A stretch of DNA of 64,000 bases from Candidatus Micrarchaeia archaeon (GTDB lineage Archaea > Micrarchaeota > Micrarchaeia > Anstonellales > Bilamarchaeaceae). Both the position numbers and the translations under genes were made by a program. The DNA lies in assembly GCA_041653635.1 (NCBI GenBank), contig JBAZFC010000001.1:902969-966968 (forward strand), read 5' to 3'. Positions 1 to 64,000 of the stretch are shown piece by piece. Within the stretch, counting starts at the first letter, position 1. The number at the start of each line of letters is the position of its first letter. The notes under the pieces were generated by a model that saw only the letters and a list, made by a program, of their open reading frames with translations, ran no database searches and was not told the origin of the DNA.

Positions 1-31
1 TTATATAAACCTATATAATGTATATACTTAT

Positions 32-307
32 ATGACGAAAGCGGTTGCGGAAGTGCTCCATTACCCCCGGCTGGATACGGTCATTATGGTGGAGGAGGCG
101 ATAAAGAACGCGCCGGATTACCCCACCAAGGCGAAGCTGATGAGGATTCTTCCCAAGAAGATAATGTACCAGACGCTACTTGTGATACTGGATTACCTGC
201 AAACCTCAAACAAGATACTCATCGACAAAAGAGACGGAAAGATAGTGTGGGTTTGGAATCCGAAAGGTGTAGAAGAAATACGCCGGAAAGGGCTTATCAT
301 AAGATGA
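32..307 (+). CDS. hypothetical small protein (possible DNA-binding partner/antitoxin of the downstream RelE-like ORF)
   Basis: 91-aa ORF, co-oriented with and 61 nt upstream of a RelE/ParE-like ORF. No recognisable catalytic motif. Confidence 0.4.
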   Translation: MTKAVAEVLHYPRLDTVIMVEEAIKNAPDYPTKAKLMRILPKKIMYQTLLVILDYLQTSNKILIDKRDGKIVWVWNPKGVEEIRRKGLIIR

Positions 308-368
308 TTACTGGCATTAGTGGCGGAGAGGCCTGAATTCTTTTATAAAGCCGGAAACTTATGAAATT

Positions 369-713
369 TTGATGCATAGGAAAATTGAGGTCGGTTTTGC
401 AGACCAGGGCATTTCGGATGCATTTGATGCGCTTAAGCACGGGAAGGGGGCGGAGCAGGAATTATACGAATCGCTCAACAAAGCTTTTGATGAGCTCAAA
501 ATGGACCCTTTATGCGGAATAAAAGTGCCAAGAAAATTATGGCCAAAAGAATATGTGAAAAAATACGGGATAGACAATCTCTGGAAATACAATCTGCCAC
601 GGGGCTGGAGAATGACGTATACGCTGCGGATGGAAGAAGTGTGCATACTCGCGGTAGCGCTTGAATGGATGGACCACAAGGATTACGAGAGGAGGTTTGG
701 ATACAGGGGCTGA
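369..713 (+). CDS. RelE/ParE-superfamily toxin-like protein
   Basis: 114 aa. The C-terminal half 'NLWKYNLPRGWRMTYTL..VCILAVALEWMDHKDYERRFGY' resembles the RelE/ParE/YoeB pattern (..W.yrl..g.R..Y.i....v.il.i..H.dYer). Confidence 0.45.
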   Translation: MMHRKIEVGFADQGISDAFDALKHGKGAEQELYESLNKAFDELKMDPLCGIKVPRKLWPKEYVKKYGIDNLWKYNLPRGWRMTYTLRMEEVCILAVALEWMDHKDYERRFGYRG

Positions 714-761
714 CTCTCCGCCAGGCCCTCCAGAAAAGATTATAAAAGAGAAAAATGGAGA

Positions 762-1994
762 ATGATGAATATGCGGCTGGCTTTTGCATTGATTATGCTG
801 GGGGCGCTTGTGCTGGCGGGATGTGCGCAGCAGGATGGGCAGGCAGGGGTTCCTGCATCTGCCACACCACAACCTCCGGCAGGCCCGGAGCCGGGGGAAG
901 GCGCGGGAGCAGCAGCCCAGCAAAATGATTCCCCGGTTGTGGCTGCGCCGGAGGGCGGCTCCCCGAAAATCGCCTCGTGGCTGGCGAAAAAAGATGAGAT
1001 AATCGCAAGCGGAAAGCCTTACAGCCTGGTGATGGCCGGATGGTTCACCCCGGAAGAGGCGGCGGCCATCAGGTCGCAGAATCCTGACACAATCCTGCTC
1101 GCGGGGCTTTCGGCGAACTGGGTGTATGAGGAGGAGGGGTGGATGGGGTTCCTGAACGCCATCGCCAATTACGGAAGCGCGGAGCCGGTGGAGATAACGG
1201 AGGATATGTACCTGCGGAAGCCGGACGGGGGAAGGTGCGCGTTCGGATGGGCTTCGGACGAGTGGGGGCACGCGGAGATATATGCGATGGACCCAAGAAG
1301 CCGGGAATGGGCCGGGATGATAAGCAATTTTTACAAAAACGCATATGGCCAGCCACAGCATGACGGGATAATAGTGGACATGGTCACGGAGGCATCATGG
1401 TGCCCGGATGCGATAAGCGATGCGGAGTGGGTTGGAGCCACGAAATCCCTCATGGATGGGATACGGGCGCAGGATGCGCAGGGGAAAATCGCGATATTCA
1501 ATGCGGGCAGGGACATTTCGCAGATTGATGAATACGCGGAATACATGGACGGGTACGTGATGGAGAATTTCCTGGGGGAATGGGGGGCGGATTACAGGGC
1601 CGGGCTGGAGGCCGCGGAAGGCGATTATATCGTTGTCTATGCCGCGGATACAGATGACACCGGGGTGAAGAACCTCACGAGGATGAGGCTCGGGCTCACC
1701 CTGAGCATGCTCAATGACAATACATATTTTGCGTATGATTTCGGCCCGCGCGACCACGGGCAGGCATGGTGGTTCCCTGAATACGATGCGGACCTTGGGG
1801 CTCCCCTGGGCGCCTATTATGAGAAAGATGGGGCGTACTGGAGGGAATTTGAGAGGGGCATTGTGGTGAGCTCCCCGTATGCGGATGTGAATGTGGGCTT
1901 CTCAGGGGAATATTCGGACATCTCCAGCGGGAGTAGAGGAGTGGAGTTCGTGGTGGAGGCGGGGGACGGAAGGATTTTTGAGAAGGTGGAGTGA
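762..1994 (+). CDS. secreted lipoprotein, possibly TIM-barrel glycoside-hydrolase-like
   Basis: 410-aa ORF. Signal peptide plus lipobox 'LVLAGCAQQ'. The body ('DGIIVDMVTE','FNAGRD','DGYVMENFLGEW') is reminiscent of GH114/GHL-type barrels. The family assignment is weak. Confidence 0.55.
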   Translation: MMNMRLAFALIMLGALVLAGCAQQDGQAGVPASATPQPPAGPEPGEGAGAAAQQNDSPVVAAPEGGSPKIASWLAKKDEIIASGKPYSLVMAGWFTPEEAAAIRSQNPDTILLAGLSANWVYEEEGWMGFLNAIANYGSAEPVEITEDMYLRKPDGGRCAFGWASDEWGHAEIYAMDPRSREWAGMISNFYKNAYGQPQHDGIIVDMVTEASWCPDAISDAEWVGATKSLMDGIRAQDAQGKIAIFNAGRDISQIDEYAEYMDGYVMENFLGEWGADYRAGLEAAEGDYIVVYAADTDDTGVKNLTRMRLGLTLSMLNDNTYFAYDFGPRDHGQAWWFPEYDADLGAPLGAYYEKDGAYWREFERGIVVSSPYADVNVGFSGEYSDISSGSRGVEFVVEAGDGRIFEKVE

Positions 1995-2020
1995 AACAGG
2001 GCATCATGATTTGAAAAAAC

Positions 2021-3319
2021 TTATCTTTGCCTGTGGTGGCCCCTGTGCCATTGCTTCTTTGGGCGCTTGTTGCTGTGCCTCCTGCCGCCGTGCCCAAATC
2101 CCGGGCCATAAGCCGGGCCTTGCCCGGAACCTTCATGCCCGGAGCCGTGGCTTGAGCCCCCGTGAGAAGAACCCCCGTGCCCGGAACCCACGTGTTCCGA
2201 ACCCTCGTGCCAGGAATGCTCGCGTCCCGGATTTCCATAATTGGAACGCCTGTGCTGCTGCCCCTGTTGGCGGGGCGGGGGCGCATCGTGCGATACGAAT
2301 GTAATCACTTTTCCTTCGGCGCCCATCCTCCCTGTGCGGCCGGCCCTGTGCATATGGGTTAACTTGTCCTCAGCCTCATCGTAGTTTATGATAAGCCCGA
2401 CATCATCTATATGCAGCCCGCGGGAGGCGACATTTGTCGCCACCAAAACCCGAACCTCGTTTATCTTGAACCTTTCAATCATGCGCGTCCTTTTCGGCTG
2501 TTCCATGTCCCCATGGAGCATTCCCACGTGGGGAATGTTGGCCTCCTCCAGCTTGCGCTTCAATTTCATCACGCCTCTCCGCGTGCGTGCAAATACAAGA
2601 GTCTTTATGCCGGGGTGGAGCTGGAGCGCTTCCAGCAATTTGGGAACCTTCTGCACATGAGGGACGTCAATCCGCTCCTCTTTTATGCTTGAGACGGTCC
2701 TCATCTCCCCGACTTCAATCAATTCCGAATTGGGAATATACCTGGATGCAATCTGCTTTATCTCCGCATCAACGGTGGCGGAAAAGAGAAGCGTGAGGCG
2801 GTCGGAGGGCAGATTGTCCAGTATGCCGAAGACCTCCTTCCTGAAGCCGATGTCAAGCATGTGGTCCGCCTCATCCAGGACAACGGCGTTGAATTTGGAC
2901 AAATAAACGGTGCCGCGGTTGCACAGGTCTACGAGACGACCGGGGGTGGCAACTAAAATATCATAACTCTTCTGGAGGTCCCTTATCTGGAATATCAATT
3001 TCTGCCCGCCGAATGCTGCGCGCACGTTCAGCCCGTGGGGAAGCCCCAGCTTGCGCAATTCCTCGCAAACCTGGAGCGCAAGCTCGCGCGTGGGCACGAG
3101 GACGAGCGCCTTGGAAGTGGTTTTGGCGGCAATCCTCTCAATCAAACCTATTCCGAAGGCTGCTGTTTTGCCCGTTCCGGTCTGGCTGCGCACGATGAGG
3201 TTTTTCCCCTCGATTATCTTGGGAATCGCCTTCACCTGCACTTCCGTGGGCTCCTCATACCCCAAATCGGCTATGGATTTCAGGGTTTTAGCTGAAAGCT
3301 TCAAATCTGCAAATTTCAT
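2021..3319 (-). CDS. DEAD-box ATP-dependent RNA helicase with His/Gly/Ser-rich C-terminal tail
   Basis: Motifs present: Q-motif region 'EPTEVQ', Walker A 'SQTGTGKT', 'VLDEADHMLD' (DEAD), 'SAT' and 'HRAGRTGR'. Start chosen at the MKFADLKL Met; the ORF is open to 3358. Confidence 0.9.
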   Translation of the reverse strand: MKFADLKLSAKTLKSIADLGYEEPTEVQVKAIPKIIEGKNLIVRSQTGTGKTAAFGIGLIERIAAKTTSKALVLVPTRELALQVCEELRKLGLPHGLNVRAAFGGQKLIFQIRDLQKSYDILVATPGRLVDLCNRGTVYLSKFNAVVLDEADHMLDIGFRKEVFGILDNLPSDRLTLLFSATVDAEIKQIASRYIPNSELIEVGEMRTVSSIKEERIDVPHVQKVPKLLEALQLHPGIKTLVFARTRRGVMKLKRKLEEANIPHVGMLHGDMEQPKRTRMIERFKINEVRVLVATNVASRGLHIDDVGLIINYDEAEDKLTHMHRAGRTGRMGAEGKVITFVSHDAPPPRQQGQQHRRSNYGNPGREHSWHEGSEHVGSGHGGSSHGGSSHGSGHEGSGQGPAYGPGFGHGGRRHSNKRPKKQWHRGHHRQR

Positions 3320-3492
3320 CTTAATCACTTTTTTTGGAAACCGTTTATCTAAAACCACGGCAGTTCTTTAACCCATTGCTTGCGCGAAGGATTTGAAAGC
3401 CGGTTGCTTAGAGCAAGGGTTTTCTTTTCTTTATGTTATTTAATTGTGTTTAAACCTGTTTAAAAGAGTATGGTATGCGCCATTCCCGGCAT

Positions 3493-4146
3493 CTAGGCCC
3501 GTCCCTTTTCCGCTTCATATTGGCAGGGGGTGGGGTTTGCAGGAATCTCTTTTGAATCAATTGTGATTTTGGATATCCTTCCGCGCGGGTACAAGCCAAC
3601 TGGGCCGAGCATGAACATCGCGCTGTCCGGCTGCGCATTCTCTTCCATGTCCTTCAGGGTTGCGGGGCGTATCTTCTCCACTTCCGGGCTCTCGCCCACG
3701 ATATAAACGCAACTGAAGTCGGGAAGCTCGCGCCTCAATATGCGTGCGGCCTCCTCGCGGGGTATCTGAACGAGTATGTCGCTGTTTGACAGGAGCTCAT
3801 TGACGCCCTTTTCATCCGCCCACATCACCCTTATGAAGAATTCCGTGTGCTCTATGGACAGGCTCGCGCCATTCACGGAAGTCAGCTCAAGCTCTTCCTT
3901 TTTGCATTTGTTCCCGCGGGGGGTAAGTCCATCATGCTCAGAGACTTTTGCGGAATAGAGCGCCAGCCCTTCCCGTGAGGACCGCGGGCGGGAATAGTGC
4001 GGCTCAGGGCCTATTTTGTGTTGGGAAGTGACGGGCATGCCCCTCTTTCTGAGGGCATCCGCCTCCAGAGGAAGCACGTTGAGATGCCTGACGAAAGAAG
4101 GTGCGTACTCACGCGATGGATTTCTTGGATCCACGAGCTTTGCCAT
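3493..4146 (-). CDS. hypothetical protein
   Basis: 217-aa ORF with normal composition and no recognised motif. Confidence 0.5.
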   Translation of the reverse strand: MAKLVDPRNPSREYAPSFVRHLNVLPLEADALRKRGMPVTSQHKIGPEPHYSRPRSSREGLALYSAKVSEHDGLTPRGNKCKKEELELTSVNGASLSIEHTEFFIRVMWADEKGVNELLSNSDILVQIPREEAARILRRELPDFSCVYIVGESPEVEKIRPATLKDMEENAQPDSAMFMLGPVGLYPRGRISKITIDSKEIPANPTPCQYEAEKGRA

Positions 4147-4190
4147 GGTAATAATGTGTTAGAAAGGGTTTATAAATGCTAGTAAAAGGT

Positions 4191-4709
4191 TTATCCCCGC
4201 CCGTATCTGCCGCGCAATTCCGCCTGCCCAAGGATGTGCCCCTGCATCGCGGCATCCAATTGTTCTTTTGTGGAACCGGCGGAAAGGTTGAGCATGGAAT
4301 CCAACGCATAAACCGTAAAACGGTAATTGTGCGCGGGGCCCGGGGGAGGGCAAGGGCCGCCATATCCGCTCCTTCCAAAATTGTTCTTTCCTGAGGTTCC
4401 GGGGGAAGCCCCTTCTGCGATGGAGGTGGTTCCGGCTGGAATATTCCATAAAACCCAATGCACGAATTTTCCTGAGGGAGAATCAGGGTCGTCCAAAACA
4501 AGTGCAAATGACTTCGTCCCGTTGGGCGCGGCGCTTATCCTGAGCGCGGGGCTCACATCCTGTCCATCACATCCATATTTTAGAGGAATATTCCCTCCAT
4601 TTGCAAACGCGGGGCTTTCCAGTTTCATTTCGCTCACCTCAAAAGGGATTTCCTGCTGCGCACATCCCACTAAAAGAAAGAAGAAAAGCAACAGCGGAAC
4701 CCCTTTCAT
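4191..4709 (-). CDS. PEBP/YbhB-YbcL family (Raf-kinase-inhibitor-like) lipoprotein
   Basis: Lipobox 'LLVGCAQQ'. PEBP signature 'LVLDDPDSP..FVHWVLWNIP' and 'GYGGPCPPPGPAHNYRFTVYALD'. Confidence 0.85.
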   Translation of the reverse strand: MKGVPLLLFFFLLVGCAQQEIPFEVSEMKLESPAFANGGNIPLKYGCDGQDVSPALRISAAPNGTKSFALVLDDPDSPSGKFVHWVLWNIPAGTTSIAEGASPGTSGKNNFGRSGYGGPCPPPGPAHNYRFTVYALDSMLNLSAGSTKEQLDAAMQGHILGQAELRGRYGRG

Positions 4710-4748
4710 CGGCTCGGCATTGGCAGGCAGAATTTTAATATTGCACGC

Positions 4749-5219
4749 CTACTTCCGGGACGGGAACTGCTTTCCTCCCGCCTTGGGTTTCTCAGGCTTC
4801 TCCTCTTCCTCTTCACGTGCCTGCGCAGCCCCGGGCCTGCCCCCAACGCGCCTCTCCACCTCGCGCTGGATGTGTTCCTCCCTCTCTTTGTGCATCTCGG
4901 CAGCCGTTTCCATGGTATGCTTCCCATAGAACAAGCCGCTGAGGAACATCAGGACGGAGATGAGAAGGAGCGTAAGCGGAAGGCCGAGGTAGAGCATCGG
5001 CAGGATGCTCGTGGCTATCTGATCCCTTATCTCGTTGAAGCCCTGCGGGACATAAAGGCCGCAGGTGTTGATGCTCTCCACGCTGTTGGCCGAGAAAAAG
5101 GAAATCAGCAGGTTGCCCACGTAGCCCAGATAGGTCAGTGCGTAGTAAAGGCCGCCTACCAGCACAACCACAGCCAGAATCCCCAATGCAAGTGCAAGTA
5201 TCTTGTTTTTCATATGCAT
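4749..5219 (-). CDS. membrane protein with Glu/Lys-rich C-terminal tail
   Basis: 156-aa ORF with two or three predicted TM helices, then a charged tail 'REEEEEKPEKPKAGGK'. Confidence 0.5.
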   Translation of the reverse strand: MHMKNKILALALGILAVVVLVGGLYYALTYLGYVGNLLISFFSANSVESINTCGLYVPQGFNEIRDQIATSILPMLYLGLPLTLLLISVLMFLSGLFYGKHTMETAAEMHKEREEHIQREVERRVGGRPGAAQAREEEEEKPEKPKAGGKQFPSRK

Positions 5220-5292
5220 CCCCAGAACCGGTCAGCTTTAACATTTATAAAATATGCTGGGAGGCCAAGAATAAAAATGAAAAAAGAAGGAT

Positions 5293-6291
5293 TCACTCTG
5301 GCTCGGTTGCGCCCGTGGCGCATTTCCACTCAACGCTCGCGGTCTGGGAGTTCACGTTTATCACGCAATGGGGCGTGCAGTCCTCCACAGGCAGCGTCGG
5401 GTCTATGCCGAACCACCATGTCCCGGTGTTGGTGTCGCATGTGTATGCGGCGCCGTTTATCGTGCCGAGGCTCCTGCATACTATGCTGTCCCTGGTCGCG
5501 ATGTTGAACGCGCGGGACTTGCTCAGGCTCTTGTTCGTGGCCGCGGAAAAGCATGCGTCCCCGCCTGCATTCACCGGAGGCAGCCCGGGCAGCACATACG
5601 TCCCCATCTCAAGGCCGGTACAGCGGTAATTCACTTCTGCCATGCCGGAGTTCACATTGACCACGCATGCGGGTGAGCAGCCTTCCCTCGGAATGGTTGT
5701 GTCAAGCCCTATCCACCAGGTGCCCGAGTTCTCGTTGCACGCAACGTCAGCCCTGTCAAGCGTCCCTTCGTTCATGCACCCGCTTGCCTCGGCCGCAACA
5801 TATGCCTCGCCAAGGGTCATGCTGACGCCGAACCCGGAATAGGAGCACTCCTGGCTCTCATCGGGCATTATGAGCCCGGTGCACATCCAGTTGATTTCCG
5901 CGGTGCGCGTGTCCTCGCTGACCACGCACGCCGGGGAGCATCCCTGTCGCACTATGTCCGTCCCGAACCACCACGTCTTGGAGTTCTCGTTGTACGTGGC
6001 AGCCGCGGCTGTCAGCGCACCCTCGTCCATGCACGGGCTGGACTCCGCGATTGCGCGGGCCTGCGCCTCGGTCAGTGCGGGGCACGGGGTTTCCCATGAC
6101 CTCACGCACTCCTGCCTGGACTCGCACCAGGTGTACCCAGCGGAGGGGATGCAGCCATGCGCGTCCCTGTCGCTTCCCGGCGGCTGGGACTGGTTCTCCG
6201 AAGGAGCCGCTGCTGGCGGCTGTTCCTGCTGGGCGCACCCTGCTAGGACCAGGAGCGCGGCCAACCCAAATGCAAATAGGATCTGTTTCAT
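5293..6291 (-). CDS. secreted lipoprotein with three tandem Cys/Trp-rich ('WW-Cys') domains
   Basis: Lipobox 'LVLAGCAQQ'. Three ~55-aa repeats follow the pattern C..N...G(T)WW(F/I)G.D......(G/D)C(S/T)P.CV(V/I)......AE(I/V)(N/E)(W/Y).C(T/A)G. Confidence 0.7.
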   Translation of the reverse strand: MKQILFAFGLAALLVLAGCAQQEQPPAAAPSENQSQPPGSDRDAHGCIPSAGYTWCESRQECVRSWETPCPALTEAQARAIAESSPCMDEGALTAAAATYNENSKTWWFGTDIVRQGCSPACVVSEDTRTAEINWMCTGLIMPDESQECSYSGFGVSMTLGEAYVAAEASGCMNEGTLDRADVACNENSGTWWIGLDTTIPREGCSPACVVNVNSGMAEVNYRCTGLEMGTYVLPGLPPVNAGGDACFSAATNKSLSKSRAFNIATRDSIVCRSLGTINGAAYTCDTNTGTWWFGIDPTLPVEDCTPHCVINVNSQTASVEWKCATGATEPE

Positions 6292-6364
6292 GGTACCACG
6301 CGGGGAATAAGAAGGATGAAATATAAAAAAGGAGCGGATGGTTCAAAACGCAGGCAACCGGGCC

Positions 6365-7525
6365 TCAAAGCCCGGCCTCGCCCCTGAGCTTCTCCGCCAT
6401 GTTTGTTTTCTCCCAGGTGAATTCCGGCTCCGTGCGGCCGAAATGCCCGTAGCACGCCGTCTTTTTGTAGATGGGGCGGAGCAAATCCAGGTTGGCAATC
6501 ATGTCCGCGGGCTTGAAGGAGAAATTATCCACTATCAGCTTCTCTATTTTCTCCACCGGGATTTTTGCCGTGCCCCTCGTGTCCACGAACACGGAGAGGG
6601 GCTTCGCAACCCCTATCACATATGAGATTTGCACTTCACAAATATCCGCAAGCCCTGCGGCGACAACGTTCTTTGCAACCCAGCGGGCGGTGTAGGCGCC
6701 GGAGCGGTCCACCTTGGAAGGGTCCTTCCCGGAGAAGCAGCCGCCGCCGTGGTGGCCCCTTCCGCCATATGTATCCACTATGATTTTGCGGCCGGTCACC
6801 CCGGTGTCCGCAGTCGGGCCCCCAAGGACGAATTTCCCGGTGCCGTTCACGTGCACCACGGTGTTCGCATCAAAATAATCTCCGCAAACGGGCTTGACCA
6901 CGTGCTCAACCACGTCTTTCTTTATCTTGTCCAGCGTAACGTTTTCGTCGTGCTGGGTGGCGACGACAACAGTATGGGCGCGGGAGGGCTTGTGGTCCTT
7001 ATACTCTATTGTGACCTGCGTCTTCCCGTCCGGGCGCAAATAAGGAATAGTGCCATCCTTGCGCACTTCCGCCAATCTGCGTGCCAACTTATGCGATAAC
7101 ATTATAGGAAGGGGCATCAGCTCCGGCGTTTCCCTGTTCGCATATCCGAACATTATGCCCTGGTCCCCCGCGCCCTGCTCGTGCCCTGCGCTCGCATTTA
7201 CGCCCTGGGCGATGTCCGGGGACTGGGATGTTATGGAGGCGAGGACGCCGCACGTTCGGTAGTCAAAAAGGTATTCGGGCTTTGTGTAGCCGATGTCCTT
7301 TATCGTGTCCCGCACCACCTTCTGGAATTCCACGTATCCAGCGGTGGTTATTTCGCCCATCACAATCATGAGGCCGGCCGTGGCAGCGGTCTCCACCGCG
7401 ACGCGGGACTTCCTGTCCTGCTTAAGCAGCTCATCAAGGACCGCGTCCGAGACCTGGTCGCACATCTTGTCCGGGTGCCCCTCGGTAACCGACTCCGATG
7501 TGAACAAATAATTCTTGCTGGACAT
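6365..7525 (-). CDS. metK: S-adenosylmethionine synthetase, bacterial/eukaryotic type
   Basis: '[24 protein letters not shown]', '[12 protein letters not shown]', '[21 protein letters not shown]' and '[16 protein letters not shown]' are classical MetK motifs. Confidence 0.95.
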
Positions 7526-7614
7526 CTAAATCACGGAAATGCTACCAATTCCGGGTATAAATAGGTTTCTGAAAGCATTATTCCTATAAGAATAAAAGGC
7601 AAATATAAAATGAA

Positions 7615-7890
7615 TCACTTGCGGCCGGTGGCCTTGATGATGTGCCAGCCGAACTGCGTCTTCACGGGCTTGGAGAGCTCCCCGTCCTTGAGGGAGAAGG
7701 CGGCGTCCTCAAACTCCTTGACCATCTGCCCCTTGCCGAAGAAGCCCAGGTCCCCGCCGTTCTTGCCGCTCGGGCATGAGGAATACCTCTTCGCCATCTC
7801 GGAGAAATCCTTGCCCTTCTTTATCTCCTCAATGATGCGGTTTGCCTCGCGCTCGTTGGAAACGAGGATGTGGCTCGCGCGGACCATCAT
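7615..7890 (-). CDS. parvulin-type peptidyl-prolyl cis-trans isomerase
   Basis: 91 aa. 'ASHILV...[39 protein letters not shown]' is a PpiC/parvulin rotamase domain. Confidence 0.85.
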
Positions 7891-8057
7891 TCCGAAGAAC
7901 CTTCCTCTTCCTCTGCGAATTTCTTTATGGCGTCAAAGTTCTCCACTATGAGGCGCGCCTTGCCCTTCCCGAAGCTGAACGGATACTTGTCCTCATCGGT
8001 CCTTTTAAGGATAATCAGCCTGTTCCCCTTGTATTCCCCATATTCCACTATAGACAT
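7887..8057 (-). CDS. small hypothetical protein (56 aa), translationally coupled to the parvulin gene
   Basis: Hand-translated as [56 protein letters not shown]. Its stop TGA overlaps the parvulin ATG (ATGA). It falls below the ORF-track length cutoff. Confidence 0.45.
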
Positions 8058-8129
8058 AACATCACTGAAAGACTAGTGTAATTGATAATCCTTTAATAGC
8101 GATGCTTCCAATCACTTTCCGGTGATTGA

Positions 8130-8435
8130 TTGGGATTCGTCCATGAATTCAAGGACTTTCTGACAGAGTATAAGGTAATCGGGCTTGCAATCGCCTTCAT
8201 CATGGGCGCGGCAATCACCGATTTGGTCAAGTCGCTGGTGAACAACGTGATAATGCCGGTGCTGACCTTCTTCATCCCGGGAGGCGCGTGGCAGGCGGCG
8301 ACGTTCTCGCTGGGCGCCATTGTAATAAGCTGGGGTGCGTTCCTCGGTGCGCTCATAAACTTCATCATCATCGCGATCGTGGTGTTCATGATTGCGAAGG
8401 CGGTGCTGAAGGAGGAGAAAGTAACAAAGAAATGA
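8130..8435 (+). CDS. mscL: large-conductance mechanosensitive channel
   Basis: 101 aa. 'EFKDFL....VIGLAIAFIMGAAITDLVKSLVNNVIMP' followed by a second TM is the typical MscL layout. Confidence 0.85.
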   Translation: MGFVHEFKDFLTEYKVIGLAIAFIMGAAITDLVKSLVNNVIMPVLTFFIPGGAWQAATFSLGAIVISWGAFLGALINFIIIAIVVFMIAKAVLKEEKVTKK

Positions 8436-8445
8436 GGATGGTCTA

Positions 8446-8640
8446 ATGGAAGGCAGGATGAAATGCAAGTGCGGGAATGAAATTGTCATTGCCGGAGGGA
8501 CCGGCGCCGAGGAATACAGCCTTAAGGCGAAGGGCGGGGAGCTGGAGAAGGGGCAGGGGTTCCTGCGCGTCACCTGCGGGAAGTGCGGCAAGGAAGTGGG
8601 AAAGATAAACCTCTACAAGCAGGTGGAGAAGAAGGATTAA
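8446..8640 (+). CDS. small zinc-ribbon protein
   Basis: 64 aa with Cys pairs CKC....CGKC, 10 nt downstream of mscL. Confidence 0.45.
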   Translation: MEGRMKCKCGNEIVIAGGTGAEEYSLKAKGGELEKGQGFLRVTCGKCGKEVGKINLYKQVEKKD

Positions 8641-8660
8641 ACGGGTTGTTTATCTATTGT

Positions 8661-8927
8661 TCAGACCTCTGCGCCAAGGCACATCCACTGCGCCTCCACG
8701 CTGCCGTTCTGCTTTATGACGCAGACGCCGTTGCAGTGGCCCTTGAGGCGTATCCACCATACCCCGTCCTCCTGGTTGTATCCGTAATCATTCGTGAGGT
8801 TCGCACTCTGGGTGCATTCGCTGTTGAGCGCCAGCTCGTACGCACGGTCAAAGCCCATGGGCTGGGACGCACATCCCGCAAGCACCAGGAAAGACGCCAG
8901 GCAGAACGCAAAGATTGCAGCTTTCAT
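8661..8927 (-). CDS. small secreted lipoprotein with a single 'WW-Cys' domain
   Basis: Lipobox 'LVLAGCASQ'. 'NQEDGVWWIRLKGHCNGVCVIKQNGSVEAQWMCLG' matches the repeat unit of the 5293-6291 protein. Start taken at MKAAIFAF; the ORF is open to 8951. Confidence 0.6.
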   Translation of the reverse strand: MKAAIFAFCLASFLVLAGCASQPMGFDRAYELALNSECTQSANLTNDYGYNQEDGVWWIRLKGHCNGVCVIKQNGSVEAQWMCLGAEV

Positions 8928-8966
8928 GTTCTCACGCGCATCTATTTCCATGCGGATTTAATAACC

Positions 8967-9170
8967 TCATTGTTTCTTCCCGAGCGTGTTCATGCCCAGA
9001 AGGGAATAGAGCGTGCAGGTGCCCATCAACCCGGTAAAGAGCAGGATTGCGGCCACTATTATCCCTAGATAAATGAGGGGCGGGGTGAGCGCGGTGAATG
9101 AATAGTAAAGGAGCGCGAGCCCTAGCACAAACCTTATTGCCCTGTCAACCGTGCCTACATTCTTTTGCAT
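8967..9170 (-). CDS. DUF2892/YgaP-like small membrane protein
   Basis: 'NVGTVDRAIRFVLGLALL' plus two TM helices. Internal Met start chosen; the ORF is open to 9296. Confidence 0.55.
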   Translation of the reverse strand: MQKNVGTVDRAIRFVLGLALLYYSFTALTPPLIYLGIIVAAILLFTGLMGTCTLYSLLGMNTLGKKQ

Positions 9171-9229
9171 GGAACCACGGAAGCAATACGAACGATAAGA
9201 TAAAAAAGAAGGCGGGCGGAAGGGAAGCG

Positions 9230-10699
9230 ATGGGGCTGCTTGGAAGGCTGAGGGGTGTGCTGTTCTATGCAGGGATACCCTTGCTGATACCTGCAAGTTA
9301 TGGGTATTATCTGGGGGAAGGGATATGGCAGGTGCTCTTCCTCACCGCGCTCATAATGATGCTTCCGGAAATCCCGCAGCTGGTTGCGGGCGGCTTCCGC
9401 TCCATAACCGGGCTCTTCAAGGGGATTTCCCATTGGATACTCAGGAGGGGCGAAACGGCCTGGGGCGCCGGAGTGATGCTGGAGGAAATGGGAAAGAAGC
9501 TGGATGAGCTCACGCTGGGCGAGGCGCTTGCGCTCACGTCCCTTGCGTGGATAGTGATTCCCGCGATAGGGGCGATTCCCTACATGCATGCGGGGCTGGC
9601 GCCCGTGGATGCGTTCTTTGAGAGCATGAGCGGATGGACATCCACGGGGCTGAGCGTGGTGGACGAGCCGGAAAATCTCCCGCAGAGCCTTCTCCTGTTC
9701 CGCTCCATAACCCAGTGGGTGGGCGGATTGGGGATAATAATCCTGATGCTGGCGGTGCTGAGGGGGAGGGAGGCGAGGACGCTGCTCAAAGCCGAGGGGA
9801 GGGAGACGCTGGGCGCTAGCATATCCAAGACCGTGCGCACATACTGGAAGATTTACCTGGTGCTCAGCATCCTAGGGCTGGCGCTCCTCTACGCACTCGG
9901 GATGGGCCCGTTCAATTCCATGAACCTGATGATGTCCGGGATAAGCAACGGCGGATTCTTCCCCTTCTCCCATTACGATTTCACGGATGCGCAGAAGTTC
10001 GCGCTGGCCGGGCTCATGTTTGCGGGGGCCACCAGCTTCGTGTTTTTTGACCGGGTGAGCCGGGGGCGCATATTCTCTGCGCTGAAGGATGAGGAGCTCA
10101 TCCTGTACGTGCTGCTCACGGCCGTTGCGATTGCGCTGATTGCCTATGTGGGGCAGGAGGACATATACAACAGCATCCTCAACAGCGTGTCGGCGATAGC
10201 GTGCGGAGGGTTTGCGATAGGCGACGTCGCGGTGATGCACGAGTTTTCCAAATACATGATAATACTTCTCATGATTTGCGGGGGGATGTACGGGAGCACC
10301 ACGGGTGCGGTCAAGCTGTGGAGGATACTGGTGGTCGGTAAATCCGTTTCGCACAGGATACGGCAGGCCTTCCTCCCCGCGGGCGCGGTGCAGGCGGTGA
10401 AGGCGAACGGGGTTGCGGTCGGGACCGAGGCGGTCATTGAGAGCGCGGTGTTCATATTCGCATACATGGCATTGCTGCTCTTCGGTGCCGGGGTGTTCAT
10501 AGCCGCCGGGGACGGGATGGTGGATTCCCTCTTCATAACCGCATCCTCAATGGGCAATGTGGGGCTTTCCACATTTACAATATCCGTGATTCCGGCCGCC
10601 CACAAGGCATTTTTAATATTGCTGATGTATCTTGGAAGGATAGAGATATTCCCGAGCCTCGCGCTGGCGAGGTACGTGGTCGGGCTGGTGAAAAGGTGA
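9230..10699 (+). CDS. trkH: Trk/Ktr-type potassium transporter membrane subunit
   Basis: Polytopic ~490-aa protein with 'GWTSTGLS' and 'NGGF'-type selectivity-loop motifs, directly followed by trkA. Start chosen at MGLLGRL; the ORF is open from 9098. Confidence 0.8.
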   Translation: MGLLGRLRGVLFYAGIPLLIPASYGYYLGEGIWQVLFLTALIMMLPEIPQLVAGGFRSITGLFKGISHWILRRGETAWGAGVMLEEMGKKLDELTLGEALALTSLAWIVIPAIGAIPYMHAGLAPVDAFFESMSGWTSTGLSVVDEPENLPQSLLLFRSITQWVGGLGIIILMLAVLRGREARTLLKAEGRETLGASISKTVRTYWKIYLVLSILGLALLYALGMGPFNSMNLMMSGISNGGFFPFSHYDFTDAQKFALAGLMFAGATSFVFFDRVSRGRIFSALKDEELILYVLLTAVAIALIAYVGQEDIYNSILNSVSAIACGGFAIGDVAVMHEFSKYMIILLMICGGMYGSTTGAVKLWRILVVGKSVSHRIRQAFLPAGAVQAVKANGVAVGTEAVIESAVFIFAYMALLLFGAGVFIAAGDGMVDSLFITASSMGNVGLSTFTISVIPAAHKAFLILLMYLGRIEIFPSLALARYVVGLVKR

Positions 10700-10703
10700 A
10701 CTC

Positions 10704-11312
10704 ATGAAGGCTGTGATATTCGGCGCAGGAAGGGTAGGCAGGGCTTTGCTAAACATTCTTGAGAGGCAAAGGCACGCAATAACGGTGGTGGAGGAGAACA
10801 AGGACATCTGCGAGGAGATTGCGGCGGAGAGCAACGCGACCGTGATAAACGGGGACGCGACCACGCCCGAACTGCTGGACGATATCAAGGTCGGCACCAT
10901 GGACCACGTGTTCGCGGTGACCGGGAACGAGGAGACCAACTTCCTGGCCGCGGTCTATTCCAAGCAGGCCGGCGCGAGGAATGTCATCTCCAGGGTGAGC
11001 GAGGCAAAGCACTCCCTGCTCCTGCAGAGGCTCGGGGTGGAGACGGTGATTTCGGAATTCACGCTTGCGCGCGACCTTGCGAACAGGGTTTCCAGCCCCA
11101 CGATATTCAAGCTGCTCAACCCGATTGAAAGCAACGTGGAGCTTGCCGAGAAGGGGGTGGACGGGGGGATGGCCGGGAAGATGGTTGCTGACGTGAACAG
11201 GCACCAAAAATACAACATTGTCGCGATATTCCACGAGGGCAAGTTCCGCGTGCCCGGCGCCGATGCCTTGCTTGAGGAAGGGATGAAACTGATAATCATA
11301 AGGGAAAAGTGA
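10704..11312 (+). CDS. trkA: Trk system NAD-binding subunit (RCK N domain)
   Basis: 'MKAVIFGAGRVGRAL' Rossmann GxGxxG, RCK_N/RCK_C-like layout, 4 nt after trkH. Confidence 0.85.
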   Translation: MKAVIFGAGRVGRALLNILERQRHAITVVEENKDICEEIAAESNATVINGDATTPELLDDIKVGTMDHVFAVTGNEETNFLAAVYSKQAGARNVISRVSEAKHSLLLQRLGVETVISEFTLARDLANRVSSPTIFKLLNPIESNVELAEKGVDGGMAGKMVADVNRHQKYNIVAIFHEGKFRVPGADALLEEGMKLIIIREK

Positions 11313-11324
11313 AGGCGCACCTCA

Positions 11325-13043
11325 TTAAAATTCAAAAATTTTCCTCAAACCCTTAAGGGATAGGCAATTTAGGATGTCCTTCTTTCCGCACCAGCCCTTC
11401 CTCGCGTTGGATACCCCGAATTCCATGTAGCGGAGCTGGGAGGGTGCGTGGGAATCCGTCCCCAAGGTGAATCTTGCCTTTCCTTTTGCGGAAATGAGAT
11501 GCAGGAAATCCAGGTCTATCCTTTCCGGCTGGCAGTTTATCTCAAGGAAGGTGCCCGTCCTTTTCGCGGCATCCACCACTTCCCCGAAATCCATCGCGAC
11601 GGGCTGGCGGGAGCTGATCAGCCGCCCGGTTGGATGGGGGATTATGTCCACGTGCTCGTTCTCCATCGCGGAAATTATGCGCTTAGTCATCATTGCGGAG
11701 GGCTGGGAAAAGTTGGAATGCACGGATGCGAGCACCATGTCCAGGTCCTTGAGGATGGAATTTGGAAGGTCTATTTTCCCATTCTTGAGAATGTTGGTTT
11801 CCACGCCTTTCAAGAGGGTTATGCCTTCTAATTTCTTGTTCAATTTGTCTATTTCCGCCATCTGCTTGCGCAGCCTTTTTTCGTCCAGTCCATTCACGAT
11901 GCGGACTTCTGGCCCCCCATGGTCGGAAATTAGCAAATACTCATAGCCAAGGGATTTTGCGGATTTCGCAAGCACCTCCAAAGAGCCGGAGCCGTCGCCG
12001 CTCCATTCCGAATGGCAGTGCAGGTCGCCGCGCACATCTCCGGGCTCAACGAGGTGGGGAAGCTTTCCTTCCTGCGCCGCGTTTATTTCGCCCATGTTCT
12101 CGCGGAGTTCAGGAGGGATGTAATCCATCCCCAATTTCTTGTAGATGTCGGCCTCGGTCTTTGAAGCCGCAATCCTGTTGCCGGAAAATAATCCATATTC
12201 ACTCAACTTCATCTTCCTGGAAATCGCAATCTTGCGCAGCTCCACATTATGGTCTTTTGAACCCGTGAAATACATCATTGCTGAGCCGAACTCCTCTTCG
12301 GAAAATACGCGCAGGTCCACCTGCAGGCCGGAAGAGAGCCGTATGGAGGATTTCTTCTGCCCTTTTGAGATAATGGATGAGTCCTTGTACATTGAGGTGA
12401 AGAAATCCATTATCTTTTCCGGATAAGTGGAGACGGCAAGGAGGTCCACGTCTCCGACGGTTTCCTTCCTCCTGCGGAAGGAGCCGACCACCTCCAATCT
12501 GCGGAGCTCCTTCAGGGTGCGCAATTTTGCTGTCAGTTCGTCAACGATGGGCACCGCACGCGCAAGGAGCATCCTCTCCCCGCTCGCCTTTGCGAGCCCA
12601 AGCCCGGAAATTATTTTTTCCTCGCTCTTCGCACCGAAGCCTTCAATGCCCCGTATCTTATGCTCTTTCGCCGCCTTCTCCAAGTCCTCTAAATTGCGGA
12701 CTCCAAGCTCCTTGTATAATTTCATTGCTTTCTTGGGGCCGAGCCCTTCCACCTTTCCCAGCGCCTCCAGGTCGATGGGGAATTCCTTCTTGAGCTTTTC
12801 ATAATATTGCAATTTCCCGGTCTTTATGAGCTCCTCAATCTTAGTGGAGATGTGTTCGCCAACTCCTGGGATTTCGCGGAGCGCATCCAGCCCGCCCTTC
12901 TTGTAAATCTCCTCTATTCCCTCGGATAATTCCTCAACCGAGCGTGCGGCGCGCCTGTACGCACGGGGCTTGAACTGCACCTCCTGCAGCTCCAGCATGT
13001 CCGCAATCTCGTAAAGGATGCGGGCGATTTCAAAATTGGACAT
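11325..13043 (-). CDS. polX: family X DNA polymerase with C-terminal PHP phosphoesterase domain
   Basis: HhH motifs ('LREIPGVGEHISTKI','KVEGLGPKKAMKL'), the pol-beta core 'GSFRRRKETVGDVDLL', and the PHP motif 'GDLHCHSEWSGDG...ISDHG'. Confidence 0.9.
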   Translation of the reverse strand: MSNFEIARILYEIADMLELQEVQFKPRAYRRAARSVEELSEGIEEIYKKGGLDALREIPGVGEHISTKIEELIKTGKLQYYEKLKKEFPIDLEALGKVEGLGPKKAMKLYKELGVRNLEDLEKAAKEHKIRGIEGFGAKSEEKIISGLGLAKASGERMLLARAVPIVDELTAKLRTLKELRRLEVVGSFRRRKETVGDVDLLAVSTYPEKIMDFFTSMYKDSSIISKGQKKSSIRLSSGLQVDLRVFSEEEFGSAMMYFTGSKDHNVELRKIAISRKMKLSEYGLFSGNRIAASKTEADIYKKLGMDYIPPELRENMGEINAAQEGKLPHLVEPGDVRGDLHCHSEWSGDGSGSLEVLAKSAKSLGYEYLLISDHGGPEVRIVNGLDEKRLRKQMAEIDKLNKKLEGITLLKGVETNILKNGKIDLPNSILKDLDMVLASVHSNFSQPSAMMTKRIISAMENEHVDIIPHPTGRLISSRQPVAMDFGEVVDAAKRTGTFLEINCQPERIDLDFLHLISAKGKARFTLGTDSHAPSQLRYMEFGVSNARKGWCGKKDILNCLSLKGLRKIFEF

Positions 13044-13207
13044 GATGCCCCACCTGCTTGCAACAGCCCAATTTTGAAAGTTGTGACCGAATGAGACACA
13101 CCACACCCGCTTGCAGCGGGGTCTCTTCGGTCACATTGATTTCCAGGTTCTTCACGTGGATGGATGGGGAGGGAAGGTTAAAATAGATTGGTGCCGGAAG
13201 CGAAGGC

Positions 13208-13765
13208 ATGAAAAATGCAATAATCTTGATTTCATTTGCGCTATTGATTTTTGCGGGGTGCGCACAGCGGGGGGACGGAGGGCAGGTGGGCCTTCCGGGA
13301 AGCACAGGCAGCACGCCTGGAACCGTAAGCGGGGAACCCGAAACAGGTGGGGAGCCGGAAACCGGGAATGGTGGGGGAACCGCCGAGCCCGCAGCCCCTC
13401 CGGAGGAGGAGATAAATGACTCCGCCCTGGAGATGGGGCAGTGGAACCTTACCACTGAAAGTGTGGATATTGTGAATGAGGACGGGCAGAATGCCACGGA
13501 AAAGGATTATTCAGGCATAAGATTTGGTGATTATACCCTCTTGCTTGAGGATTTGGCGCCTCAGGGCAACGAATACTGCGCCCTTGTGCGGATTGTGGGC
13601 ATAGAAGGGGAGAACATAACGGAGTACGACCAGGCGCAGATATGCCCCGGGGACAGCTATTATTGGGTTTCCCCCGAGGACCACCAGTACAGGATTTTTG
13701 TGGTGGAGACCGCCGCGGGCTATTCGCAGGGGAAAATCTGGGCGAACATAATAATTTACGGATAA
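13208..13765 (+). CDS. secreted lipoprotein, function unknown
   Basis: Lipobox 'LIFAGCAQR', a Gly/Glu/Pro/Thr linker with a tandem 'GEPETG' repeat, then a ~110-aa globular domain. Confidence 0.6.
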   Translation: MKNAIILISFALLIFAGCAQRGDGGQVGLPGSTGSTPGTVSGEPETGGEPETGNGGGTAEPAAPPEEEINDSALEMGQWNLTTESVDIVNEDGQNATEKDYSGIRFGDYTLLLEDLAPQGNEYCALVRIVGIEGENITEYDQAQICPGDSYYWVSPEDHQYRIFVVETAAGYSQGKIWANIIIYG

Positions 13766-13922
13766 TAAGATGAATAGATGCCGAAAGGCCCTTCCGATTT
13801 AGGCGAAAAAGCCTTTCAGCGACAAGCATTTGGAGGTAATGCTCGGCAAACCCTCCAATTTTATTTGCAGGGTTGCATTCTTATTACTGCGTTAGGGTTT
13901 ATAAATATACATGTTTAGCCAC

Positions 13923-14174
13923 TTACTTAGACTTTGCCACGAAGTAGGCCGCCGCAGCGAAGAGCGCGGAGAGCATGTTCGCGGCCGCGGGAAACACGGA
14001 ATTGGAGAGGTACGCATCAAAGCCCAGAATCAATGCGCCCAGCGCGTAAAGGGAGATAAAACCGATGTGGAAGCCGTTGGGCTTCCCCTTCTTTGAAACG
14101 AATGCGGAGTATGCCTGGATTATCCAGGCGAGCACTATGAAGCCCAGTCCCACGGTCACGAGCTGTTCTACCAT
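13923..14174 (-). CDS. small 3-TM membrane protein
   Basis: 83-aa hydrophobic ORF. An AT-rich TATA-like stretch (tattatatat) sits ~25 nt upstream of the ATG, suggesting a leaderless mRNA. Confidence 0.5.
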   Translation of the reverse strand: MVEQLVTVGLGFIVLAWIIQAYSAFVSKKGKPNGFHIGFISLYALGALILGFDAYLSNSVFPAAANMLSALFAAAAYFVAKSK

Positions 14175-14204
14175 GGTTGAGCATCGGTGGAGGGATATAT
14201 AATA

Positions 14205-14268
14205 ATATCAGACGACCCTCTTCTCGTCATCGCCCGAAGGCTCGGAAATACCTCTTATCATCACGTGA
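14205..14268 (-). ncRNA. candidate C/D-box sRNA (2'-O-methylation guide)
   Basis: Minus strand reads GTGATGA (C) - 12 nt TAAGAGGTATTT - CCGA (D'-like) - GCCTTCGG - GCGATGA (C'-like) - 15 nt - CTGA (D). It is ~57 nt from C to D. A TATA-like TTTATTAA lies 23 nt upstream of the C box. Confidence 0.4.
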
Positions 14269-14287
14269 GAATAGTACGCTGCGGCGA

Positions 14288-14295
14288 TTAATAAA
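14288..14295 (-). promoter_or_regulatory. TATA-box-like element for candidate sRNA unit 1
   Basis: TTTATTAA on the minus strand, 23 nt upstream of the C box. Confidence 0.35.
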
Positions 14296-14354
14296 CTTAT
14301 CATAAAACGTTGCGTAAGGAGTGCGGGCCAAGGGTTGCAAAGCGAAGTGGAGGG

Positions 14355-14431
14355 GGATCAGAATGAACCCTTAAAATGAGGGGGACGCCTCCCCCGCGTT
14401 TTAGGGAGAAATACCTCTTGTCATCACGTAT
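14355..14431 (-). ncRNA. second, diverged C/D-box-like unit (paralogue of 14205-14268)
   Basis: Minus strand reads GTGATGA + CAAGAGGTATTT (11/12 identical to the unit 1 guide) ... GGGGGAGGCGTCCCCC hairpin ... CTGA. It has the same TTTATTAA element 24 nt upstream. No convincing C'/D' boxes. Confidence 0.25.
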
Positions 14432-14451
14432 GTAGGTTAGCGCGCTGCTGG

Positions 14452-14459
14452 TTAATAAA
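14452..14459 (-). promoter_or_regulatory. TATA-box-like element for candidate sRNA unit 2
   Basis: TTTATTAA on the minus strand, 24 nt upstream of the second GTGATGA. Confidence 0.3.
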
Positions 14460-14490
14460 TCTTTAGAGGGGCGGCAGGGGCAGATGCCAT

Positions 14491-14949
14491 TCAAAGCATT
14501 TCGGAGAATGCGAGGGAAACGAACTCCGGCTTCTCTATCCCCAGCTTTTTCAGGAGCGCCTTCGTCTCCAGAAAACTTCCTTCTATAATGAGGAAGTCGC
14601 CGAGGACCGGAAGGGAGTGTATGCTTACTTTGGAATCCCCATATTGGTAGGAGCGCACCCTTTTCTCAAGCACCTGCACCACCCCGAACTTTTCCGAGAG
14701 CTCCTTTTCCCTCTTTTCCGCATTCTTGAGCGCCTTCACCTGCTTCTTCAGCCCAAATCCCTGCCCCTCCCTGCACAATTTTATGAGGAAGGAGGCTCCC
14801 CTTGTGCGCTTTATCTTCAGGAAGCAGTTCGCCGGCTGAAGGAAATAGGTGTCCTTTTCCTCCCATGTGCCGAGGAATTTGGCGCCAATGAGCTTGAGCC
14901 GGTTCTGTATCACGGACGGCTGGAAAATCCTCACTTTTACCTGTTGCAT
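14491..14949 (-). CDS. CYTH-like (CyaB/ThTPase fold) protein with degenerate ExExK motif
   Basis: 'DTYF','FLKIKR','LEKRVRSYQY....VSIHSLPVLGDFLIIEG' and the C-terminal 'LAFSEML' follow the CyaB-like CYTH pattern. The N-terminus reads VKVRI instead of ExExK. Confidence 0.6.
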   Translation of the reverse strand: MQQVKVRIFQPSVIQNRLKLIGAKFLGTWEEKDTYFLQPANCFLKIKRTRGASFLIKLCREGQGFGLKKQVKALKNAEKREKELSEKFGVVQVLEKRVRSYQYGDSKVSIHSLPVLGDFLIIEGSFLETKALLKKLGIEKPEFVSLAFSEML

Positions 14950-14959
14950 TTTGTGCCTC

Positions 14960-17359
14960 TCATTTTTTCCTGTTAATCCACCAGTGCATGGAATAGGCGC
15001 CCGCGGCGAACGTAAGCGCCCCGAACGCCATGGCCTCGGGAATCACCCACCATGGCAGCGGCAGTTCTCCGGACGCGGATGGCTGCCTTTCCCCAACCAC
15101 GCCTGGAAGGGGTGTCCCGTCCGTGCCTGCGGCTGGAGTTCCCTGGATTGAGATGCACGAGCCGCCCTCACATCCAAAGCCGGGCGCGCAGTCCGCATTA
15201 ATGGTGCATTCTGGCTGCGTGCCGGAAACCGGGGGCTGGGAACCACCGGATGGCTGCTGGCTGCCGGGTTCGGCTCCGGAAACGGGCGGCTGGATGATGG
15301 GTGCCTGCCCGGGCGTTTCCACGCATTCGTTCCCGGCGCATGCGAAGCCCGCGGAACATTCGGAATCAGAGCAGCATTCATACGCGTCGCACTCGTGGTT
15401 GGAGACGATGCCGCAGGCGCATTCCACCGGGGCGCACACGCCCATCCCGCAGTATTCGGAAAGGGCACAGTCCGCATTTGTTTTGCACGCAAGCGTTGCG
15501 GTTTCCTCCTGCGGGCAGGTGGTGTATGCGAAGGCCAGTGGATTATCATAAGTGTAGCCGGAAAGCTCAAAGTATGCGTTGTATGTTCCATTAATGGAGG
15601 CGTTGAAGGTGATGGAGCCATCTGCATCCGTGGTTCCCTCGCCTATTTGCCCTGCGTTCGGCTCCCTGAGGACGATGCGCACATCCACCCCCTCAAGCGG
15701 CTCGCCTCCGTCTGATGCGGATATTATGATTAAATTGCCCGGGCACGCCCTTTCCCATCCCACGTCCATATCCTCATCACCGGGGGAAGGGGGGGCAGAT
15801 GAAGGCGCGCTGGCCGTGAAGGTTACGTTTGAGGAATTCACGTTGCCCGCGGTGTCGTTTGCGAACAGCTCAAGGAAATGCACTCCGTTCCCGGGGCTTA
15901 CGCTTGAATTCAGGCAGCCTGGGAGTGGGACGGCAGCGGAGCCGTCCAGCTCGTACCAGCATGAATCCAGATTAACTTCGGAAACAGTATAATTGAGGCC
16001 TATTGGGATGGAACGGTAGACTATACTTAGCGGGGCCTGAATGCTTATTGACGGAAGGATGGTGTCCAAGTTGAACAGCCCGCTTAAGCCGGTGGAGCAC
16101 TGGCCGAGGACATCGCACGCCTCCACCGCTATCATGTATTCGCCATCCGCAACGCCGACGGGGTCCCACAGGTAGCTGAGGTTGGCGGAGTTGTTCGCGA
16201 TTATCGTGCTGTTGAACGTATCGTCCGAATTGTATAGCGAAATGTTGTAGAAGCTTATTTCGTAGCCGTTGGGCGAGACGGCGGCTGTGTAATTTATGGA
16301 TATGCTGGAGTTATAAGCGGCGTCCTCGGCGGGGGAATAAACCATCGGAGGGTCGGGGAGCAGGCCGGCAAGCTCTATGAGGTCGTAGCGTTCCGCGGAG
16401 CAGTTCCCGCTCCCGTCCCCGGAGCTGTTTGCGCACGCATAATAGCGGAACGTTTCCGAGCCGTCGTACTGGTGGAGGTGCGCATCCACGGTTCCGGAAA
16501 GGTTGCTCCATGCCACGCCCCCGTTCGTGGTGAATTGTATTGCATCATTGCGCGATACGTTTGTGATATAATAGACGTTCCACGAATTCACCCCAAGCCG
16601 CCCCCTCAGCAGGAAGTAGGATATGGGCGTCACCTTCGCGCCGCCAGCGCCCCCGACATTGCCGGATGTCGTATTTATCGTGAACGGGATGACATGGTGC
16701 TTGCTGTATGCGCTGTGCGTGTGGTTGAACGGCTCGGTCCTCGCGAGGTCGTATATCAGGACGCAATTGTTGTTCGTCGCGGGGTTGCCCGTGGCGTAGG
16801 ACGAGTTGCAGTAATACACCCTCAACGTGTTGCTTGCCGTGGTCTGGTTGTCCGCATAAATCTCAAAGAAGGAATAGTTCTTGGCATTTGAAACATTCAG
16901 GAGTTGCACCTTCACATATTCGTCCCCCTCGTCCAAATCGTAGACGGACTTGGGCGTATTGGTCATGTTGTCCTCGTCAAAATTGTAAGTTGCCGGATAG
17001 ACCTCGTCGTTCTGCAGCAGGAACTGCCAGATCTCGGAGGAGTTGCTTATGTTGGCGTCCCCGTTTATGGTCCATCCCGAGCGCGGAGTCCCATTCACAT
17101 ATATGGAAGTATCCAAGGTTGAGGAGTTCGTCTTGTAATTTAGCCCGACTGAGGATGGATTTATGCCCAGGGGGTCGGTAATATTGTAGGTTATGTTTAG
17201 GGGGGCGTTGAACACGTTAAACGTGTCTATGTCGGTTGGAGTCTGGTTTACGAAATGTATTGCCGGCACGGCCATCGCATGAGGCAGGAGGGACGAAAAG
17301 AGGAGGAGCACAGCTATGGATAAGGATGCACCTGCCCTTCCGCAACGGAAACCCACCAT
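14960..17359 (-). CDS. large cell-surface glycoprotein-like protein (S-layer/adhesin candidate) with Cys-knot stalk and C-terminal TM anchor
   Basis: 799 aa. Signal peptide, dozens of N-x-S/T sequons, C-terminal 'CKTNADCALSEYCGMGVC' and 'CTINADCAPGFGCEGGSC' modules, and a final TM helix plus 'NRKK'. Confidence 0.75.
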   Translation of the reverse strand: MVGFRCGRAGASLSIAVLLLFSSLLPHAMAVPAIHFVNQTPTDIDTFNVFNAPLNITYNITDPLGINPSSVGLNYKTNSSTLDTSIYVNGTPRSGWTINGDANISNSSEIWQFLLQNDEVYPATYNFDEDNMTNTPKSVYDLDEGDEYVKVQLLNVSNAKNYSFFEIYADNQTTASNTLRVYYCNSSYATGNPATNNNCVLIYDLARTEPFNHTHSAYSKHHVIPFTINTTSGNVGGAGGAKVTPISYFLLRGRLGVNSWNVYYITNVSRNDAIQFTTNGGVAWSNLSGTVDAHLHQYDGSETFRYYACANSSGDGSGNCSAERYDLIELAGLLPDPPMVYSPAEDAAYNSSISINYTAAVSPNGYEISFYNISLYNSDDTFNSTIIANNSANLSYLWDPVGVADGEYMIAVEACDVLGQCSTGLSGLFNLDTILPSISIQAPLSIVYRSIPIGLNYTVSEVNLDSCWYELDGSAAVPLPGCLNSSVSPGNGVHFLELFANDTAGNVNSSNVTFTASAPSSAPPSPGDEDMDVGWERACPGNLIIISASDGGEPLEGVDVRIVLREPNAGQIGEGTTDADGSITFNASINGTYNAYFELSGYTYDNPLAFAYTTCPQEETATLACKTNADCALSEYCGMGVCAPVECACGIVSNHECDAYECCSDSECSAGFACAGNECVETPGQAPIIQPPVSGAEPGSQQPSGGSQPPVSGTQPECTINADCAPGFGCEGGSCISIQGTPAAGTDGTPLPGVVGERQPSASGELPLPWWVIPEAMAFGALTFAAGAYSMHWWINRKK

Positions 17360-17427
17360 ACGCCCAAGGTTCCGAAATAACCTTATTAAAGGTTCTCTAT
17401 AAGATGAGGACGTTAGGGGGAATCAAA

Positions 17428-18312
17428 ATGTTCATCACCGTGATATCCGACAGTGCGGAGAAGAGGAAGGAGATTTGCAAGGCGCTCGGAAAAGAAACAG
17501 GGCAGGACGACATCAGCTTCTATTCCATAAATTACGGGGGGAAGATAAAGACGATAATAGAGCCCACGCTTTATCCTGCGAAGGTGCAGCCCCTTGTGTA
17601 TAGTATATATGCGGCGGACCTGGTCGTGCTTGCCGTGGATGCGCTGAACCAGTTCGTGGGGGAGATAATTGTCGCGCTGGAGGCTGCGAAGAAGGAGCGC
17701 GGGGTTTTGATTAGCTCAGTTCCGCTGCCTGTGAAGGGGACGGTGCTGGAAAAGTATGAGAAGTTCGCGACTTTTGAGGAGGCAAGGGAAAAGATATTGA
17801 ATGCGGATGTGGAGGCGAGCGGCGAGAGCGAGCTGTTCGCGCTCGTGGACAAGGCCTTCACGGTGAAGAGCGTGGGAAGCGTCGCCCTCGGACTGGTCAA
17901 GGAGGGCGGAATGAAGAAGCATGATAAGCTTCTATTCTTCCCCGGAAAGAAGAATGTGGAAGTGAAGAGCATCCAGCTCAATGATAAGGATGCGGAGGAG
18001 TGCGGGGAGGGCTCGCGCTTCGGCATTTCCTACAAGGGGGATGAAATAGAAAGGGGGCAGCTCATGAGCTTCCGCGCGGAGAACAAGGTGGATGCCTCGG
18101 TCATAGGGCGGTTTGAGAAGAGCCCGTTCTTCAAGGACGACCTCAACAGGAAAGTGCACGCGTGCCTTAATTTCCAATTCCTTGAGTGCAGGGTTTCGGA
18201 CGCGGAATTGAAATGCGATACTCCGCTCTCTTTCCGGAGCCATGACAGGATAATTGTGCTTGACCCGAGCAACCAGAAATTGAGGGTTGTGGGAGCGTTC
18301 GTGGCGCAGTGA
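17428..18312 (+). CDS. EF-Tu/SelB-like protein with degenerate GTPase domain
   Basis: EF-Tu domain II pattern 'LVDKAFTVKSVGSVALGLVKEGGMKKHDKLLFFPG..VEVKSIQ......ECGEGSRFGISYKG'. The N-terminal region lacks GxxxxGK[ST]. The ATG is preceded by AGGGGG at a 7-nt spacing. Confidence 0.5.
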   Translation: MFITVISDSAEKRKEICKALGKETGQDDISFYSINYGGKIKTIIEPTLYPAKVQPLVYSIYAADLVVLAVDALNQFVGEIIVALEAAKKERGVLISSVPLPVKGTVLEKYEKFATFEEAREKILNADVEASGESELFALVDKAFTVKSVGSVALGLVKEGGMKKHDKLLFFPGKKNVEVKSIQLNDKDAEECGEGSRFGISYKGDEIERGQLMSFRAENKVDASVIGRFEKSPFFKDDLNRKVHACLNFQFLECRVSDAELKCDTPLSFRSHDRIIVLDPSNQKLRVVGAFVAQ

Positions 18313-18316
18313 ATAA

Positions 18317-18499
18317 TCAGAGGCGCCTGCTTTTCAGAACATTCACGCCGGAGCAATTGGGGCACACGAGCTTCCCTGCGAACATCTCGTGCGTGTTCCT
18401 GAGATAAGGGAAATTGCGGAGCGGGTCCGGCCTGTTGCCCGCGCTGACGGAATGCCCGCATTCCGGGCAGCATGCCGCGTACCTCTTCACGGGCCTCAT
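18317..18499 (-). CDS. small zinc-ribbon protein
   Basis: 60 aa with 'CPECG' ... 'CPNC' Cys pairs. Confidence 0.4.
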   Translation of the reverse strand: MRPVKRYAACCPECGHSVSAGNRPDPLRNFPYLRNTHEMFAGKLVCPNCSGVNVLKSRRL

Positions 18500-18639
18500 G
18501 CGCCTATTTCCGCAAAAAGGAATTAAAAGGGAACGCGCGCCCGCGTTCGGAAAGCGGCAAAAGGCACGAGAGCGGCTAATTTCATTTAAAAGTGTTTTCG
18601 TTTAAAGAAGAACGCTTTTGATTTTGGGTGGGTGTTCTG

Positions 18640-20712
18640 ATGGTCGAGAAGGTAAGGAAGAGGGATGGGTCGGTTGTTCCTTTTGATGCGAACAAGGTTG
18701 AGGGTGCGATCTGGAAGTCCGCGGTTTCCGTGGGCGGCAAGGACAAGGAGAAGGCCTCCGCAATCGCCAAAAAAGTCGTGAAGGAGATAGAGAAGAAATT
18801 TGACGGAAAAATACCTTCCGTGGAAGACGTGCAGGACATAGTGGAGAAGGTGCTCATAGAAGAGGGGCATGCCGCGACCGCGAAGGCATACATACTTTAC
18901 AGGCAGAGGAAGGCGCTCCAGCGCGACATGAAAAAAATCCTGGGCGTGCAGGACGACCTCAAGCTCTCCATGAACTCCATCCAGGTGCTGCAGAGGAGGT
19001 ACCTCATAAAGGACGAGCTGGGCAGCGTGAAGGAGACGCCGAGCCAGCTGTTCAGGAGGGTGGCCAGGTATATCGCCTCCGGGGAGGCGAGGTTTGACGG
19101 CGACGACGAAACGGTAAAATTTTATGAGAATGCATTCTACGAGATAATGACAAACTTTGAGTTCCTGCCCAACTCCCCGACGCTCATGAACGCGGGTACG
19201 AACATAGGGCAGCTATCCGCATGCTTCATCCTTGGGATTGGGGATTCGCTGGAAGACATATTTGATTCAATCAAATACTCGGCGCTCATACACCAGAGCG
19301 GCGGGGGGACGGGATTCTGCTTCTCGCACCTGCGCCCTAAAGGGGATTTCGTCAAATCCACGGCGGGAGTCGCCTCCGGCCCGATTTCCTTCATGACCGT
19401 GTTTGACCATGCGACGAATGTGATTAAGCAGGGCGGCAAAAGGAGGGGCGCGAACATGGGCGTGCTGCACGTGTGGCACCCGGATATAGAGGACTTCATC
19501 AGCGTGAAGCAGACGCCGGGGGTGCTGGAGAACTTCAACATCAGCGTGGGCGTGGACGACGCGTTCATGAAGGCGGTGGAGCACGACGAGGAATATGCGC
19601 TCGTGAACCCGCGCACGAAGGAGCCGGCACGCAGGATAAACGCCAAGGGGCTGTTCAAGCTCATCGCATACAGCGCATGGAAGTCCGCGGAGCCCGGAGT
19701 CCTTTTCATGGACACGATAAACAGGGCGAACCCCACCCCGAAATACATAATAAACGCTACGAACCCATGCGGCGAGGTCCCGATGCCCGACTTTGAAGCG
19801 TGCAACCTTGGCAGCATAAACCTTTCCAAATTTGTGGAATTGGATTGGAGCAAGGGAGACTGGAAGAAGAAGGTTAATTGGGACAGGCTCAGGCACGTGG
19901 TGCGCCTTGCGCTGCAGTTCCTGGACAACGTCGTGGAATTGAACAACTACCCATTGCCGCAGATAAGGGAGATGAGCTTAAGGCACAGGAGGGTGGGGCT
20001 CGGAGTGATGGGCTTCTCCAGGATGCTCTTCAAGATAGGGCTGAAATACGACAGTCCAAAGGGGCTTGAGGCGGGCGAAGAGATAATGAAATTCATAACC
20101 ACCGAGGCGCGCAAGATGAGCCACGAGCTGGGCAGGGCGAGGGGCTCGTTCCCCGAGTTCGCTAACAGCACGTGGGCGAAGGAGTACGACGCGATGAGGA
20201 ACGCCACGGTCACGTCCATCGCGCCGACGGGGACAATCTCCATGATTGCGGAGACCTCCAGCGGCATAGAGCCCGCGTTCGCGCTTGCGTACATAAAGAA
20301 CGTGATGGACGGGACCAAGCTTTTCTATTCGGACGACGTGTTCGAGCAGGTGCTGAAAGTCAGGGGATTGTACAGCGCGGAGATAATGAAAAAGATAATC
20401 ACCAGGGGCAGCCTGAAGGAAATAGAGGAAATCCCGCAGGACATTAAGGATATATTTGTTATCTCATATGATATATCCACGGAGGGGCACATAAAGATGC
20501 AGGCCGCGTTCCAGAAATGGACCGACCTGGCGGTCAGCAAGACCATCAACATGCCCTCTACCGCGTCCGTGGAGGACGTGGAGAACGCATACATGCTTGC
20601 GTGGAAGCTCGGGTGCAAGGGAGTGACGGTCTATAGGGACAAGAGCAGGAGCGAGCAGGTGCTGAGCGTTCCGGCGGAGGGCGGCGAGAGCCGCGAGAAC
20701 AAGGAGGCGTAA
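18640..20712 (+). CDS. nrdJ: class II (adenosylcobalamin-dependent) ribonucleotide reductase with N-terminal ATP-cone
   Basis: ATP-cone 'VRKRDGSVVPFDANKV', then 'LPNSPTLMNAGT..GQLSACF', 'GGGTGFCFSHLRPKGD', 'NPCGEVP' and 'SKTINMP'. ATG at 18640 follows GGGTGGGTG; an alternative GTG lies at 18628. Confidence 0.9.
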   Translation: MVEKVRKRDGSVVPFDANKVEGAIWKSAVSVGGKDKEKASAIAKKVVKEIEKKFDGKIPSVEDVQDIVEKVLIEEGHAATAKAYILYRQRKALQRDMKKILGVQDDLKLSMNSIQVLQRRYLIKDELGSVKETPSQLFRRVARYIASGEARFDGDDETVKFYENAFYEIMTNFEFLPNSPTLMNAGTNIGQLSACFILGIGDSLEDIFDSIKYSALIHQSGGGTGFCFSHLRPKGDFVKSTAGVASGPISFMTVFDHATNVIKQGGKRRGANMGVLHVWHPDIEDFISVKQTPGVLENFNISVGVDDAFMKAVEHDEEYALVNPRTKEPARRINAKGLFKLIAYSAWKSAEPGVLFMDTINRANPTPKYIINATNPCGEVPMPDFEACNLGSINLSKFVELDWSKGDWKKKVNWDRLRHVVRLALQFLDNVVELNNYPLPQIREMSLRHRRVGLGVMGFSRMLFKIGLKYDSPKGLEAGEEIMKFITTEARKMSHELGRARGSFPEFANSTWAKEYDAMRNATVTSIAPTGTISMIAETSSGIEPAFALAYIKNVMDGTKLFYSDDVFEQVLKVRGLYSAEIMKKIITRGSLKEIEEIPQDIKDIFVISYDISTEGHIKMQAAFQKWTDLAVSKTINMPSTASVEDVENAYMLAWKLGCKGVTVYRDKSRSEQVLSVPAEGGESRENKEA

Positions 20713-20733
20713 GCGAAATAGGGGTTGGAAGTT

Positions 20734-21843
20734 ATGAAGACGACACTGAGCATCATAAAGGCGGATGTGGGGAGCTATTGCGGGCACCAACTGTGCCACC
20801 CGGCGATAATGGACATAGCGCGCGAGATGCTGGGCAAGGCGAAGAAGAACGGGAAGATAATAGATTATTATGTGGCGAACTGCGGCGACGACCTTGACCT
20901 CATCATGACGAGCGACAAGGGGGTAGATAACAAGGAAGTGCACTCGCTCGCGTGGGACGTCTTTATGGAGGGGACGAAGAAGGCGAAGTCCCTCAAATTG
21001 TACGGCGCTGGGCAGGACATGCTCTCCGACGCCTTTTCGGGCAACGTGAAGGGCATGGGGCCAGGAAGCGCGGAGATGGAATTTGTAGAGAGGGGCGCGG
21101 AGCCGGTGATGTGCTTCCTCATGGACAAGACCGAGCCGGGCGCGTTCAATTTGCCCATTTTCAGGATGTTCGGCGACCCCTTCTCAACTGCGGGATTGGT
21201 GGTTGACCCGAACATGCAGGGCGGCTTCACGTTTGAGGTTTATGACGTGATTGGGCACAAGAAAGTGATGATGAAGAGCCCGGAGGAACTCTATAGCCTG
21301 CTTGCGCTCATAGGCGCGAAAAGCAGGTATGTAATCAAGAGGGTCTATCCCGGCCCGGGGAACAAGGTTCCGGAAACAGAGGCAGCAGCGGTCGTGAGCA
21401 CGGACAAGCTGCACCAGATTGCCGGGGAATACGTGGGCAAGGACGACCCGGTCGCGATAGTGCGGGGGCAGAGTGGGCTTCCGGCAGTGGGCGAGATAGT
21501 GGAGCCGTTCGCGTTCCCCCATCTGGTTTCCGGATGGATGAGGGGCTCCCACAACGGGCCGATAATGCCCGTGGGCATGAAGGACGCCATCTGTACGAGG
21601 TTTGACGGCCCGCCGCGCGTGGTGGCTCTGGGCTTCCAGCTCAACAACGGGCAGCTGGTAGGGCCGGTTGATGCATTCGCGGACATCGCATTCGACCATG
21701 CGAGGCGGAAGGCGCTCAAGGTTGCGGATTACATGAGGAGGCACGGGCCGTTTGAACCGCACCGCCTCAGCCCCGAGGACATGGAATACACCACGCTCCC
21801 GAAGGTGCTGAAGAAACTGGAGAGCAGGTTCCAGAATATCTGA
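20734..21843 (+). CDS. fbp: bifunctional fructose-1,6-bisphosphate aldolase/phosphatase (class V FBPase)
   Basis: 'MKTTLSIIKADVGS', 'GDDLDLIMT', 'GAGQDMLSDAFSGNVKGMGPG' and ~370-aa length match the archaeal FBPA/P family. Confidence 0.92.
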   Translation: MKTTLSIIKADVGSYCGHQLCHPAIMDIAREMLGKAKKNGKIIDYYVANCGDDLDLIMTSDKGVDNKEVHSLAWDVFMEGTKKAKSLKLYGAGQDMLSDAFSGNVKGMGPGSAEMEFVERGAEPVMCFLMDKTEPGAFNLPIFRMFGDPFSTAGLVVDPNMQGGFTFEVYDVIGHKKVMMKSPEELYSLLALIGAKSRYVIKRVYPGPGNKVPETEAAAVVSTDKLHQIAGEYVGKDDPVAIVRGQSGLPAVGEIVEPFAFPHLVSGWMRGSHNGPIMPVGMKDAICTRFDGPPRVVALGFQLNNGQLVGPVDAFADIAFDHARRKALKVADYMRRHGPFEPHRLSPEDMEYTTLPKVLKKLESRFQNI

Positions 21844-21890
21844 AGGGCCCCGCTCCTCCCTTTTTATACTTTTTCTTTCCTTTAGTATGC

Positions 21891-22235
21891 ATGGCGGCCA
21901 ACGAGAAGGTGTTCTGGTATTCATTGCTTGCAAGCTTCATCGTCATACTGATGCTTGGGTTCGCAAACCCCGCGATGTTCGCGCAGGGCTCAAACGAGAC
22001 CGTTTATCTGATTAAAATCAAGTCCTTCGGCTTCGTGCCGACGTTCATGGTCGTGAATTCAGGCAGCACCGTGACCTGGACCAACCAGGCGGGGGCCTCG
22101 CAAATCCTTAGCATGGAGGGCACCTTCGGCCAGCAGGAGCTCGGGCCGGGCATGAACTGGAGCTACAAGTTCAACCGGCCGGGAGTGTATGAATACAGGA
22201 CCACGGAGTTCGTGGGGATACTCGTCGTGGACTGA
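21891..22235 (+). CDS. cupredoxin-fold protein lacking type-1 copper ligands
   Basis: Aligns by eye to the cupredoxin domain of 26678-27208 ('F.FVP....V..GSTV.W.N' ... 'PG.YEY'). The His/Cys/His/Met ligand positions are Gln/Thr/-/-. Confidence 0.5.
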   Translation: MAANEKVFWYSLLASFIVILMLGFANPAMFAQGSNETVYLIKIKSFGFVPTFMVVNSGSTVTWTNQAGASQILSMEGTFGQQELGPGMNWSYKFNRPGVYEYRTTEFVGILVVD

Positions 22236-22323
22236 AAGCCGCCCGGATCCTGCTTTTATCCGCCTGCAGCACGGAAAGCAAATCTTAATAACATTATTGC
22301 AGTAAAGAGGGGCGGGTGAGGAA

Positions 22324-22968
22324 ATGGCAGGAATCTCGGTAATGCTTGGAGTCAAGGACATGAGGAAATCCGTGGAATTCTACGAGAACATGCTCGGCTT
22401 CTCGGCAAAGCTGGTGATGCCGAACAAGGAATTCCCGAAATATGCGAACTTCAGCAGGTTCGGCGCGGTCTTCATGCTGCAGCCCCTCGGGAACATGAGG
22501 GACGGGCTCATAGAGAATTTCAGGTTCGCGAAGGAGACCGAGCCCGGGGTGGGCGCGGTCCATTATGTGGAATTCCCCCAATACGAGGACATGGATGCGT
22601 ATTATGCGGAACTTAAGGGCAGGGGCGTGGCAATAGTCAAGGACATCACCGACAGGTCGTGGGGCGCGAAGGACTTCATGGTCGCGGACCCGGACGGCCA
22701 CCTGATTTCATTCACCAGGCCGGATGCTGATGGCGCCAGGTGCTTCTCGTGCGGGATGCCCATTCCGCACCCGCAGGACCACGCAATCGGGAATCCGGGC
22801 ATACCTTATTGCGTACATTGCACGGACGAAAAGGGGTCGCTCAAGCCCTTTGAGCTCGTCCTGGGGGGCAGCAAGAAGCTGCTCATCTCCCAAGGGACCC
22901 CGGAGACCGAGGCAGAGGCGAAGGCAAGGGAATACCTTATCCGGATGCCTGCCTGGAAGGAGCACTGA
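22324..22968 (+). CDS. VOC (glyoxalase/bleomycin-resistance) domain protein fused to a C-terminal zinc-ribbon domain
   Basis: 'GVKDMRKSVEFYENMLGF' and 'DFMVADPDGHLISF' form a VOC fold. 'CFSCGMP......IPYCVHCTDEKG' resembles the 'putative zinc ribbon' domain. Confidence 0.7.
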   Translation: MAGISVMLGVKDMRKSVEFYENMLGFSAKLVMPNKEFPKYANFSRFGAVFMLQPLGNMRDGLIENFRFAKETEPGVGAVHYVEFPQYEDMDAYYAELKGRGVAIVKDITDRSWGAKDFMVADPDGHLISFTRPDADGARCFSCGMPIPHPQDHAIGNPGIPYCVHCTDEKGSLKPFELVLGGSKKLLISQGTPETEAEAKAREYLIRMPAWKEH

Positions 22969-23027
22969 CTGCTGCGGTTTTCAGTCCGGTGCCCTGATCT
23001 AATCCATTGCTCTAGTTGTAAAACTGC

Positions 23028-23078
23028 AAAAGTAAAGAAAAATTAAAAATAAGGGGGGAAACCCTGCTCAGGGTTTCC
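23028..23078 (-). terminator. hairpin plus T-tract terminator-like element after the beta-helix surface protein gene
   Basis: Minus strand GGAAACCCTGAGCAGGGTTTCC (9-10 bp stem overlapping the stop codon), followed by CCCCTTATTTTTAATTTTTCTTTACTTTT. Confidence 0.5.
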
Positions 23079-26000
23079 TCACGAAGAGCCACCATACGAC
23101 GGCGGCACCAAGGATTACCGCGACCACCACAAGCGCCCAGGGCGTGCCAGCCGTCTCGGTGGTGGACGATGGCATGCTTATTGTTCCCGCCCCCGCAGGG
23201 ACTTCGGTCTCCCTCGGCTGCTGCACGCAGTTATAGTTCGTGCATGCGTAGCCCACGCCGCAATCCCCGTCCGCGCAGCAGTTGAAGCCAACCCATGCGT
23301 GGTTCACGTACTCGCCGCAGGCGCCCGCCTGGACGATTACGCAGCTCCCTCCGCTGCACGCCTCGTTGTAGGCGCAGTCAGCATCAGCCGTGCATCCTCC
23401 CGCGGGCTGTCCGGTCCCTGTGGGGGTTTCCGGAGCAGGTTCGGGTTCCTCCTCAACTTCAATCACGCATATTCCTGCCGTGCACACCCTCCCCACGGCG
23501 CAGTCCGCATCGGAAATGCACACGGGGGCTGTTGCCGCCGCGGAAACTATGAACCTTGCCTCCTCCTCGCTATAGCCGGTTTTTGTCGCGGTTGCCTTGT
23601 ACGAGCCGGCAAAGGCAGGTGTGAAAGTCACTTCACCTTGGGAGTTCGTGTTCCCGATGTCCTCCACCTGGAGGATGCCGTTCAGCCAATAGAACACCTT
23701 CACGTTCGCGCCGCTCAACGGGGTGGTGCCGGCCATCACGGTCAATGTGACGTCCCCGCCGACCGCCGTGTCGCCGCTTACTGCCATGTCCATCGTGCTG
23801 CTTCCGCCGGTGGACGGTATGGCCCCGGACGCGGTGTATCCGGAGAAGGAGTACACCCGGAAGGAAGCCACGTTGCCCGTGCAGGCCTGCGTAGTCGGCG
23901 TAAATACGTCACCCCCGGTTATTATCTCGTCCTGTGTCTGCGGGAAGCCGCTCATGTTGTAATAACGCAGTGCCGAGCAGCTGTTCTTCGGCCGGATATA
24001 TGCGGTTGCCGAGACATTGAGCGCGGAAACATTTGCGTCGCTGATGTTCATGGACACGAACCCCCGGTCCAGGAGAAGATTATCCGTGTCCGCGACCGTG
24101 GTTACGTTTATGTAGATGGTTTCGTAAAGGAGGCCGTAGGAGTTATCATATCCCAACCAAAGGTCCGTGGCGTTTATGGACGAGTTTTCATCCGAGGTGA
24201 TGTACGCGCCGCAGCCCCACATCCGGAAGTTGTCCAATGACACGTTGCCCGGGGAAACGTCCAGGCACGAGACGGAATTATCGTACGAGGTTGCATCCGA
24301 AATCGTGGCATTCCCATAGTCGTCAAACTCGTAGCCGAAAAGGTTGCCGTAAGAGACGGTGCCGACCAGGGTGGCGTTGGTTGAATTGTCTATAAGGAAT
24401 CCCATGATTGCACCGGAAACGGTATCAGAGGTTACCGTGTTATTGGCGCTCTCGTCCGCGATGGCGTAACCTACGAGATGCGTGCCGGTGACCGTATTGC
24501 CCGAAAAGTCGGAGTTGGACGTAGTTTCCACGAACATGCCGACGCCCACAATTGAAACGGCGTGCAGGGAGTTTCCGGTGATATTGCCCCCGGTGGAATT
24601 GTAGAGGTACACCTGCCAGGCCGAGTTGTCCGTAAGCACGTTGGAATCAAGCGTCATGTTCGTAGAGGTCATGACCCAGAATCCCAGCGAGTTGTTTATC
24701 AGGTTGTTCCCGGTCGCGGTAAAGCCGTTGGACCAGTCCACTATGATGGCGACCGTGTTGTTGTGCATGGTGTTGGTGGTGGCACTTGCGGACGAGCTGT
24801 TGTAGAGGTCCACGGCGGCATATGCGCTCAGGTGGTTGTAGATGATATTGCTGTCCATCCCCACGGGGCCGGAGTCAAATATCAGCACGCCGCTTGCCGC
24901 GTTGTCATGGACGCGGTTGTTGCTGAAAACCGCATCGGCGGAGGTCAGCCCCACCGCGGTCAGGTTCGTGCTCTCGTTGAATATGTTCCCGTATATGTAC
25001 AGGGCGGAGGACTGGTAATCCAGCAGCCCGACGCCGTTCGTGGTGAAGCCGTTGTCCGTGACGTTCGTCAGGTTCGTCGTGTCCATGTGAAGGCCGTTCT
25101 CGTTGGTGTCAAAGCTGTTGTTGTCAATCCTGCCGAAGGCACTGGAAGTGAGGTACAGGGCAGCCGCGCTTACGTTTCCGTTGCCGTAGAAGGAGTTGCC
25201 CTGTATGTTTGAGCTGTTGCTGTATGCCAGCCTGGCGCCGTATGCGAGATTGTCCGCCACGGCGTTTCCGGTCAGGACCAGGGAATATGCGCTTATCACC
25301 GACACGCCGTCCGTCTGGTTGGCGACCATGTTGTCCGTGACCACTATCCCGATGCTGTCTGTGAGCAGGCTGACGGCCAGGGAAAGGCCGGTGCCGTTGT
25401 TGCTGTTGATGATGTTTCCGTCAAAGGTGACGTTCTCAAGGTCCACGGCCCCGACGCCCACCGGCACACCGGTCCCCGCCGCGCGGTTCACGTTGTCGCT
25501 TATGTTGTTCATGCTGAACAGGCCGTTGGTGACCTCGGCGAGCAGCATGCCTCCGAACCCTGTTGTGCTCGCGTCGTAGCCGTTGCCCTCAAGGAGGTTG
25601 TTATCAAAAAGGATGTCATTGCAATAGAGAATGGCTACGCCGTACCCATGGGAGCTGGTGGAGAACTGGTTGTCCCTCACCTCGTTGCCCGTTATCTCCG
25701 TGTTGTTGACCTTAGTGAGGGAGAGGCCGGTGCCGTTGTTGTTCGCGAGTACGTTGTTCCGCACCTCGCCGCCAGTGGAGTTGTGAAGGGCGATGCCCGC
25801 TGCGGTCGCGTAGGTATCGGAATAATTAAAGCTCCAGTTGACCGTGTTGTCCAGCAGGTCCACATTACTGTTCCACCCGTAGGCGGTTACGTTGACGAAT
25901 ATGCCGCCCATCCACGGCCGGAGGATGGTGTTGTTGCTGAACTCCGTGTTCAGCAGGTCGTAGCCCTCCACGCCGTAGGTGCCGCAGGATGTGAGGTTGT

Positions 26001-26613
26001 TGTGCTGCACCTCCAGGTTGTCCTGCGTGTCCAGCGTGATGCAGGTTCTGTTATCTGAGTTAAAAACGTTGTATGTTGCGGAGCTGTGGTTGTTCTCGGA
26101 CATGAGCAGTCCATAGGTGTTGTTTGTGAAGGTGTTGCCCGAGGCTTCCGCATAATTCCCCTCCAGGGCGAGCCCCTGGAAGTTCCTTTCAAAAGTGCTG
26201 TCCGTCACGGACGCATTCTCGCCTGCCACGTAGATGCCGTAGAGGCTGCTGTTGTGGAACAGGCTGTTCTGCACCGTGAGCCCGTCCACGCCGTTCGTGA
26301 TGCCTTCAATCCCATAAGTGAAATTGTAAATCCCGCAGTTCTGTATGGTTATGTTGTGCAGCCCCGTATTGTTTATGTAGAATGCGTTGAGCGAAGCGTT
26401 CCCGGTGATGTTGTAAAGGGTGCCGGTGACGTTGCAGTCAATCAGCAGGTTGGAAACGGAGATGTTCACGCAGTTGCTGCCCACGCTCCCGTTCAGGTCG
26501 CTCGTCGGCCTGTATGTGCCGGACGCCGATATCTCGGCATCGCACTGCAGCGAAACGGCGAAAGAAAGCCCGGCCAAAACAATCAGAACAAGGAAAACGC
26601 CCGAATATTTCAT
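23068..26613 (-). CDS. giant right-handed parallel beta-helix (PbH1/NosD-like) surface protein with Cys-knot stalk and TM anchor
   Basis: ~1181 aa from MKYSGVFLVL (signal peptide). It has long arrays of ~22-aa 'N.(I/V/L)..N....G(I/L)' coils, many N-x-S/T sequons, C-terminal 'CISDADCAVGRVCTAGICV' and 'CTADADCAYNEACSGGSCV' modules, and a final TM helix. The ORF track's Pro-rich extension to 26928 is rejected. Confidence 0.8.
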   Translation of the reverse strand: MKYSGVFLVLIVLAGLSFAVSLQCDAEISASGTYRPTSDLNGSVGSNCVNISVSNLLIDCNVTGTLYNITGNASLNAFYINNTGLHNITIQNCGIYNFTYGIEGITNGVDGLTVQNSLFHNSSLYGIYVAGENASVTDSTFERNFQGLALEGNYAEASGNTFTNNTYGLLMSENNHSSATYNVFNSDNRTCITLDTQDNLEVQHNNLTSCGTYGVEGYDLLNTEFSNNTILRPWMGGIFVNVTAYGWNSNVDLLDNTVNWSFNYSDTYATAAGIALHNSTGGEVRNNVLANNNGTGLSLTKVNNTEITGNEVRDNQFSTSSHGYGVAILYCNDILFDNNLLEGNGYDASTTGFGGMLLAEVTNGLFSMNNISDNVNRAAGTGVPVGVGAVDLENVTFDGNIINSNNGTGLSLAVSLLTDSIGIVVTDNMVANQTDGVSVISAYSLVLTGNAVADNLAYGARLAYSNSSNIQGNSFYGNGNVSAAALYLTSSAFGRIDNNSFDTNENGLHMDTTNLTNVTDNGFTTNGVGLLDYQSSALYIYGNIFNESTNLTAVGLTSADAVFSNNRVHDNAASGVLIFDSGPVGMDSNIIYNHLSAYAAVDLYNSSSASATTNTMHNNTVAIIVDWSNGFTATGNNLINNSLGFWVMTSTNMTLDSNVLTDNSAWQVYLYNSTGGNITGNSLHAVSIVGVGMFVETTSNSDFSGNTVTGTHLVGYAIADESANNTVTSDTVSGAIMGFLIDNSTNATLVGTVSYGNLFGYEFDDYGNATISDATSYDNSVSCLDVSPGNVSLDNFRMWGCGAYITSDENSSINATDLWLGYDNSYGLLYETIYINVTTVADTDNLLLDRGFVSMNISDANVSALNVSATAYIRPKNSCSALRYYNMSGFPQTQDEIITGGDVFTPTTQACTGNVASFRVYSFSGYTASGAIPSTGGSSTMDMAVSGDTAVGGDVTLTVMAGTTPLSGANVKVFYWLNGILQVEDIGNTNSQGEVTFTPAFAGSYKATATKTGYSEEEARFIVSAAATAPVCISDADCAVGRVCTAGICVIEVEEEPEPAPETPTGTGQPAGGCTADADCAYNEACSGGSCVIVQAGACGEYVNHAWVGFNCCADGDCGVGYACTNYNCVQQPRETEVPAGAGTISMPSSTTETAGTPWALVVVAVILGAAVVWWLFVRKP

Positions 26614-26677
26614 GTGCAAAAATACAAAGATAAAATTTATAAAGAGGAATGTGGTTGATTTGGCAAGAGGGGATGAC

Positions 26678-27208
26678 ATGAAAATCTTGATTGCTTTGTT
26701 GGCTTTGGGAATTTTGCTGTTCGGCTGTGCACAGCAGCCGGAAACCGCGGCACCTGGGACCGGGGGCGCCACTGGCGGAAGCGGCGGCGCAGGCGGAAGC
26801 ACCGGGGGCAGCGGAGGGCAGGTCGTTGATGTCGGCGAAACTACCGGCGGAACGGGAGGCGGAAGCACCGGCTCCGGGGAAACCGGCGGCGGGGAAACCG
26901 GAACAGGCGGCAGCGGAGGCGGAATCATAGGGGTTGAGACGCCCGCCAGCGAGGGCGACGTTACCGTTTACATAAGGGATTTCCAGTTCGTGCCGGAAAC
27001 CGTGACCGTGAAGCAGGGGAGCACCGTCTTCTGGGTTAACGAGGACAACGTGCCGCACGCGGTCAGGATGATTGGCGTGATAGACTCGCCTTACCTCGCG
27101 AAGGACGGCGCGCCTTTCTGGCACACCTTCACCGAGAGGCCGGGAACCTACGAGTATTCCTGCAGCATACACCTGTCCATGCACGGGACAGTGATTGTGA
27201 CGGAATGA
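26678..27208 (+). CDS. blue-copper (amicyanin/plastocyanin-like cupredoxin) lipoprotein
   Basis: Lipobox 'LLFGCAQQ', a Gly/Ser/Thr linker, and a cupredoxin domain with ligand pattern 'VPHAV' ... 'YSCSIHLSM' (C-x2-H-x2-M). GAGGGG lies 6 nt before the ATG. Confidence 0.75.
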   Translation: MKILIALLALGILLFGCAQQPETAAPGTGGATGGSGGAGGSTGGSGGQVVDVGETTGGTGGGSTGSGETGGGETGTGGSGGGIIGVETPASEGDVTVYIRDFQFVPETVTVKQGSTVFWVNEDNVPHAVRMIGVIDSPYLAKDGAPFWHTFTERPGTYEYSCSIHLSMHGTVIVTE

Positions 27209-27212
27209 GAAG

Positions 27213-27446
27213 ATGGCAATTCCGCTAGGCTATGTACCGGCGTTCGGGTTCCCGATTGTATTCTGGACGGGCATCCTCGCCGGGCTTTTCATTTTTGCCG
27301 CGGGGACGGTGATGACACTCACTTTCCACACCAAATATAAATTCCCGGTTGATGTGCACCACAAGCTCGCATTCATCGGGCTTGCGCTGGCTATTATACA
27401 TATAATATTGGGGCTTTCCATTTACGTGTTCCCAATCTACGTTTAA
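27213..27446 (+). CDS. small 2-TM His-containing membrane protein coupled to the cupredoxin gene
   Basis: 77-aa ORF starting 4 nt after the cupredoxin stop. Histidines ('VHHKLAF...AIIHIILG') sit in or near the second TM helix. Confidence 0.5.
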   Translation: MAIPLGYVPAFGFPIVFWTGILAGLFIFAAGTVMTLTFHTKYKFPVDVHHKLAFIGLALAIIHIILGLSIYVFPIYV

Positions 27447-27453
27447 TCCGCAC

Positions 27454-27939
27454 CTATTTCTTCTTTTCCCCGGCGTCCACCTGGTCAGCCCATTGGGAGA
27501 GCCGCAGCTCGCTCCTCGCAATCGCAGCATCGGACTCAAAACCCGCCTCCTCAAGAATTTGCGCGGCGTCCTCAATCTTTCCGGCCCCCTGCGCCATATT
27601 TGCGATGCGCTTCGCGCACAACGCCCATCCCGGCTCACCGGTCGCCTTGTACAATGCGATTATGACGCGGGCCGCCTTCAGGATGTTGCTTTCCCCTTCC
27701 GCGCCCTTGGCATCCTCCGGCGCCGTGAGAAGTATTCTTGCCATCCTCAACGCCGCGGTCTGCCTCCCGGCCTCCGCGTATTTTACGCCAGCGTTGGCTA
27801 AGTCGCATATTTCCGCATATGCCATGGCCATGCCCCATTCCCTGGTGCGGCGTATCGCCTCGGCAAAGCCGTATTTCGGCTTGGGGCATCCGCCGAGCAT
27901 TTCCGCCACGGCTGCGGCTGAAATATGTCTGGATTTCAT
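27454..27939 (-). CDS. hypothetical all-helical protein
   Basis: 161-aa Ala-rich ORF with no recognised motif. It is the last gene of the minus-strand trio 28362->27454. Confidence 0.45.
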   Translation of the reverse strand: MKSRHISAAAVAEMLGGCPKPKYGFAEAIRRTREWGMAMAYAEICDLANAGVKYAEAGRQTAALRMARILLTAPEDAKGAEGESNILKAARVIIALYKATGEPGWALCAKRIANMAQGAGKIEDAAQILEEAGFESDAAIARSELRLSQWADQVDAGEKKK

Positions 27940-27986
27940 GGTAGGTCACCTGTAATATTATATGTGGCAAAACAAATAAAAATGAG

Positions 27987-28145
27987 TTAGTGCCTCAGCT
28001 TGAGCCAGCGCGCCACTTCCTCCTTTTTCTGCACGCACTGCGCGCAGAACGCATGCGTCATCCCGTCCACGTCGGTACGCTTGGAGGCCTCGCTATGCAC
28101 GATTCCGGCATCGCACAATGCGCATTTTTCCTGCCCTTCAAACAT
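27987..28145 (-). CDS. 52-aa zinc-ribbon protein (paralogue A)
   Basis: MFEGQEKCALCDAGIVHSEASKRTDVDGMTHAFCAQCVQKKEEVARWLKLRH, with CxxC...CxxC. AGGTG lies ~5 nt before the ATG. The ORF-track entry 27987-28283 is an upstream extension. Confidence 0.5.
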   Translation of the reverse strand: MFEGQEKCALCDAGIVHSEASKRTDVDGMTHAFCAQCVQKKEEVARWLKLRH

Positions 28146-28203
28146 AACGCCACCTGTTATGTATGATATGCAAGAGGGAATAAAAAGGGCGTGCAATGCG
28201 TGC

Positions 28204-28362
28204 CTAATCCTTCGTCCCGAGCTTCCTCGCCACTTCTTCGGCATTGCCCGCGCAGCGCTCGCAGAATGAGTAAGCCACTCCATCCAGCCCGGTCCTCCTC
28301 TTCACGGCGCAGTCGGACAGGTCCTTCCTGCACAGCGCGCAATTCTCTTTCAGATGCAACAT
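28204..28362 (-). CDS. 52-aa zinc-ribbon protein (paralogue B)
   Basis: Hand-translated as MLHLKENCALCRKDLSDCAVKRRTGLDGVAYSFCERCAGNAEEVARKLGTKD. It aligns without gaps to paralogue A (19/52 identical by my count). Not in the ORF track because it is under 60 aa. Confidence 0.5.
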   Translation of the reverse strand: MLHLKENCALCRKDLSDCAVKRRTGLDGVAYSFCERCAGNAEEVARKLGTKD

Positions 28363-28496
28363 TCAAACGCCTCTTCCAGTTTTCCGCATCCGGCAACCGG
28401 CACCCGGTTCCCGGCAATCCTTTGCGGAACAGCTCCACACATAGAAGAAAGCAAATAAAAAGGTGGAGGAATGAAGGTATTTGGAACGGGGATGCT

Positions 28497-28814
28497 ATGG
28501 CGGGAAAAATTGCTGGTGGGGCAGGAAGCGGTGCGCCTTCTTATTCTCCATCCGACATAAGCCGCCTGGAAAAATCCGCGCTGGACCGGGCGAACAAGGC
28601 GGTCTCCGCGATAGAGAACGCAATCGCATTGTGGGAGGCGTCCCCGCAGAAGCCGCAGGACATAGGGCTCAGGGTGGGGCGGCTCGTGCATTTCTACGGA
28701 GAAATAACCAAGTGGGAGAGGAAGATGCTGAAATCCGCGGGAAGGAAGCGTGACATGTTGGCGAGGATAGCTCTCCTCCGGGAGTTCAGCGACATCTGCC
28801 ACGCGTCGGCATAG
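28497..28814 (+). CDS. small helical protein immediately upstream of the giant ORF
   Basis: 105 aa from MAGKIAGG, taken as the first plausible Met not overlapping the divergent genes. It ends 12 nt before the 1559-aa ORF. Confidence 0.4.
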   Translation: MAGKIAGGAGSGAPSYSPSDISRLEKSALDRANKAVSAIENAIALWEASPQKPQDIGLRVGRLVHFYGEITKWERKMLKSAGRKRDMLARIALLREFSDICHASA

Positions 28815-28826
28815 GGGAATGGAAAC

Positions 28827-31800
28827 ATGGCAAGGCCAGCACAGCGGGGGAGGGAAGAGGTTCCTGAGGCCCAGCGTGCGGAGGAGGCGGCAAACGAATT
28901 CCTGAGGCAGGGCGCAGAGCAGCACGCGCCCGTATCCCCGCAGGTGCTGGGGCAGCTGGAGAGCGCGGAGGAAACATTGCGCTCCGCGCTGCTCGTCGCG
29001 GGGGAAATAGACCGGACATTAGGGCTCTCTCCGGAGCAGGCGGGCTCGCGGCTCGGGGAATATATGGAAAGGATGCGCGGCGCGCTGGAAGAATTCGCGC
29101 AGGCGCAGGTAGGGGGCGTGGAGGGAAGGTTCGGCCAGCCCGCGCAGCAGATTCTTGGGGAACTGGAAAACGCGGAGAGGATGCTCGCGGGCGGGGATTC
29201 CTCCGGGGCGCAGGCCGCTTTTGACAATGCGCAGATGCACCTTGAGCAGCTCGCAGAGGTTGTGTCCCGCGCAAGGGGGCTTTTCGCCTCAGGCGCGCCG
29301 CCTGCGATTGCGGACGCGATGGATTCCGCCGCCTCGTTCTTCATGCAGGGGGACGCGATGCGCGCAAGGATTCTTTTGGACGCCGCGGACGCGTTCCTCC
29401 GCAACAGGGATTTCCTTCTCAGCTCGGTTGGCGATTATTACCTTTCCACACTCTCGGATTTCGCGGGCGCAGTTGCGGATGCGCGTGAAGGCGTGGAGCA
29501 CGAGGCCGCCGCTGCGGGGCTTGCGGGCTTTGAGGCGAATTTGAAGGAGGATTGGGGAAGGATTTCCGGCATAATAGCGGAATGCACGGTGCTCATGGAA
29601 AGCGGGCCTGGGAGAGCTTCGGAGGAGGGGAGCGCAAAATGGCTCGCGGGGAAGGCGATGGACGCGCTCCGTGAAGGGAATGTGGAAGTGGCCGCGCTCG
29701 CATACTCGCTTGCGCGCATGGAGGCGGATGCGAAGGGGCTGGACAGAAGGAAGGGCGCGGAGGATTATATAGATAATTATGCTGATGCGCTGCGCGCCGT
29801 GAAGGAGGGTGCGGAGCCGGAGGAGCTTGTGCGGCTTGCCTCGGATGTGCACGGAGGGGCGCTGCGGATTGAGGCGGAGAAGCTTGCGGCAGGGTATTCT
29901 GCACGCGAGGGGGCCTCAGCCGCGGAGAATGAGAGGAGGGAACGTATTTCAGCCGCCGCGGATATTGTGGCGATGAGGGTTTCTGAAGGGGATTTGCAGG
30001 GGGCGGAGCGCCTCCTTTACATGGCAACGCAGTACGCGAAGGCGCTGGATTCCACTCCCCATGCATGGAGGACCGGGCTGGAGAACTCGCTTGAGATGGA
30101 GAATGCGATTGATGCGGAGAGGATAAGCGGCACGGACTCGCTCGCCCAATTCGGGGGGGCGCTGTTGCTCCAGGATGCGGCTACGCAGGCGTCCGCGCTT
30201 CGGGCATCATTGGCTGGGGCAGGATGGGGCGAAGCGGTTGCGCACCAAACTGAAATGGTTTTCGGTGCGCTGCGCTCAGTGGAGGCACTGGCAGCCGAAG
30301 GGAAGGGTGAGGAGGCCGCCGCGCTGCTCGCGCTCTCCGCGCTATATGTGAATGCGGTGGGAAGCATTGCCCGGAGAGATGCGGGGTCGAAGATAACCTC
30401 GCTGGATGCGCGGTTTGATTCGTCGCAGATGGAGGATGCGCTTCTTGGTTTTGCGGAACCGGGTGCGGACCTGGATTCCCTCTCTTCGCTTTTCGTACAG
30501 GGCTATTCCGCCAGCGAGCGGCTCGCGGTGGAGATGCAGGCCGAGGCGCTGTACGCACTTACGGAAGGGCGCTCGCTGGGGAGGGACACCGTGGGGAAGG
30601 CGCTGGAGATTGCACAGCAGCGCGCCTCGCAGGGCGACCTTGAGGGCGCGCGCCTGCTGATGGGATACGTGGAGGATTATTACGGGATCGCAGGGGCGGT
30701 GGAAACCGGCAGGATGCTGGAAAATGGAAACCCGGAACTGGAAACCGTGGAAGCGGGCTGGAGGTATTCGCAATTCTCCGGCGAGAATACGCCCATCCCC
30801 GGCTACGCTTCAGGGATGCAGGACATGCTGGATTGCATGAGGTGGGAAATCGCAATTACCGAGGGAAGAAGGGAGGACACCTCCGAATCCCACCGCGAGG
30901 CTCAGGGGATTTTCCTGCGCGGGGCCCAGAGGATTGCGGACACCGGGCGGCTGATGTCCGCATTTTCCGAATACAAGGATTTGTATTTCAGCGAGCAGCC
31001 GGACGTTTCCAGCGTGGAATTCCGTACCGGCGTGCATGCGATGCGCCTGCGGGAGGCCGGGGGGATTCCATCCGCCGCGGTGGAGGCGCCAGTTGCAACC
31101 GTGGAGGTTTCCGCAGCCGGGCCGTCCATACGGTTCGCGGACGTGCGCGCATACGATTTGGCGCACCATGGGGAGGACGAGGCGCTGAGGGGAAGCCCCA
31201 CGCTGGAGCAGCTGCTCGCGAACTGCGAGGCCGCCGCGCTAAGCGGGAACGTGGATGCATACAATGAGGCAAAGGGTGCGCTGGAGGAACAATTCGGGCT
31301 GGTTGCCGAACGCCTCGTAAGGGCCAGGAACATAGAGAATTCAATTGCGCAGCTTAACCTCGCAGGGGAGGGGCTTGGAAGCATAATCAAATCATATTAT
31401 GATTCGCTGGAGGGAAGCGAACTAACGGACGCGGAAAAGGAAACCGTGAGGCATTCGGCGCAGCAGAAGGCAATGGAGCTGGACGGGAGGAGGCAGGAGC
31501 TCTCGCTCCGCCTCGGCGGGATGCTCTACTCGCTGGACGACTACCTGGATGCGTCCTCTGCCGCGCTCTCCGATTATGCGGAATTCCTGAAGGATTTCAA
31601 GGTGGAGAGGGACAACGCCGCCGCGATAATGACCGGCGCTTCCTTCCTCACCGCGCAGATGCAGGAGCTGGAAAATTATGCGAAGACGCTCACGCCCACC
31701 GCAGCGCCGCCGCAGGCGCGGGAGGCGCTCTCCCAATCAAGGGAATTCCTGGAGGACGCGCTGAAGGCGCTGGTGCAGGGCAACCTTCCGCTCGCGCAGA

Positions 31801-33506
31801 GGGCGTACGCGGCCTCGGTCGGGCACAGGATTCTGGCGATGGAGGGCTATATGCTCGGCGGGAGCGGCGAGGTCTCCGCTTCCGAGCAGGAGCGCGGCTT
31901 CACGCAGGGGGAATGGGGGGAGTTCTCGGATTATTTCAAATTGCAGAAGGATGCGTTCGCGCTTGCGATTTCCTCCCCGGACCAGAGGGGCGAGATAGAG
32001 TGGAGGCAGAAGGCAACCGGGCTGGTGGAGCTCGCGGTGTTCGGCATACCTATGCATGAATTGAGCCAGTCGCTCGCTGATTTCAATTCTTCGCAGAGGG
32101 AGGTGCTCGGGCTTGTTTCCGAGCTTGCGAAGCCGGAGAACTCGCTATTCGTGGGGCAGAACCTGTCCGATGCGGAGCGGATGATAGAGGAGATGCAGGG
32201 GCGCGTGGAGGACAATAGGTTCTGGTTCCATGCAGGGATTACCGCGGGCGGCACGGTTGTGGGCTTCATCCCCGTGGTCGGGCCGACGCTCACCACCATA
32301 ATATTCACAAGCACGGCGATAGATTCTGTGGTCACGGAATACGAGGCGACGGGCCAGGTCTCTGCGCAGAACTGGTGGAACCTCGGGCTCATGATTGGCA
32401 CGGGCATGCTCGGGGCCGCATCGCAGATGCTCCGCACCGCGCAGATGGAGGCGATGGAAATCGGGGCGCTCGCAAGCGCGCGCAGCATAGGGCGCGTTGC
32501 GACAGGTGTCAATATTGCGAGCCTTGGGGTTGGCGGGTATTTCATGGTGGATATGAGCATCGCCGCCTCGGAACAGTTCGCTGCAGGAAATGCACGCGAG
32601 GCCGTCATTAGTTTAGGGATGGCGCTCATGCCCGCGGTGCACCTAGGGAGCGCCGCTGGGGGTTTTGTTGCCGCGCGCGAGATGCGGGCAGAACAGAGGG
32701 CTGCACGCGAGCAGGCGGCCCGCATGGCTGTCGCATCCGCGCTTGAGCTCATAGAAAGAAGGCGGCCCGCGGAGATAAGTATCAGGGAGGTTACGCGGGC
32801 CCTGGAGGAGAGGGTCCGGCCCCCTGCGCGGGAAGAGGCGGCAACACGCGAAGCCGGGGCTGGAGCGGCTGCCGCGCGCACCGTGGAAACCGAAGGCAGG
32901 GCGCCAGGCGCAGAAGCCGCCCTCGCCACAGGAACAGCGAATACCGGCACCGCATACAGGATGCAACAGGGCCGCGCAGGCGCGCACATGGACGTGGAAC
33001 AGATTGATTCAACGCTGCGCAGAATGGTGACCACCAGCACAACCACGGAGGAGAGGGCTGCGGCGCTGGACTCTTTCGCGAGGCTTTCCCCGGAGGAGCA
33101 GGCGCTTTTCATCTCAGGGCTCCACGAGGAGAGGAGGAATGCTGAGATAGCCTACCTCACCGAATTCGCGGCGCTCAACTCGGAAGTGGGCCGTGCAATC
33201 GAAAGCGCATATGCCGGGCAACTTGGGAAATATGCCGACGTGGGGCCCGGCGTGCTCAGCGACATATACATACAGGCGGGCTCCCTCCAGCAGGCGAGGC
33301 AGTACCTCGCCCAAGCGCTTGGGATAGAGCTCGTGCCGTACAGCAGAATGCTCGTAAACGAGTACGTGGGCTTCAGGACGCTCGCGGATGACGGCTTCCT
33401 TTTCGGCATGCTCACCTCCGGGGACATGCTTGGCGCAATAAGGGAGATGCATCCCGGCGGCAGGGTGACATCCATAGAATTCATAACTGCCTCGGTGGGC
33501 GCATAG
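28827..33506 (+). CDS. giant (1559 aa) Ala-rich alpha-helical protein with C-proximal 4-TM block
   Basis: Uninterrupted 4.7-kb ORF. About 1150 aa are Ala/Glu/Leu/Arg-rich helical sequence. Four hydrophobic segments follow ('FHAGITAGGTVVGFIPVVGPTLTTIIF','WWNLGLMIGTGMLGAA','VNIASLGVGGYFMV','VISLGMALMPAVHLGSAAGGFVAA'), then a ~270-aa tail. Confidence 0.8.
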   Translation: MARPAQRGREEVPEAQRAEEAANEFLRQGAEQHAPVSPQVLGQLESAEETLRSALLVAGEIDRTLGLSPEQAGSRLGEYMERMRGALEEFAQAQVGGVEGRFGQPAQQILGELENAERMLAGGDSSGAQAAFDNAQMHLEQLAEVVSRARGLFASGAPPAIADAMDSAASFFMQGDAMRARILLDAADAFLRNRDFLLSSVGDYYLSTLSDFAGAVADAREGVEHEAAAAGLAGFEANLKEDWGRISGIIAECTVLMESGPGRASEEGSAKWLAGKAMDALREGNVEVAALAYSLARMEADAKGLDRRKGAEDYIDNYADALRAVKEGAEPEELVRLASDVHGGALRIEAEKLAAGYSAREGASAAENERRERISAAADIVAMRVSEGDLQGAERLLYMATQYAKALDSTPHAWRTGLENSLEMENAIDAERISGTDSLAQFGGALLLQDAATQASALRASLAGAGWGEAVAHQTEMVFGALRSVEALAAEGKGEEAAALLALSALYVNAVGSIARRDAGSKITSLDARFDSSQMEDALLGFAEPGADLDSLSSLFVQGYSASERLAVEMQAEALYALTEGRSLGRDTVGKALEIAQQRASQGDLEGARLLMGYVEDYYGIAGAVETGRMLENGNPELETVEAGWRYSQFSGENTPIPGYASGMQDMLDCMRWEIAITEGRREDTSESHREAQGIFLRGAQRIADTGRLMSAFSEYKDLYFSEQPDVSSVEFRTGVHAMRLREAGGIPSAAVEAPVATVEVSAAGPSIRFADVRAYDLAHHGEDEALRGSPTLEQLLANCEAAALSGNVDAYNEAKGALEEQFGLVAERLVRARNIENSIAQLNLAGEGLGSIIKSYYDSLEGSELTDAEKETVRHSAQQKAMELDGRRQELSLRLGGMLYSLDDYLDASSAALSDYAEFLKDFKVERDNAAAIMTGASFLTAQMQELENYAKTLTPTAAPPQAREALSQSREFLEDALKALVQGNLPLAQRAYAASVGHRILAMEGYMLGGSGEVSASEQERGFTQGEWGEFSDYFKLQKDAFALAISSPDQRGEIEWRQKATGLVELAVFGIPMHELSQSLADFNSSQREVLGLVSELAKPENSLFVGQNLSDAERMIEEMQGRVEDNRFWFHAGITAGGTVVGFIPVVGPTLTTIIFTSTAIDSVVTEYEATGQVSAQNWWNLGLMIGTGMLGAASQMLRTAQMEAMEIGALASARSIGRVATGVNIASLGVGGYFMVDMSIAASEQFAAGNAREAVISLGMALMPAVHLGSAAGGFVAAREMRAEQRAAREQAARMAVASALELIERRRPAEISIREVTRALEERVRPPAREEAATREAGAGAAAARTVETEGRAPGAEAALATGTANTGTAYRMQQGRAGAHMDVEQIDSTLRRMVTTSTTTEERAAALDSFARLSPEEQALFISGLHEERRNAEIAYLTEFAALNSEVGRAIESAYAGQLGKYADVGPGVLSDIYIQAGSLQQARQYLAQALGIELVPYSRMLVNEYVGFRTLADDGFLFGMLTSGDMLGAIREMHPGGRVTSIEFITASVGA

Positions 33507-33515
33507 AGGATAAGG

Positions 33516-35135
33516 GTGGAAGGGCCGGACGGGGTTGCGCACGACGTTTACGCGAAGAGGCAGGAGCTCATGCCAGACCACAGAGCAGATGCCGAAAGCA
33601 ACAGGTCCGGGATACCTGCGCCCCCAGTGATAACCACCAGGATGGGCGGGGAGTCGCTCCAGTACATGCAGCCGGACGGCACGCTGTCCGCGTACGGGAT
33701 AATGGATGACATACTGGAGTACCACGGGGTGCTGCCCATGGCCGGCAGGAACGTGGAGGTGCGGGCGATAGGGGGCAGCAGCGTGAGGGACTTTGAATTC
33801 AGCCCGGAATTCACAGAAATGCTGGCCACGGATCCGCAGAGGTTCTGGGAGGAATACGGGTTCGCGATGGCCGGCTCGTATTTCATGGGCGTCGGAGACA
33901 GGCATGCGCGCAACGTGTTCCTGCTCAAGCTGGAGCTCGTAAACCCGTCTGCGGGGGACCTTGCGGCGCTCGGATATGAACTCAGGACGGGGCCCGCAGG
34001 GGAGAGGCGGCTTGTGCAGGCCTCCGAATTCCCCGCCCGACACCTGGAGATGGACGCCGAAGGGAGGATAACCATGACCTCCTTCGCCAACATAGACATA
34101 GACTCGGCGGGTTCGTACCTCGCCAGCCGGAGGCCGGACGGCAGCTTTGACTTCTCTGCCATGAATGAAGACTATGGAAAGGATGCCGTGCACAAATTCT
34201 TCGTGAGGCTCACCAGGAATGTGAACATACACGAGGCGGCGCTTGCGGCCTCGGAGGGAAGGGAACCGCAGTTCGTTGCCGTGGAAGATGTAGTGCGGCA
34301 GGCATTCGGGCAGCCGGGCAGAGGGCCGCTTTTCAACGGAATACTTCAATGGTTCACGGAATTCGGGAGGGAAAGCGAGTATGTTGATGCGCTTGCAGCC
34401 ATGTTCGGCGAGAGTGCGGGTCAGCACGCAGGCCTGGGCATCCCCATGCTGGAGCCGGAGATGGCAAGGTTCAGGGAGAACGGCTACTCATACCGCCCCG
34501 AACCGATGAATGGGGACCCGATTACGCTGATAGAATTCTCCGATGGCAGGCAGGTGATGCGGCCGAGGTATGAATATGCTGCATCCTACCCGGAAGAATT
34601 CAATGGCGTGTTCCCGCAGGGCAGGAAGGTCTATGTGGCGCCCGTGCCTGCGGATTTCCCTGGCGCGGTTGGATTCGGGGCAAATACTGCGTTCGCAGTA
34701 TTCGGGTCCGCGGCAGAAATTCCCCCGGAGCTTGCCGGAAGCGCGGTGGAGGCAATAAGGTTCGGAAGCGCGATAAGGGCGGGCGTTGGCTTCGGGGAAA
34801 TCACCGGCCAGTCCACGACTGAATGCGGGCAGCTGCCGGCGCTGCAATCTCTCGCTGAGGGTGGCGGCCCCGCAATGGTAAGAAGCTGGATCAGGATAGG
34901 AGAACTCATAATCAGGACGGAACGCGAGGAGCGCACGCTTGCGGAAGCCGCGGCTTCGGATGGCGACACATCTGCCCTGGACACTTATACTTCGGAAAGG
35001 TACCCGCCTGGCGCGGCAACGCAGCCGCGGCCTAGGGAACAGGCACCGCGTGCAGAAGAAGAATCGCCATCTTCATCAGAAGAAGCCACTAGGGAAGAGG
35101 CAACGCGGGAAGAAGCAACGAGGCCCGAAATCTAA
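33516..35135 (+). CDS. PI3K/PI4K-like (atypical) kinase-domain protein
   Basis: GTG start 6 nt after a GAGGA that overlaps the giant ORF's stop. 'FMGVGDRHARNVFLL' matches the PI3/PI4-kinase catalytic loop G-x-GDRH-x-x-N. 'FANIDIDSAG' sits in the DFG-equivalent position. The C-terminal tail carries a tandem 'EEATR' repeat. Confidence 0.55.
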   Translation: MEGPDGVAHDVYAKRQELMPDHRADAESNRSGIPAPPVITTRMGGESLQYMQPDGTLSAYGIMDDILEYHGVLPMAGRNVEVRAIGGSSVRDFEFSPEFTEMLATDPQRFWEEYGFAMAGSYFMGVGDRHARNVFLLKLELVNPSAGDLAALGYELRTGPAGERRLVQASEFPARHLEMDAEGRITMTSFANIDIDSAGSYLASRRPDGSFDFSAMNEDYGKDAVHKFFVRLTRNVNIHEAALAASEGREPQFVAVEDVVRQAFGQPGRGPLFNGILQWFTEFGRESEYVDALAAMFGESAGQHAGLGIPMLEPEMARFRENGYSYRPEPMNGDPITLIEFSDGRQVMRPRYEYAASYPEEFNGVFPQGRKVYVAPVPADFPGAVGFGANTAFAVFGSAAEIPPELAGSAVEAIRFGSAIRAGVGFGEITGQSTTECGQLPALQSLAEGGGPAMVRSWIRIGELIIRTEREERTLAEAAASDGDTSALDTYTSERYPPGAATQPRPREQAPRAEEESPSSSEEATREEATREEATRPEI

Positions 35136-35164
35136 GTGCCATGGGGCAAAAAGGAATTTGTGGT

Positions 35165-35785
35165 TCAATGCACCGTTTCAAGCCTTGCCATGGAGGAATG
35201 GCCGGTTTCACGGTCGCATACTGCGATGAGGCCGTTTCCCGCCGCGGCACTGGCCCCCGCCCGCCTCAGCGCCACTTCAATCGCAGTCTTTATGACCGCC
35301 CAGCCCTGCCTGCCGTCCCCTCTGTATTCCTGCACGATTCCCCGCACCACTATCCTGCGCCTGGCGTCAAAAAGCAGGAAGTGCGTCGCGCTGGCGCTGT
35401 CATAAACCATGAAGCCGTATTCCATCCCGGTGGAGAAGGACTTGCCGCCAGCCCTGAGGCCCTGGAAAATGGCGCCCATATCCGTGTTATCCGTACTGCA
35501 GTATTGCAAATATGGCCCGGGCAGGTAGAATAACTTATCCGGGACGCCAAGGAGGCGCTCCAGGTCCGCGTCCCATCCTGTGCCCATTGATTTGAGGAAA
35601 TTGATTGCTTCGGAAGCAGGCACCTCTTTAGGATTTGGGATAGTTTTGTCCTGCGGGGGTGTGCGGGCCTCCATCAACTTACGGTATGCCTCGGTCTTGT
35701 AATAAGGAACGCTCTTGCCGCCGTTCCCATTCTTGGGGTCGGAATTGTGGTTTCCTGCAGCAGCGTTCGGGCCCATCCTTATCAT
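35165..35785 (-). CDS. hypothetical protein with possible Cys-His-Asp (transglutaminase/papain-like) core
   Basis: 206 aa. 'YCSTDNTDMGAIFQGLRAGGKS....GFMVYDSASATHFLLFDA' resembles the transglutaminase-like C...H..D arrangement. This is a weak call made by eye. Confidence 0.4.
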   Translation of the reverse strand: MIRMGPNAAAGNHNSDPKNGNGGKSVPYYKTEAYRKLMEARTPPQDKTIPNPKEVPASEAINFLKSMGTGWDADLERLLGVPDKLFYLPGPYLQYCSTDNTDMGAIFQGLRAGGKSFSTGMEYGFMVYDSASATHFLLFDARRRIVVRGIVQEYRGDGRQGWAVIKTAIEVALRRAGASAAAGNGLIAVCDRETGHSSMARLETVH

Positions 35786-35837
35786 GGTGTTAATTCCGCA
35801 TGAAAAGTATTAAAACCCGCCACACCAACAGTTACGC

Positions 35838-36320
35838 ATGAAGCTCCCATCCTCATTGGGGAAGATGAAGGCGGGCTCGCTCCCGCGCTCATTCTACGGC
35901 GAGCTGGAGGAATTCTTCTCTTCTTTGAAGCCGGGCACCACGATAACGGGCAGAACCAGTTTGCTCACGATATGCAGGCGCCTGCAGGACGCGAAAACGG
36001 GGAAGGTCTCCGCGAAGCGGCTGAAGGACGCGGAGAGGATGATAAAAGCGCTATGCGCGGCCGCGGAAATAAGGGGGCTGCAATACGGGAAGGTGGCGCA
36101 GCGGGAGGCTCCGGCACCGGGCAGCCGCATTGCACCTGAAAGGCATCCCATTCCCGAGGGAATTGTAAAAGCCGGGCCCGCCTCCGTGCCGAGGGAAATC
36201 CTTGAGCAGAGGAAGAGGGTTGCGGACGCCGCGGAGAAGGCGGGAATACTTCCCCCGGACCTTGATTACAGGAATACAGACCTGAGGCACATGGCAAAAC
36301 GGCTGGGGCTGGAAAAATGA
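35838..36320 (+). CDS. hypothetical protein, translationally coupled to the HicB-like gene
   Basis: 160-aa ORF whose stop overlaps the hicB-like ATG (ATGA). No HicA-like motif seen. Confidence 0.4.
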   Translation: MKLPSSLGKMKAGSLPRSFYGELEEFFSSLKPGTTITGRTSLLTICRRLQDAKTGKVSAKRLKDAERMIKALCAAAEIRGLQYGKVAQREAPAPGSRIAPERHPIPEGIVKAGPASVPREILEQRKRVADAAEKAGILPPDLDYRNTDLRHMAKRLGLEK

Positions 36321-36580
36321 GCAGGATGCGCGTGGAGGGATACGACGTCGTGGTGGTGTCCGAGGGCGGAATCTTTACCGCTTACGTGCCCAAGCTTCCT
36401 GGATGCGCGGCCCGCTGCAAGGCGGAGGAAAGGGAACACCTCGCCTTCCTTGTCGCGAGGGCGATAGCAAATCATCTAATCTCCGCAATAGTGTCCAGGC
36501 AGGAGAGGGAACTGCTGCCTCCTGCGATGAGGCGGGATGAGAAACTCAACATTGAGCCGCCGAAGGAAGAGGAACCATAA
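36317..36580 (+). CDS. hicB: HicB-family (UPF0150) antitoxin-like protein
   Basis: 'YDVVVVSEGGIFTAYVPKLPGCAARCKAEEREHLAFLVARAI' matches the HicB N-terminal pattern (....GG.....P.LPGC...G.T.EEA......AI). Confidence 0.6.
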   Translation: MSRMRVEGYDVVVVSEGGIFTAYVPKLPGCAARCKAEEREHLAFLVARAIANHLISAIVSRQERELLPPAMRRDEKLNIEPPKEEEP

Positions 36581-36634
36581 CCCCGCGCAAACCCTTTTAT
36601 TCCTTATTTACCAATCTGGCTGCAGGTGGAATGA

Positions 36635-37618
36635 ATGTCTGAAACCTTAGTGATAGAAGAGGCGCTGGTGAAGGAAATCCTCCAGATGAAGGACGTAATC
36701 CCCGCGGTTGAGACCGCATTCAGGGAGAGGGGGCACGGCAACGTGGAGATGCCGCCGAAGATGTACATAATGTACCCGACCGGGGATTTGAGGGTGATGC
36801 CAGCATATTTGAAAAATCTTAAGCAGAGCGGGCTGAAGGCGGTTACCGTTTTTCCGAATAATCCTAAGGAGAAGAACATCCCGACAGTTCTTGCGACCGT
36901 AATCCTGGTGGATGTGGACAGCGGTGTGCCGCTCGCGGTGATGGGCGGCTCATGGCTCACCGCGATGAGGACGGGCGCGGCGGGCGCAATCGCGACCAAG
37001 CACCTCGCGAAAAAGGGCGCGAAGAACATCGCGTTCGTAGGGACCGGGATGCAGGCGCACACCCAGCTGATGGCGCACAAGGAGGTCATGAAGATAGAGA
37101 AGGTCTATGCGGTGGATGCGAACGCGGCGAGCGCGGAAAAATTCGTGGAGTTCGCGAAATCGCTGGGGTTCCAGGCGGAGGTTGCGAACGGTGCGAAGGC
37201 GTGCGCGGATTCGGATGTGCTCATCACCACCACGCCGGTGCACCAGCCGATAGTGAAGAAGGAGTGGATACACCCCGGGATGCACATAAACGCAATCGGG
37301 GCGGACGCGCCTGGAAAGGAGGAGCTGGAACCGGAAATCCTCACGCAGGCAAAGGTCGTAATAGACGACTGGGAGCAGGCGTCCCACTCCGGCGAGATAA
37401 ACGTCCCTGTTTCAAAGAAGATGATTTCCAGGGAAAACATCGCCGCGGAGCTCGGGGATATCGTTGCTGGGAAGAAAACCGCCCGCACAAGCGACGCGGA
37501 TGTTACAGTATTTGACTCCACCGGGCTTGGGATTCAGGACATCGTCACTGCAACAATAGTGTTGGAAAAGGCGAAGGCGCAGAACAAGGGGATTAAAGTA
37601 AAACTGGCGACGCTCTAG
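36635..37618 (+). CDS. ornithine cyclodeaminase/mu-crystallin family enzyme (archaeal alanine dehydrogenase-like)
   Basis: 'GDLRVMPAY', 'WLTAMRTGAAGAIATKHLA', 'IAFVGTGMQA' and 'INAIGADAPGKEEL' are OCD/mu-crystallin motifs. Confidence 0.85.
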   Translation: MSETLVIEEALVKEILQMKDVIPAVETAFRERGHGNVEMPPKMYIMYPTGDLRVMPAYLKNLKQSGLKAVTVFPNNPKEKNIPTVLATVILVDVDSGVPLAVMGGSWLTAMRTGAAGAIATKHLAKKGAKNIAFVGTGMQAHTQLMAHKEVMKIEKVYAVDANAASAEKFVEFAKSLGFQAEVANGAKACADSDVLITTTPVHQPIVKKEWIHPGMHINAIGADAPGKEELEPEILTQAKVVIDDWEQASHSGEINVPVSKKMISRENIAAELGDIVAGKKTARTSDADVTVFDSTGLGIQDIVTATIVLEKAKAQNKGIKVKLATL

Positions 37619-38181
37619 GCGCTCAGCTTTTCCGCCTTTGAGATGCCTTGCGCAAGCATGGAGTGGCCGGGGTAAAGGCTGGCACTCTCTGCCAGCACCT
37701 GCTCCGCGCCAGCAACGCACCCCAGCATGAAATGGGGATGCCTGCCGGAATTCACATCGCTTGCGATATCCCTCAGTTTTATTAGGGGCACCTGCAGCAC
37801 GAACAGGTGGCATTCGCGGCCGTTGCCGCATGCGGGCGCGTAGCATTCCGAAACCTGGTCCTTGGAGGCCTTCAGCCCGAGCTGCGAAATGGATATGCGT
37901 CGCAGCGATTCAAGCGGATTTTCCCCATCCTCCACTATCCCAGACGGGCCCAGCGCCTTTCCGCCCTGCTTTTTGTAGAGCAGGAGGAATTTGGGCTTCC
38001 CTGAATCATAGGACATCACTACGAGAGAGCAGGCGGGAAGGGCCATCTCCCGGGCGAGGGTGAGAGATTCCATCTGCCTCTGCTTCCTTGCGAGGATTTG
38101 CAAGAAGGACGACCGGGCGTTCCTGAGCCGCAGCTCCTCCAGGATTGGCCTTTCGGTGCTGGTCGGTTTTGGTTCCGGCAT
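37615..38181 (-). CDS. hypothetical protein with degenerate Nudix-like box
   Basis: 'GGKALGPSGIVEDGENPLESLRRISISQLGL' fits G-x5-E-x7 of the Nudix box but lacks REx2EE. It is the last gene of the minus-strand run IPK -> 38853-38236 -> this ORF. The ORF is open to 38223. Confidence 0.35.
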   Translation of the reverse strand: MPEPKPTSTERPILEELRLRNARSSFLQILARKQRQMESLTLAREMALPACSLVVMSYDSGKPKFLLLYKKQGGKALGPSGIVEDGENPLESLRRISISQLGLKASKDQVSECYAPACGNGRECHLFVLQVPLIKLRDIASDVNSGRHPHFMLGCVAGAEQVLAESASLYPGHSMLAQGISKAEKLSA

Positions 38182-38235
38182 ATGGAAGATGATTTGTGTT
38201 AAAAAGTTTATAAAACAGTGCATTATGGTGCAGGA

Positions 38236-38853
38236 TTAGTGCACTGGGAGAAGCTCAACTTGCACAAGCGGGCTGCCGCTTTCGCGCGATGACGCAGCCG
38301 CCAGGAAAACGCCGATGCTTGTTATGCTAATATATGCCTGCTTGGAATGGATGAGCATGCCCATGACGGCATTTGGCACGCGGTAATCCCCTAAGAGTGC
38401 CCTTATCTTCTCCTCCGAGGCGGCCATCATGGTCGCGTCCGGTCTGCCGCGCTTCACTGCGTCCGTATCCGGCACTTCGCCGTACCAGCCGAGGTCCTCC
38501 AGGAATATGCGCACTTCGCCCCTTTCCGATATCTTTGCAATCACATCAACCCTCCCATCCCGTGCAAGCAGGATTCTATCGCCAACAATCTGTAATTGCA
38601 GCAACGGGTCGGCAGCGGCAATCGCGTTAAGGGCGTTGCATATCCTCAGCATCAGCGCATTTGATACTCCGGTCACACGCACAAGCACCCCGTCCGGAGC
38701 CGGCTTCGGGCCTGAGGATGCCTGCGTGGTTGGGATTGGTGTCGGCGTGTTATTCTTTGCCCTTGCCGCAGGAGTGGGCGGCGGACGCGCGGCCTGCTTA
38801 TAGCCAGCAGGAGGGGGCGGCGGGCCCCTGCGTGCGCCATTATCATCAGCCAT
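38236..38853 (-). CDS. hypothetical protein with Pro-rich N-terminus
   Basis: 205-aa ORF, 35 nt downstream of the IPK gene. No recognised motif. Confidence 0.45.
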   Translation of the reverse strand: MADDNGARRGPPPPPAGYKQAARPPPTPAARAKNNTPTPIPTTQASSGPKPAPDGVLVRVTGVSNALMLRICNALNAIAAADPLLQLQIVGDRILLARDGRVDVIAKISERGEVRIFLEDLGWYGEVPDTDAVKRGRPDATMMAASEEKIRALLGDYRVPNAVMGMLIHSKQAYISITSIGVFLAAASSRESGSPLVQVELLPVH

Positions 38854-38888
38854 ACGGCAATAATATGGGAAAGAGTGTTTTTAACTGT

Positions 38889-39641
38889 TTAGTCCACAAG
38901 CGTGCAAATCGCCTTCTCGCCCTTGAGGAGTTTCTCTATCCGCTCCGGGTGCAAGGCATTGGCGATGTAGGCCGGCTTCCCGATTTTGAGCAGCTCCTCC
39001 AGCTTGCCGCGCATCCCGCCGGTCACGTCGGCGGTTTCCGCGCCCTTCACGTGGGTGAATATTCTTTGGATATTTCCCTGGTTTATTTCCGGGACGATTT
39101 TTCCGTCCGCCATTATCCCATCAATATTTGTGCCGAGGATTACCCTCTCCGCTTCCTTCCCAAAATATGAAACCAATTGGTCGCCGGAGCAGACCGCCCC
39201 CCCCTTTTTTTCGTCAAGCATCATGTCCCCGTGCAGCACCGGAAGGAAGCCGAAGGAAAGGAGGGAGAAAACTACTCCGGAATTGAGTTCGCTTATCCTT
39301 CCGTTGGATAATTTCCCGATGGAGGCGGGGGGCACTGCAACCGCAGGAACGCCGTTCTCCAGCAACGCATCCACCACCGCCTGGGAAAGCCGCGTGCATG
39401 CGGCATGCGTGAGCGCCATCCCTTCCTTCTGGGCGTCGGTCCGCACGCCTGCATCCAACTTGTATTTGAGCACCAGGGGGTGCCCGAAGGAGCCCGCGCC
39501 ATGGATCAGGATGAAGTCGCGGATTCCGCCCTTCCACGCACCTCCGAGCATCCGCGCCAGCGCATCTATGTTCTTCTGGTCCAGCTCCATGTACCCGTTC
39601 TTTTTTGTGAGCACGGAACCGCCCAGTTTCAGGACCTGCAT
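38889..39641 (-). CDS. isopentenyl phosphate kinase (amino-acid-kinase fold)
   Basis: 'VLKLGGSVLT', 'ILIHGAGSFGH', 'GDMM' and 'DVTGGM' with ~250-aa length match IPK. It lies divergent from the ubiX/ubiD/acnX genes. Confidence 0.8.
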   Translation of the reverse strand: MQVLKLGGSVLTKKNGYMELDQKNIDALARMLGGAWKGGIRDFILIHGAGSFGHPLVLKYKLDAGVRTDAQKEGMALTHAACTRLSQAVVDALLENGVPAVAVPPASIGKLSNGRISELNSGVVFSLLSFGFLPVLHGDMMLDEKKGGAVCSGDQLVSYFGKEAERVILGTNIDGIMADGKIVPEINQGNIQRIFTHVKGAETADVTGGMRGKLEELLKIGKPAYIANALHPERIEKLLKGEKAICTLVD

Positions 39642-39692
39642 AAGAAGAATACATAAGGGAAGGTTAAAAAAGAAGGGCTAACGAATTCAATT

Positions 39693-40229
39693 ATGCGCAT
39701 AGTGGTCGCGATAAGCGGCGCCTCGGGCACCACGTATGGGGTGCGGCTTGTGGAGGCGCTGAAAAGGCTCGGGCACACCGTTTTCGTAGTGATAAGCGGG
39801 CCCGCCAGGAAAGTCGCAAAATATGAGGGCGTGAAATTGCCCAAAGCAGATTTTAAGGAGAGCGAGATTGATGCCCCGTTTGCATCCGGCTCCAATTCGC
39901 CGGATGTGATGATTATTGCACCCTGCTCTTTGAAGACGCTGGGGAATGTGGCGAACGGCACGGGGAGCGGATTGATTGACCGTGCCGCTGAAGTAATGCT
40001 CAAGGAGAGGAAAAAACTCATATTATTGGTTCGGGAGACGCCCCTTTCGCTCGTTGCGATTGAGAATATGGCGAAGGCATCGCTCGCTGGCGCCATAATA
40101 ATGCCCGCGGCCCCCGGCTTTTATGCAAAACATAAGGACGTTTCACAATTAGTTGATTTTATGGTCGGGAAGGTGCTGGACCAGGCGGGAGTGAAACATA
40201 ACCTGTACAAAAGATGGAGAGGGAAGTGA
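39693..40229 (+). CDS. ubiX: flavin prenyltransferase UbiX
   Basis: 'MRIVVAISGASG..YGVRL', 'APCSLKTLGNVANG' and 'RKKLILLVRETPLS' are UbiX/Pad1 motifs. Confidence 0.9.
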   Translation: MRIVVAISGASGTTYGVRLVEALKRLGHTVFVVISGPARKVAKYEGVKLPKADFKESEIDAPFASGSNSPDVMIIAPCSLKTLGNVANGTGSGLIDRAAEVMLKERKKLILLVRETPLSLVAIENMAKASLAGAIIMPAAPGFYAKHKDVSQLVDFMVGKVLDQAGVKHNLYKRWRGK

Positions 40230-40233
40230 TATT

Positions 40234-41523
40234 ATGAAAGGTTCTTTTCGCGATTTTGTAAAGGAATTGGAGGAGAAAAAGCAGCTTCTGCGCCTTAAGA
40301 AGAAGGTCTCCAAGAACCTTGAGCTTGCGGCGGTCATGAAAGCCAAGGAGGATACGCCTATATTTGCGCCGGAAGTCGGCGGTGCGGAATTCTCCGCGGT
40401 TGGGAATGTGTTTGCGACGAGGGAATTGGTTGCACAGTACCTTGGGTGTAGGGTGGATGAGATAACACGTAAATTGGCCGATGCAATCAACCATCCATCA
40501 AAGCCAAAATCCGCAAAAACATCGCCCGCGCTTGAAACCACTGTTTCCTCTCTGGATAAACTTCCCATTCCTTACCATACCGAGAAGGATGGCGGGCCTT
40601 ACATCTGCTCCGGAATAGTGATTGCGAAGGACAAGGAATACGGAACCAACTGCTCCTTCCATCGGATGATGCAATTGAATGGGGATAGGATGGTTTTGCG
40701 CATACTTCCCAGGCATCTGGACGCATTCCTGGAAAGGGCTGGGGGGGCGCTGGATGTGGCGGTCATTATCGGTTCTCCAATAAATGTGATGCTTGCTTCC
40801 GCCGTATCCACCAAGATTGGGACGAATGAATTGGAAATAGCAAATTCCCTTGCGCCATTTGAGACCGTGAAATTGGAAAACGGAATAGAGGTGCCTGCGG
40901 ATGTGGAATTCATCTTTGAGGCGAGGATTACGAAGGAATTGGTGAACGAGGGGCCGTTTGTTGATTTGACGGACACTTACGACATTGTGCGCAGGCAGCA
41001 CGTAATGGAAGTGAAGAAAATACATGCGAGAAAAGATGCGCTCTTCCATGTATTGCTTCCAGGGGGGATGGAACATAAGGTCCTGATGGGGATGCCGCGC
41101 GAGCCCACGATATTTAATGAAGTAAATAAGGTCGTGGAGTGCAAGGGAGTGAGCATCACTCCGGGCGGGTGCTCGTGGCTGCATGGAGTTGTTGCCATTC
41201 ATAAAAAGAGTGAGGAGGATGGAAAAAAGGCGATAGAAGCGGCATTCAAGGGGCACGCGTCCATGAAGCACGTTGTGGTTGTGGATGACGACGTGGATAT
41301 TCACAAAATGGAGGAAGTGGAGTGGGCAATTGCCACCCGCTTCCAGGGGGACCGCGGACTAGTAGTAAAGCCGCATGAGAAGGGCTCTTCTTTGGACCCG
41401 TCCGCAAATCCGGATACAAGAGAAACCACCAAGGTTGGAGTGGACGCTACCGCCCCCCTGAAAAACAGGGCGGCGTTCAACAGGGCGAAATATAAAAAGG
41501 TAAAAATAGAGGACTACCTTTAG
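40234..41523 (+). CDS. UbiD-family decarboxylase (candidate trans-anhydromevalonate-5-phosphate decarboxylase)
   Basis: ~430-aa UbiD-like sequence ('DGGPYICSGIVIAKD','NCSFHRMM','EGPFVDLTDTY'), sandwiched between ubiX and the aconitase-X genes. Confidence 0.8.
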   Translation: MKGSFRDFVKELEEKKQLLRLKKKVSKNLELAAVMKAKEDTPIFAPEVGGAEFSAVGNVFATRELVAQYLGCRVDEITRKLADAINHPSKPKSAKTSPALETTVSSLDKLPIPYHTEKDGGPYICSGIVIAKDKEYGTNCSFHRMMQLNGDRMVLRILPRHLDAFLERAGGALDVAVIIGSPINVMLASAVSTKIGTNELEIANSLAPFETVKLENGIEVPADVEFIFEARITKELVNEGPFVDLTDTYDIVRRQHVMEVKKIHARKDALFHVLLPGGMEHKVLMGMPREPTIFNEVNKVVECKGVSITPGGCSWLHGVVAIHKKSEEDGKKAIEAAFKGHASMKHVVVVDDDVDIHKMEEVEWAIATRFQGDRGLVVKPHEKGSSLDPSANPDTRETTKVGVDATAPLKNRAAFNRAKYKKVKIEDYL

Positions 41524-41574
41524 TCGGCATTAGACGTAGATAGTTATTTATACTCCCCAAGGGGATATCTGCTT

Positions 41575-42786
41575 ATGGAGCCCGAACTCACCAAAAAAGA
41601 GAGATGCATGCTCAACGGCGAGTGCGGGCCAGGCAAGCAGCAGGCGATGGAGATACTTGTTGCGCTTGCTAAGATTTACGGCGCAAAGAATATGGTTCCA
41701 GTTACTTCTGCGCAAATATCCGGAGTTTCCTACAAAACAATAGGGGATGCGGGATTGGAATACCTGGAAGACCTCGCATCTAGGAATACTAAAGTTGAAG
41801 TTCCTGCTTACCTAAATCCAATTGGGATGGACTCCCAGGGCTGGGAGGAGATGAAGGTCCCGAAGGCATTTGCGGAGAAGCAGCTCAAGATTCTGAACGC
41901 ATACACCTCCATGGGCATAAGGCCCACCTGCACATGCACGCCTTATCTTATCGGAGTGAGGCCGAAGGTTGGCGAGCACATTGCGTGGGCGGAAAGCTCC
42001 GCTGTGGTGTTCTCAAATTCCGTGCTGGGGGCGCGCACGAACAGGGAAGGGGGGCCTTCCGCGCTTTATGCAGCTATATGCGGGGTTACGCCCAATTACG
42101 GAATGCACCTAGACGAGAACAGGATTGCGGACCTCGTGGTGGATGTGAAGGTCGCGCTGCCGGACAGGAGTGATTTTGGCGTGCTTGGAGCAATTGCCGG
42201 GGGAATTGCGCGCGGAAGGGTGGTCGCATTCAAGGGCATAAAGAAGGCGGATGAGGATAAATTGAAATACCTGGGTGCCGCGATGGCCGCATTCGGCTCA
42301 AACTCATTATTTTTCATAAAGGGGATTACTCCAGAATGGAAGGTGCGCAGCGGGGCTGAGGAGATAACAGTGGATGATGCGGAGATGGGGCGCATGAGGA
42401 AAACCCTGGACGAGTGCCCCGAGGAAGATATAATTACTACTGGCTGCCCGCACGCATCCCTCGCGGAAATAAAGGAGATTGCGGGGATGGTGCGCGGCAA
42501 GGAATTGAAGAAACCGCTCTGGGTCTGCGTCTCGCGGGCGGTGAAGGAGATTGCGGCGAAGCAGGGGCTTGTGAAGATTATTGAAAAGGCCGGCGGAAAA
42601 TTGGTCGCGGACACATGCATGGTTGTTTCGCCCATGGAAGAGATGGGCTACAAGAGCACGGGCGTGAATTCCGCAAAGGCGGTGAAATACCTGCCCACGA
42701 TGTGCCAGCAGAAGGTGCATTTCGCGAAATTGAGGGATTTGCTGGAATTCAAAGGCGCGGCGGAGAAAGGGGGCAAGAGAAAATGA
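41575..42786 (+). CDS. aconitase X catalytic subunit (DUF521; candidate phosphomevalonate dehydratase large subunit)
   Basis: 403 aa. 'LNGECGPGKQQAMEILVALAKIYGA..MVPVTSAQISGVSY' and a conserved Cys-containing core are typical of AcnX type IIb. Confidence 0.8.
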   Translation: MEPELTKKERCMLNGECGPGKQQAMEILVALAKIYGAKNMVPVTSAQISGVSYKTIGDAGLEYLEDLASRNTKVEVPAYLNPIGMDSQGWEEMKVPKAFAEKQLKILNAYTSMGIRPTCTCTPYLIGVRPKVGEHIAWAESSAVVFSNSVLGARTNREGGPSALYAAICGVTPNYGMHLDENRIADLVVDVKVALPDRSDFGVLGAIAGGIARGRVVAFKGIKKADEDKLKYLGAAMAAFGSNSLFFIKGITPEWKVRSGAEEITVDDAEMGRMRKTLDECPEEDIITTGCPHASLAEIKEIAGMVRGKELKKPLWVCVSRAVKEIAAKQGLVKIIEKAGGKLVADTCMVVSPMEEMGYKSTGVNSAKAVKYLPTMCQQKVHFAKLRDLLEFKGAAEKGGKRK

Positions 42787-43178
42787 TTGTAAAGGGTAGG
42801 ATTATTTCCGGCGGGCATGCGAAGGGCCCCGTACTGGTCACGATGGACCCCATCTCCTTCCTCGGGAGCGTGGACCCCAAGACCGGAATAGTGATTGAGA
42901 GCGGGCACTCCCTACAAGGGAAGAGCATCTCTGGAAGGGTGCTTGTGTTCCCGCGGGGGAAGGGCTCCACCGTCGGCTCGTACGTGATATTGCAATTGAA
43001 GAAGAACGGGGTTGCCCCGCTTGCGATAATCAACTTGGAAGCGGAAACCATAATCGCGGTGGGCGCAATCATCTCCAAAATCCCCATGCTGGACATGCTG
43101 GAAAAGGATCCGTATGAGATATTCAAGAACGGCATGATGGTTGAAGTGGATGCGGTGAAGGGGGAGGTAAGGTTCTGA
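42783..43178 (+). CDS. aconitase X swivel subunit (DUF126; phosphomevalonate dehydratase small subunit)
   Basis: 131 aa. 'G.AKGPVLVT.DPISFLG.VDP.TG' and 'GRVLVFPRGKGSTVGSYVI' match. ATGA overlap with the large-subunit stop. Confidence 0.8.
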   Translation: MIVKGRIISGGHAKGPVLVTMDPISFLGSVDPKTGIVIESGHSLQGKSISGRVLVFPRGKGSTVGSYVILQLKKNGVAPLAIINLEAETIIAVGAIISKIPMLDMLEKDPYEIFKNGMMVEVDAVKGEVRF

Positions 43179-43556
43179 ATGTACCATTACAGGAAGGGCG
43201 CCGGCGCCGAGAGGGAACTCATAAAGATGTTCTCGGACCGCGGCTTCATGGTGGTGCGCGCGGCGGGGAGCGGCGTGAATTCCCTTTCCCCGGATTTGCT
43301 CGCGTTCAAGAGCTCCGCGCACTATGCGATTGAGAGCAAGGCATGGGAGAATGATCGCCTCGCGATAAAGAGGGATCAGTTCGAAAATCTGAAGAAATGG
43401 ACGGAGACGGCGGGGATTACGACTTTTATCGCATGGAGGAGGAACAGGGAGAGATGGGTGTTCATTCCCCTTTCCGTGTTTAAGGAGGCGAAAGAGAGCT
43501 ACACAATCGGATGGGAGGATGCGAAACTGATTGGAAGGGACATCTCCGACCTCTAA
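43179..43556 (+). CDS. hjc: Holliday junction resolvase Hjc
   Basis: 'KGAGAERELIKMFSDRGFMVVRAAGSG....PDLLAF......AIESKA' is the Hjc nuclease motif set. The start abuts the preceding stop. Confidence 0.85.
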   Translation: MYHYRKGAGAERELIKMFSDRGFMVVRAAGSGVNSLSPDLLAFKSSAHYAIESKAWENDRLAIKRDQFENLKKWTETAGITTFIAWRRNRERWVFIPLSVFKEAKESYTIGWEDAKLIGRDISDL

Positions 43557-44893
43557 TTGCAAACCTTGGTGGTAGGATCGCCCAGAAGCGTCATTCTCTC
43601 AACGAAATACCGGGCAAATTCGTACTTGTCATCCTGTGAATTCCATACTTCCTGGCTAACCGTAAGTTCATAATTGTCTATCAAGGCGCTCACAAATGCC
43701 TCGCCCAGGCGTTTGTTTCTGCAGTTTTCAAAGAAAGCAGGGACGAATTCGTAATCAAACCCGTATCCCCCATTTCTTGTCGCCCCTATGGCAGCTACCG
43801 CCCCGTTTTCCCCGACAACCATCTCTTCGGAGATGCTCCTTTGGGAGGATGCGTAATTCACAGTGTCGCATCCGCCAGAAAATAAAATGGTCGGTTTAAT
43901 CTTATTATCCAGATAGCCGATGTCGCCTATTGTGAAGACAGGGTGCAGGCTAAATGCTGATCCATGGCCGTAAAAGATTGAGAATTTGCTTCCGGAGTTA
44001 ATCTGGCTTGCGATGGACAGGGCATCAGCAGAATTCAACATTTTTACACGGTAGCCTTCATCGCTAATCCTATCGCCATGCGCCTCGGCATAAGCATCGT
44101 ACTCTGCGGAATAACCGAACAAAAATACGTCCGTAGGCCCGCGGTAGGATTCGTAATAATTGAGCTTCTCCAGCCAGCGGTTTGCTTCATCCGGATTCTG
44201 GACGGGAATCCTGCCGACAAAGAGGGTTGGCAGATCACTTTGTGGCAGAGCATAGGGCAAATCTGTGGGCGTCTCCAAAGTCCTAATTGGATTTTCGCTG
44301 TAAAAAGCAGGGATAAACGCCTGGTCCCCAAATAACAGGACATACTCCAGCCTCGGATGGCTACTGCGGTAATCATCCAGCCACGCAACTATCTCGTACT
44401 GGTCCCCGAAGTCTGAAACATCCTTAATCACAGTTTCGATTCCCTCCGCTTCCCTTTTCTTGGCAATGGCGGATGCAGGTTCGATAAATTCCCTTGGAGC
44501 GAGTATCAAAAACTCTGCGCCAGATATATCCGTTAGAAATTTTGTGACGCATTCATTTTCAATACAGACATGCTCCTCGTCGCATTGGGGATTGCTATAA
44601 AGGCATCCCTGTTTTGCGACACAGGCATTCGCAACACAATTATAGCTTTCTCCGCATGGGGGATTTTGGTACTCACAACCTGATTTTGGGGCGCATCTGT
44701 TATCTATGCAATCGTATCCTTGTGCGCATTCGGGAGTTTGATATGTGCAGCCAATCCCATATTCTATTGAGGCGTTCTGCTGTCCCTGCGATGTAGAATC
44801 CGGCACCTGCAAAGGCCGTGTCTCCTCAGGCTGGGTGCACCCATAAAGCAGGATCAGCAATGCCATAAGTGGCATGATTTTATCCATATGCAT
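43553..44893 (-). CDS. secreted lipoprotein: three Cys-knot modules plus clan CD (gingipain C25/clostripain-like) peptidase domain
   Basis: Lipobox 'LLYGCTQP'. Three modules: 'CTYQTPECAQGYDCIDNRC', 'CEYQNPPCGESYNCVANAC' and 'CLYSNPQCDEEHVCIENEC'. The catalytic-dyad-like motifs are 'IFYGHGS' and 'LFSGGCDT'. Confidence 0.6.
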   Translation of the reverse strand: MHMDKIMPLMALLILLYGCTQPEETRPLQVPDSTSQGQQNASIEYGIGCTYQTPECAQGYDCIDNRCAPKSGCEYQNPPCGESYNCVANACVAKQGCLYSNPQCDEEHVCIENECVTKFLTDISGAEFLILAPREFIEPASAIAKKREAEGIETVIKDVSDFGDQYEIVAWLDDYRSSHPRLEYVLLFGDQAFIPAFYSENPIRTLETPTDLPYALPQSDLPTLFVGRIPVQNPDEANRWLEKLNYYESYRGPTDVFLFGYSAEYDAYAEAHGDRISDEGYRVKMLNSADALSIASQINSGSKFSIFYGHGSAFSLHPVFTIGDIGYLDNKIKPTILFSGGCDTVNYASSQRSISEEMVVGENGAVAAIGATRNGGYGFDYEFVPAFFENCRNKRLGEAFVSALIDNYELTVSQEVWNSQDDKYEFARYFVERMTLLGDPTTKVCN

Positions 44894-44918
44894 ATGAACG
44901 GACTTCGGATATTTAACT

Positions 44919-47048
44919 CTAATGCTTTTTGAGAATCTCTTCAGCTATTATTTTCCCGCCCTCCTTGCTGAGATGCCTATTATCGTTCCCGCACATCGGG
45001 TCAAGGATGCATTTGGGGCAGCCCTTTTCGCAGGAGCACTTTTCCAATCTATCTAATGCCATTCTAGTGACGGATTCAAATTTCCCATAAACTATGTGGG
45101 TAATTCCGTTTCCATCCGGCACCCCATCATATACGTACATCCTTCCGGTGGGATAAGAGATGCCCCCGATTTCCTTGGGGTCCGCGCCCGTGATTGCGGG
45201 CATCATGGAAATGGAAACATGCTCAAAGGCGTGCAAGCCGTCACCGAAATTGGGAATTATGGGCACCAAATCGTCCGCATCCAGCCAGATTGCGAATGTA
45301 TCAAACTCATAAATGTACGGCGTCTCAAAGTGGTGCTCGCCCAACTTCGTGCTGGAATACGCATCCTTTATCGCAAATCCATAGACCGTGTCTACGATGT
45401 GGACTTTTCCAAAGGATAATGGATGCCCGAGGCAATCCCTTGTTTCTATTTGTTCTACTACTTCTGCTTCCTTAGTCCGTAATGCATGCGTGTATTCTTC
45501 CACTTTCCTTCCAAGCGGCTCAACAGTCGCAATTTTATTTTCCAAATCTAATTTCTGGGACATGAATGCCCTTCCGCCATGCAGATAGATGGCGCCCTCA
45601 AACAGTTCGCTTATCGCCATGTGGGAGTCCCGCTCGCCGATGAATTTATCGCGGGAGGAATCATAGATGCGCACGGACTCGCCTATGCTGCGTATGTTCA
45701 TGGTGCGGACCCGCTTCGCCCCTTCTTTTGTTATGCTGATGAGCGAGCCCCATTTTTTCACAAGCTCTTCCTCCTCCAAAGAAGCGAGGATTGGCGTAAG
45801 GGTTTCATCTATTTCCTCCGGGGAATACATCATGTCCTTCGCCGCGGACAAGATGTGCATCCTCCTTATCTTCTCATTCTTCGGATTCACAAAACAGTTT
45901 TCCGGGTCCCCATATAGATACTGGTCGGGATTTTCCACATAATACTGGTCAAGGGGGTTTTCCTTAGCAACGAATACTCCGTATGCCTGCTGGCCCTTCC
46001 TTCCTGAGCGCCCCAATCTTTGTTTTACCCTGGTTACAGTGCCGGGAAAGCCCGCGAGTATGACGACGTCCGTGTCCCCGATGTCCATCCCCAGTTCCAA
46101 TGCGGACGTGCTGGCGAGAAATCTAATCTTCCCTTCCTTGAACCTCTTTTCCACGCCCCTCCTTTCCTCCTGGGAAAGCCCGGAGCGATAAACGCCCAAA
46201 TCAAGGTTCATCCCATCCGCGATGATTCCCATCCTTTCCACGGTGGAATGCGAGTTACCGAAGATGAGCGCCTTCTTCCCTATCTCCTGTGCGACCTTGA
46301 GAGAAGCAACGAGATAGCTGTCCTCCGGATTAATTATGAAATGGTGGAATTCGGAGCGGGGGGAAGAAGTGCCCTCCACCAATTCAAATTTTTCGCCCAC
46401 CAATTCTTCCGCAAATTCCTTTGCATTTCCCACCGTTGCGGATGTGGCGATGAATTGGATATCCCTATGGTACCTCTTGCGCATGAGGCGCTTGAGGCGC
46501 CAAAGGATGTTGTATACGTGAGAACCAAGCACCCCGCTATATATGTGGATTTCATCCAGCACCACATATTTCAGTTTTTCAAAATATGAGGTAAAGAGGC
46601 GGTTGTGCAACAAAATGAAGTGGAGCATGTCCACATTGGAGATGAGTATCTGCGGGGGATTTGCGCGTATTTTCTCCCTTGAGTTCTGGGAAGTGTCTCC
46701 GTCGTAGGTCTCGGTGCGCACCCCGTAGATGCTGAATTCGCGCAAACGGTCAAGCTGGTCCCGCGCGAGCGCCTTGGTCGGATAAAGGAGGAGGGTGTTT
46801 TCCCCTTTCAGCGCCCCCTCCACCGCGGGCACAATGAATACCTCGCTCTTCCCTCCTGCGGTGGGCGCAACCACCACGACATTCTTCCCTTTCTTCACCA
46901 ATTCTATCCCCTTTGCCTGGTGCTCGTACAATTTCTTTATGCCCCTGCCCCCAAACACCCCTTTTATGAACGGCTGTAGGGAGTGGTCCGAGAAAACGGG
47001 CCTGCGCGCGGGCTCCACGCGCTCAATCGGCGAAAAATCCTCCAGCAT
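44919..47048 (-). CDS. DEAD/DEAH-box helicase with C-terminal DUF1998 (MrfA/YprA-like)
   Basis: 'APTAGGKS', 'VLDEIHIYSG', 'SATV' and 'RLGRSGRKGQ' helicase motifs. The C-terminal 4-Cys cluster 'CSCEKGCPKCILDPMCGNDN' is typical of DUF1998. Confidence 0.85.
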   Translation of the reverse strand: MLEDFSPIERVEPARRPVFSDHSLQPFIKGVFGGRGIKKLYEHQAKGIELVKKGKNVVVVAPTAGGKSEVFIVPAVEGALKGENTLLLYPTKALARDQLDRLREFSIYGVRTETYDGDTSQNSREKIRANPPQILISNVDMLHFILLHNRLFTSYFEKLKYVVLDEIHIYSGVLGSHVYNILWRLKRLMRKRYHRDIQFIATSATVGNAKEFAEELVGEKFELVEGTSSPRSEFHHFIINPEDSYLVASLKVAQEIGKKALIFGNSHSTVERMGIIADGMNLDLGVYRSGLSQEERRGVEKRFKEGKIRFLASTSALELGMDIGDTDVVILAGFPGTVTRVKQRLGRSGRKGQQAYGVFVAKENPLDQYYVENPDQYLYGDPENCFVNPKNEKIRRMHILSAAKDMMYSPEEIDETLTPILASLEEEELVKKWGSLISITKEGAKRVRTMNIRSIGESVRIYDSSRDKFIGERDSHMAISELFEGAIYLHGGRAFMSQKLDLENKIATVEPLGRKVEEYTHALRTKEAEVVEQIETRDCLGHPLSFGKVHIVDTVYGFAIKDAYSSTKLGEHHFETPYIYEFDTFAIWLDADDLVPIIPNFGDGLHAFEHVSISMMPAITGADPKEIGGISYPTGRMYVYDGVPDGNGITHIVYGKFESVTRMALDRLEKCSCEKGCPKCILDPMCGNDNRHLSKEGGKIIAEEILKKH

Positions 47049-47052
47049 CTGC

Positions 47053-47631
47053 TCAACTTAATTCGGAACCCGGCTCCTTGCCGAGCGTTTTTATTATCCT
47101 TGCCATCTCGTCCGCGTTCTTATCCACAATCTTCCTCGCGGAACCCGTGTTTATCCTCTCGCGGTAGAAATGGTACTCATACACCGCCTTCTTGATTCCT
47201 TCCTCTATCCCTAATTTATTTATCCAGAAAGGCAGCATCCGGGTGAGAAAACCCTGCGGGGTGAGTATGAAAAGCTTGTCCGAATCCCAGAGCACCGCGC
47301 CCTCCCTGCTCCGGTTCCTGTTTTCCTTGTCGTGGAAATGAATTGCCTCCGCGACCGCATCCGCGAATGCGCCCTTTATCCCTATGGAAAGGAGGAATTC
47401 CCTCGCCTTGCATGCGCCCGTGGTCCCGTGGTCGCCCGGCTCCGCCTTGCAGATGTCGTGGAGAAGCGCGGCAACCTCGCACACATCCCTGTCCGCGCCT
47501 TCCTTTTCCGCGAAGAATACTGCGGTGCGCGCAACATGCTCAAGGTGGTCGAACCCGTGGTGCGGGTCGTTCTTCTCCACGCATCTTTTGGAGAAAGCGG
47601 TTATCTTTTCCCTCTGTTCCCTGGTGAGCAT
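47053..47631 (-). CDS. HD-domain phosphohydrolase
   Basis: 'HGFDHLEHV' and 'ALLHDICK' (H...HD...D). Start chosen at MLTREQ; the ORF is open to 47853. It lies 4 nt upstream of the helicase start. Confidence 0.7.
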   Translation of the reverse strand: MLTREQREKITAFSKRCVEKNDPHHGFDHLEHVARTAVFFAEKEGADRDVCEVAALLHDICKAEPGDHGTTGACKAREFLLSIGIKGAFADAVAEAIHFHDKENRNRSREGAVLWDSDKLFILTPQGFLTRMLPFWINKLGIEEGIKKAVYEYHFYRERINTGSARKIVDKNADEMARIIKTLGKEPGSELS

Positions 47632-47639
47632 TTTGCACC

Positions 47640-49289
47640 TCAGCAGGAGAATACGAAGCGCAGCGGCTTTTTGGAATCCAGCCTGCAGAACCCGTATCTC
47701 TCGAATTGGACTATTTCCCCTTCCTTGAGCGAATGGACGGATTTCTCGCAAAGTCCCGTGTCTATGCCCATGCTGGAGGGATTGTATTCCCCTGAGGCGG
47801 TGAGGAGGTCGCCTGGCCTGAGCACCTCGCACTGGAGCCCGCCGGAAACCCACTGGATTTTCTTTCCCTTCATTATCTCCTCGCCGGCATATGAGGCGGA
47901 GATTTCCTTCCCCTTCTTCTCAATTTTCACATTATAGAGGTCCTTGAGGCGTATGGTTTCCCCGATTTCAAGGGATTCCGCATCAGAGGCGCTTATCCAC
48001 GCCTCGTTTTCCGCTTCCATTTCCCGCAGCTTCTTTTTCTTGCCGCCCTTTATCTTAATCTTCACCGGATTGGAGACGAAGAAGTAATGGGGCGCCACCG
48101 GGTCCAGGATTTTCCTGTTTTCCGAGAGGAGTTTCTCCCACGATGGCTCGCTCTCCACCTTTGAGAAGCCGAACGAGAGGACGAATGTGCGGATTGCGGC
48201 GGGAAGAATGCCCCTCCTGCGCAGCGCCATCAGCGTGGGCAGGCGCGGGTCGTCCCATCCGCTCACCTTTCCATCCTTTACGAGGGGCGTAATCAGCCTC
48301 TTGCTAATGGGAGCATTCCTTATGGAGAGCCGGGAGAACTCCATGAGCACCGGCTCGCGCATGCTGAATTCCCTGAGTATGGCGTAGTAAAGTTCGTTCC
48401 TTAGCTCATACTCCTTTGTGCGGAATGCGTGCGTCACTCCTTCAAGGGAATCCAGGATGGGCGCCCCGAAATCATAAGAGGGCCACACGCGGTATTTGGT
48501 CCCCTGCCGATAATGCGGGGATTCTATTATCCTCATAAGGGTTGGGTCCCTCATCACCGTATTCAGGGCGGAAAGGTCGCCCTTGTACCTCACTATTGCT
48601 TCCCCCCCGCCATACTCTCCTTTGAGCATGGAATTGAAGCGGGAGAGGTTTTCCTCCGGGGAAAGCTTCCTGCATGCGCAGGGCCTCGCCTGTTCCCTTC
48701 CCTTGCTTACATCTTCTGCCTTGCACGTGCATACGTACGCCTTTCCGTTCTCCATCAGCGTTTTCGCATACTCGTAGAATGTGGGCATGTAATCGGAAGT
48801 GTAGGTTTCCTTGGGCAAGGGGATGCCCAGCCAAGACAATCCATCTTTTATCGCATCCACGTATTCCGCGGACTCCTTTTCAGGGTTTGTGTCGTCAAAG
48901 CGAAGGAGCATCTTCCCCCCGTACTGCTTCGCGACCTCGTAGTCTATGAATGCTGCCTTCGCGTGCCCTATGTGCGGGTAACCGGAGGGCTCCGGTGGGA
49001 ACCTTGTTACAACCGTCCCCTGCATCGCGCCCGGGATTTCAAATCCGGATTTCTCTTCCTTCTTTTCCTCCTTGGGAAGCTTTGAGAACTCCTTTTCCAA
49101 TTTCTCTTTCTGGAGCGCATTTATTTCCTTACAAACCTCTGTGATTGCCTTCATGAGGGATTTCATGTCCTTCTTGGATTCGGGAAATTCGTTTATCACT
49201 TTACCTACAATGTTCCCAGGATTTGCCTTCCCGTACTCATGGGCGTTGCGGACTGCGTGCTTTCTAATGGATGAGTCTAAAGAATTCAT
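47640..49289 (-). CDS. gltX: glutamyl-tRNA synthetase (archaeal/eukaryotic type)
   Basis: 'RFPPEPSGYPHIGHAKAA' (HIGH) and 'LLRFDDTNP', with KMSKS-equivalent region 'PISKRL' and ~550-aa length. Confidence 0.9.
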   Translation of the reverse strand: MNSLDSSIRKHAVRNAHEYGKANPGNIVGKVINEFPESKKDMKSLMKAITEVCKEINALQKEKLEKEFSKLPKEEKKEEKSGFEIPGAMQGTVVTRFPPEPSGYPHIGHAKAAFIDYEVAKQYGGKMLLRFDDTNPEKESAEYVDAIKDGLSWLGIPLPKETYTSDYMPTFYEYAKTLMENGKAYVCTCKAEDVSKGREQARPCACRKLSPEENLSRFNSMLKGEYGGGEAIVRYKGDLSALNTVMRDPTLMRIIESPHYRQGTKYRVWPSYDFGAPILDSLEGVTHAFRTKEYELRNELYYAILREFSMREPVLMEFSRLSIRNAPISKRLITPLVKDGKVSGWDDPRLPTLMALRRRGILPAAIRTFVLSFGFSKVESEPSWEKLLSENRKILDPVAPHYFFVSNPVKIKIKGGKKKKLREMEAENEAWISASDAESLEIGETIRLKDLYNVKIEKKGKEISASYAGEEIMKGKKIQWVSGGLQCEVLRPGDLLTASGEYNPSSMGIDTGLCEKSVHSLKEGEIVQFERYGFCRLDSKKPLRFVFSC

Positions 49290-49339
49290 GGGGAGATTAG
49301 GGTGGGTAATAATTAAGAAACTACGGGAGATAGGATATT

Positions 49340-50479
49340 ATGCTGCTTCTGGTTGCCGGCATACTTTTAGGCATGCTTGCCGGGCTGGTCCCCGGGCTGC
49401 ACTCAAACACCATAGCTTCCGCGCTCACAGGCATGGGCATTTCCGGGCAGGATGCGGCTGTGCTCATAATCTCCATGTTCGGGGCGCACATAATGTTCTC
49501 TTTTGTTCCCTCTATCTTCTTGGGAATTCCGGACGAGGCGGTTGCGGTTTCCGCGCTCCCTGGGCAGCGGATGGCGAAGGATGGAAAGGGGGTGGATGCG
49601 CTGAGGATAATGTGCGGCTCCGCGCTGATTGCGGTCATTTTGGCTGTGGCGCTGCTTCCGCTCTCGGAGGCGCTTTACCCAGTTGTTTTCTCATTAATTA
49701 GCCCGTATGTGCCGCACATTTTGATATTGCTATCGTTGGTGCTTGTTCTTAGGAGCAAGAATCCGCTGATGTTTGCAGCTGTATTCATTCTTTCTGGAAT
49801 TCTTGGCGGTGCTGCCCTTGGATTCGGGATGGAGGACCCCTTCCTCCCGCTTTTTGGGGGCATGTTCGCGGTTGCGGGAATGCTCTTCTGGGGCAAGGGG
49901 GCGCTCCCTCAGCAGAAGGAGGGCGTACTGGATTTGGGCTTTTTGAAATTTGCGGGGTTGGGGGTGGTGCTGGGATGGTTCGCGGACCTTCTTCCGGGAA
50001 TCGGCTCCCCTGCGCAAGTGGCATCTTTTGCATCCATAGTCGTGCCTTTCGCAACCCCAACGTATCTTGCATTGGTATCGTCTATTGGGATGAGCGAGGC
50101 GGTGTTCGCATTCGCCACGTCCAGTTCGCTGGGAAAAGCAAGGGTAGGGGCGCTTGCGCAAGCTGCCTCGCAGGTGGATGTGCAGGCAAACATGGTGATG
50201 CTGCTTTCCGCATTCGTGGTTGCGGTCGCGGTTTCCGCCGTGATTATCTATCTGGCGAGGAAATGGATTGGAAGGATTGCGGAACTGGATTTCTCCATTT
50301 TGAATAAGATGCTTATTGCTTACATAATACTGCTCACATTCCTGGTGGATGGGATTCCGGGAATCGTGGTGCTCGCGCCCTCGATTGCGGTTGGAGTGGG
50401 ATGCATCAGACTGGATGTGGAGAGGACGGGGGTGATGGGCGCGATAATAGTGCCCACGATAATTTTGCTGCTTACATGA
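49340..50479 (+). CDS. polytopic membrane protein (DUF112/TctA-like)
   Basis: 379 aa with ~10 TM segments. The N-terminal 'GLVPGLHSNT' resembles archaeal DUF112 proteins. The family call is tentative. Confidence 0.5.
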   Translation: MLLLVAGILLGMLAGLVPGLHSNTIASALTGMGISGQDAAVLIISMFGAHIMFSFVPSIFLGIPDEAVAVSALPGQRMAKDGKGVDALRIMCGSALIAVILAVALLPLSEALYPVVFSLISPYVPHILILLSLVLVLRSKNPLMFAAVFILSGILGGAALGFGMEDPFLPLFGGMFAVAGMLFWGKGALPQQKEGVLDLGFLKFAGLGVVLGWFADLLPGIGSPAQVASFASIVVPFATPTYLALVSSIGMSEAVFAFATSSSLGKARVGALAQAASQVDVQANMVMLLSAFVVAVAVSAVIIYLARKWIGRIAELDFSILNKMLIAYIILLTFLVDGIPGIVVLAPSIAVGVGCIRLDVERTGVMGAIIVPTIILLLT

Positions 50480-50535
50480 ATAGGGTAAAGTAGAAAAGAA
50501 AAATAAGAAAAATAAAAAAGAAAGGAAAAAGGAAT

Positions 50536-50853
50536 TCAGCCGAAGAGGGACGCGAGGCCTTCCGCCGCCTGCTCTTCCTTCTTCTCTGCGCTTTCCTCTT
50601 CCTTCTTCTCCTCTTTCTTTGCCGCGCCGGCTGCCGGGGCTGCCGCCGCAGGGGCCGCAGCTGCGAAGGACACGTTCTTCAAGAGGTCCTCAAAGTTCAC
50701 GCCCTTCACCGCATCCGCCAGCACCTTGCACTTGGCCTCGTCGGCCTCGGCGCCTACGGACTTCAGGACCGAGGCGATGTGCGCCGCGGTCACTTCCTTC
50801 CCAGAGCCATGCAGGAGAAGCACGGCATGCAAATACGGGTCTATTTTTGTCAT
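50536..50853 (-). CDS. rpl12: 50S ribosomal stalk protein P1 (aL12)
   Basis: 105 aa. Ala-rich hinge and acidic tail ending 'EEQAAEGLASLFG'. Confidence 0.9.
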   Translation of the reverse strand: MTKIDPYLHAVLLLHGSGKEVTAAHIASVLKSVGAEADEAKCKVLADAVKGVNFEDLLKNVSFAAAAPAAAAPAAGAAKKEEKKEEESAEKKEEQAAEGLASLFG

Positions 50854-50865
50854 ATCATTTCACCT

Positions 50866-51723
50866 TCATTTCTTCCCCAAGCCTTCAAGAGCCAACCCCT
50901 GCCTCGTGGCAAGGGTGAGAAGCTGCTCCATTGACTCGGTTGAGTATAAACCGCCGTTTATCCCGGCGCTCCTCCCCTGCGTGTACGCATCCACCAGGAG
51001 CATCTCTATGCTCTGCGGGGAAGGGTACTTCGCATTCACTGAGAGGTTCATCGCATCCACGAGCGAGGAAACGAATTCCGTGGAGAGCGAGGCTGCGGAG
51101 ATGTCCAGCAGGTCCGGGGCATACACAAATTCCCCGTCGTATGCGAGAAGGACGTTCATCCCGACCTCAAAGGGCTTTATGCCCAGTGTCTGGAGCGCCT
51201 TCGCCTTCAGCAGGGTTATCTCCTCGCCTTTCTTCACCACCGTGGAATCCTTATTGACCGCTATTTTTCCGGCTTTAATCTGCACATTCACTCCCGCCGT
51301 CTTCAGTTCGGAAAGCGCGGGGCCCGCCGGAAGGTCCGTTTCTCCCGCAGGGACGATTATGTCCGCGGGTGAAATCTGGCCCGGCTTTGCCGCGACCTGC
51401 AGCTTGTTGCCCCTCACGATCTGGTTGAGGTCGTACGGGGAAAGGCTGGTGAGCACGAGCGCAGCAGGCACATTCATCCTTTCGGAGAGCGCCGCCGGCT
51501 TTCCCGCGCCGTCCAATGCGCGCTTAAGGACAGTGGATTTCGCCACCCTCACGTGCCCGTGTTTCCCTTCCCTCAGCTTCTTCCTCATGGACTGGAGGAG
51601 CTTGTCCGGAAGGTTCCTCAGGTCTATGATTACCAAGTTCGGGTAGGATTTCAGTTCTTTCTGGATTTCGGCGGCCTGCGCCTTCTTTTTCGTTATCGCC
51701 GCCCTTTCTTTAGTTTCAGCCAT
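50866..51723 (-). CDS. rpl10: 50S ribosomal protein uL10 (P0)
   Basis: Gene order L1-P0-P1. 'VIIDLRNLP' and 'LRE..H.RVAK.TV..RAL' motifs. ATG preceded by AGGTG at a 6-nt spacing. Confidence 0.9.
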   Translation of the reverse strand: MAETKERAAITKKKAQAAEIQKELKSYPNLVIIDLRNLPDKLLQSMRKKLREGKHGHVRVAKSTVLKRALDGAGKPAALSERMNVPAALVLTSLSPYDLNQIVRGNKLQVAAKPGQISPADIIVPAGETDLPAGPALSELKTAGVNVQIKAGKIAVNKDSTVVKKGEEITLLKAKALQTLGIKPFEVGMNVLLAYDGEFVYAPDLLDISAASLSTEFVSSLVDAMNLSVNAKYPSPQSIEMLLVDAYTQGRSAGINGGLYSTESMEQLLTLATRQGLALEGLGKK

Positions 51724-51733
51724 GATGAACACC

Positions 51734-52372
51734 TTACAGGACAACCTTCACGGGCTTGCCCATCGTGAGCTTGACATAAATGTCCTTCACGTTCGGCTGC
51801 CCCACCTTCTTGGTGACCGCTTCAAAGACCGCGTCTATGTTCTCCAGTATTTTCGCCGGTTCCATCTGCTCGCTTCCTACGAGCACGTGCGCGACCGGGA
51901 GGTATTTGCCTTTTGAGATTATCCTCACCGACCTCTTTGTCCTCTCTATTGAATCCTTCATGTTGCCTATTAGCGGCTTCGGGATTTTGCCCCTCGGGCC
52001 GAGGTACTGGCCGATTGATTTGGCGACGTTACCCATCTGGTTGGGCTGCGCCAGGAAAACGGACTTGTTCGTGAGCGCCTTGAGCTTCGCGAGGTCCGCG
52101 CCGAGCACGGGAAGCTCCGTTGGCAGGATTGTGCCGTCCGCCCCGGACCTTTTCGCCTCCGCGCAGAAGTTTTCGTCGCCGATTACGACGACCGAGGGCT
52201 CCTTGCCCCCCTTTCCGTTGGGGAGCGGGATGTCCAGGTTCAGCCTCTGCTCGGGCTTTGTGAAGTCCACGCCGCGGAAGTTCATGACGAATTCCACGGA
52301 CTGGACGAACTTTTTCTTTCCCTTGTCTTCCAGCGCCTTGCTTATGGCGTCTAAGAGCTTCTTCTTGTCCAT
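51734..52372 (-). CDS. rpl1: 50S ribosomal protein uL1
   Basis: 'FVQSVEFVMNFRGVDF...QRLNLDIPLPNG' and 'LGPRGKIPKP'. ATG preceded by GGAGGGTG. The ORF-track N-terminal extension is rejected. Confidence 0.9.
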   Translation of the reverse strand: MDKKKLLDAISKALEDKGKKKFVQSVEFVMNFRGVDFTKPEQRLNLDIPLPNGKGGKEPSVVVIGDENFCAEAKRSGADGTILPTELPVLGADLAKLKALTNKSVFLAQPNQMGNVAKSIGQYLGPRGKIPKPLIGNMKDSIERTKRSVRIISKGKYLPVAHVLVGSEQMEPAKILENIDAVFEAVTKKVGQPNVKDIYVKLTMGKPVKVVL

Positions 52373-52463
52373 AGATACACACCCTCCTGCTGAAAGCAGT
52401 ACGTGCGGGTAGAAATCGTATTGCGACTCTACGAAGATAATGTTGGGAGGAAATGTTTTTAAA

Positions 52464-52925
52464 TCACTGCCCTGCGCCCGCTTCCCGGGCAAGTTTATCC
52501 CGTACATCCTCCGGCAGCCAGCGCGAGTAGGTTTGTATGAACGTCTTCCCCTCCAGCCACTCATTAGGATGGACCGCTTTCATAGTTATATCTTCATGCC
52601 ATCTTTTCGCCGCACGCGCGAACGCGTCGCGGGATTCGGGGAATATCATCGCCATCTTTCCCAACGCGTTGAGGGCGGCAAAGCTCTTTTCCGGGTCCGC
52701 GGGGCAGTGCATGTCCTCCAGGACTGCGACCTTCACCGGAATGGGAAACCTTGCGGCTGCATGCGCGAACATGATGTTTGCAACCATGACGTCCTGCCCC
52801 CCGTTGCTGCCGGACCTCACAACACCTTTCCTGTCCGTGCGCAGGTGCCTTTCGAACGCGCTTATCCTGGCGGCGGCAACCCTCGCACTCACGGTGGTTT
52901 TATGTGTCATGGAAGTATTATTCAT
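52464..52925 (-). CDS. hypothetical protein (occupies the position where uL11 usually sits)
   Basis: 153-aa ORF upstream of rpl1. The sequence does not resemble uL11 and no motif is recognised. Confidence 0.4.
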   Translation of the reverse strand: MNNTSMTHKTTVSARVAAARISAFERHLRTDRKGVVRSGSNGGQDVMVANIMFAHAAARFPIPVKVAVLEDMHCPADPEKSFAALNALGKMAMIFPESRDAFARAAKRWHEDITMKAVHPNEWLEGKTFIQTYSRWLPEDVRDKLAREAGAGQ

Positions 52926-53013
52926 GGAAGTTGTTTAAAATGTTTTCTTGTCAGGGAAGATAAAAACAAGAAAAAGGAAAGGGGGCTTTTGCACCCCCTT
53001 GTCTAACCTAAAT

Positions 53014-54414
53014 CTACTTCCTGAAGAAGAGGAAGTATACGACCGCGCCCGCAAGGACGATTGTCGTCCCCACGAAAACTATGCCGAGGTCGCCGAGCCC
53101 TCCGGTCGTGGCTGGCTGGGCAGGCTGCTCCGGCTGCACCGGCTGCTCCGCCTGGCAGAATGCCGTGCCCGCGGACTCTACGCAATCGTTGTGCGTCGGG
53201 CACTGCAAAAGCAATTGCCACTGGCCACCAGTGCACGTATACACATTATTGGAGACGCAGTTGCGCTGGCCGTCCGTGCATACCGGAGTTGCCACGCAGG
53301 CACCGTTGTCGCAGGTGTGGCCCGCCCCGCAGCTTATGGGGTCAGAGAGGTGCCCGTTTGAGCATTCCCTGTACGAGGTCGCATCCACGCATGCGGTCGT
53401 CCCCTCCCCGCATTCGGCGCATTGGGAGTTGAGGCATCCCTGCGCGCATTGGAGATAATCCGCATATACATCATTGTCGCCGCACTGCTGAACCATGTTC
53501 GCATTGGTTGGCGAGCATCTCTTTATGCCCGGGGTGGCGCACTGGTCCCCGGTCGGCGCATGGCAGGAGCCGCCCGTGCATACCTCCCCGCTCGGGCAGG
53601 TTGTGAAGCTGCCCCACTGGCCGTCGCTGTTGCAGGTCTGGTAGTGGGTGGAATCCGTGCACTGTTTGCTTCCCGTGCCGCACTGCACGCACATCCCGTA
53701 GGCGCAGCCGCTTGAGCAGTACAGGTAGTCTTTCCAGTAGCCGCCGCTGCAGCGCTGGAGCTCATACATGCTGCCCGTGGAGCAGCGAGACTGGCCGCTA
53801 ATCTGGCACGCGCCGTGCGAGCTCTGCACGCAGTCCCCGCTGTCGCAGAGGTAGCCGCTGCCGCAGCTCCTCTTGGGGCCCCATTCGCCGTCCGAGTCAC
53901 AGGTCTGGTAATGGGTGTCGTCGTAGCACTGGGTGTCCCCACGGCGGCAGTCCTTGCACGCGCCGTTGCTGCACCCGTAGCTGCAGTGGCGCCAGTTAGC
54001 CCACTGGCCCTGCTGGTTGCACTGTTGTATTTCATTTCCATCTGTTGGAGAGCAGCGCTTTTCCTGGTAGGAACACTGCGGGACCGGAGTGCATGTGCCT
54101 CCGGAACAAGTCTGCCCCGAACCGCAGTATTGCGTCGGGTTCCAGATCGCATGGTCGCCGCAGACATGGTAGCTTGTGCTGTCCAGGCACTCGGAGGTGC
54201 CGGGCTGGCAGCCGAGGCGCGTCTCGCACGTGCCGTCTATGCACTCCTGGTCCGTGCCGCAGTACTGGGTTTCGCCCCACACCGCGTACTCCGTGCATTC
54301 ATGGTAACTCGTGCTGTCCACGCACTCCGAGTTCCCCGGGTTGCATCCCAGCTGCGCGAAGGCAGGCGAGAGCAACATCCCAAATATCAAGAATAAGCCA
54401 ATCAGGTATCTCAT
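53014..54414 (-). CDS. secreted, C-terminally anchored protein built from nine tandem 6-Cys modules
   Basis: Signal peptide 'LSPAFAQLGC'. About 9 modules of ~42-47 aa follow C-x5-6-C-x8-10-C-x9-13-C-x4-5-C-x4-5-C (e.g. 'CNPGNSECVDSTSYHECTEYAVWGETQYCGTDQECIDGTC'). A Q/P linker and a TM helix plus 'FFRK' follow. Confidence 0.75.
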   Translation of the reverse strand: MRYLIGLFLIFGMLLSPAFAQLGCNPGNSECVDSTSYHECTEYAVWGETQYCGTDQECIDGTCETRLGCQPGTSECLDSTSYHVCGDHAIWNPTQYCGSGQTCSGGTCTPVPQCSYQEKRCSPTDGNEIQQCNQQGQWANWRHCSYGCSNGACKDCRRGDTQCYDDTHYQTCDSDGEWGPKRSCGSGYLCDSGDCVQSSHGACQISGQSRCSTGSMYELQRCSGGYWKDYLYCSSGCAYGMCVQCGTGSKQCTDSTHYQTCNSDGQWGSFTTCPSGEVCTGGSCHAPTGDQCATPGIKRCSPTNANMVQQCGDNDVYADYLQCAQGCLNSQCAECGEGTTACVDATSYRECSNGHLSDPISCGAGHTCDNGACVATPVCTDGQRNCVSNNVYTCTGGQWQLLLQCPTHNDCVESAGTAFCQAEQPVQPEQPAQPATTGGLGDLGIVFVGTTIVLAGAVVYFLFFRK

Positions 54415-54487
54415 AATTTTCCCCGGGAAGGGAATGGAAGATAAGATATATAAGGATTAGGAATTTGGGAAGACGAAAGGGAAAGAG

Positions 54488-54496
54488 TTTAATTAA
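54488..54496 (+). promoter_or_regulatory. TATA-box-like element possibly driving a long tRNA-Leu leader transcript
   Basis: TTTAATTAA lies ~235 nt upstream of the tRNA. No TATA-like element is seen at -25/-30 relative to the mature tRNA 5' end. Confidence 0.25.
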
Positions 54497-54731
54497 CGAC
54501 TGGAGCGTACTAATTGCCAAACCGTGATTTACATGGTTTGGGGTTTTTGGGATTTCGTTTTAGTCGGAAGCGTGGGTGAGCTTGAGGTTTTTGGGCTCCT
54601 TTTTGCTTCCGAGCGATGGTGAAGTTCCGCAGAACTTCGCCAGACATCGCCGCAGCGATGCGGAAGCGAGGATACCCAAAGGCAGAGCGAAAGCGAGGCG
54701 TTATGCCTCGCTGGAGCGAGAAAAAAGGAGA

Positions 54732-54816
54732 GCAGGGGTGGCGGAGCCTGGAAAACGCGCGGGGCTTAGAACCCCGTGGCCTAGCGCCTACGCAGGTTCA
54801 AATCCTGCCCCCTGCA
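54732..54816 (+). tRNA. tRNA-Leu(UAG): tRNA-Leu (anticodon UAG)
   Basis: Cloverleaf folded by hand. Acceptor GCAGGGG/CCCCTGC plus discriminator A, 3-bp D stem, anticodon stem CGGGG/CCCCG with loop CTTAGAA, 15-nt variable arm, T arm GCAGG-TTCAAAT-CCTGC. No encoded CCA. Followed by a T-run. Confidence 0.85.
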
Positions 54817-55015
54817 ACTTTTTATATATTCATTAGCCCAAATCCAAATACGGAAAATACATCGTTGCTGCGATATTCCTCATCTTCGGGATTTACCTCC
54901 TGCCGAGGGCAAATCCGAATATTGCGTGACACCAGGAACCTACGGGCGCAGGGTGTGCATTAATTTTACTTTGTGTTACTAATCTTTTTTAACATTCTTA
55001 CACAAATATACACTT

Positions 55016-56305
55016 ATGAAAGCCAGAAAAATATTCTTCGAACAGCACCTGGAAGCAATCGGCCAGTGCGGCATGAACAACGGGAAAAGGTCCCGCCTCG
55101 CCTATACCAAGGACGAGAACATGGCATTCATACGCGCCGGGAACCTTATGGTTGCCGCCGGGATGCGCACCAGCCGGGATGCTTTTGGAAACCTCTACGG
55201 CATGGTGGGGCCGCGCGGAAGGAAGGTGATGAGCGGCTCCCACCTGGATTCGGTTGAGGACGCGGGGAAATTTGACGGGGTCGCGGGGGTGCTGGCTGCG
55301 ATAGAAGCCGTGAGGATGGTTTCGGAATCCGGCGCAAGGCTCAGGAAGCCGCTTATGGCAGTCGCCTGGAGGGGCGAGGAATCCGTGAGGTTCGGAAAGA
55401 CCTACCTGGGTTCCGGTGCCGCATTCGGCAGATGCACCGAAAAATTGCTTGCACGCATGGAGGTCAAGGCGTTTGAGGGTGGGGAAAGGATGACGCTGCG
55501 GCAGGCGATGCGGCTCTGCGGTGCGAACCCCTCCTGCCTTAGGGCGCACCTGAGGCCTGAGTGGATAAACTCATACATAGAGCTGCATGTGGAACAGGGC
55601 AGAATATTGGAAAGCGAAGGGAAGAGGGTTGGCATAGTCACAAGCATAGCGGGGAACAGAAGGTTCCAGATAAAACTGCATGGGCTCGGCCTGCACACCG
55701 GCGCGGCAAGGATGATGGACCGCGTGGGCAACGGGGATGAGCAGGGGGCGGACGCCAGCTTTGCGATGGCGAGGATGATACTGTGGCTGAGGGAACTGGC
55801 GAACGAGCTCAATACCCGCCAGAGGATGGATGCGCTGAGCGACGTGCGCATGGCATGCCCTGTCATAATCCAGAATGGAGGCGGGCTGACCACGACCATG
55901 CAGGATATCGTGATGAAATTCGATTTCAGGTCGGTGGACAGGAGGCTGCTGGAGCTAGCCAAGTCGGATTTCGTGAGGGACGCGAAAGAAATATGCAGGA
56001 GCGAAGGCATATCATGCGAATTGGAAGACATCGCGGGCGAGGACCCGTTCATGCTCTCCGAAGGAATGGCAGAACGGATAGGGGACGCGTGCAGGGATAT
56101 GTGCGTGGATGCAAGAATCATGCCCAGCGGAGCGGGGCACGACGCAAAGGTGCCGGCCAGCTTGGGAGTGGAAACAGGGATGATATTCGTGCCCTCCAAG
56201 AAGGGGATAAGCCACAATCCGTTGGAGGACACAGATTTGGATGACCTCGTGCTGGGGACGGAAGTGCTCGCGGAAACGATGCGCAGGCTGGCAGAGGGGA
56301 AGTGA
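55016..56305 (+). CDS. M20-family amidohydrolase (allantoate amidohydrolase / N-carbamoyl-L-amino-acid hydrolase type)
   Basis: 'D.FGNLYG' and 'VMSGSHLDSVEDAGKFDGVAGVLAAIEAV', with 'EESVRFG' and 'SGAGHDA' near the C-terminus. Confidence 0.8.
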   Translation: MKARKIFFEQHLEAIGQCGMNNGKRSRLAYTKDENMAFIRAGNLMVAAGMRTSRDAFGNLYGMVGPRGRKVMSGSHLDSVEDAGKFDGVAGVLAAIEAVRMVSESGARLRKPLMAVAWRGEESVRFGKTYLGSGAAFGRCTEKLLARMEVKAFEGGERMTLRQAMRLCGANPSCLRAHLRPEWINSYIELHVEQGRILESEGKRVGIVTSIAGNRRFQIKLHGLGLHTGAARMMDRVGNGDEQGADASFAMARMILWLRELANELNTRQRMDALSDVRMACPVIIQNGGGLTTTMQDIVMKFDFRSVDRRLLELAKSDFVRDAKEICRSEGISCELEDIAGEDPFMLSEGMAERIGDACRDMCVDARIMPSGAGHDAKVPASLGVETGMIFVPSKKGISHNPLEDTDLDDLVLGTEVLAETMRRLAEGK

Positions 56306-56356
56306 GCGGCGGACTCCCCCACAAACCCTTATAAATCTCATAAATGAAACGGGCGC

Positions 56357-57115
56357 ATGCGCGAGGCACACGTGATTTCCTTCTTCTCCGGAATAACGCC
56401 CACGCTGAATTTCTGGGAGGGCGGGGTGCTCTGCAACGAGGAGATGAGGGGATTCTGGAGCGTCTCCCGCTCCTGGGAGAAGGCGTGCATCGGCTATGCG
56501 GACATGGAGGGAAGGAAGCCCTGCCCGCACGGCGAAAGAGGAATGATGCAGTGCCCCCTCTGCGCGTACAAGGACATCGCGAGGGTGCACACGCGCCTGG
56601 ATTTTACCGGATATGAGGAGGTGGCCGAGCAGTTCTTGAACAGGCCCTATTCCATTTACCTTGTTTCATTCGGGGATTTGGTGAAATGCGGCGTCACGAA
56701 AAGGGAAAGGGTGCGCGAGAGGGTGAAGGAGCAGGGCGCGGATTATTTTGTGGAAATCATGCGCCTGGAAAACGGGAAGGATGCGTATGAGATGGAGGCG
56801 CTGCTCCAGCATGAGTACGGGTTCCGAAATGCGATAAGGAACGACATGAAATTGAAATTATTGGGGAAGGAGAACAAGGAACCTGTGGAAAAGGCGCTCG
56901 GATTATTGAAGGAGAGCGTGGCGTTCGGCGAATTCGTCTGCGACGGGGCGAAGGTTGAGAAACTGGATTATAACATTCCATCTTCTTTTGAAATTGTGGA
57001 GGAGATAGAGGGGAAGATAATCGGCGCGAAGGGGCAGCTGCTCTTCTTTGAGAACGGGAGCCCGAAAGTGGTTAATATGAAAAAGATGGGCGGGGAAATA
57101 ACCGGCATCGGATAG
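56357..57115 (+). CDS. hypothetical protein with Cys cluster (DUF2797-like?)
   Basis: 252 aa. 'CPHGERGMMQCPLC', then 'YSIYLVSFGDLVKCGVTKRERVRERVKEQGA', reminiscent of DUF2797. Tentative. Confidence 0.45.
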   Translation: MREAHVISFFSGITPTLNFWEGGVLCNEEMRGFWSVSRSWEKACIGYADMEGRKPCPHGERGMMQCPLCAYKDIARVHTRLDFTGYEEVAEQFLNRPYSIYLVSFGDLVKCGVTKRERVRERVKEQGADYFVEIMRLENGKDAYEMEALLQHEYGFRNAIRNDMKLKLLGKENKEPVEKALGLLKESVAFGEFVCDGAKVEKLDYNIPSSFEIVEEIEGKIIGAKGQLLFFENGSPKVVNMKKMGGEITGIG

Positions 57116-57182
57116 GAACGGCGCCTGCCGGAGAGCAAAGAAATTTAAAATTGAACTTCCATTCCAGTGCAGGGTAATTTGA

Positions 57183-58712
57183 ATGAATAATCCATCCACG
57201 CGCATTTTGGTAGCTTTTGGGTTTGTGATGCTCCTGCTTTTTGCGGGCTGCACCGCTCCGGGGGGGACGGGAACCCAGGGCGGTGGAACGGCAACCTGCA
57301 GGGATTCGGACGGTGGCAGGGACACCTTTGCCCCGGGCACGGTTTCCTTAGGCAACGTTAACCGCTCCGACTCCTGCATTGACACTTATACGGTAAAGGA
57401 ATACTTCTGCGAGGATAACATCATGGGCGTTTCCGAGCTTCCCTGCGGAACCGGATACTCCTGCACAAATGGCGCATGCGCCGCGGTCCCATGCACGGAC
57501 AGCGACGGCGGGGAAGTGGCCGAGACCAAGGGGACGGCGAGCTCTGGGGCAACGTCCAGTACGGACGCCTGCGCCGGGGAGACCTCGGTTACTGAATATT
57601 ATTGCTCGGATGGCAGGATACTCTCAAATACGGTAAGCTGCGGCGCGGGGAAACACTGCGTTGACGGGGCATGCGCCGCATACACCTGCACGGATTCGGA
57701 CGGAGGGCAGGAGGCCGGGGAAGCCGGCACAACCTCCATAGGGGACAACAGGAAAGAAGATGCGTGCAGCAGCGACGCAAGGAGGGTGACCGAATACTAC
57801 TGCGACACGTCCGGGAGCATAAGGAACACCAGCATTTCCTGCGAAAGTGATGAAACATGCAGGGAGGGCGCGTGCGTTGTGGCCGCTTGCACCGATTCCG
57901 ACGGGGGCCAGACAAAGGGAACGGCCGGCACCACCACCCTGGGGGCGACTTCCCGCTCGGACACCTGCCCCAGCGACACCCATGTCATGGAGTACTACTG
58001 TGGAGGTGGGGACATATTATACACCACCATTTCGTGCGGCAGCGGATACATCTGCGACGAGGGCGCCTGCATTGAGATAGAGTGCATTGGCGACGACCAG
58101 AACCTGGATGAGGACGTGCTTAACTGGTTCAGGTTCAAGACCGCCAGCTCCCTCACCATCTATGAGGGGGAAAAGATAATGGTGGAAGACAACAATTATG
58201 TCGGGCTGGACAGCGTGAGCGGTTCGGATGGCGCGGAGACCGTGACCTTCACCGTTTACAACCGGGATGGGGACGACGTTGGCAGCTGCGACCTGGACAA
58301 CGGGGAGGAAACGAACGACCTCTGCGGCGAGGGTATCGGGCTGGAGGTCACCGATGCGAACATAACCGAGGGATATGCGAGGTTGCGGGGCGAAATCGCC
58401 TACCTGCAGATTTACACGCAGGACGGGACCATAACCACCTACACCGGCCTGGGATGCACCAAGGAGGATGAGTACGACATAGATGTTGAATCCTCTGCGT
58501 TCTACCCGAGGATGGTCGCGGCAACGGTCAAGATGCTGGGGGCCTCTTATAAGGTGGTCGCGTTTACCAACGAGACCGTCACGATAGAGATAGACGGGGA
58601 CGATGAGGTAATCGGGGACGGCGACGTTGTGGAGATAGACAACACGGACTATGCGTTCTCGCTGGACTTCTCCGACTACGGCCTGGTTGGATGGGTAATT
58701 GAGCAGTCCTGA
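57183..58712 (+). CDS. secreted lipoprotein with four tandem 'C(T/R)DSDGG' Cys modules plus C-terminal domain
   Basis: Lipobox 'LLFAGCTAPGG'. Four ~65-aa repeats follow C.DSDGG....GT.......(S/T).D.C......V.EY(Y/F)C..........CG.G..C..GAC. A ~200-aa acidic domain follows. Confidence 0.75.
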   Translation: MNNPSTRILVAFGFVMLLLFAGCTAPGGTGTQGGGTATCRDSDGGRDTFAPGTVSLGNVNRSDSCIDTYTVKEYFCEDNIMGVSELPCGTGYSCTNGACAAVPCTDSDGGEVAETKGTASSGATSSTDACAGETSVTEYYCSDGRILSNTVSCGAGKHCVDGACAAYTCTDSDGGQEAGEAGTTSIGDNRKEDACSSDARRVTEYYCDTSGSIRNTSISCESDETCREGACVVAACTDSDGGQTKGTAGTTTLGATSRSDTCPSDTHVMEYYCGGGDILYTTISCGSGYICDEGACIEIECIGDDQNLDEDVLNWFRFKTASSLTIYEGEKIMVEDNNYVGLDSVSGSDGAETVTFTVYNRDGDDVGSCDLDNGEETNDLCGEGIGLEVTDANITEGYARLRGEIAYLQIYTQDGTITTYTGLGCTKEDEYDIDVESSAFYPRMVAATVKMLGASYKVVAFTNETVTIEIDGDDEVIGDGDVVEIDNTDYAFSLDFSDYGLVGWVIEQS

Positions 58713-59233
58713 TTAGGATTGGCGGGCTGGACGCGGCCCGCCCCTTTTCCGTCGCCCATTTCCTTTTTCATTTCCTTCAGCCTCAGGAACCTGAGCGCCG
58801 CATAGGCGGCAATCAGGGCGGCCGCAGCTGCGGCCGCGGCAATCCCCCCGTCCCGCACATAAGTAAACGAATCCATATCGGATTCAAGGATGGATATGAA
58901 CGCGTCGCTCTTTTTCAGTTCCCATATGGTTTGCCTCGCCATCCGGCCTTCTGCCCAATCCAGGAACGCATCTACCCTGGTGGAAGCGTAGCCCGGCTGG
59001 GCGGTTGAGCGTGATTCCGCCTTCTCGCGCACCTGCAGCTCCGATTGAAGGCCGTTGTTGCATTCAATCTCGTCGTTGAGCTTCTTCATCCTGGCGAGAT
59101 AAGAGATGAGGGAGGTGGCCCCGCCCACAGCTACGGGGAATGCCATGGCGGCCTTCTTGCGCCTCTCCATGGAATCAAGCATGCGCACTGGGCGCGGAGG
59201 CGGCTCGCCGATGCAAAAATACCGTTGGTGCAC
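58676..59233 (-). CDS. hypothetical membrane-associated protein
   Basis: 185-aa ORF with an Ala-rich TM-like segment 'GGIAAAAAAAALIAAYAAL'. The start is uncertain. Its 3' end overlaps the convergent gene by ~37 nt. Confidence 0.35.
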   Translation of the reverse strand: MHQRYFCIGEPPPRPVRMLDSMERRKKAAMAFPVAVGGATSLISYLARMKKLNDEIECNNGLQSELQVREKAESRSTAQPGYASTRVDAFLDWAEGRMARQTIWELKKSDAFISILESDMDSFTYVRDGGIAAAAAAAALIAAYAALRFLRLKEMKKEMGDGKGAGRVQPANPNQDCSITHPTRP

Positions 59234-59265
59234 GTATATGAATATAAGTGGTAAAAAATTAAAAG

Positions 59266-60132
59266 CTATATGAACTCGTCCATCGCCTCTTCAAGCCCCG
59301 CCTGCTTCAGGTCATGCTTAACGAGCGGCGTTTTGAGCTGCGGAAGCCCGGATTCGTACGTCGGCTTGTTCTCCTTGTAGAAGAGCCCGATCGGAATTTT
59401 CTCATAATTCGTCTTCCAGTCCTCGTTCGCCTTCTCCATCGCCTTCTCATGGCTGGACGCGTCGTGCCCCTGCTCCTCCAACTTGTAGCACCTCTGCTGC
59501 CAGTACTGGTAGGTGTTTATCTTGTTGAAGGTCACGCAGGGCTGCAATACGTCTATGAGGGCGAAACCCTTGTGCTTTATGCCCCCGGCGATTAGGGTGG
59601 AGAGGTGCTTCATGTCACCTGCGAATCCCCTCGCAACGTAGGTCGCGCCCATGGTGAGCGCGAGCGGGAGCGGATGCACGGGGTCCTCAAGGTTTCCGTA
59701 AGGCGTGCTCTTGGTCTTCACGCCCCTCTGGCTCGTTGGCGCGGTCTGCCCGGTCGTGAGCCCATAGACCTGGTTGTCATGGACTATGTAGGTAAGGTCG
59801 TAGTTCCTCCTCATTATGTGGATGAAGTGGCCCATCCCTATGCCGTAGCCGTCGCCGTCGCCGCCCACGCCTATGACGTTCAATTCGTGGTTTGCAAGCT
59901 TTATGCCGGAAGCCGGGGGAAGCACCCTCCCGTGCAGGCTTTCAAAGCCGTATGAGCGCACGTAATGGGGCATCTTGCCCGAGCACCCCACTCCGGATAC
60001 GATTACCGTATTATGCGGCTCCGCGCCCACTTCCACGAGCGCATTTTTTATCGCCATGTTGATTGCGAAATCCCCGCATCCCGGGCACCACTGCGGCTTT
60101 TCCTTCACGTTGAAATCCTCCAGAGTAGCCAT
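59266..60132 (-). CDS. 2-oxoacid:ferredoxin oxidoreductase beta subunit (TPP-binding)
   Basis: 'WCPGCGDFAI', 'GVGCSG' and 'GGDGDGYGIGMGH' are TPP/4Fe-4S-binding motifs of the KorB/PorB family. Confidence 0.9.
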   Translation of the reverse strand: MATLEDFNVKEKPQWCPGCGDFAINMAIKNALVEVGAEPHNTVIVSGVGCSGKMPHYVRSYGFESLHGRVLPPASGIKLANHELNVIGVGGDGDGYGIGMGHFIHIMRRNYDLTYIVHDNQVYGLTTGQTAPTSQRGVKTKSTPYGNLEDPVHPLPLALTMGATYVARGFAGDMKHLSTLIAGGIKHKGFALIDVLQPCVTFNKINTYQYWQQRCYKLEEQGHDASSHEKAMEKANEDWKTNYEKIPIGLFYKENKPTYESGLPQLKTPLVKHDLKQAGLEEAMDEFI

Positions 60133-61947
60133 TCATTTCACCTCGGAATAAAGCGCGGGGTTGTAATATTCATATTCTCCCCTGTCCACGACGCGTATTA
60201 CCTTCCTCCTGAACTTGTCCGCCTTCGCCTTTTCCACCGCGTCCGCGACCTCGTCCGGGAAGAATTGCTTGCCGTCATATTTGAGCGCCAGCACGTTCGG
60301 GCGGAAGGAAAGGAATTCCTTCAGCATCCCCGCGAACTGCGCCGTGGAGTTGTTTTCTATCATCACGGTGTTCTTCGCGGATTTTAGGAGCGTGCGTATC
60401 TTCTTCGGAAGCGGGTACAAATAAGAGAAGTGGATTACATTTGCGTGTATGCCCTTCGCCTCCAATAGGGGGAGCGCATCCAATGCGGGGAGCATCTGAG
60501 AACCCCAGCAGATGATGGAAATGGGCGCGTCCTTCTTCCCGTAGATTTTGGGGAGGGGAATCTCCTTCTCCAGGAGCTTCTGCTTCCTTGCGCGCTTATC
60601 CACCATGTCCACGCGGTTCTCAAAATTCTCGCATGAGAACGAGTCTTCCCTGTGCTCGTACGAGGTGGCGACGTGCATTCCGTTCGGGGTGCCGGGGAAC
60701 GCACGCGGGGAGATTCCGCTCCTCGTGAGCTTGTACCTCGCGAACCTCTCCATGGGCTTGAGTGCCTTGGGCTTGGAGGCGATTTCGCCCCTTTCTATTT
60801 TTACCTTTCCTGGCTCAAACTTCTGCGTGGAGAAGTGGGATTCGGAAAGGAACTTGTCCGACATCACTATTACGGGGAGCTGGTATTTCTCCGCGAAATT
60901 GAACGCCTCTGCGCCGAGGTAGAACTCCTCCTCTACTGTTCCGGGCGCAAGGATTACGCGCAGGAATTCCCCCTGGGAAGCGTGCAGCGCGAAGCGCAAA
61001 TCCCCCTGCTCGGTCCATGTGGGCAGGCAGGTGGAGGGGCCGGGCCTCTGCGCCAAGAAGACGACCACGGGCGTCTCGGAAAGTGCGGAGAGCCCGAGGG
61101 ATTCCGCCATGAGGGAGAAGCCGCCGCCGGAGGTGGAGGTGCCCGCGCGCACCCCGGCGTATGCCGCGCCTATCGCGTATTCCACCGCCGCGATTTCATC
61201 TTCCGTCTGCTTGACTACTATGTTGAAGTCCCGCTCCTTTTCCGCGAGATAATGGAGGACGGAGGAGGCGGGCGTCATCGGGTAGGCGGCGAACATCTTC
61301 ACCCCTCCCGCGACCGCGCCCAGGGCGAACGCCTCGTTGCCACCGATGACTATTCTCTTGCCGTCGCTCTTCATGGGCCTGAACTTTATGGCGAAATTCC
61401 CCTTGAAATTGTTCTTCACATAGTCAAAGCCGGCTTTTGCGGCCTTGATGTTCAAATCCACTATCTCCCTGGATTTGCGGGAGAACTCCTTGTCAAGGAG
61501 CTTGAAGAAGTCGTCCATCGGGTAATCTATGAGGGCGAGGGAGATGCCGACCGTTATGGTGTTGGCCATCTTCGGGTCAAGCCCGTTCTGCTCTATCACC
61601 TGCTTGAGCGGAACAGGGAATATGGAGACGCCTTCGGGCATCTTTATGCCCGCCGCGTCTATCTCCGAATCATAGATGAGGACGCCGCCCTTGTTCATGA
61701 AGTCCCTGTGGAAGATTATGCCGTCCCGGTTCAGCGCGACCACTACGTCATTTTTCTTTACGGGCGAATGTATCTCCTTGTCGCTGACCCTTATCTGGTA
61801 GGTGTTGTGCCCGCCGCGTATGAGGGAGGGGTACTCGGGGTATCCGATAACATGATACCCGCCCCTGACGAAAACCTTCGCGAGCGTCCTTCCGGTGACC
61901 ATGGAGCCCGCTCCTGCCTCTGCGCCTATAATCCAGGTGAATTCCAT
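60133..61947 (-). CDS. 2-oxoacid:ferredoxin oxidoreductase alpha subunit (fused gamma-alpha type)
   Basis: 604 aa. The N-terminal gamma-like domain ('GAEAGAGSMV','YPSLIRGGHN') is followed by the alpha domain ('AAYPMTPAS','TSGGGFSLM'). The stop abuts the beta start. Confidence 0.9.
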   Translation of the reverse strand: MEFTWIIGAEAGAGSMVTGRTLAKVFVRGGYHVIGYPEYPSLIRGGHNTYQIRVSDKEIHSPVKKNDVVVALNRDGIIFHRDFMNKGGVLIYDSEIDAAGIKMPEGVSIFPVPLKQVIEQNGLDPKMANTITVGISLALIDYPMDDFFKLLDKEFSRKSREIVDLNIKAAKAGFDYVKNNFKGNFAIKFRPMKSDGKRIVIGGNEAFALGAVAGGVKMFAAYPMTPASSVLHYLAEKERDFNIVVKQTEDEIAAVEYAIGAAYAGVRAGTSTSGGGFSLMAESLGLSALSETPVVVFLAQRPGPSTCLPTWTEQGDLRFALHASQGEFLRVILAPGTVEEEFYLGAEAFNFAEKYQLPVIVMSDKFLSESHFSTQKFEPGKVKIERGEIASKPKALKPMERFARYKLTRSGISPRAFPGTPNGMHVATSYEHREDSFSCENFENRVDMVDKRARKQKLLEKEIPLPKIYGKKDAPISIICWGSQMLPALDALPLLEAKGIHANVIHFSYLYPLPKKIRTLLKSAKNTVMIENNSTAQFAGMLKEFLSFRPNVLALKYDGKQFFPDEVADAVEKAKADKFRRKVIRVVDRGEYEYYNPALYSEVK

Positions 61948-62109
61948 ATTATCGCCTAAACGGGAGAAGTAGTATTAGAAGGAATATAAATTTATCTAAC
62001 AAAACTCCGGCATTTGCCGTATTCTGATGGTTTGAAACGACCGCGCAGGCCTGCGCGGCGTAGGTGCCGAATGGCCACTGTGGCCTTCGGCACTCGCTTC
62101 GAACCATCA

Positions 62110-62826
62110 TCAGCGGATGGGCTCGTATTTGGAATGGCTCTTGCCCGTGAAATGGTACTTGAAGAAATTGCTCCCGTGGTAGAGGAGGTATTTGGGGTAG
62201 CCCCATTCCCTCACCCTGCGCATGGAGATGAAGACCGGGGCGTCCTTCACGAACTTGAACTTCCCGTATTTCCTCGCCTTCTTTATGAGATAAGTGTCCT
62301 CTGCCGTGACCATGTCGGTGTCAAAGCCGCCTATCTTCCGGAATATGTCCGCCCTTATCGCCATGTTGTCCGCGACCACGTAAGGGATTCCCAGCTTGGA
62401 CAGGCCAGTCGCGGCGGGGGTGAGGAGCCCATTTGCGAAGGCATGCTCAAGGAGGTTTCCGTCCTTCGGGATTACCGGCCCCCCGGATGCGATGCAATTG
62501 CCCCTGCGTATCGGCTCAACCAGCTTCGCGAGCCACCCCGGCTTCACGTGCACGTCCGCGGACGAGCTTACGATTATCCTTCCGCGCGCCTCCATGAAGC
62601 CCTTCTGCCTTCCCGCGGCTATGGTGCGCTTCGGCTCAAAGACCACCCGCGCCCCCATTTCCATTGCGATTTTTGCCGTGGAATCGGTGGAATTGCCGTC
62701 CGACACTATCACTTCGTAATCAAAATCCGCCTTCTGGGAAAAAAGCCCTTCCAGCGCCCTGCGTATGTATTTCTGCTCGTTGTAGGTGGGCACCACTATG
62801 GAAACCTCTGGCTTCACGACCATCAA
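62110..62826 (-). CDS. family 2 glycosyltransferase
   Basis: 'VSIVVPTYNE' and 'VIVSDGNSTD' (the DxD-type region), a GT-A fold of ~240 aa. Confidence 0.85.
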   Translation of the reverse strand: MMVVKPEVSIVVPTYNEQKYIRRALEGLFSQKADFDYEVIVSDGNSTDSTAKIAMEMGARVVFEPKRTIAAGRQKGFMEARGRIIVSSSADVHVKPGWLAKLVEPIRRGNCIASGGPVIPKDGNLLEHAFANGLLTPAATGLSKLGIPYVVADNMAIRADIFRKIGGFDTDMVTAEDTYLIKKARKYGKFKFVKDAPVFISMRRVREWGYPKYLLYHGSNFFKYHFTGKSHSKYEPIR

Positions 62827-62858
62827 ATCACAATCAGTTGCGCACTTTAAATAAGTTA

Positions 62859-63956
62859 TTATGCGGGCTTCATCTTCCCCTGGAGGTACGCCATACCCTC
62901 TTCTGCGCTGGTTGCAAGCGCCTCAAACAGCTCCAGCGGCTCAAAGAGGGTAGCCTTCCCGTCCATCTTGCTCCGCATCCTCGCCTCGCCCATGTCGCGC
63001 ATGGACAATTTCTTTTCGCGCATCTCCCTTATCGCCTTCAGGTCTGCGCGGAAGGTGTGCTCGTTCAGGTGGTTGTCCAGGAAGAGGCGGCCGTCCCCCG
63101 CAACCACCACGTCGGACGCGCGGATGCCCCTTTCCAAAGTCCCTTTGAGGATTATGCGTATGATTGCATCCGGATTTTCCCTGCGCAGGCGTGTGGAGAG
63201 TTCCGCCGCCCTCGCCTGCACCTCGTTCAGCTTTGCATCCCTGAACTCCAGTTCCTCCAAAAGGAATTTCCTGCAGGGGATTGGAATGAACTCGTGCTTC
63301 TTCGCATTAGTATCATAGAGATAATAGCCGCGTGGGTTCGTTTCTTCCTTAGTGAGCTGGGTGATTACGGTGGAGCCGGGGATGAGGAAGCCCGGCACTT
63401 CCTTCCTTGCGTGGATGTGTCCGTTGAGCACCAAATCAAAGCCGAGCCGCCCCACGTCGTCTATGCTGAGGAGGTTTTCCCCGAAGACGAATTCGGAAAC
63501 GGACTGGTGGAGCATGAGGATTGAGAAATGCGCTGGGGGGATTTGGATTTTTTCCTTCAATCTTTCCAAACCTGTTTTCGCCAAATCGTCCGGGACGTTC
63601 CCCATGCCCGCGATGAATATCTTTTCTCCGTTTTTTTCAAAAATTGCCGAAGAAAAATTGAGGTGGTTTATTGCGCCCGCCTTTTCCAGCAATCCCACGG
63701 GATTCAAGGCGCCCTTGCTCCTGCGCTCATGGTTTCCGTGGATTGCATATATAGGTTTCTTTATGGAGCGGAAGAAGGAGATGGTGCGCCCCAGGATTTG
63801 GAGGGAGGGGACGCGCGTGTCGTAGAGGTCGCCCAGGAACAGGATTACATCGGCTTTTTCATCCGCATCCCGGAAAGCCGCTTCCGCCTGCGTGAAGCTG
63901 TCCTCGTAGAATCTTGGATAACCCACGTGCGTGTCTGCGATGACTGCTATTTTCAC
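62859..63956 (-). CDS. mre11: Mre11-type DNA double-strand-break repair nuclease (calcineurin-like phosphoesterase)
   Basis: 'IAVIADTHVG', 'LFLGDLYD', 'IHGNHE', 'MLHQ' and 'LNGHIH' are the metallophosphoesterase motifs I-V in Mre11/SbcD order. Confidence 0.8.
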   Translation of the reverse strand: MKIAVIADTHVGYPRFYEDSFTQAEAAFRDADEKADVILFLGDLYDTRVPSLQILGRTISFFRSIKKPIYAIHGNHERRSKGALNPVGLLEKAGAINHLNFSSAIFEKNGEKIFIAGMGNVPDDLAKTGLERLKEKIQIPPAHFSILMLHQSVSEFVFGENLLSIDDVGRLGFDLVLNGHIHARKEVPGFLIPGSTVITQLTKEETNPRGYYLYDTNAKKHEFIPIPCRKFLLEELEFRDAKLNEVQARAAELSTRLRRENPDAIIRIILKGTLERGIRASDVVVAGDGRLFLDNHLNEHTFRADLKAIREMREKKLSMRDMGEARMRSKMDGKATLFEPLELFEALATSAEEGMAYLQGKMKPA

Positions 63957-64000
63957 GCATTAGATTAGGCGGGAAAGGAATTAGAGGGTTTGGGAAGGAG

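Follow-up and report, generated by a model that had tools for sequence, protein, structure and literature searches.

Our preferred reading, which we consider reasonably probable, is that positions 28497–35785 of the 64,000-nucleotide stretch of Candidatus Micrarchaeia archaeon DNA analysed here (the window) make up one copy of a three-gene cassette, centred on a single giant gene whose product ends in a protein-kinase-like (PKL) module, and that this giant, as far as its function can be inferred, is a fast-evolving, membrane-anchored kinase scaffold or effector. Sequence comparisons place it in what appears to be an undescribed family of kinase-ended giants, so far found only in Micrarchaeota (DPANN archaea).

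The giant lies in a conserved three-gene cassette

An earlier description of the window, made from its sequence alone (the sequence-only reading), had drawn attention to a ~9-kb unit of uncharacterised genes, and the ORFs, spacings, GDRH motif and raised GC content it listed were all present where it had placed them. The locus is indeed uncharacterised: the adjoining OCD gene apart (Pfam, E 9e-98), it was without match in Pfam, NCBIfam, PADLOC and PHROGs. The conserved unit is, however, shorter, at ~7.3 kb (28497–35785). Its first gene encodes a small helical protein of 105 aa (28497–28814, plus strand) and lies 12 nt upstream of the giant gene (28827–35135, plus strand; 2,102 codons when intact), and the two are tightly coupled, as previously proposed. 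The third gene, of 206 aa, is convergent with the giant (35165–35785, minus strand).

All nine of the cassettes examined had this arrangement of a ~105-aa helical ORF, a giant and a convergent ~206-aa ORF. Homologues of the upstream gene (88–124 aa; BLASTP/HMM E 6e-5 to 5e-31) lie on the same strand directly before the giant in contigs L028, L029 (two cases), L030, L032, L033 and L034, separated from it by up to 74 nt or overlapping it by as much as 8 nt, and share the motifs E.A.A.W.A...KP, W...ML and F..IC; the 105-aa gene itself had no Pfam, NCBIfam, PADLOC or PHROG match. Homologues of the convergent gene (146–271 aa; E 1e-4 to 1e-47) are arranged tail-to-tail with the giant in L004, L028, L029, L030, L032, L033 and L034, as one to three (possibly four) tandem copies, with the 3′ ends of giant and convergent gene between a 9-nt overlap and 32 nt apart. 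In L030, a partial third downstream ORF also matched the profile of the convergent family. A nine-sequence alignment of this family has L64, L79, P82, G124, D140, R143, V147 and W162 as invariant residues. No Cys or His column was conserved in it, and the convergent gene was rejected as the Cys-His-Asp hydrolase suggested by its earlier designation as a Cys-His-Asp ORF. PADLOC gave no match for any component, and PHROGs nothing for the three cassette genes. Separately, weak PHROG matches to families of unknown function (E 0.006–0.05) were seen for the neighbouring 161-aa ORF, the two zinc ribbons and the 87-aa ORF.

Several genes counted in the ~9-kb unit fall outside the cassette. The 161-aa ORF (27454–27939, minus strand), the first of two 52-aa CxxC..CxxC zinc ribbons (27987–28145, minus strand) and the overlapping 160-aa and 87-aa ORFs (35838–36580) that precede the OCD gene are kept in cassette-less relatives and absent beside other cassettes; on these comparative grounds they are local backbone genes and not part of the cassette. 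The 160/87-aa pair adjoins the OCD gene in cassette-less relatives and hence lies outside the cassette. It had been called HicB-like, but with thresholds as lenient as E ≤ 1–10 it had no match in Pfam, in NCBIfam or, for the 87-aa ORF, among PDB sequences, and HicAB was rejected as an assignment since Pfam, NCBIfam and PADLOC gave no match, including for the orthologues in L005, L006 and L028. The second zinc ribbon (28204–28362, minus strand; 39.6% identical to the first, E 5e-9) is situated within a segment that is variably present, outside the conserved cassette, and no zinc-ribbon homologue was found beside the cassettes in L028, L029 and L030. A gene combination is indeed conserved in related genomes, but not that of a giant, a GDRH protein and a zinc-ribbon pair: judged by sequence comparison, the conserved combination is a small helical ORF, a giant and one or more convergent ORFs of ~150–270 aa.

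In this assembly a single giant gene is interrupted by an in-frame TAG

In the window, the giant appears as an ORF of 1559 aa (28827–33506, plus strand) followed after a 9-nt gap by an ORF of 539 aa that starts with GTG and carries the sequence GVGDRHARN (33516–35135, plus strand), that is, as 1559 aa, a TAG, three codons and 539 aa. The sequence-only reading did not note that 28827 and 33516 share a reading frame, so that nothing but a single in-frame TAG (33504–33506, plus strand) stands between the two ‘genes’. This TAG takes the place of the near-invariant Tyr (TAC) of a GxVGAY glycine-rich loop, inside the conserved N-lobe of the kinase-like domain. Contig L001, which is 99.988% identical to the window over 16,099 nt, differs from it at two positions, 33506 (G in the window, C in L001) and 33508 (G and A, respectively). 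It reads TAC AAG where the window reads TAG AGG, and its gene was called as a single gene of 2,102 aa. Uninterrupted orthologues were present in L004 (>2,227 aa) and L028 (2,259 aa), and about 30 further relatives have one continuous protein; across 35 clusters of relatives, proteins 2,000–7,300 aa long usually have the homologous region close to their C-terminus. In an alignment of 31 sequences, conservation continues across the position of the stop, with Tyr in that column in 29 of them, and dN/dS against L004 was 0.18–0.25 on both sides. In this genome, TAG serves as a normal stop codon, found at the end of 10 of 34 genes. These sequence data support the conclusion that the 1559-aa and 539-aa ORFs are one giant gene, not two. 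As the TAG replaces the glycine-rich-loop Tyr, the 539-aa protein is a truncated C-terminal fragment of the giant, rather than the dedicated kinase-like partner proposed in the sequence-only reading; the two parts are fused in the near-identical contig, in both orthologues and in every relative aligned.

It is extremely unlikely that the window instead holds two functional operon genes, with the 539-aa ORF translated separately from the GTG at 33516 by way of an SD-like element overlapping the stop. All other copies, at identities between 99.99% and 25%, are fused, and the stop falls between the beta1 strand/Gly-rich loop and beta2, at the near-invariant Tyr, so that a 539-aa product would lack part of the ATP-binding lobe. 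The local sequence does favour separate translation in that the GTG follows the TAG after 9 nt, the two substitutions behind the TAG also give rise to a GAGG 7–10 nt before the GTG, GAGG/AGGTG elements likewise precede several other genes in the window, and the 539 downstream codons are still intact. In no relative, however, was a stand-alone start shown at the point equivalent to 33516; P0010, P0016 and P0029 begin near that point, on contigs of 1.2–6.5 kb or unknown length, and may be fragments. As a property of the family, the separate-gene model is largely refuted.

The window's allele of this single gene would be either a recent knock-out or a consensus error. That the TAG is not biological, but a consensus or polishing error of the assembly or a minor allele in an organism that carries the intact 2,102-aa gene, is quite possible. 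The two mismatches with the independent assembly, the only ones in 16,099 nt, lie within 3 nt of each other, which by a rough estimate would have a chance of ~4e-4 if differences were scattered independently, and which gives them the look of one local event or an artefact. Three further public contigs match the window at 100% identity throughout their overlap with it (none spans the TAG site), pointing to a nearly clonal population, and no second lesion was found downstream of the TAG. A real and very recent nonsense allele would nevertheless look identical. An exact search found neither allele in JGI metagenome contigs. Because the window's copy is interrupted, the giant may be non-functional here.

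The C-terminal module resembles protein and lipid kinases

The conserved module at the C-terminus of the giant spans ~700 aa, with the PKL domain as its core. The PKL domain and a helical pre-domain occupy 33123–34415 (plus strand), which corresponds to giant residues ~1433–1559, the stop and residues 1–300 of the 539-aa ORF. Family alignments (539-aa ORF numbering) revealed conserved positions in the GxVGAY loop, at K14, in D128-x-H130-x-x-N133 and in I193-D194-x-D196: D128, N133, I193, D194 and D196 were found in 30/30 sequences, H130 in 27/30, and the beta3 Lys K14 also in 27/30, being invariant in alignments A2/A3. The family as such has the catalytic residues expected of the PKL superfamily, namely a Gly-rich loop, a beta3 Lys, an Asp with an Asn five residues on and a metal-binding Asp; in the window's own copy the Gly-rich-loop Tyr is the stop. 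The catalytic loop D-R-H-A-R-N (33897–33914, plus strand; residues 128–133 of the 539-aa ORF) lies within GVGDRHARN, an exact GxGDRHxxN, which reads GISDRHGRN in L004. The family consensus is G-x-x-D-[RG]-H-x-x-N, the second Gly and the Arg not being conserved (DGH in many members, DRR/DRN in a few). The DFG of the activation-loop start is not present; in its position is I-D-x-D, a putative metal-binding motif that reads I-D-I-D in the window (34092–34103, plus strand) and IDTD in most members. A family-specific C-terminal extension follows (34416–35135, plus strand), consisting of a beta-rich domain, a long helix and a low-complexity tail. Its motifs NG..., DGR and FP.GR.VY are conserved across the family, and it was modelled at pLDDT 85–98, but no significant structural neighbour was seen for it. 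The motif R-[LM]-P-[PI]-G-[YF]-G closes the protein in many relatives; the window has a degenerate version of it (RYPPGAAT).

AF2 models were obtained for the window's 539-aa part (pLDDT 92.3, pTM 0.91) and for the complete domain of the orthologue P0001 (78% identical; pLDDT 85.6), the latter, rather than the window's own sequence, being used for the complete-domain structure search. In Foldseek comparisons with the PDB, each of the best 50 of 790 matches to this model was an antibiotic phosphotransferase or a protein or lipid kinase. Four had E ≤ 1e-3: Rio2 (4gyi; 2.1e-5, prob 1.00), VPS34 (5.4e-4 and 7.6e-4) and p110delta (8.5e-4), with mTOR, DNA-PKcs, ATM, APH, Mph and HipA behind them. 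TM-scores to known kinases were low (0.2–0.3; ~0.25–0.31 for Rio2), so the relationship to these remains remote. A kinase fold was recovered by structure, but a well-described family was not recovered by profiles: by sequence profile the module matched none of the PDB kinases and none of the Pfam kinase models, PF00454 did not match the 539-aa ORF at E ≤ 1, nor the relatives P0004, P0012, P0014, P0020 and P0024, and profiles A1 and A3 found no PI3K/PIKK chain in the PDB at E ≤ 10. Of the PI3K/PI4K catalytic loop that had been read from the sequence, the kinase-type loop is real, conserved across the family and supported by the fold, but a match to the PF00454 profile is absent. On the strength of these models, the C-terminal module is a new protein-kinase-like family with a predicted bilobal PKL fold.

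The likeness to the PI3K/PI4K/PIKK group (PF00454; VPS34, p110, mTOR, DNA-PKcs, ATM, ATR) extends in part to the loop (G-x-x-D-R-H-x-x-N versus GxGDRHxxN), to a metal-binding motif that starts with I-D, and to the PKL fold, the four significant matches in Foldseek including VPS34 and p110delta. A further parallel with PIKKs is the placement of the kinase at the C-terminus of a very long and largely alpha-helical protein, where a conserved helical region precedes it and a short conserved tail follows. The Micrarchaeota family differs in having IDxD instead of DFG, a GxVGAY Gly-rich loop, an added beta-rich C-terminal domain and a hydrophobic membrane block, and in being archaeal with two dedicated small partner genes; the window's subfamily also has an insertion of 40–65 residues between the catalytic loop and IDxD. 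Rio2 was the best structural neighbour (4gyi, E 2.1e-5), with no sequence or profile similarity. RIO kinases resemble the module as compact atypical kinases that lack a long activation loop and are native to archaea, but are small soluble ribosome-biogenesis factors and not domains of giant membrane proteins. The catalytic loop of HipA is D-x-H-x-x-N. HipA/HipT share this loop with the family, as well as small partner proteins encoded alongside, but are cytoplasmic toxins of 300–440 aa with an upstream antitoxin, and not C-terminal modules of proteins of 1,300–7,700 aa. A HipA-like toxin kinase was rejected: Pfam gave no HipA_C match, and the structural matches were not significant (E 0.056–0.85 for the truncated model, with 8ezr_B on top at 0.056; 6.7e-3 for 3tpv with the full model, weaker than Rio2 and PI3K).

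The remainder of the giant includes a candidate membrane anchor

From N- to C-terminus, the giant is composed of a family-conserved region of ~230 aa, a long Ala-rich alpha-helical region, a Gly-rich hydrophobic block and the ~700-aa C-terminal module. The block (32232–32678, plus strand; residues ~1136–1284) comprises ~150 almost uncharged residues and is only moderately hydrophobic, with Kyte–Doolittle peaks at residues ~1152 (1.69), 1194 (0.76, weak), 1239 (1.31) and 1269 (1.46). The ‘4-TM block’ of the sequence-only reading is therefore real as a hydrophobic block, but with three clear peaks and one weak one; it probably forms 3–4 membrane-spanning helices. It was detectable only in the shorter subfamily, where it is conserved (P0001, P0003, P0024, P0030 and P0032). 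Each of the four predicted helices contains 0–1 basic and 0–1 acidic residues, the first loop is acidic and Arg is abundant on either side of the block, a pattern that fits an N-in/C-in topology. The block would then anchor the giant in the membrane with both large domains in the cytoplasm. The giant has no N-terminal hydrophobic segment and no signal peptide, and no known trafficking or secretion-related domain was found with Pfam. The absence of a signal peptide, together with a charge distribution suggesting a cytoplasmic location for both large domains, does not favour a role as a surface adhesin.

The cassette occupies a variable and probably long-used chromosomal site

Close relatives differ in what they carry at this chromosomal site: some have the cassette, L005 and L008 run through the site uninterrupted without it and retain zinc ribbon 1, and L006 and L007 have an unrelated large ORF in its place. 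GC content is 0.61–0.63 across 28–35 kb, compared with about 0.55–0.58 in the flanks. The GC- and GCN-codon-richness noted earlier stood for GC1 and GC2, which alone were raised, but not for GC3, which at 0.70–0.74 is within the range of the window's other genes; sliding-window GC and codon-usage analysis confirmed the excess and did not reveal an unusual third-position composition. Given the ordinary GC3, the high GC reflects an Ala/Gly/Arg-rich amino-acid composition, not foreign codon usage.

The variable presence and a GC of 0.61–0.63 against ~0.56 in the flanks would also be expected of an island of recent foreign origin (mobile element, provirus or horizontally transferred block), as might the toxin–antitoxin genes near some other cassettes (ParE in L032, RHH+PIN in L034). 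We consider this origin very unlikely. The rise in GC1 and GC2 is that expected for Ala/Gly/Arg/Glu-rich, Lys-poor proteins, with GC3 typical, and the orthologous cassettes of L004 and L028 share the same GC excess. Moreover, the same site is occupied in lineages in which OCD is only 83% identical, and the cassette is more diverged than its neighbours, which points to long residence. No integrase or flanking tRNA was found, there was no PHROG match for the cassette genes, and no family member was found in viral structure space.

Distribution, evolution and possible function of the family

All 16 taxonomically named members of the family (16/16) were assigned to Micrarchaeota, Micrarchaeia or Bilamarchaeaceae, a lineage restriction based on these 16 named proteins and one single-sequence search. 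Giants of 1,300 to ~7,700 aa occur several to a genome of ~1 Mb: P0002, P0004, P0012 and P0014 share the locus tags of one MAG, and three giants were found together on one contig. Cassette dN/dS was 0.18–0.32, compared with 0.04–0.10 for OCD, UbiX and AA-kinase, such that the cassette evolves 2–6 times faster by this measure than its housekeeping neighbours while purifying selection persists. By this evidence, the cassette genes are real, constrained genes.

Giants of DPANN/CPR symbionts have been proposed to act in host interaction (PMC6642349, PMC10066038). Among these, the SPEARE proteins of Nanohaloarchaeota (PMC6642349) combine, going by their acronym, serine protease, adhesion and restriction-endonuclease domains. 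SPEARE proteins and the giant genes of Omnitrophota (PMC10066038) resemble the present family in being very large, lineage-specific and a sizeable share of a reduced genome, but differ in domain content: the Micrarchaeota family is without recognisable adhesion or signal sequences and is defined by its kinase-like C-terminal module and fixed three-gene cassette. Titin, twitchin and obscurin (PMC4472019, PMC3114093) offer an architectural analogy only, as giant scaffolds with a kinase near the C-terminus; they differ in sequence, in scaffold (Ig/Fn3 versus alpha-helical), in kinase subfamily and in biology.

The giant might also be viewed as a polymorphic toxin that delivers a HipA-like C-terminal kinase into competitors or hosts, with the downstream paralogues as immunity proteins. 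The size of the giant, its enzymatic C-terminal domain and the one to four small paralogous genes immediately downstream fit such an effector–immunity system, as do fast evolution, multiple copies, a patchy distribution, the presence of HipT and HipA among the structural neighbours, and extra enzyme domains (HD, PolyA_pol) in some relatives. We regard it as unlikely, since conservation is highest in the C-terminal module and the remainder of the protein varies, the reverse of polymorphic toxins, and the giant has neither a signal peptide nor a known trafficking domain. The downstream genes are convergent and not co-transcribed, and in pairwise BLAST comparisons their number does not track that of the modules (two modules with P0002 and one with P0008, each with two paralogues). 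PADLOC gave no match.

We return to a membrane-anchored kinase scaffold or effector. The giant would be a putative ATP-dependent phosphotransferase, acting on protein or lipid, carried on a long helical scaffold, as suggested by its conserved residues and modelled fold. The small upstream protein could be a co-translated chaperone or adaptor for its N-terminal region, and the convergent small paralogues could regulate or inhibit the kinase module or serve as its substrates. The most likely setting for such a system would be the contact zone between symbiont and host, or another conflict interface.

Gene content and composition of the locus

All of the ORFs named in the sequence-only reading were present where it had placed them. 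On the minus strand, a 161-aa ORF (27454-27939, coordinates confirmed) is accompanied by two 52-aa zinc ribbons with CxxC..CxxC motifs (27987-28145 and 28204-28362; 39.6% identical to each other). On the plus strand, a 105-aa ORF (28497-28814) ends 12 nt before a 1559-aa ORF (28827-33506), which ends 9 nt before a 539-aa ORF with a GTG start that contains GVGDRHARN (33516-35135). A convergent 206-aa ORF (35165-35785, minus strand) and overlapping ORFs of 160 and 87 aa (35838-36580) follow, with an ornithine cyclodeaminase (OCD) gene directly beyond them (Pfam E 9e-98). None of the nine ORFs preceding OCD gave a meaningful match in Pfam, NCBIfam, PADLOC or PHROGs, and the label HicB-like for the 160/87-aa pair found no profile support. 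One database protein matches the 206-aa ORF exactly apart from starting three residues later. The OCD protein shares 94%, 92%, 87%, 82% and 78% identity with its counterparts in five metagenome-assembled genomes of Micrarchaeota, placing the window in a DPANN archaeon.

The raised GC content that had been noted by eye is real (0.61-0.63 across 28-35 kb versus about 0.55-0.58 in both flanks). The excess sits in codon positions 1 and 2, with ordinary GC3, and is present in all three orthologous cassettes compared (the window and the related loci L004 and L028). It is thus compositional rather than a GCN-codon or foreign signal, and provides no evidence of recent foreign origin.

The 160-aa ORF (35838-36320) is much longer in L028 (13494-14471, 325 aa) and in a further related locus, L006 (3908-4684, 258 aa), and the window's may be a truncated copy; the C-terminal extension in L006 carries, by eye, a HicA-type fold motif without Pfam support. 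Upstream, a 1,286-aa ORF (23068-26928, minus strand; called as 1,203 aa in contig L001) has NosD/beta-helix repeats, very dense N-x-S/T sequons, Cys-rich modules and a C-terminal hydrophobic anchor, and is probably a glycosylated surface (S-layer-like) protein. Its neighbours are a Gly/Thr-rich cupredoxin (26714-27208) and a 77-aa ORF with two TM segments.

One giant gene interrupted by a TAG codon

The 1559-aa and 539-aa ORFs had been read as a giant protein and a separate kinase partner. Positions 28827 and 33516 share a reading frame, however, and only a TAG (33504-33506) and three sense codons separate the two ORFs. The Logan contig L001, 99.988% identical to window 26635-42733, differs from it at exactly two positions, 33506 and 33508, such that TAC AAG (Tyr-Lys) in L001 becomes TAG AGG in the window; in L001 the gene is called as a single 2,102-aa product. 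The L004 orthologue (MAG DeMMO3_23; 73-80% identity) is continuous across the stop position (VGAYRVTVEGPDG), as is the 2,259-aa orthologue in L028 (P0003). An exhaustive HMMER search with the 539-aa ORF against 1.84 billion representative proteins matched 35 clusters, in most of which the matching region lies near the C-terminal end of proteins of 2,000-7,300 aa (it lies elsewhere in P0017, P0023 and P0026). When the upstream regions of these relatives were aligned, conservation ran unbroken through the window's stop position, at which TAG takes the place of Tyr in a G-x-V-G-A-Y motif (Tyr in 29 of the 31 aligned sequences). The shared frame, together with the fusion seen in L001, L004, L028 and other relatives, indicates that the two ORFs are one giant gene (hereafter the giant, 28827-35135) to which the 539-aa ORF belongs, and that there is no separate partner. 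One stop codon in frame, which may be an assembly artefact, had made a single gene resemble an operon of a giant and an enzyme partner.

Recoding of TAG (Pyl) was ruled out, since TAG terminates 10 of the 34 ordinary genes in the window; tRNA-Leu is the sole tRNA in these 64 kb, with no other Rfam family. The window's own copy of the giant is interrupted by a premature stop, or reported as such. Because both of the differences in 16 kb fall within 3 nt, they look like a single event, which may be a real, very recent nonsense allele or a consensus error of assembly. An exact search of JGI metagenome contigs for either junction allele found nothing, no public contig other than L001 spans the stop site, and the sole match in a single-protein metagenome scan was an identical 1.7-kb fragment. 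The two substitutions that create the stop also yield GAGG 7-10 nt ahead of the GTG, resembling the RBS elements of some neighbouring genes, so that re-initiation at the GTG of the 539-aa ORF is conceivable; the product, however, would lack its domain's initial strand together with the glycine-rich loop.

Three further contigs, L002 (ENA), L003 and L031 (both JGI), are 100% identical to the window and start or stop at exactly 34857, within the giant's C-terminal domain, and 39074, within an amino-acid kinase gene. Assemblies from short reads apparently break at these points, perhaps from strain variation in the giant gene, or the two datasets may share reads.

A remote kinase-like module at the C-terminus

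In a 30-sequence alignment of the C-terminal module, D128 and N133 (D-x-H-x-x-N; numbering of the 539-aa ORF) and I193, D194 and D196 (I-D-x-D) are invariant, and K14 and H130 are each present in 27 sequences; K14 is invariant in a second alignment. With the upstream GxVGAY loop, these residues constitute the full catalytic set of a protein-kinase-like (PKL) phosphotransferase. The GDRH motif singled out in the sequence-only reading was thus a sound call at the level of a kinase-type catalytic loop. The module falls outside PF00454 (PI3K/PI4K), and IDxD stands in place of the DFG of those enzymes.

Structure prediction points in the same direction. An AlphaFold2 model of the window's 539-aa part, with the family alignment as input, reached pLDDT 92.3 and pTM 0.91. 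Foldseek gave it no significant match in the PDB, but its best 30 matches were nearly all atypical kinases (HipT, PRPK/Bud32, HipA, DNA-PKcs, ATR, mTOR, PI3K and PI4KII-alpha), with CtkA further down. The complete domain was modelled on residues 1534-1983 of P0001, a 78%-identical orthologue rather than the window or L001 sequence (pLDDT 85.6), and gave 790 PDB matches, four of them at E <= 1e-3: Rio2 (4gyi; E 2.1e-5, probability 1.00), VPS34 (E 5.4e-4 and 7.6e-4) and p110-delta (E 8.5e-4). Next came mTOR, DNA-PKcs, ATM, aminoglycoside and macrolide phosphotransferases, MET and HipA. These searches point to a kinase fold, although TM-scores of the P0001 domain to known kinases were only 0.2-0.3. 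Neither the family profiles A1 and A3 nor the 539-aa ORF itself found a kinase among PDB sequences, and at sequence level the domain has no detectable relative in either Pfam or the PDB. Together, the low TM-scores and the lack of a PDB kinase in the profile searches indicate that the module forms a new and distantly related branch within the kinase-like superfamily. It is probably an active phosphotransferase. Foldseek against viral structures returned nothing significant.

Beyond the kinase core, the family has a beta-rich domain of its own, marked by NG..., DGR and FP.GR.VY motifs, as well as a long helix; the two are well modelled, and neither has a recognisable structural neighbour. Many relatives end in an R-[LM]-P-[PI]-G-[YF]-G motif, which is degenerate in the window (RYPPGAAT). 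The giant's low-complexity acidic tail (35060-35135) contains a perfect tandem EEATR-EEATR-EEATR.

Architecture of the giant proteins

Residues 1 to ~1,130 of the giant are rich in Ala, Glu, Leu, Gly and Arg and nearly free of Lys, and no hydrophobic segment was found at the N-terminus. Iterated within-family profiles showed the first ~230 residues to be common to several members (e.g. P0034, P0018 and P0003; E 1e-72 to 1e-75) and a helical unit of ~110-130 residues to be repeated several times in larger proteins, while self-BLAST of the giant, P0006 and P0008 detected no internal repeats at E <= 1e-3. Residues ~1136-1284 form a Gly-rich block of almost charge-free predicted helices, in which three hydrophobic peaks are clear and a fourth is weak. 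Assuming four helices, the Arg-rich flanks and acidic first loop fit an N-in/C-in topology. This block is detectably conserved in the shorter subfamily only. The linker joining it to the pre-kinase region is length-variable, L004 having an extra ~100-150 residues (4051-4521, between giant residues ~1337 and 1369) and P0003 being similarly expanded.

Family giants span 1,300-7,700 aa, and their domain content varies. P0002 (locus L030) ends in a tandem pair of complete kinase-like modules (residues 4866-5370 and 5600-6135), P0017 (6,174 aa) has its module mid-protein, P0052 carries an HD domain (residues 1750-1887), and a 7,685-aa giant in locus L029 has a Pfam match to PolyA_pol (nucleotidyltransferase).

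A three-gene cassette at a variable site

In two related loci on contiguous contigs, L005 and L008, the cupredoxin, 161-aa ORF, zinc ribbon 1, 160-aa ORF, 87-aa ORF and OCD are present, with nothing equivalent to window ~28146-35837. The giant and the convergent 206-aa gene occupy the same site in L004 and L028 as in the window, and the 105-aa gene is also found in L028 (the L004 contig begins inside the giant). Two other Micrarchaeota loci, L006 and L007, have at the cassette site an unrelated large ORF with a convergent ORF of 230-240 aa, and that of L006 (230 aa) resembles a 120-aa ORF within a paralogue array of L029 (E 1e-6). From these contigs, the site acts like a hot spot for cassettes with giant genes. 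The large ORFs of L006 (18-3855, at least 1,047 aa) and L007 (3-3316, at least 861 aa) are Ala/Arg/Gly-rich and cut by contig ends; they were considered as diverged family members and rejected, being unrelated to the kinase family.

The same layout recurred at six further cassettes: P0008 and the neighbouring 7,685-aa gene (L029), P0002 (L030), P0024 (L032), P0006 (L033) and P0014 (L034). At these, the gene immediately preceding the giant, on its strand, encodes a homologue of the 105-aa protein (E 6e-5 to 5e-31), and between one and 3-4 genes for 206-aa homologues follow the giant directly in tail-to-tail orientation (E 1e-4 to 1e-47), the 3' ends of giant and downstream homologue adjoining or overlapping. 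For the 7,685-aa gene, whose locus ends before its 3' end, the upstream partner alone was checked, and for P0009 the downstream paralogues alone fall within the locus. The conserved unit is thus a cassette of the 105-aa ORF, the giant and the 206-aa ORF, and the ~9-kb unit proposed earlier was drawn too wide. The zinc ribbons and the 161-aa ORF, which it had included, were rejected as members because zinc ribbon 1 and the 161-aa ORF are backbone ORFs at empty sites, and neither zinc ribbons nor the 161-aa ORF occur at the further cassette loci. Nor does the 206-aa family have any conserved Cys or His, which removes the Cys-His-Asp label.

An A/T-rich box of the form (G/A)AATAAAAA / TATTAAAA, like an archaeal TATA element, lies ~25-40 nt upstream of divergent genes (window 28140-28210, 28440-28480 and 35790-35830; L005 9150-9185; L008 1565-1580). 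It is found at either edge of the presence/absence segment as well as in the relatives' empty site, and could mark promoters and possibly recombination points.

Evolution and distribution

Compared with L004, dN/dS was 0.18-0.25 along the length of the giant, including the part after the stop, and 0.32 for the 206-aa gene, against 0.036 for OCD, 0.040 for UbiX and 0.105 for the amino-acid kinase; dS was similar for cassette genes and neighbours (0.6-1.0). Compared with L028, the giant is 39-48% identical and OCD 83%. These values indicate that the cassette genes are real and constrained but fast-evolving.

All 16 taxonomically named family members are assigned to Micrarchaeota, Micrarchaeia or Bilamarchaeaceae, and P0002, P0004, P0012 and P0014 bear locus tags of one MAG. 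Three giants (6,069, 5,879 and 7,685 aa) lie together within about 75 kb of one 235-kb contig. Scanning GTDB genomes with the 539-aa ORF revealed no close relative, and the family is not described in the literature searched. As judged by these comparisons, the locus is a giant-protein cassette that is undescribed and confined to Micrarchaeota, and its kinase-like domain is new. The earlier reading was right that it is new; its parsing did not hold with respect to the partner, the boundaries and the meaning of the GC content. We hold the structural and genomic statements on the giant and cassette with high confidence.

In the sampled stretch of L029 (GCA_046331685.1, contig JAXLQI010000002.1), the three giants together encode about 59 kb, arrays of 146-208-aa ORFs lie between them, and the two with 5' ends inside the locus each have their own upstream partner of ~91-108 aa.

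Possible function and significance

DPANN archaea have genomes of about 1 Mb and depend on hosts, and to our knowledge the molecular basis of their host recognition, attachment and exploitation is largely unknown. The giants are plainly costly (an estimated 5-6% of the genome, if the three that share a contig belong to a genome of ~1 Mb), yet purifying selection acts on each of the three genes in the cassette while they evolve fast, and they come and go among close relatives. Genes at an interaction or conflict interface typically behave in this way. The fast sequence change, the variable copy number and the presence or absence of the cassette at a hot-spot site point to a symbiont-host or other conflict interface, a role that we put forward only tentatively. 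A toxin/immunity system is possible, but three features argue against it: the C-terminus is conserved, no export signal is present, and the gene order is convergent.

In the working model that we consider most likely, the hydrophobic block would serve as a membrane anchor with both large domains cytoplasmic, the helical region as a long scaffold, and the kinase module would phosphorylate a protein or lipid substrate. The 105-aa protein may be a co-translated chaperone or adaptor and the convergent paralogues regulators or targets of the kinase; overlapping 3' ends would allow antisense control as well. With its defined enzymatic domain and mutable catalytic Asp, the cassette lends itself to experiments in the few existing Micrarchaeota co-cultures.

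A more speculative and rather improbable reading is that the Micrarchaeota giants are a prokaryotic counterpart of the eukaryotic PIKK/PI3K architecture, acting as PIKK-like signalling scaffolds. On this view, each would combine a giant alpha-helical repeat protein (solenoid) with a PI3K-type (DRHxxN) kinase domain and a short conserved tail; a small helical protein made alongside it would be its dedicated partner, and the small flanking genes would be regulators. If the kinase were specifically PI3K/PIKK-related, and not another PKL offshoot, Micrarchaeota would be the first archaea to have giant kinases of a PIKK-like kind, and the finding would bear on the origin of PIKK/PI3K, a eukaryotic signature family, and on how a 1-Mb symbiont affords a noticeable share of its genome for giants.

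Follow-up and report, generated by a model that had tools for sequence, protein, structure and literature searches.

The window analysed here, a 64,000-nucleotide stretch of the chromosome of a Micrarchaeota (DPANN) archaeon, carries on its + strand a 1559-codon open reading frame (28827–33506, ATG start, TAG stop), and the question it raises is what this large protein is and whether it truly ends at that stop. The initial annotation took it for a stand-alone protein followed by a separate kinase-like gene. Both ORFs, however, belong to one 2102-codon chromosomal gene, of which the 1559-aa ORF forms the N-terminal 74%. Our explanation as a whole, in which one split gene encodes a four-part protein that would act as a membrane-held phosphotransferase with small partners, has an estimated probability of about 0.6.

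The Ala-rich 4.7-kb frame is genuinely coding, as was first proposed, given its dN/dS of 0.13–0.21 over the whole length against an 80%-identical relative. The TAG shares its frame with a downstream ORF (33516–35135), and dN/dS is ~0.2 on either side of it. Four independent public metagenome assemblies of the same organism (runs X1–X4) have TAC instead of TAG, with C at position 33506 and A at 33508; X1 differs from the window in these two letters and is otherwise identical over 32 kb. An uninterrupted 2102-aa form (P0159) is present in the public record on a 40.5-kb contig, and the two ORFs are also recorded as separate proteins from a 1.03-Mb contig. Two full-length relatives, P0002 and P0004, are single ORFs (2188+ and 2259 aa) homologous end to end; synteny is kept with their loci, the neighbours being housekeeping genes. 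At the TAG position, 28 of the 31 family domain copies have Tyr, the last residue of a G-x-V-G-A-Y motif in the Gly-rich loop that joins strands beta-1 and beta-2 of a kinase-like domain. The gene was present in none of the RNA-seq runs searched. The resulting features are:

28827..35135, + strand: full gene, 2103 codons including one in-frame TAG (from the frame, P0159, relatives and dN/dS)
33504..33506, + strand: in-frame TAG replacing a near-invariant Tyr, private to this assembly

On this reading the private TAG stems either from an error in sequencing or polishing, or from a nonsense mutation that arose very recently. The initial annotation had considered that an error might make several genes look like one; the reverse was found, the TAG making one gene look like two.

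The intact protein would begin with a fast-evolving, probably helical N-terminal arm (~1130 aa), continue through a conserved Gly-rich hydrophobic helical block and a variable linker, and end in a ~730-aa module consisting of a helical domain, a bilobal kinase-like domain and an alpha/beta end. These parts map as follows:

28827..32216, + strand: lineage-specific N-terminal region, aa 1–1130, rich in Ala, Glu, Leu, Gly and Arg (homologues, no repeats)
32220..32681, + strand: Gly-rich hydrophobic block, aa 1132–1285 (conservation, hydrophobicity scans)
32682..32894, + strand: variable Arg/Ala/Glu-rich linker, aa 1286–1356 (alignment blocks, sequences)
32895..33503, + strand: first part of the module, aa 1357–1559, helical domain and start of the N-lobe (module mapping, AlphaFold, alignment)
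33507..34286, + strand: remainder of the predicted kinase-like core (motif conservation in 31 copies, fold matches)
34287..35135, + strand: C-terminal part of the module (model secondary structure, conservation, sequence)

The low-diversity A/E/L/R/G composition noted at the outset was borne out by measurement: the 1559-aa ORF contains 16.6% A, 10.2% E, 9.7% L, 9.6% G and 7.3% R, and the compositional entropy of its N-terminal part is slightly reduced (3.89 bits vs about 4.1 for other window proteins). Inspection of the N-terminus revealed no hydrophobic signal, in agreement with the earlier reading that a signal peptide is absent. Homologues of aa 1–1130 were found only in P0002 and P0004, with a dN/dS of 0.17–0.21, and the N-terminal regions of paralogues cannot be aligned with each other. 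No internal repeats were detected in this region by self-BLAST or self-HHalign, and Pfam returned nothing for it. HEAT/TPR-type repeats were likewise undetected in the arm, a sub-threshold TPR_8 match in Pfam (E 0.014) being regarded as noise.

The Gly-rich block is the most conserved part relative to the 80%-identical homologue (89% identity, dN/dS 0.13), and it recurs in P0025, P0031, P0033 and P0029, with weaker versions in P0032 and P0014. Within it are four or five segments of moderate hydrophobicity, the first of them followed by a polar EYxxTGxVS motif; Gxxx[GAS] motifs are enriched (10 observed vs about 5 expected). Two Kyte–Doolittle peaks exceed 1.5, and on the Hessa scale the 19-residue sums are +4.3 to +6.4 kcal/mol, a marginal hydrophobicity that leaves membrane insertion unproven. 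Several family giants have no hydrophobic segment whatever. A four-helix membrane block had been described here initially; the conserved, Gly-rich and hydrophobic block stands, but its assignment to a membrane is putative, the segments being too polar to be called transmembrane helices with confidence. The linker after it is about 100 aa shorter than its counterpart in P0002.

What had been called a ~270-aa soluble tail is in fact the start of the conserved module, which crosses the TAG from the end of the 1559-aa ORF into the downstream ORF. The AlphaFold model of the module (pLDDT 86.8, pTM 0.84) places about 12 helices in aa 1357–1559, followed by strand beta-1 and the Gly-rich loop ITASVGA; a single-sequence AlphaFold run on the 539-aa downstream ORF gave a pLDDT of 39. 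Beyond the TAG lie Lys1577 (33555–33557, within YAKRQELMPD), the catalytic loop GVGDRHARN (33888–33914) and a metal-binding-like IDID (34092–34103). In the C-terminal part, helices are followed by a beta-rich subdomain and then by a long helix, before the protein ends in an acidic, disordered tail that carries three EEATR repeats (35079–35132).

By fold, the module is predicted to contain a bilobal protein-kinase-like domain of PI3K/PIKK type. In Foldseek searches of the PDB with the module model, the best match was Rio2 (4gyi, E 5e-4, probability 0.98), followed by mTOR, Vps34, PI3K-delta, ATM/Tel1, DNA-PK, Mec1 and ATR (E 1e-3 to 2e-2); PI3K/PIKK structures made up most of the top 50, with probabilities up to 0.96. 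Giant-virus PI3Ks stood at the top in BFVD. The E-values are modest (5e-4 to 2e-2) and the TM-scores low (0.12–0.26), hence this fold similarity gives moderate support for the PI3K/PIKK relationship.

Conservation across the family is consistent with a catalytic site. Positions K237, D351, H353, N356, D417 and D419 are conserved in 29–31 of the 31 family copies. The ATP-site Lys is present in 30 of 31 (family consensus FVKRQDLRPD vs YAKRQELMPD in the window), and the catalytic loop has D in 31/31, R in 16/31 (G in 12/31), H in 29/31 and N in 31/31. The DFG position is occupied in the family by I-D-x-D (IDTD; IDID in the window), with the first Asp invariant and Phe and Gly absent, and an insert of 30–50 residues lies between the catalytic loop and this motif. 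Taken together, the K..DLRPD, D[RG]HxxN and IDxD motifs fit a PI3K/mTOR-type catalytic signature, although the profile comparison with TOR is weak. In HHalign, the family K..DLRPD pairs with the K..DLRQD of TOR (LLKGHEDLRQD) at P 0.011, and DRHxxN pairs with the GDRHPSN loop of TOR at P 0.001 on sub-alignments and 0.05 on the whole, against 0.2–0.27 for reversed controls; the sub-alignments were picked around the motifs and these P-values are weak. HipA aligns at the catalytic loop (P 0.08) about as well as TOR, with its N-lobe motifs unaligned, hence the PI3K-type subfamily call rests on the fold matches and the K..DLRxD motif. PF00454 (PI3_PI4_kinase) was not matched even at E ≤ 10 by the window ORFs or 11 module sequences, nor was the FATC domain (PF02260), which real TORs in the same database carry. 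Both ORFs gave nothing meaningful in Pfam, NCBIfam, PHROGs and PADLOC, and PDB sequence searches (phmmer with both ORFs, hmmsearch with the module profile) also returned nothing.

The ~730-aa module marks out a so far undescribed family of giant proteins, found in Micrarchaeota. An exhaustive HMMER search recovered 35 representatives, most of them 2000–7300 aa long, and all 11 genome matches were Micrarchaeota or unclassified archaeal MAGs; we found no description of the family in the literature. The module is internal or duplicated in several giants, and Pfam assigned a single Metallophos match in about 44,000 residues of family giants. Several diverged cassettes can share a MAG, and one STL-MIC1 contig has two to three in tandem. 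A word-indexed protein search yielded one relative of the 1559-aa ORF, and zero with the module alignment, Ala-rich words having probably crowded its list of candidates; a scan of metagenome contigs added just two further loci.

The big gene is flanked by two small genes, and the cassette kept across loci joins the giant gene to a small ORF upstream of it and to one to three convergent ~200-aa paralogues:

28497..28814, + strand: 105-aa partner ORF, with homologues upstream of family genes
35165..35785, − strand: 206-aa partner gene, conserved in position and orientation

The 105-aa ORF lies 12 nt upstream of the big gene on the same strand, and its protein has a conserved C-terminal end (F..IC[HY]). 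Homologues are found directly upstream of family genes in loci L013 and L005/L007. The 206-aa gene lies directly downstream of the big gene in convergent orientation, and its homologues keep this position and orientation in 10 loci, frequently in tandem sets of two to three paralogues. Even the distant locus L016 has both, an 88-aa relative of the 105-aa ORF in the same place (HMM E 1.4e-7) and a homologue of the 206-aa gene (HMM E 2.5e-29). The 105-aa ORF has no match in Pfam, NCBIfam, PHROGs or PADLOC, the 206-aa protein none in Pfam, NCBIfam, PHROGs, PADLOC or, by profile, the PDB, and family scans gave no HTH match for either partner.

From these parts we infer a membrane-associated atypical kinase: an active ATP-dependent phosphotransferase that would be held at the membrane by the hydrophobic block and would work with the ~100-aa upstream protein and one or more convergent ~200-aa proteins. 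The complete conserved Lys/Asp/Asn/Asp set is the pattern to be expected of such activity. The substrate could be a protein or an inositol lipid, and the enzyme may serve at the symbiont–host interface, possibly in interaction or conflict. DPANN biology would thereby gain a concrete three-gene system for studying symbiont–host interaction.

PI3K, PI4K and PIKK enzymes (Vps34, p110, mTOR, ATM, DNA-PKcs; PF00454) are the closest comparison. They share with the family a helical domain before a (here predicted) bilobal kinase fold, an ATP-site Lys followed by DLR[Q/P]D and a D-R-H-x-x-N catalytic loop, and PIKKs also resemble it in their great size and in having the kinase close to the C-terminal end. 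The roles of DRH and DFG in PI3K-superfamily catalysis have been described (PMC7619004). The family differs in having no PF00454 or FATC sequence match, in D-x-D replacing DFG, in a Gly-rich beta-1/beta-2 loop where most PI3K-superfamily members have no glycines (PMC7619004), in the 30–50-aa insert after the catalytic loop and in another C-terminal alpha/beta region. Furthermore, no HEAT or FAT repeats are detectable in the big protein, and the family is archaeal (Micrarchaeota) whereas PI3K/PIKK enzymes are eukaryotic. The RIO kinases, an atypical kinase group, occur throughout archaea, and Rio2 is the best single Foldseek match, but the family has no RIO1 Pfam match and its size and architecture are unrelated; to our knowledge, RIO catalytic loops contain neither D-R-H-x-x-N nor K..DLRxD motifs. 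Giant proteins are also known from DPANN, CPR and Omnitrophota; they are predicted to lie outside the cell and to bear signal peptides or anchors together with adhesion, protease or glycoside-hydrolase domains. Those of nanohaloarchaea (SPEARE) and predatory Omnitrophota (bioRxiv 10.1101/2023.11.21.568195) resemble the family in being largely unannotated, multi-thousand-residue proteins of small-genome symbionts or predators, suspected of a part in cell–cell interaction. The family differs in lacking a signal peptide, in being almost devoid of Pfam domains and in its enzyme domain, which looks ATP-dependent. The initial view that the protein resembles neither S-layer, beta-helix nor adhesin proteins was upheld.

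It is possible, if doubtful, that the giant is the delivered toxin of a conflict or effector system, the block inserting in the target (host) membrane and the kinase acting in the cytoplasm of the target. In this scheme the convergent ~200-aa paralogues would confer immunity or neutralise the toxin, and the small protein encoded upstream would be a chaperone or adaptor. Conditionally inserting toxins typically have marginally hydrophobic Gly-zipper helices, which the Gly-rich block recalls. Polymorphic toxin systems (PMC3482391) also combine a very large protein with arrays of small paralogous partner genes, much as the tandem paralogues beside the giant genes do, and the several diverged cassettes per MAG, some in tandem as on the STL-MIC1 contig, the unalignable N-terminal regions of paralogues and the finding of the family only in MAGs of Micrarchaeota-type archaea, which depend on hosts, point the same way. 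HipA, a PI3/4-kinase-like toxin with an adjacent antitoxin gene (PMC9758233), adds a further parallel: its loop D-G-H-x-K-N aligns with the family D-[RG]-H-x-x-N, it has a small adjacent partner gene and split versions of it are known. However, the family has no HipA_C Pfam match, HipA is outside the top 50 fold matches, the N-lobe motifs do not align with those of HipA, which is marked by an SGAQxK P-loop motif, and the family partners are not HTH antitoxins, while the family proteins are 5–15 times larger. In polymorphic toxins, moreover, it is the tip that varies, whereas in this family conservation is C-terminal and variation N-terminal, and the module is internal or duplicated in several giants. 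Neither a signal peptide nor a known secretion or trafficking domain was found (sequence, Pfam), PADLOC was negative, and the ~200-aa partner is encoded on the opposite strand, convergent and not co-directional. In this lineage the gene is also single-copy, syntenic and under ordinary purifying selection.

The kinases of the PI3K, PI4K and PIKK groups are considered an innovation of eukaryotes, and the only bacterial examples we know of are scattered effectors. An archaeal family with the same signature and predicted fold, in proteins of 2000–7300 residues, would offer a prokaryotic point of comparison for their origin. We consider it rather unlikely that the family is a distinct ancient prokaryotic PI3K/PIKK branch in Micrarchaeota, whether as a sister group or as a membrane-inserting effector kinase. 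In the first case, giants combining the helical domain and kinase would bear on the origin of the eukaryotic PI3K/PIKK enzymes; in the second, a symbiont would manipulate its archaeal host with a kinase controlled by dedicated small partner proteins.

Improbable, in our judgement, is a kinase-like fold with a function other than phosphotransfer, be it another ATP-using enzyme (AMPylase- or glutamylase-like) or a purely structural domain. D-x-D in place of DFG, the large inserts and the lack of a sequence match to any kinase family would suit it, and kinase folds with atypical chemistries are known, SidJ and SelO being counted among the protein-kinase-like families (PMC9758233). Lys, the catalytic Asp, Asn and the metal-binding Asp are nevertheless all invariant or nearly so in the 31 copies, as is expected of the active phosphotransferase we favour.

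That the split is real, a 1559-aa and a 539-aa protein (GTG at 33516) assembling as a composite kinase, is very unlikely. The assembly does have the TAG, with the GTG three codons later, both ORFs are on record as proteins and split HipA-type kinases offer a precedent (PMC9758233). The cut, however, falls inside the Gly-rich beta-1/beta-2 loop with loss of the near-invariant Tyr, the four other assemblies read TAC, one of them otherwise identical over 32 kb, and the gene is fused in all relatives. Decoding of the TAG as pyrrolysine or by programmed read-through is scarcely credible despite the stop being in frame and the downstream part under purifying selection, because TAG terminates 18 of 50 long ORFs in the window and is hence an ordinary stop here, tRNA-Pyl was not found within the window, and relatives and other assemblies encode Tyr. 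With the one-gene reading, a lone private stop has turned a single gene into an apparent orphan protein and a separate kinase-like gene.

Several other candidate identities were rejected. An SMC-like protein is contradicted by the lack of a Walker A motif and of any SMC match in Pfam or NCBIfam, and a phage tape-measure protein by the lack of a PHROG match or of a relative in 2.9 million viral contigs and by the housekeeping neighbours; both families had been named initially as possible affiliations, and homology searches and the motif scan were negative for them. A phage or mobile-element origin was rejected on conserved synteny and the absence of relatives among those viral contigs. Finally, the long antisense ORF at 31931–33112 is a by-product, as first suggested, since stops break it in the relatives.

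The 1559-codon ORF of the initial annotation was recovered from the window sequence, together with a second ORF downstream in the same frame and two small flanking genes:

28827–33506, forward strand: 1559-codon ORF, ATG to TAG
33516–35135, forward strand: downstream ORF (539 aa), separated from the first only by TAG 33504–33506
Ending 12 nt upstream of the big gene: 105-aa ORF
Immediately downstream of the big gene, opposite strand (convergent): 206-aa gene

The frame at 28827–33506 is genuinely coding, because dN/dS against an 80%-identical relative (locus L001) was 0.13–0.21 in all segments. Its N-terminus (starting MARPAQRGREEVPEAQ...) has no hydrophobic signal, in agreement with the reported lack of a signal peptide, and its composition includes 16.6% Ala, 10.2% Glu, 9.7% Leu, 9.6% Gly and 7.3% Arg. 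The antisense ORF at 31931–33112 is broken by stops in both relatives, hence it is indeed a by-product of GC-rich codons. GC content across the big gene (window 28001–34000) is 61–62.5% compared to ~55% in the rest of the window, with a GC3 of 0.73. This fits the Ala/Gly/Arg-rich composition and not recent transfer, which is disfavoured because the locus is syntenic in relatives.

A stand-alone 1559-aa protein, as first proposed, did not survive comparison. In the closest relative (P0002), a single ORF spans 2188 aa or more and has Tyr where the window has TAG, and a second relative (P0004, 2259 aa) aligns with the whole length of the 1559-aa ORF (E = 8.6e-290) and runs on through the downstream part as one uninterrupted protein. 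Furthermore, near-identical DNA occurs in four public metagenome assemblies, one from groundwater and three from landfill, and all four have C at 33506 (TAC, Tyr) and A at 33508. One assembly (X1) differs from the window over 26000–58000 at these two positions only, and its 40.5-kb contig encodes a 2102-aa protein (P0159) reading ...ITASVGAYKIRVEGPDG.... The stop is a private two-letter discrepancy, either an error in the consensus sequence or a mutation that arose very recently, and the “orphan 1559-aa membrane protein” as first described is an artefact created by this single stop codon. TAG recoding was rejected, since TAG serves as an ordinary stop in the window, terminating 18 of 50 long ORFs. 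The gene behind the artefact is more interesting than the original orphan-membrane-protein reading.

With the 539-aa part as query, an exhaustive HMMER search yielded 35 representatives of the family; most are 2000–7300 aa long, and the match lies near the C-terminus. Iterated local searches delimited a conserved module of ~730 aa, which starts at aa 1357 of the first ORF and spans all of the downstream ORF, thus the “soluble tail” and separate “kinase-like gene” of the initial annotation are one module cut by the stop. The module had no match in Pfam, NCBIfam or PDB (phmmer and profile search). Across 15 family members (~44,000 residues) Pfam gave one domain match, Metallophos in one protein, and none in P0004, P0005, P0006 or P0020. 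All 11 matches among species-representative genomes were to Candidatus Micrarchaeota or unclassified archaeal MAGs, none was found in the viral contigs searched, and a literature search returned no description of such a family. By sequence criteria the family is new and lies outside PF00454. Many giants carry extra partial module copies (roughly the helical domain and N-lobe) 700–2500 aa upstream of the complete one (P0003, P0007, P0005, P0013, P0018; loci L004, L005, L007, L008, L012), with two nearly complete copies each in P0003 and L008.

An AlphaFold2 model of the module, built from an 11-sequence alignment, was confident (pLDDT 86.8, pTM 0.84) and predicts two lobes, of which the N-lobe has five strands and a helix and the C-lobe is helical, preceded by a helical domain of ~12 helices and followed by an alpha/beta end. 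The top Foldseek match in PDB was Rio2 kinase (E = 5e-4, probability 0.98), followed almost entirely by the PI3K superfamily (mTOR, Vps34, PI3K-delta, ATM/Tel1, DNA-PK FATKIN, Mec1, ATR). Among predicted viral structures, a giant-virus PI3K was best (E = 2.9e-4), then other PI3/PI4 and protein kinases. TM-scores were low (0.12–0.26), therefore these are local, multi-domain matches and not rigid superpositions. In the model, the invariant residues fall at the positions that a kinase requires:

G-x-V-G-A-Y: between strands beta-1 and beta-2
Lys of FVKRQDLRPD: end of beta-3, K in 30 of 31 copies
D-[RG]-H-x-x-N: following the long helix of the C-lobe, D in 31, H in 29 and N in 31 of 31 copies
I-D-x-D: after a beta strand, both Asp in 31 of 31 copies

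K..DLRQD and DRHxxN are hallmark motifs of PI3K/PI4K/PIKK enzymes, resembled here by FVKRQDLRPD and D-[RG]-H-x-x-N, respectively, and DLRQD was present in real TOR sequences retrieved from the database. The roles of DRH and DFG in these kinases have been described (PMC7619004). HHalign against an alignment of database TORs paired both motifs, with P = 0.011 in the N-lobe sub-alignment, 0.001 in the C-lobe sub-alignment and 0.05 when the complete alignment was used, while reversed controls gave 0.2–0.27. This link is weak, and the sub-alignments were chosen around the motifs. E. coli HipA aligned at the same catalytic loop (P = 0.08). A protein-kinase-like fold is well supported, and the closest known kind is PI3K/PIKK. 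The position of the stop also argues against a designed two-gene arrangement, because the TAG falls within the Gly-rich loop between the first two N-lobe strands, replacing the Tyr of G-x-V-G-A-Y (28 of 31 copies), and a 539-aa product from GTG 33516 would be without strand beta-1 and the helical domain.

Of the four-helix membrane block initially described, a Gly-rich hydrophobic block at aa 1132–1285 of the 1559-aa ORF stands, but its segments are only marginally hydrophobic. Their 19-residue insertion-energy sums (+4.3 to +6.4 kcal/mol) are those of helices whose insertion is marginal or conditional, and not of classic anchors. The block is the best-conserved segment relative to the close relative (89% identity, dN/dS 0.13). 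More distant members carry it at a corresponding position, namely P0025, P0031 and P0033 (E = 1e-39 to 1e-57), P0029 (E = 7.6e-5) and, more weakly, P0032 and P0014. A polar motif, EYxxTGxVS, is conserved after its first segment, and Gxxx[GAS] motifs are enriched (10 observed, ~5 expected). Several family giants have no hydrophobic segment; membrane association of the block-bearing protein is plausible. The N-terminal arm (aa 1–1130) has homologues in two close relatives only and is under purifying selection, with no internal repeats and no Walker A motif detected. The linker (window 32830–33000, aa ~1335–1390) is ~100 aa shorter than that of P0002, whose additional segment reads ...GRQLADAKAAAEGRRGVSG...DVEVTARDGTKYTVRVSAEG..., and is an indel hot spot between block and module. 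Three perfect EEATR repeats (window 35079–35132) close the protein, in a tail that is rich in Pro, Glu and Ser and predicted to be disordered.

The big gene's neighbours are housekeeping genes (ribonucleotide reductase, FBPase, ornithine cyclodeaminase, amino-acid kinase, UbiX/UbiD, AcnX) in an order conserved at relatives' loci L001 and L013, so the gene is chromosomal and vertically inherited. Homologues of the 105-aa ORF occupy the same place in L013 and in the STL-MIC1 tandem arrangement (L005, L007), and the 206-aa gene has homologues in its position at 10 loci, where two or three paralogues often stand in tandem. This three-gene layout is also seen around P0025, a distant and AT-rich member (locus L016; HMM E = 1.4e-7 for the small and 2.5e-29 for the convergent protein). 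Neither partner matched any searched family or solved structure, and no fusion to a giant was found. Contig JAXLQI010000002.1 of Micrarchaeia STL-MIC1 holds at least two, perhaps three, cassettes of small ORF, giant kinase-module gene and convergent ~200-aa paralogues head to tail in ~45 kb, with giant genes of ≥4085 and ≥4941 codons. The family with this kinase fold, its architecture and its gene cassette are all undescribed.

The best-supported reading is an active ATP-dependent atypical kinase at the C-terminal end of a very large protein, which would probably be held at a membrane by the conserved block and may work with two dedicated small proteins. Its main rival is a conflict/effector system, where the block would enter a target membrane and the kinase act inside the targeted cell, with the arrayed ~200-aa paralogues serving to neutralise the kinase within the producer. 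We consider this rather unlikely: it would suit the arrays of paralogues, the presence of several diverged cassettes in one genome, the rapid evolution of the N-termini and the hosts' lifestyle, whereas a secretion signal is absent, the C-terminus is conserved, not variable, and the partner genes are convergent.

Further features of the window were:

14960–17359, reverse strand: large, unannotated 799-aa ORF, no Pfam match at E <= 1e-5
23068–26928, reverse strand: 1286-aa right-handed beta-helix/NosD-like protein, between the FBPase gene and the cassette

Small unrelated genes lie at the place of the beta-helix gene in the syntenic L013, so it is a lineage-specific insertion or replacement. 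Directly upstream of tRNA-Leu (54732–54816), the stretch 54580–54731 carries short hairpins rich in GC (GAAGTTCCGCAGAACTTC, CATCGCCGCAGCGATG). Several different contigs from public runs match it, and in two runs it has 12 bases (GCCCCGCAGGGT) in place of 63. The stretch resembles a small element, repeated or variable, adjoining the tRNA gene.

Follow-up and report, generated by a model that had tools for sequence, protein, structure and literature searches.

The window, the whole stretch of 64,000 nucleotides that was analysed, belongs to a Micrarchaeota (DPANN) archaeon, in agreement with the original prediction of an archaeal protein. Its forward strand carries an open reading frame (ORF) of 539 amino acids at 33516..35135. 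This ORF lies in the same frame as a 1,559-codon ORF upstream, and a TAG codon at 33504-33506 is their sole separator. Position 33516 is an ORF boundary and not a gene start; the frame runs on upstream through the single TAG. The following features were assigned to the locus.

28827..35135, forward strand: giant gene of 2,102 codons, seen as two ORFs (1,559 and 539 amino acids) because of a single in-frame TAG
32220..32675, forward strand: cluster of Gly-rich hydrophobic segments, residues 1132-1283, a likely membrane anchor (Kyte-Doolittle scan)
33024..33380, forward strand: start of the conserved C-terminal module, residues ~1400-1518, upstream of the TAG (phmmer coverage)
33381..34412, forward strand: kinase-like core, residues 1519-1862, spanning the TAG (AF2 model of an orthologue, Foldseek, HMM matches on both sides)
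33486..33506, forward strand: Gly-rich loop T-A-S-V-G-A-(Y>stop), between beta1 and beta2 (homologues, model)
33504..33506, forward strand: in-frame TAG, codon 1560, in place of the near-invariant Tyr of the G-x-x-G-A-Y loop (homologue comparison)
33555..33578, forward strand: beta3 Lys (K14 of the ORF, residue 1577 of the full protein) with K-R-Q-E-L-M-P-D (homologues, hhalign)
33888..33914, forward strand: catalytic loop G125-V-G-D128-R-H130-A-R-N133 (sequence, alignment, best local hhalign match to the VPS34 loop)
33915..34091, forward strand: family-specific insertion of ~58 residues, one helix and three strands, from the catalytic loop to the metal-binding motif (model, alignment)
34092..34103, forward strand: I193-D194-I-D196, counterpart of the (H)IDFG metal-binding motif (alignment, model)
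34422..34823, forward strand: conserved post-kinase alpha/beta domain, ORF residues 303-436 (confident model region)
34827..34955, forward strand: long C-terminal helix, ORF residues 438-480 (helix H507-549 of the model)
35165..35785, reverse strand: conserved partner gene of 206 amino acids, convergent, 29 nt from the stop codon of the giant gene (homologues at the same position)

The kinase-core HMM matched both sides of the TAG, which falls at its position 46, covering the last 44 amino acids of the upstream ORF (E 7e-14) and the first 302 of the 539-residue ORF (E 3e-105). At the junction, the window reads VGA-stop-RIRVEG and the orthologue P0001 reads VGAYRVTVEG; Tyr occupies the equivalent position in 29 of 33 homologues. 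P0001 (2,188 residues) aligns with the giant protein from end to end at 78% identity. Furthermore, a 99.988% identical contig from an independent assembly of another sample (L001) carries one called gene of 2,102 amino acids at the syntenic position. Over 16,099 nt, this contig differs from the window at only two places, i.e., TAC at the TAG codon and AGG>AAG at 33508. The 539-residue ORF is the severed C-terminal piece of a 2,102-residue protein and lacks beta1 and the Gly loop. The original prediction placed the kinase in a protein of its own, closely linked with a giant membrane protein; it is instead that giant protein's own C-terminal third, cut off by the TAG.

TAG is an ordinary stop codon in this genome: 18 of 50 long ORFs end with it, those for OCD, UbiD and peptidase C25 among them. 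Recoding of the TAG, whether by pyrrolysine or by readthrough, was considered and rejected on the grounds that the genome commonly uses TAG as a stop and that the homologues have Tyr at this position; L001 has TAC, and no Pyl machinery was found in the 64-kb window. An exact-pattern scan of the JGI metagenomes gave no match to the junction allele. Should the TAG be genuine, the window's genome would be unable to produce the full-length kinase.

Along the giant protein, the number of homologues covered by phmmer goes up at residue ~1400, from 2-3 proteins to 16-25. A long, lineage-variable N-terminal region is followed by a C-terminal module that is conserved over ~650 residues. The conserved domain begins ~160 residues upstream of the TAG. 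The Gly-rich hydrophobic cluster, which is similar in P0001 and in another orthologue, P0003, and occurs at other positions in several distant giant proteins, probably anchors the protein in the membrane, as judged from its hydropathy. Around residues 1334-1367, ~126 residues of P0001 are absent from the lineage of the window and L001. Downstream of the kinase-like core, the alpha/beta domain and the long helix are followed by a low-complexity Glu/Thr/Arg tail that extends to 35132. A profile of the full module, post-kinase domain included, found no match among PDB sequences. In the giant proteins of the family, the kinase module is the only recognisable domain and a signal peptide is not evident.

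The catalytic loop is present exactly as claimed in the original prediction, with GVGDRHARN at nt 33888-33914. Among 35 homologous segments, D128 and N133 are kept in all, G125 in 33 and H130 in 32. However, the proposed GxGDRHxxN pattern holds only in part: the second Gly (G127) is found only in the window, with Trp, Tyr or Ile in the other homologues, and position 129 is Arg in 19 of 35 segments and Gly in 13. The family signature is therefore G-x-x-D-(R/G)-H-x-x-N. A six-frame translation of the window contains the GDRHxxN pattern once, where 0.015 occurrences would be expected; 3 of 200 shuffles contained it at least once. This rarity is suggestive but not decisive alone; it is the conservation across the 35 segments that makes the pattern more than chance.

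The segment FANIDIDSAG, from nt 34083, contains both D194 and D196 and is the candidate counterpart of the metal-binding motif, as in the original prediction: I193 is kept in 33 of 34 homologues and each of the two Asp residues in all 34. The motif follows strand E254-261 of the model, and HIDFG likewise comes after a strand. It reads IDxD instead of DFG, the Phe-Gly pair being absent, and is 66 residues from the catalytic Asp because of the conserved insertion, which is present throughout the alignment and appears in the model as E203-210, H215-220, E223-227, E233-237 and E246-248. In PI3Ks, the spacing between the catalytic loop and the metal-binding motif is ~18 residues.

The original prediction had found no clear VAIK-like Lys. 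Such a Lys exists as K14 in DVYAKRQ, kept in 31 of 32 homologues, and is preceded by the G-x-x-G-A-Y loop that straddles the TAG. In this loop, flanked in the model by strands E52-59 and E65-71, the Gly and Ala are kept in 32 of 33 homologues and the Tyr in 29 of 33. The family consensus after the beta3 Lys is K-R-Q-D-L-R-P-D, of which the window's K-R-Q-E-L-M-P-D is a weaker copy; relative to the Lys, Asp is found at +3 in 26 of 32 homologues, Leu or Met at +4 in 27, Pro at +6 in 24 and Asp at +7 in 25. With its Lys and Gly loop at and across the stop codon, this locus illustrates how a split ORF can hide half a catalytic domain.

A structure was predicted with AF2 for the module of P0001, the intact, 74%-identical orthologue, and not for the window allele. 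The model had a pLDDT of 92.2 and a pTM of 0.91; a single-sequence model (pLDDT 39) was unusable. A Foldseek search of the PDB with the P0001 model returned PI3K/PIKK kinases as 49 of the best 50 matches, led by DNA-PKcs (E 7.3e-4, probability 0.98) and including mTOR (probability 0.99), ATR, ATM, p110delta, VPS34, SMG1 and Tel1. These scores are modest: the E-values were only about 1e-3, and the TM-scores were low, at 0.14-0.24 when normalised by the whole 576-residue model. The only other protein among these 50 was Rio2 (4gyi), at rank 31. Ordinary protein kinases are far commoner in the PDB, yet they were absent from the best 50 structural matches. In BFVD, the structural matches were led by giant-virus PI3Ks and Ser/Thr kinases.

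With hhalign, the family scored 22.7 against a VPS34 profile (24 sequences, class III PI3K only), with a P of 0.04 and a probability of 1.3%, which is not significant by the program's own statistics; column-shuffled alignments scored 15.1 +/- 2.8, and 1 of 150 reached the observed score. The two best local alignments fell on the catalytic loop and on the Lys/DLRxD motif, in the right order and with a spacing similar to that of VPS34, and the beta3 Lys stretch was paired with IFKhGDDLRQD of VPS34. The Pfam profile PF00454, proposed as a check, matched neither the window ORF nor any of the 27 family members searched, even at E<=10, and the same was true of HipA_C (PF07804). Pkinase (PF00069) likewise gave no Pfam match, the motifs being DRH and IDxD rather than HRD, DFG and APE; the RIO Pfam family found no match among the 27 members, and neither FAT nor FATC was matched by the window ORF or the members. 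In the model, the core is followed by the alpha/beta domain, the 43-residue helix and the tail. Altogether, searches of Pfam, NCBIfam, PHROGs, PADLOC and PDB sequences with the ORF and the family profiles yielded no kinase or other credible match. Weak matches to beta-lactamase profiles, far below the cut-offs, were disregarded. Because PF00454 was negative, the PI3K-type assignment rests on structure prediction and motifs. Thus, of the proposed PI3K/PI4K-type assignment, the part concerning conserved motifs and nearest solved structures stood, whereas no significant profile match was obtained. The model supports a protein-kinase-like domain whose nearest solved structures are those of PI3K/PIKK enzymes.

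An exhaustive HMMER search identified 35 homologues. An indexed protein search had no hits for either the ORF or the family alignment, a genome scan found no relatives of the window protein in reference genomes, and no family member was found on viral contigs. All taxonomically named members are hypothetical proteins of Micrarchaeia, usually of 2,000-7,300 residues, and the kinase family appears restricted to this lineage; in the literature searched, we found no published description of it, and PMC8784108 proved not to be relevant. Giant proteins of nanohaloarchaea are reportedly discussed in PMC10266531. Up to four copies occur per metagenome-assembled genome (MAG). The four members in one MAG add up to ~16,500 codons, and another MAG has two; such genomes are typically ~1 Mb. 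The module of the syntenic orthologue P0003 is only 43% identical to that of the window although the housekeeping neighbours are conserved. Among the short homologues checked, P0010 is cut at a contig edge, and proteins of 720 residues such as P0021 retain beta1 and the Gly loop, which in P0021 reads VGAQ.

A partner gene (~190 residues in the family) is present at the 3' end of the giant gene at 8 of 10 evaluable loci and missing at two. Homologues of the window's copy occupy the same position and orientation at L084-L089 and L093 (E 1e-8 to 1e-63), and the protein has no Pfam or PDB sequence match. At L087, a run of four further paralogous small genes lies beside the partner gene. Judging from conserved adjacency, the product is most likely a dedicated binding partner of the giant protein, e.g., a regulator, an inhibitor or a substrate.

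Taken together, these results favour, at a probability of about 0.7, the reading that 28827-35135 is one giant Micrarchaeia gene and that the core of its C-terminal module is an atypical PI3K/PIKK-type protein-kinase-like domain. On the strength of the model and the motifs, the homologues would form a new, lineage-restricted kinase family of the PI3K/PIKK type. If its residues have the same roles as in PI3K/PIKK enzymes, ATP would be held by the G-x-x-G-A-Y loop and the beta3 Lys, D128 of the D-R-H-x-x-N loop would act in phosphoryl transfer, and N133 together with D194 of IDxD would bind Mg2+. The near-invariance of all the catalytic residues makes an active ATP-dependent phosphotransferase the most likely function of the domain; its substrate may be a protein or a lipid.

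The in-frame TAG allows two other accounts of the gene. In one, the gene has recently become a pseudogene in the window's genome: a genuine TAG would end translation at residue 1559, leaving the strain with a non-functional kinase module or none at all. The TAG is there in the window as a normal stop of this genome, it strips beta1 and the Gly loop from any downstream product, and ~126 residues of P0001 are missing from the lineage; however, a near-identical contig from another sample has a Tyr codon at this position, and two such closely spaced changes, within 3 nt, might reflect an error of assembly or consensus calling, or else a minority variant. In addition, no further decay is visible, since the 6.3-kb frame is otherwise intact and identical in both assemblies. 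We regard a pseudogene as a possibility to be taken seriously, though we lean against it. In the other account, a stand-alone 539-residue archaeal PI3K/PI4K-like kinase is encoded beside a separate giant membrane protein to which it is functionally linked, or arises by termination and reinitiation at a GTG codon. Such a GTG does occur three codons (9 nt) past the TAG, with the purine-rich stretch AGGATAAGG before it. This account is nevertheless very improbable: the module is fused to the giant protein in nearly all homologues, the short homologues checked are either truncated by the contig edge or bear beta1 and the Gly loop, and the conserved domain starts well before the TAG, so that a 539-residue piece lacks both of these elements.

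Other alternatives accept the gene and question the domain or its role. A chance motif in an unrelated protein would be compatible with the shortness of GDRHxxN and the lack of a Pfam match, but it is effectively refuted by the conservation of this motif and three other kinase motifs in collinear order and by the confident kinase-fold model. We consider it quite unlikely that the kinase fold serves another chemistry or none, as a pseudokinase scaffold or an AMPylating (SelO-type) or glutamylating (SidJ-type) transferase. The two invariant Asp residues of IDxD in place of DFG, the large conserved insertion before it, the replacement of R129 by Gly in 13 of 35 segments and the lack of a significant sequence link to active kinase families would fit such a change, whereas the nearest structures are bona fide kinases and nothing points specifically to an alternative. 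The pseudokinase option raised in the original prediction was judged unlikely because every catalytic residue, including the Lys, Asp, Asn and metal-binding Asp, is near-invariant. The giant protein and its partner could also form a toxin-immunity or effector-chaperone pair in conflict or symbiont-host interaction, with the kinase as a delivered toxin that the partner neutralises, in function comparable to HipA-HipB or polymorphic toxins. Such a role would fit the dependence of DPANN archaea on hosts and the tight linkage of the partner gene, which has four extra paralogous small genes beside it at L087; moreover, the paralogues are multiple per genome and fast-evolving, as the divergence of the P0003 module among conserved neighbours illustrates. 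However, the searches turned up neither a secretion signal nor a delivery domain nor any known toxin architecture, polymorphic toxins show the opposite arrangement to the conserved C-terminal module and variable N-terminus seen here, the partner gene runs convergently and not co-directionally, and no matches were obtained in PADLOC or on viral contigs. We consider such a pair unlikely.

The preferred reading, one giant gene with an atypical PI3K/PIKK-type domain, can be extended tentatively, in a form that we ourselves regard as doubtful. The giant kinases of Micrarchaeia (2,000-7,300 residues) may be true, deeply diverged relatives of PI3K/PIKK enzymes, each with a small partner, that act in the symbiont-host relationship. 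The kinase would then, for example, phosphorylate inositol lipids or proteins of the host or of its own membrane at the contact site. If so, archaea would have their first described kinase system of the PI3K/PIKK type. Whatever its role, the confidently modelled, motif-complete PI3K/PIKK-type domain of this family goes unrecognised by current profile libraries. It offers a first functional foothold on otherwise unannotated giant proteins, of which the MAG with four members represents a large investment for a small genome, and the giant gene and its partner constitute a conserved two-gene module that is directly testable.

To our knowledge, kinases of the PI3K/PI4K/PIKK type are considered an essentially eukaryotic group, the exceptions being the HipA toxins and a few effectors of bacteria, and the Micrarchaeia family is a data point on the reach of the PI3K-like kinase branch outside eukaryotes. 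Like the PF00454 enzymes (VPS34, p110, mTOR, ATM, ATR and DNA-PKcs), it has, according to the model, a bilobal kinase fold, and it shares with them a G-x-x-D-R-H-x-x-N catalytic loop after a G-Y...Y helix and an I-D-x motif that would supply the metal-binding Asp. Its beta3 Lys is followed by D-L-R-x-D, as in the K-x-G-D-D-L-R-Q-D of PI3K, and, as in PIKKs, a giant protein carries the kinase at or close to its C-terminus. Unlike PI3K/PIKK enzymes, the family has IDxD instead of DFG, an insertion of ~45-60 residues before this motif and a G-x-x-G-A-Y loop; it also differs in being confined to Micrarchaeia, in matching no PF00454 profile and in its non-significant profile-profile score. In place of the FATC tail (~33 residues) of PIKKs, an alpha/beta domain of ~130 residues and a long helix follow the kinase, and the N-terminal regions, many of which have hydrophobic segments, are without detectable HEAT or FAT.

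HipA (PF07804) is a bacterial branch of the PI3/4-kinase-like group, with a D-x-H-x-x-N catalytic loop (D-G-H-A-K-N) and a G-A-Q-type loop. The Micrarchaeia family resembles it in being prokaryotic, in the D-x-H-x-x-N loop, in the VGAQ of P0021 and in having a small linked partner gene. However, HipA is a stand-alone protein of ~440 residues with a co-directional antitoxin gene upstream, whereas the Micrarchaeia proteins are giants with a convergent partner, do not match HipA_C and did not have HipA among their best 50 structural matches. The RIO kinases, represented by Rio2 at rank 31, are likewise atypical kinase-fold proteins present in archaea, but they are small, universal ribosome-biogenesis factors with a Pfam family of their own. 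Polymorphic toxins differ in their conserved N-terminal delivery region, variable C-terminal toxin and co-directional immunity gene. Giant proteins such as the SPEARE proteins of nanohaloarchaea are described as having surface or adhesive roles and domains of the protease, adhesion or nuclease type. The Micrarchaeia proteins resemble these and other giant proteins of DPANN/CPR symbionts in being very large, lineage-specific and largely unannotated and in taking up a sizeable share of the genome; they are set apart by carrying a kinase module as their only recognisable domain.

The original prediction treated the target ORF (33516-35135, +, 539 aa, GTG start) as a protein separate from its giant neighbour, but we found it to be the severed end of the giant gene. 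The upstream 1,559-codon ORF (28827-33506) is in the same frame, and between the two ORFs lie solely a TAG codon at 33504-33506 and three further codons. The best orthologue, P0001 (2,188 aa, intact), shares 78% identity over 2,048 aligned residues and is continuous across the junction (ITASVGA-stop-RIRVEGPDG in the window versus ...MSGAVGAYRVTVEGPDG... in P0001). The contig L001 from another sample (Logan SRR18595300), 99.988% identical to window 26635-42733, has two base differences only, at 33506 (G/C, TAG versus TAC, Tyr) and 33508 (G/A), and in it the gene is called whole, at 2,102 aa. The conserved-core HMM matches both ORFs: its positions 2-45 align with the final 44 residues of the upstream one (E 7e-14) and its positions 47-331 with residues 1-302 of the target ORF (E 3e-105), the TAG being position 46. 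The two ORFs are thus one gene split by a TAG, and an intact allele exists.

We considered whether the TAG could be recoded. Because TAG is an ordinary stop here, terminating 18 of 50 long ORFs in this genome, including the OCD, UbiD and peptidase C25 genes, pyrrolysine-type recoding was rejected. The TAG may be genuine strain variation or may stem from an assembly error; scanning JGI metagenomes for the junction pattern gave no match. The window protein also lacks about 126 residues of P0001 in several blocks (window about 32826-32930, giant residues ~1334-1367), including a small strand-rich segment and the motif RGN(I/F)GTA, also present in P0003, P0005 and P0021. Since the identical L001 allele has equal length, this loss is an in-frame deletion at lineage level. 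The G+C content is 0.61-0.625 across the giant gene (window 28000-34000) versus 0.53-0.58 in most of the window, which may stem from a composition rich in Ala, Gly, Arg and Glu or from a foreign origin.

The target ORF had no credible match in Pfam, NCBIfam, PHROGs, PADLOC or the PDB sequences, and a word-indexed protein search found no homologue. An exhaustive HMMER search of 1.84 billion cluster representatives revealed 35 proteins (30 at E<=1e-10), in almost all of which the matched region is the C-terminal part of a 2,000-7,300-aa protein. About 25 proteins share the C-terminal module of ~650 residues, but P0001 and P0003 alone also share the window protein's N-terminal ~1,390 residues. 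Despite synteny of its locus with the window, P0003 has a module only 43% identical, pointing to rapid evolution. Pfam found no domain at all in two giants (4,987 and 4,466 aa). Two module copies occur within one polypeptide in P0002 (residues 4692-5375 and 5478-6140) and P0012 (106-399 and 1308-1819), and several giants, among them P0009, P0017 and P0023, have the module inside the protein and not at its end.

Members with a named source are confined to Micrarchaeia, all being "hypothetical protein" of Candidatus Micrarchaeota, Micrarchaeia or Bilamarchaeaceae. Together with the archaeal housekeeping neighbours, namely a class V FBPase 94% identical to Candidatus Micrarchaeota MAGs and the mevalonate-pathway cluster IPK-UbiX-UbiD-AcnX, this agrees with the archaeal origin given in the original prediction. 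Four members (6,140, 4,987, 3,396 and >1,954 aa) come from a single MAG (locus tags AB1324_), and a second MAG (U0R44_) encodes two that lie seven genes apart. The family is rare, with four loci in a metagenome scan and no member in a scan of viral contigs. The neighbourhood contains the following features.

6365-7525 (-), S-adenosylmethionine synthetase of the bacterial/eukaryotic three-domain MetK type (PF00438, PF02772, PF02773), not the archaeal type
23068-26928 (-), 1,286-aa protein with five right-handed beta-helix/NosD-like repeats and a Cys-rich tail
about 26714-27208 (+), small cupredoxin gene adjoining the beta-helix gene, called in L001 at 80-574
35165-35785 (-), 206-aa partner gene, convergent with the giant gene, whose stop codon lies 29 nt away
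36317-36580 (+), 87-aa ORF overlapping by 4 nt the end of a 160-aa ORF (35838-36320)
38889-42786, compact archaeal-type mevalonate-pathway cluster: AA_kinase-family gene (isopentenyl phosphate kinase-like, -), UbiX-like flavoprotein, UbiD-like decarboxylase and AcnX
43553-44893 (-), peptidase family C25 (gingipain-like) protein in a Micrarchaeota genome

The mevalonate cluster is notable for a reduced DPANN genome. The 87-aa ORF (…VVVVSEGGIFTAYVPKLPGCAA…), which keeps its position in L001, L002 and the syntenic L086, resembles a HicB-type antitoxin by eye, and only a weak PHROG match was found.

The partner gene is conserved beside the giant gene: seven further loci (L084-L089 and L093) have a homologue (E 1e-8 to 1e-63) placed and oriented alike, giving eight of ten evaluable loci, with L090 and L091 lacking it. 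It had no match in Pfam or PDB sequences; its adjacency suggests that it could be a regulator, an inhibitor or a substrate. At some loci the 3' ends of the two genes overlap by 4 nt. With the stop codons 0-29 nt apart or so overlapping (window 35135-35165; L084, L086-L089), the transcripts must overlap or terminate within each other, and antisense regulation is therefore possible. Beside the partner of P0011, L087 (15057-17393, -, and 17995-20476, +) carries a run of four more small genes (166-188 aa), homologous mutually and not to the partner, followed by a second giant gene (>2,082 aa). A simple hydropathy scan revealed a Gly-rich hydrophobic cluster in the giant protein (residues 1132-1283, nt 32220-32675) and comparable clusters in several distant giants, with none in others; the giant protein may thus be membrane-anchored.

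Nucleotides 33888-33914 encode the catalytic loop G125-V-G-D128-R-H130-A-R-N133, just as predicted, and FANIDIDSAG, containing D194 and D196, starts at nt 34083. The window, translated in six frames, contains a single GDRHxxN versus 0.015 expected from shuffles, which alone is suggestive and not decisive. An alignment of 35 homologous segments (denominators 32-35 by column) gave the following conservation.

G-x-x-G-A-Y loop: G and A 32/33; Tyr (the TAG position) 29/33
beta3 Lys, K14 in DVYAKRQ: 31/32
segment after the beta3 Lys: family consensus K-R-Q-D-L-R-P-D
G115: 35/35
G125: 33/35
G127: in the window sequence alone
D128: 35/35
position 129: R 19/35, G 13/35
H130: 32/35
N133: 35/35
I193: 33/34
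D194 and D196: 34/34 each

The motif is therefore real and its residues are conserved, including D128, H130, N133 and the DxD pair singled out in the original prediction. The VAIK-like lysine for which no clear candidate was seen there is K14, and the Gly-rich loop spans the stop codon. The 66-residue D128-D194 spacing is explained by a conserved insertion of one helix and three strands between the catalytic loop and IDxD. We infer catalytic competence and the roles of individual residues.

At E<=10, no match to PF00454 or to another kinase family of Pfam was obtained for any of 27 members, and family profiles had no match among PDB sequences. VPS34-class proteins, as PF00454 targets, were retrieved with a probe sequence 99% identical to a database protein and aligned with the family by hhalign in local mode. 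The best alignment paired EYGFAMAGSYFMGVGDRHARNVF with a 22-residue VPS34-class segment (score 22.7, P 0.04, probability 1.3%; column-shuffle null 15.1 +/- 2.8, with 1 of 150 shuffles as high), and the second paired ...DVYAKR-QELMPDHR with ...VIFKHGDDLRQDQL. These local alignments place the matches at the correct places, order and spacing, and alone are not significant.

AF2 gave a pLDDT of 39 from a single sequence. With a 27-row alignment, the model of P0001, the intact orthologue rather than the window allele, reached pLDDT 92.2 and pTM 0.91, and its predicted elements follow the order of a protein-kinase-like domain.

1, three N-lobe strands, the Lys ending the third
2, alphaC-like helix
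3, more strands
4, helical segment into the catalytic loop
5, strand into IDxD
6, long helix and helical bundle
C-terminal of the core, ~130-residue alpha/beta domain, then a 43-residue helix

In a Foldseek search of the PDB with this model, 49 of the first 50 hits were DNA-PKcs, ATR, ATM, mTOR, p110delta, VPS34, SMG1 and Tel1, the exception being Rio2 at rank 31. The search gave a best E of 7.3e-4 and probabilities up to 0.99, but TM-scores of only 0.14-0.24 when normalised by the whole 576-residue model. Ordinary protein kinases are far more numerous in the PDB than PI3K/PIKK entries, and none is among these 50 hits, which indicates a specifically PI3K/PIKK-like geometry in the model. In a search of predicted viral structures, the top hit was an uncharacterised pithovirus protein (E 8.8e-5), and giant-virus PI3Ks and Ser/Thr kinases came next. 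For the proposed PI3K/PI4K-type kinase, the evidence supports a PI3K/PIKK-like kinase fold and motif set, and PF00454 membership was not established. The likeness may reflect specific common ancestry or merely membership of the wider kinase-like superfamily, and the predicted structure is that of a kinase-like fold with the PI3K/PIKK proteins as its nearest neighbours.
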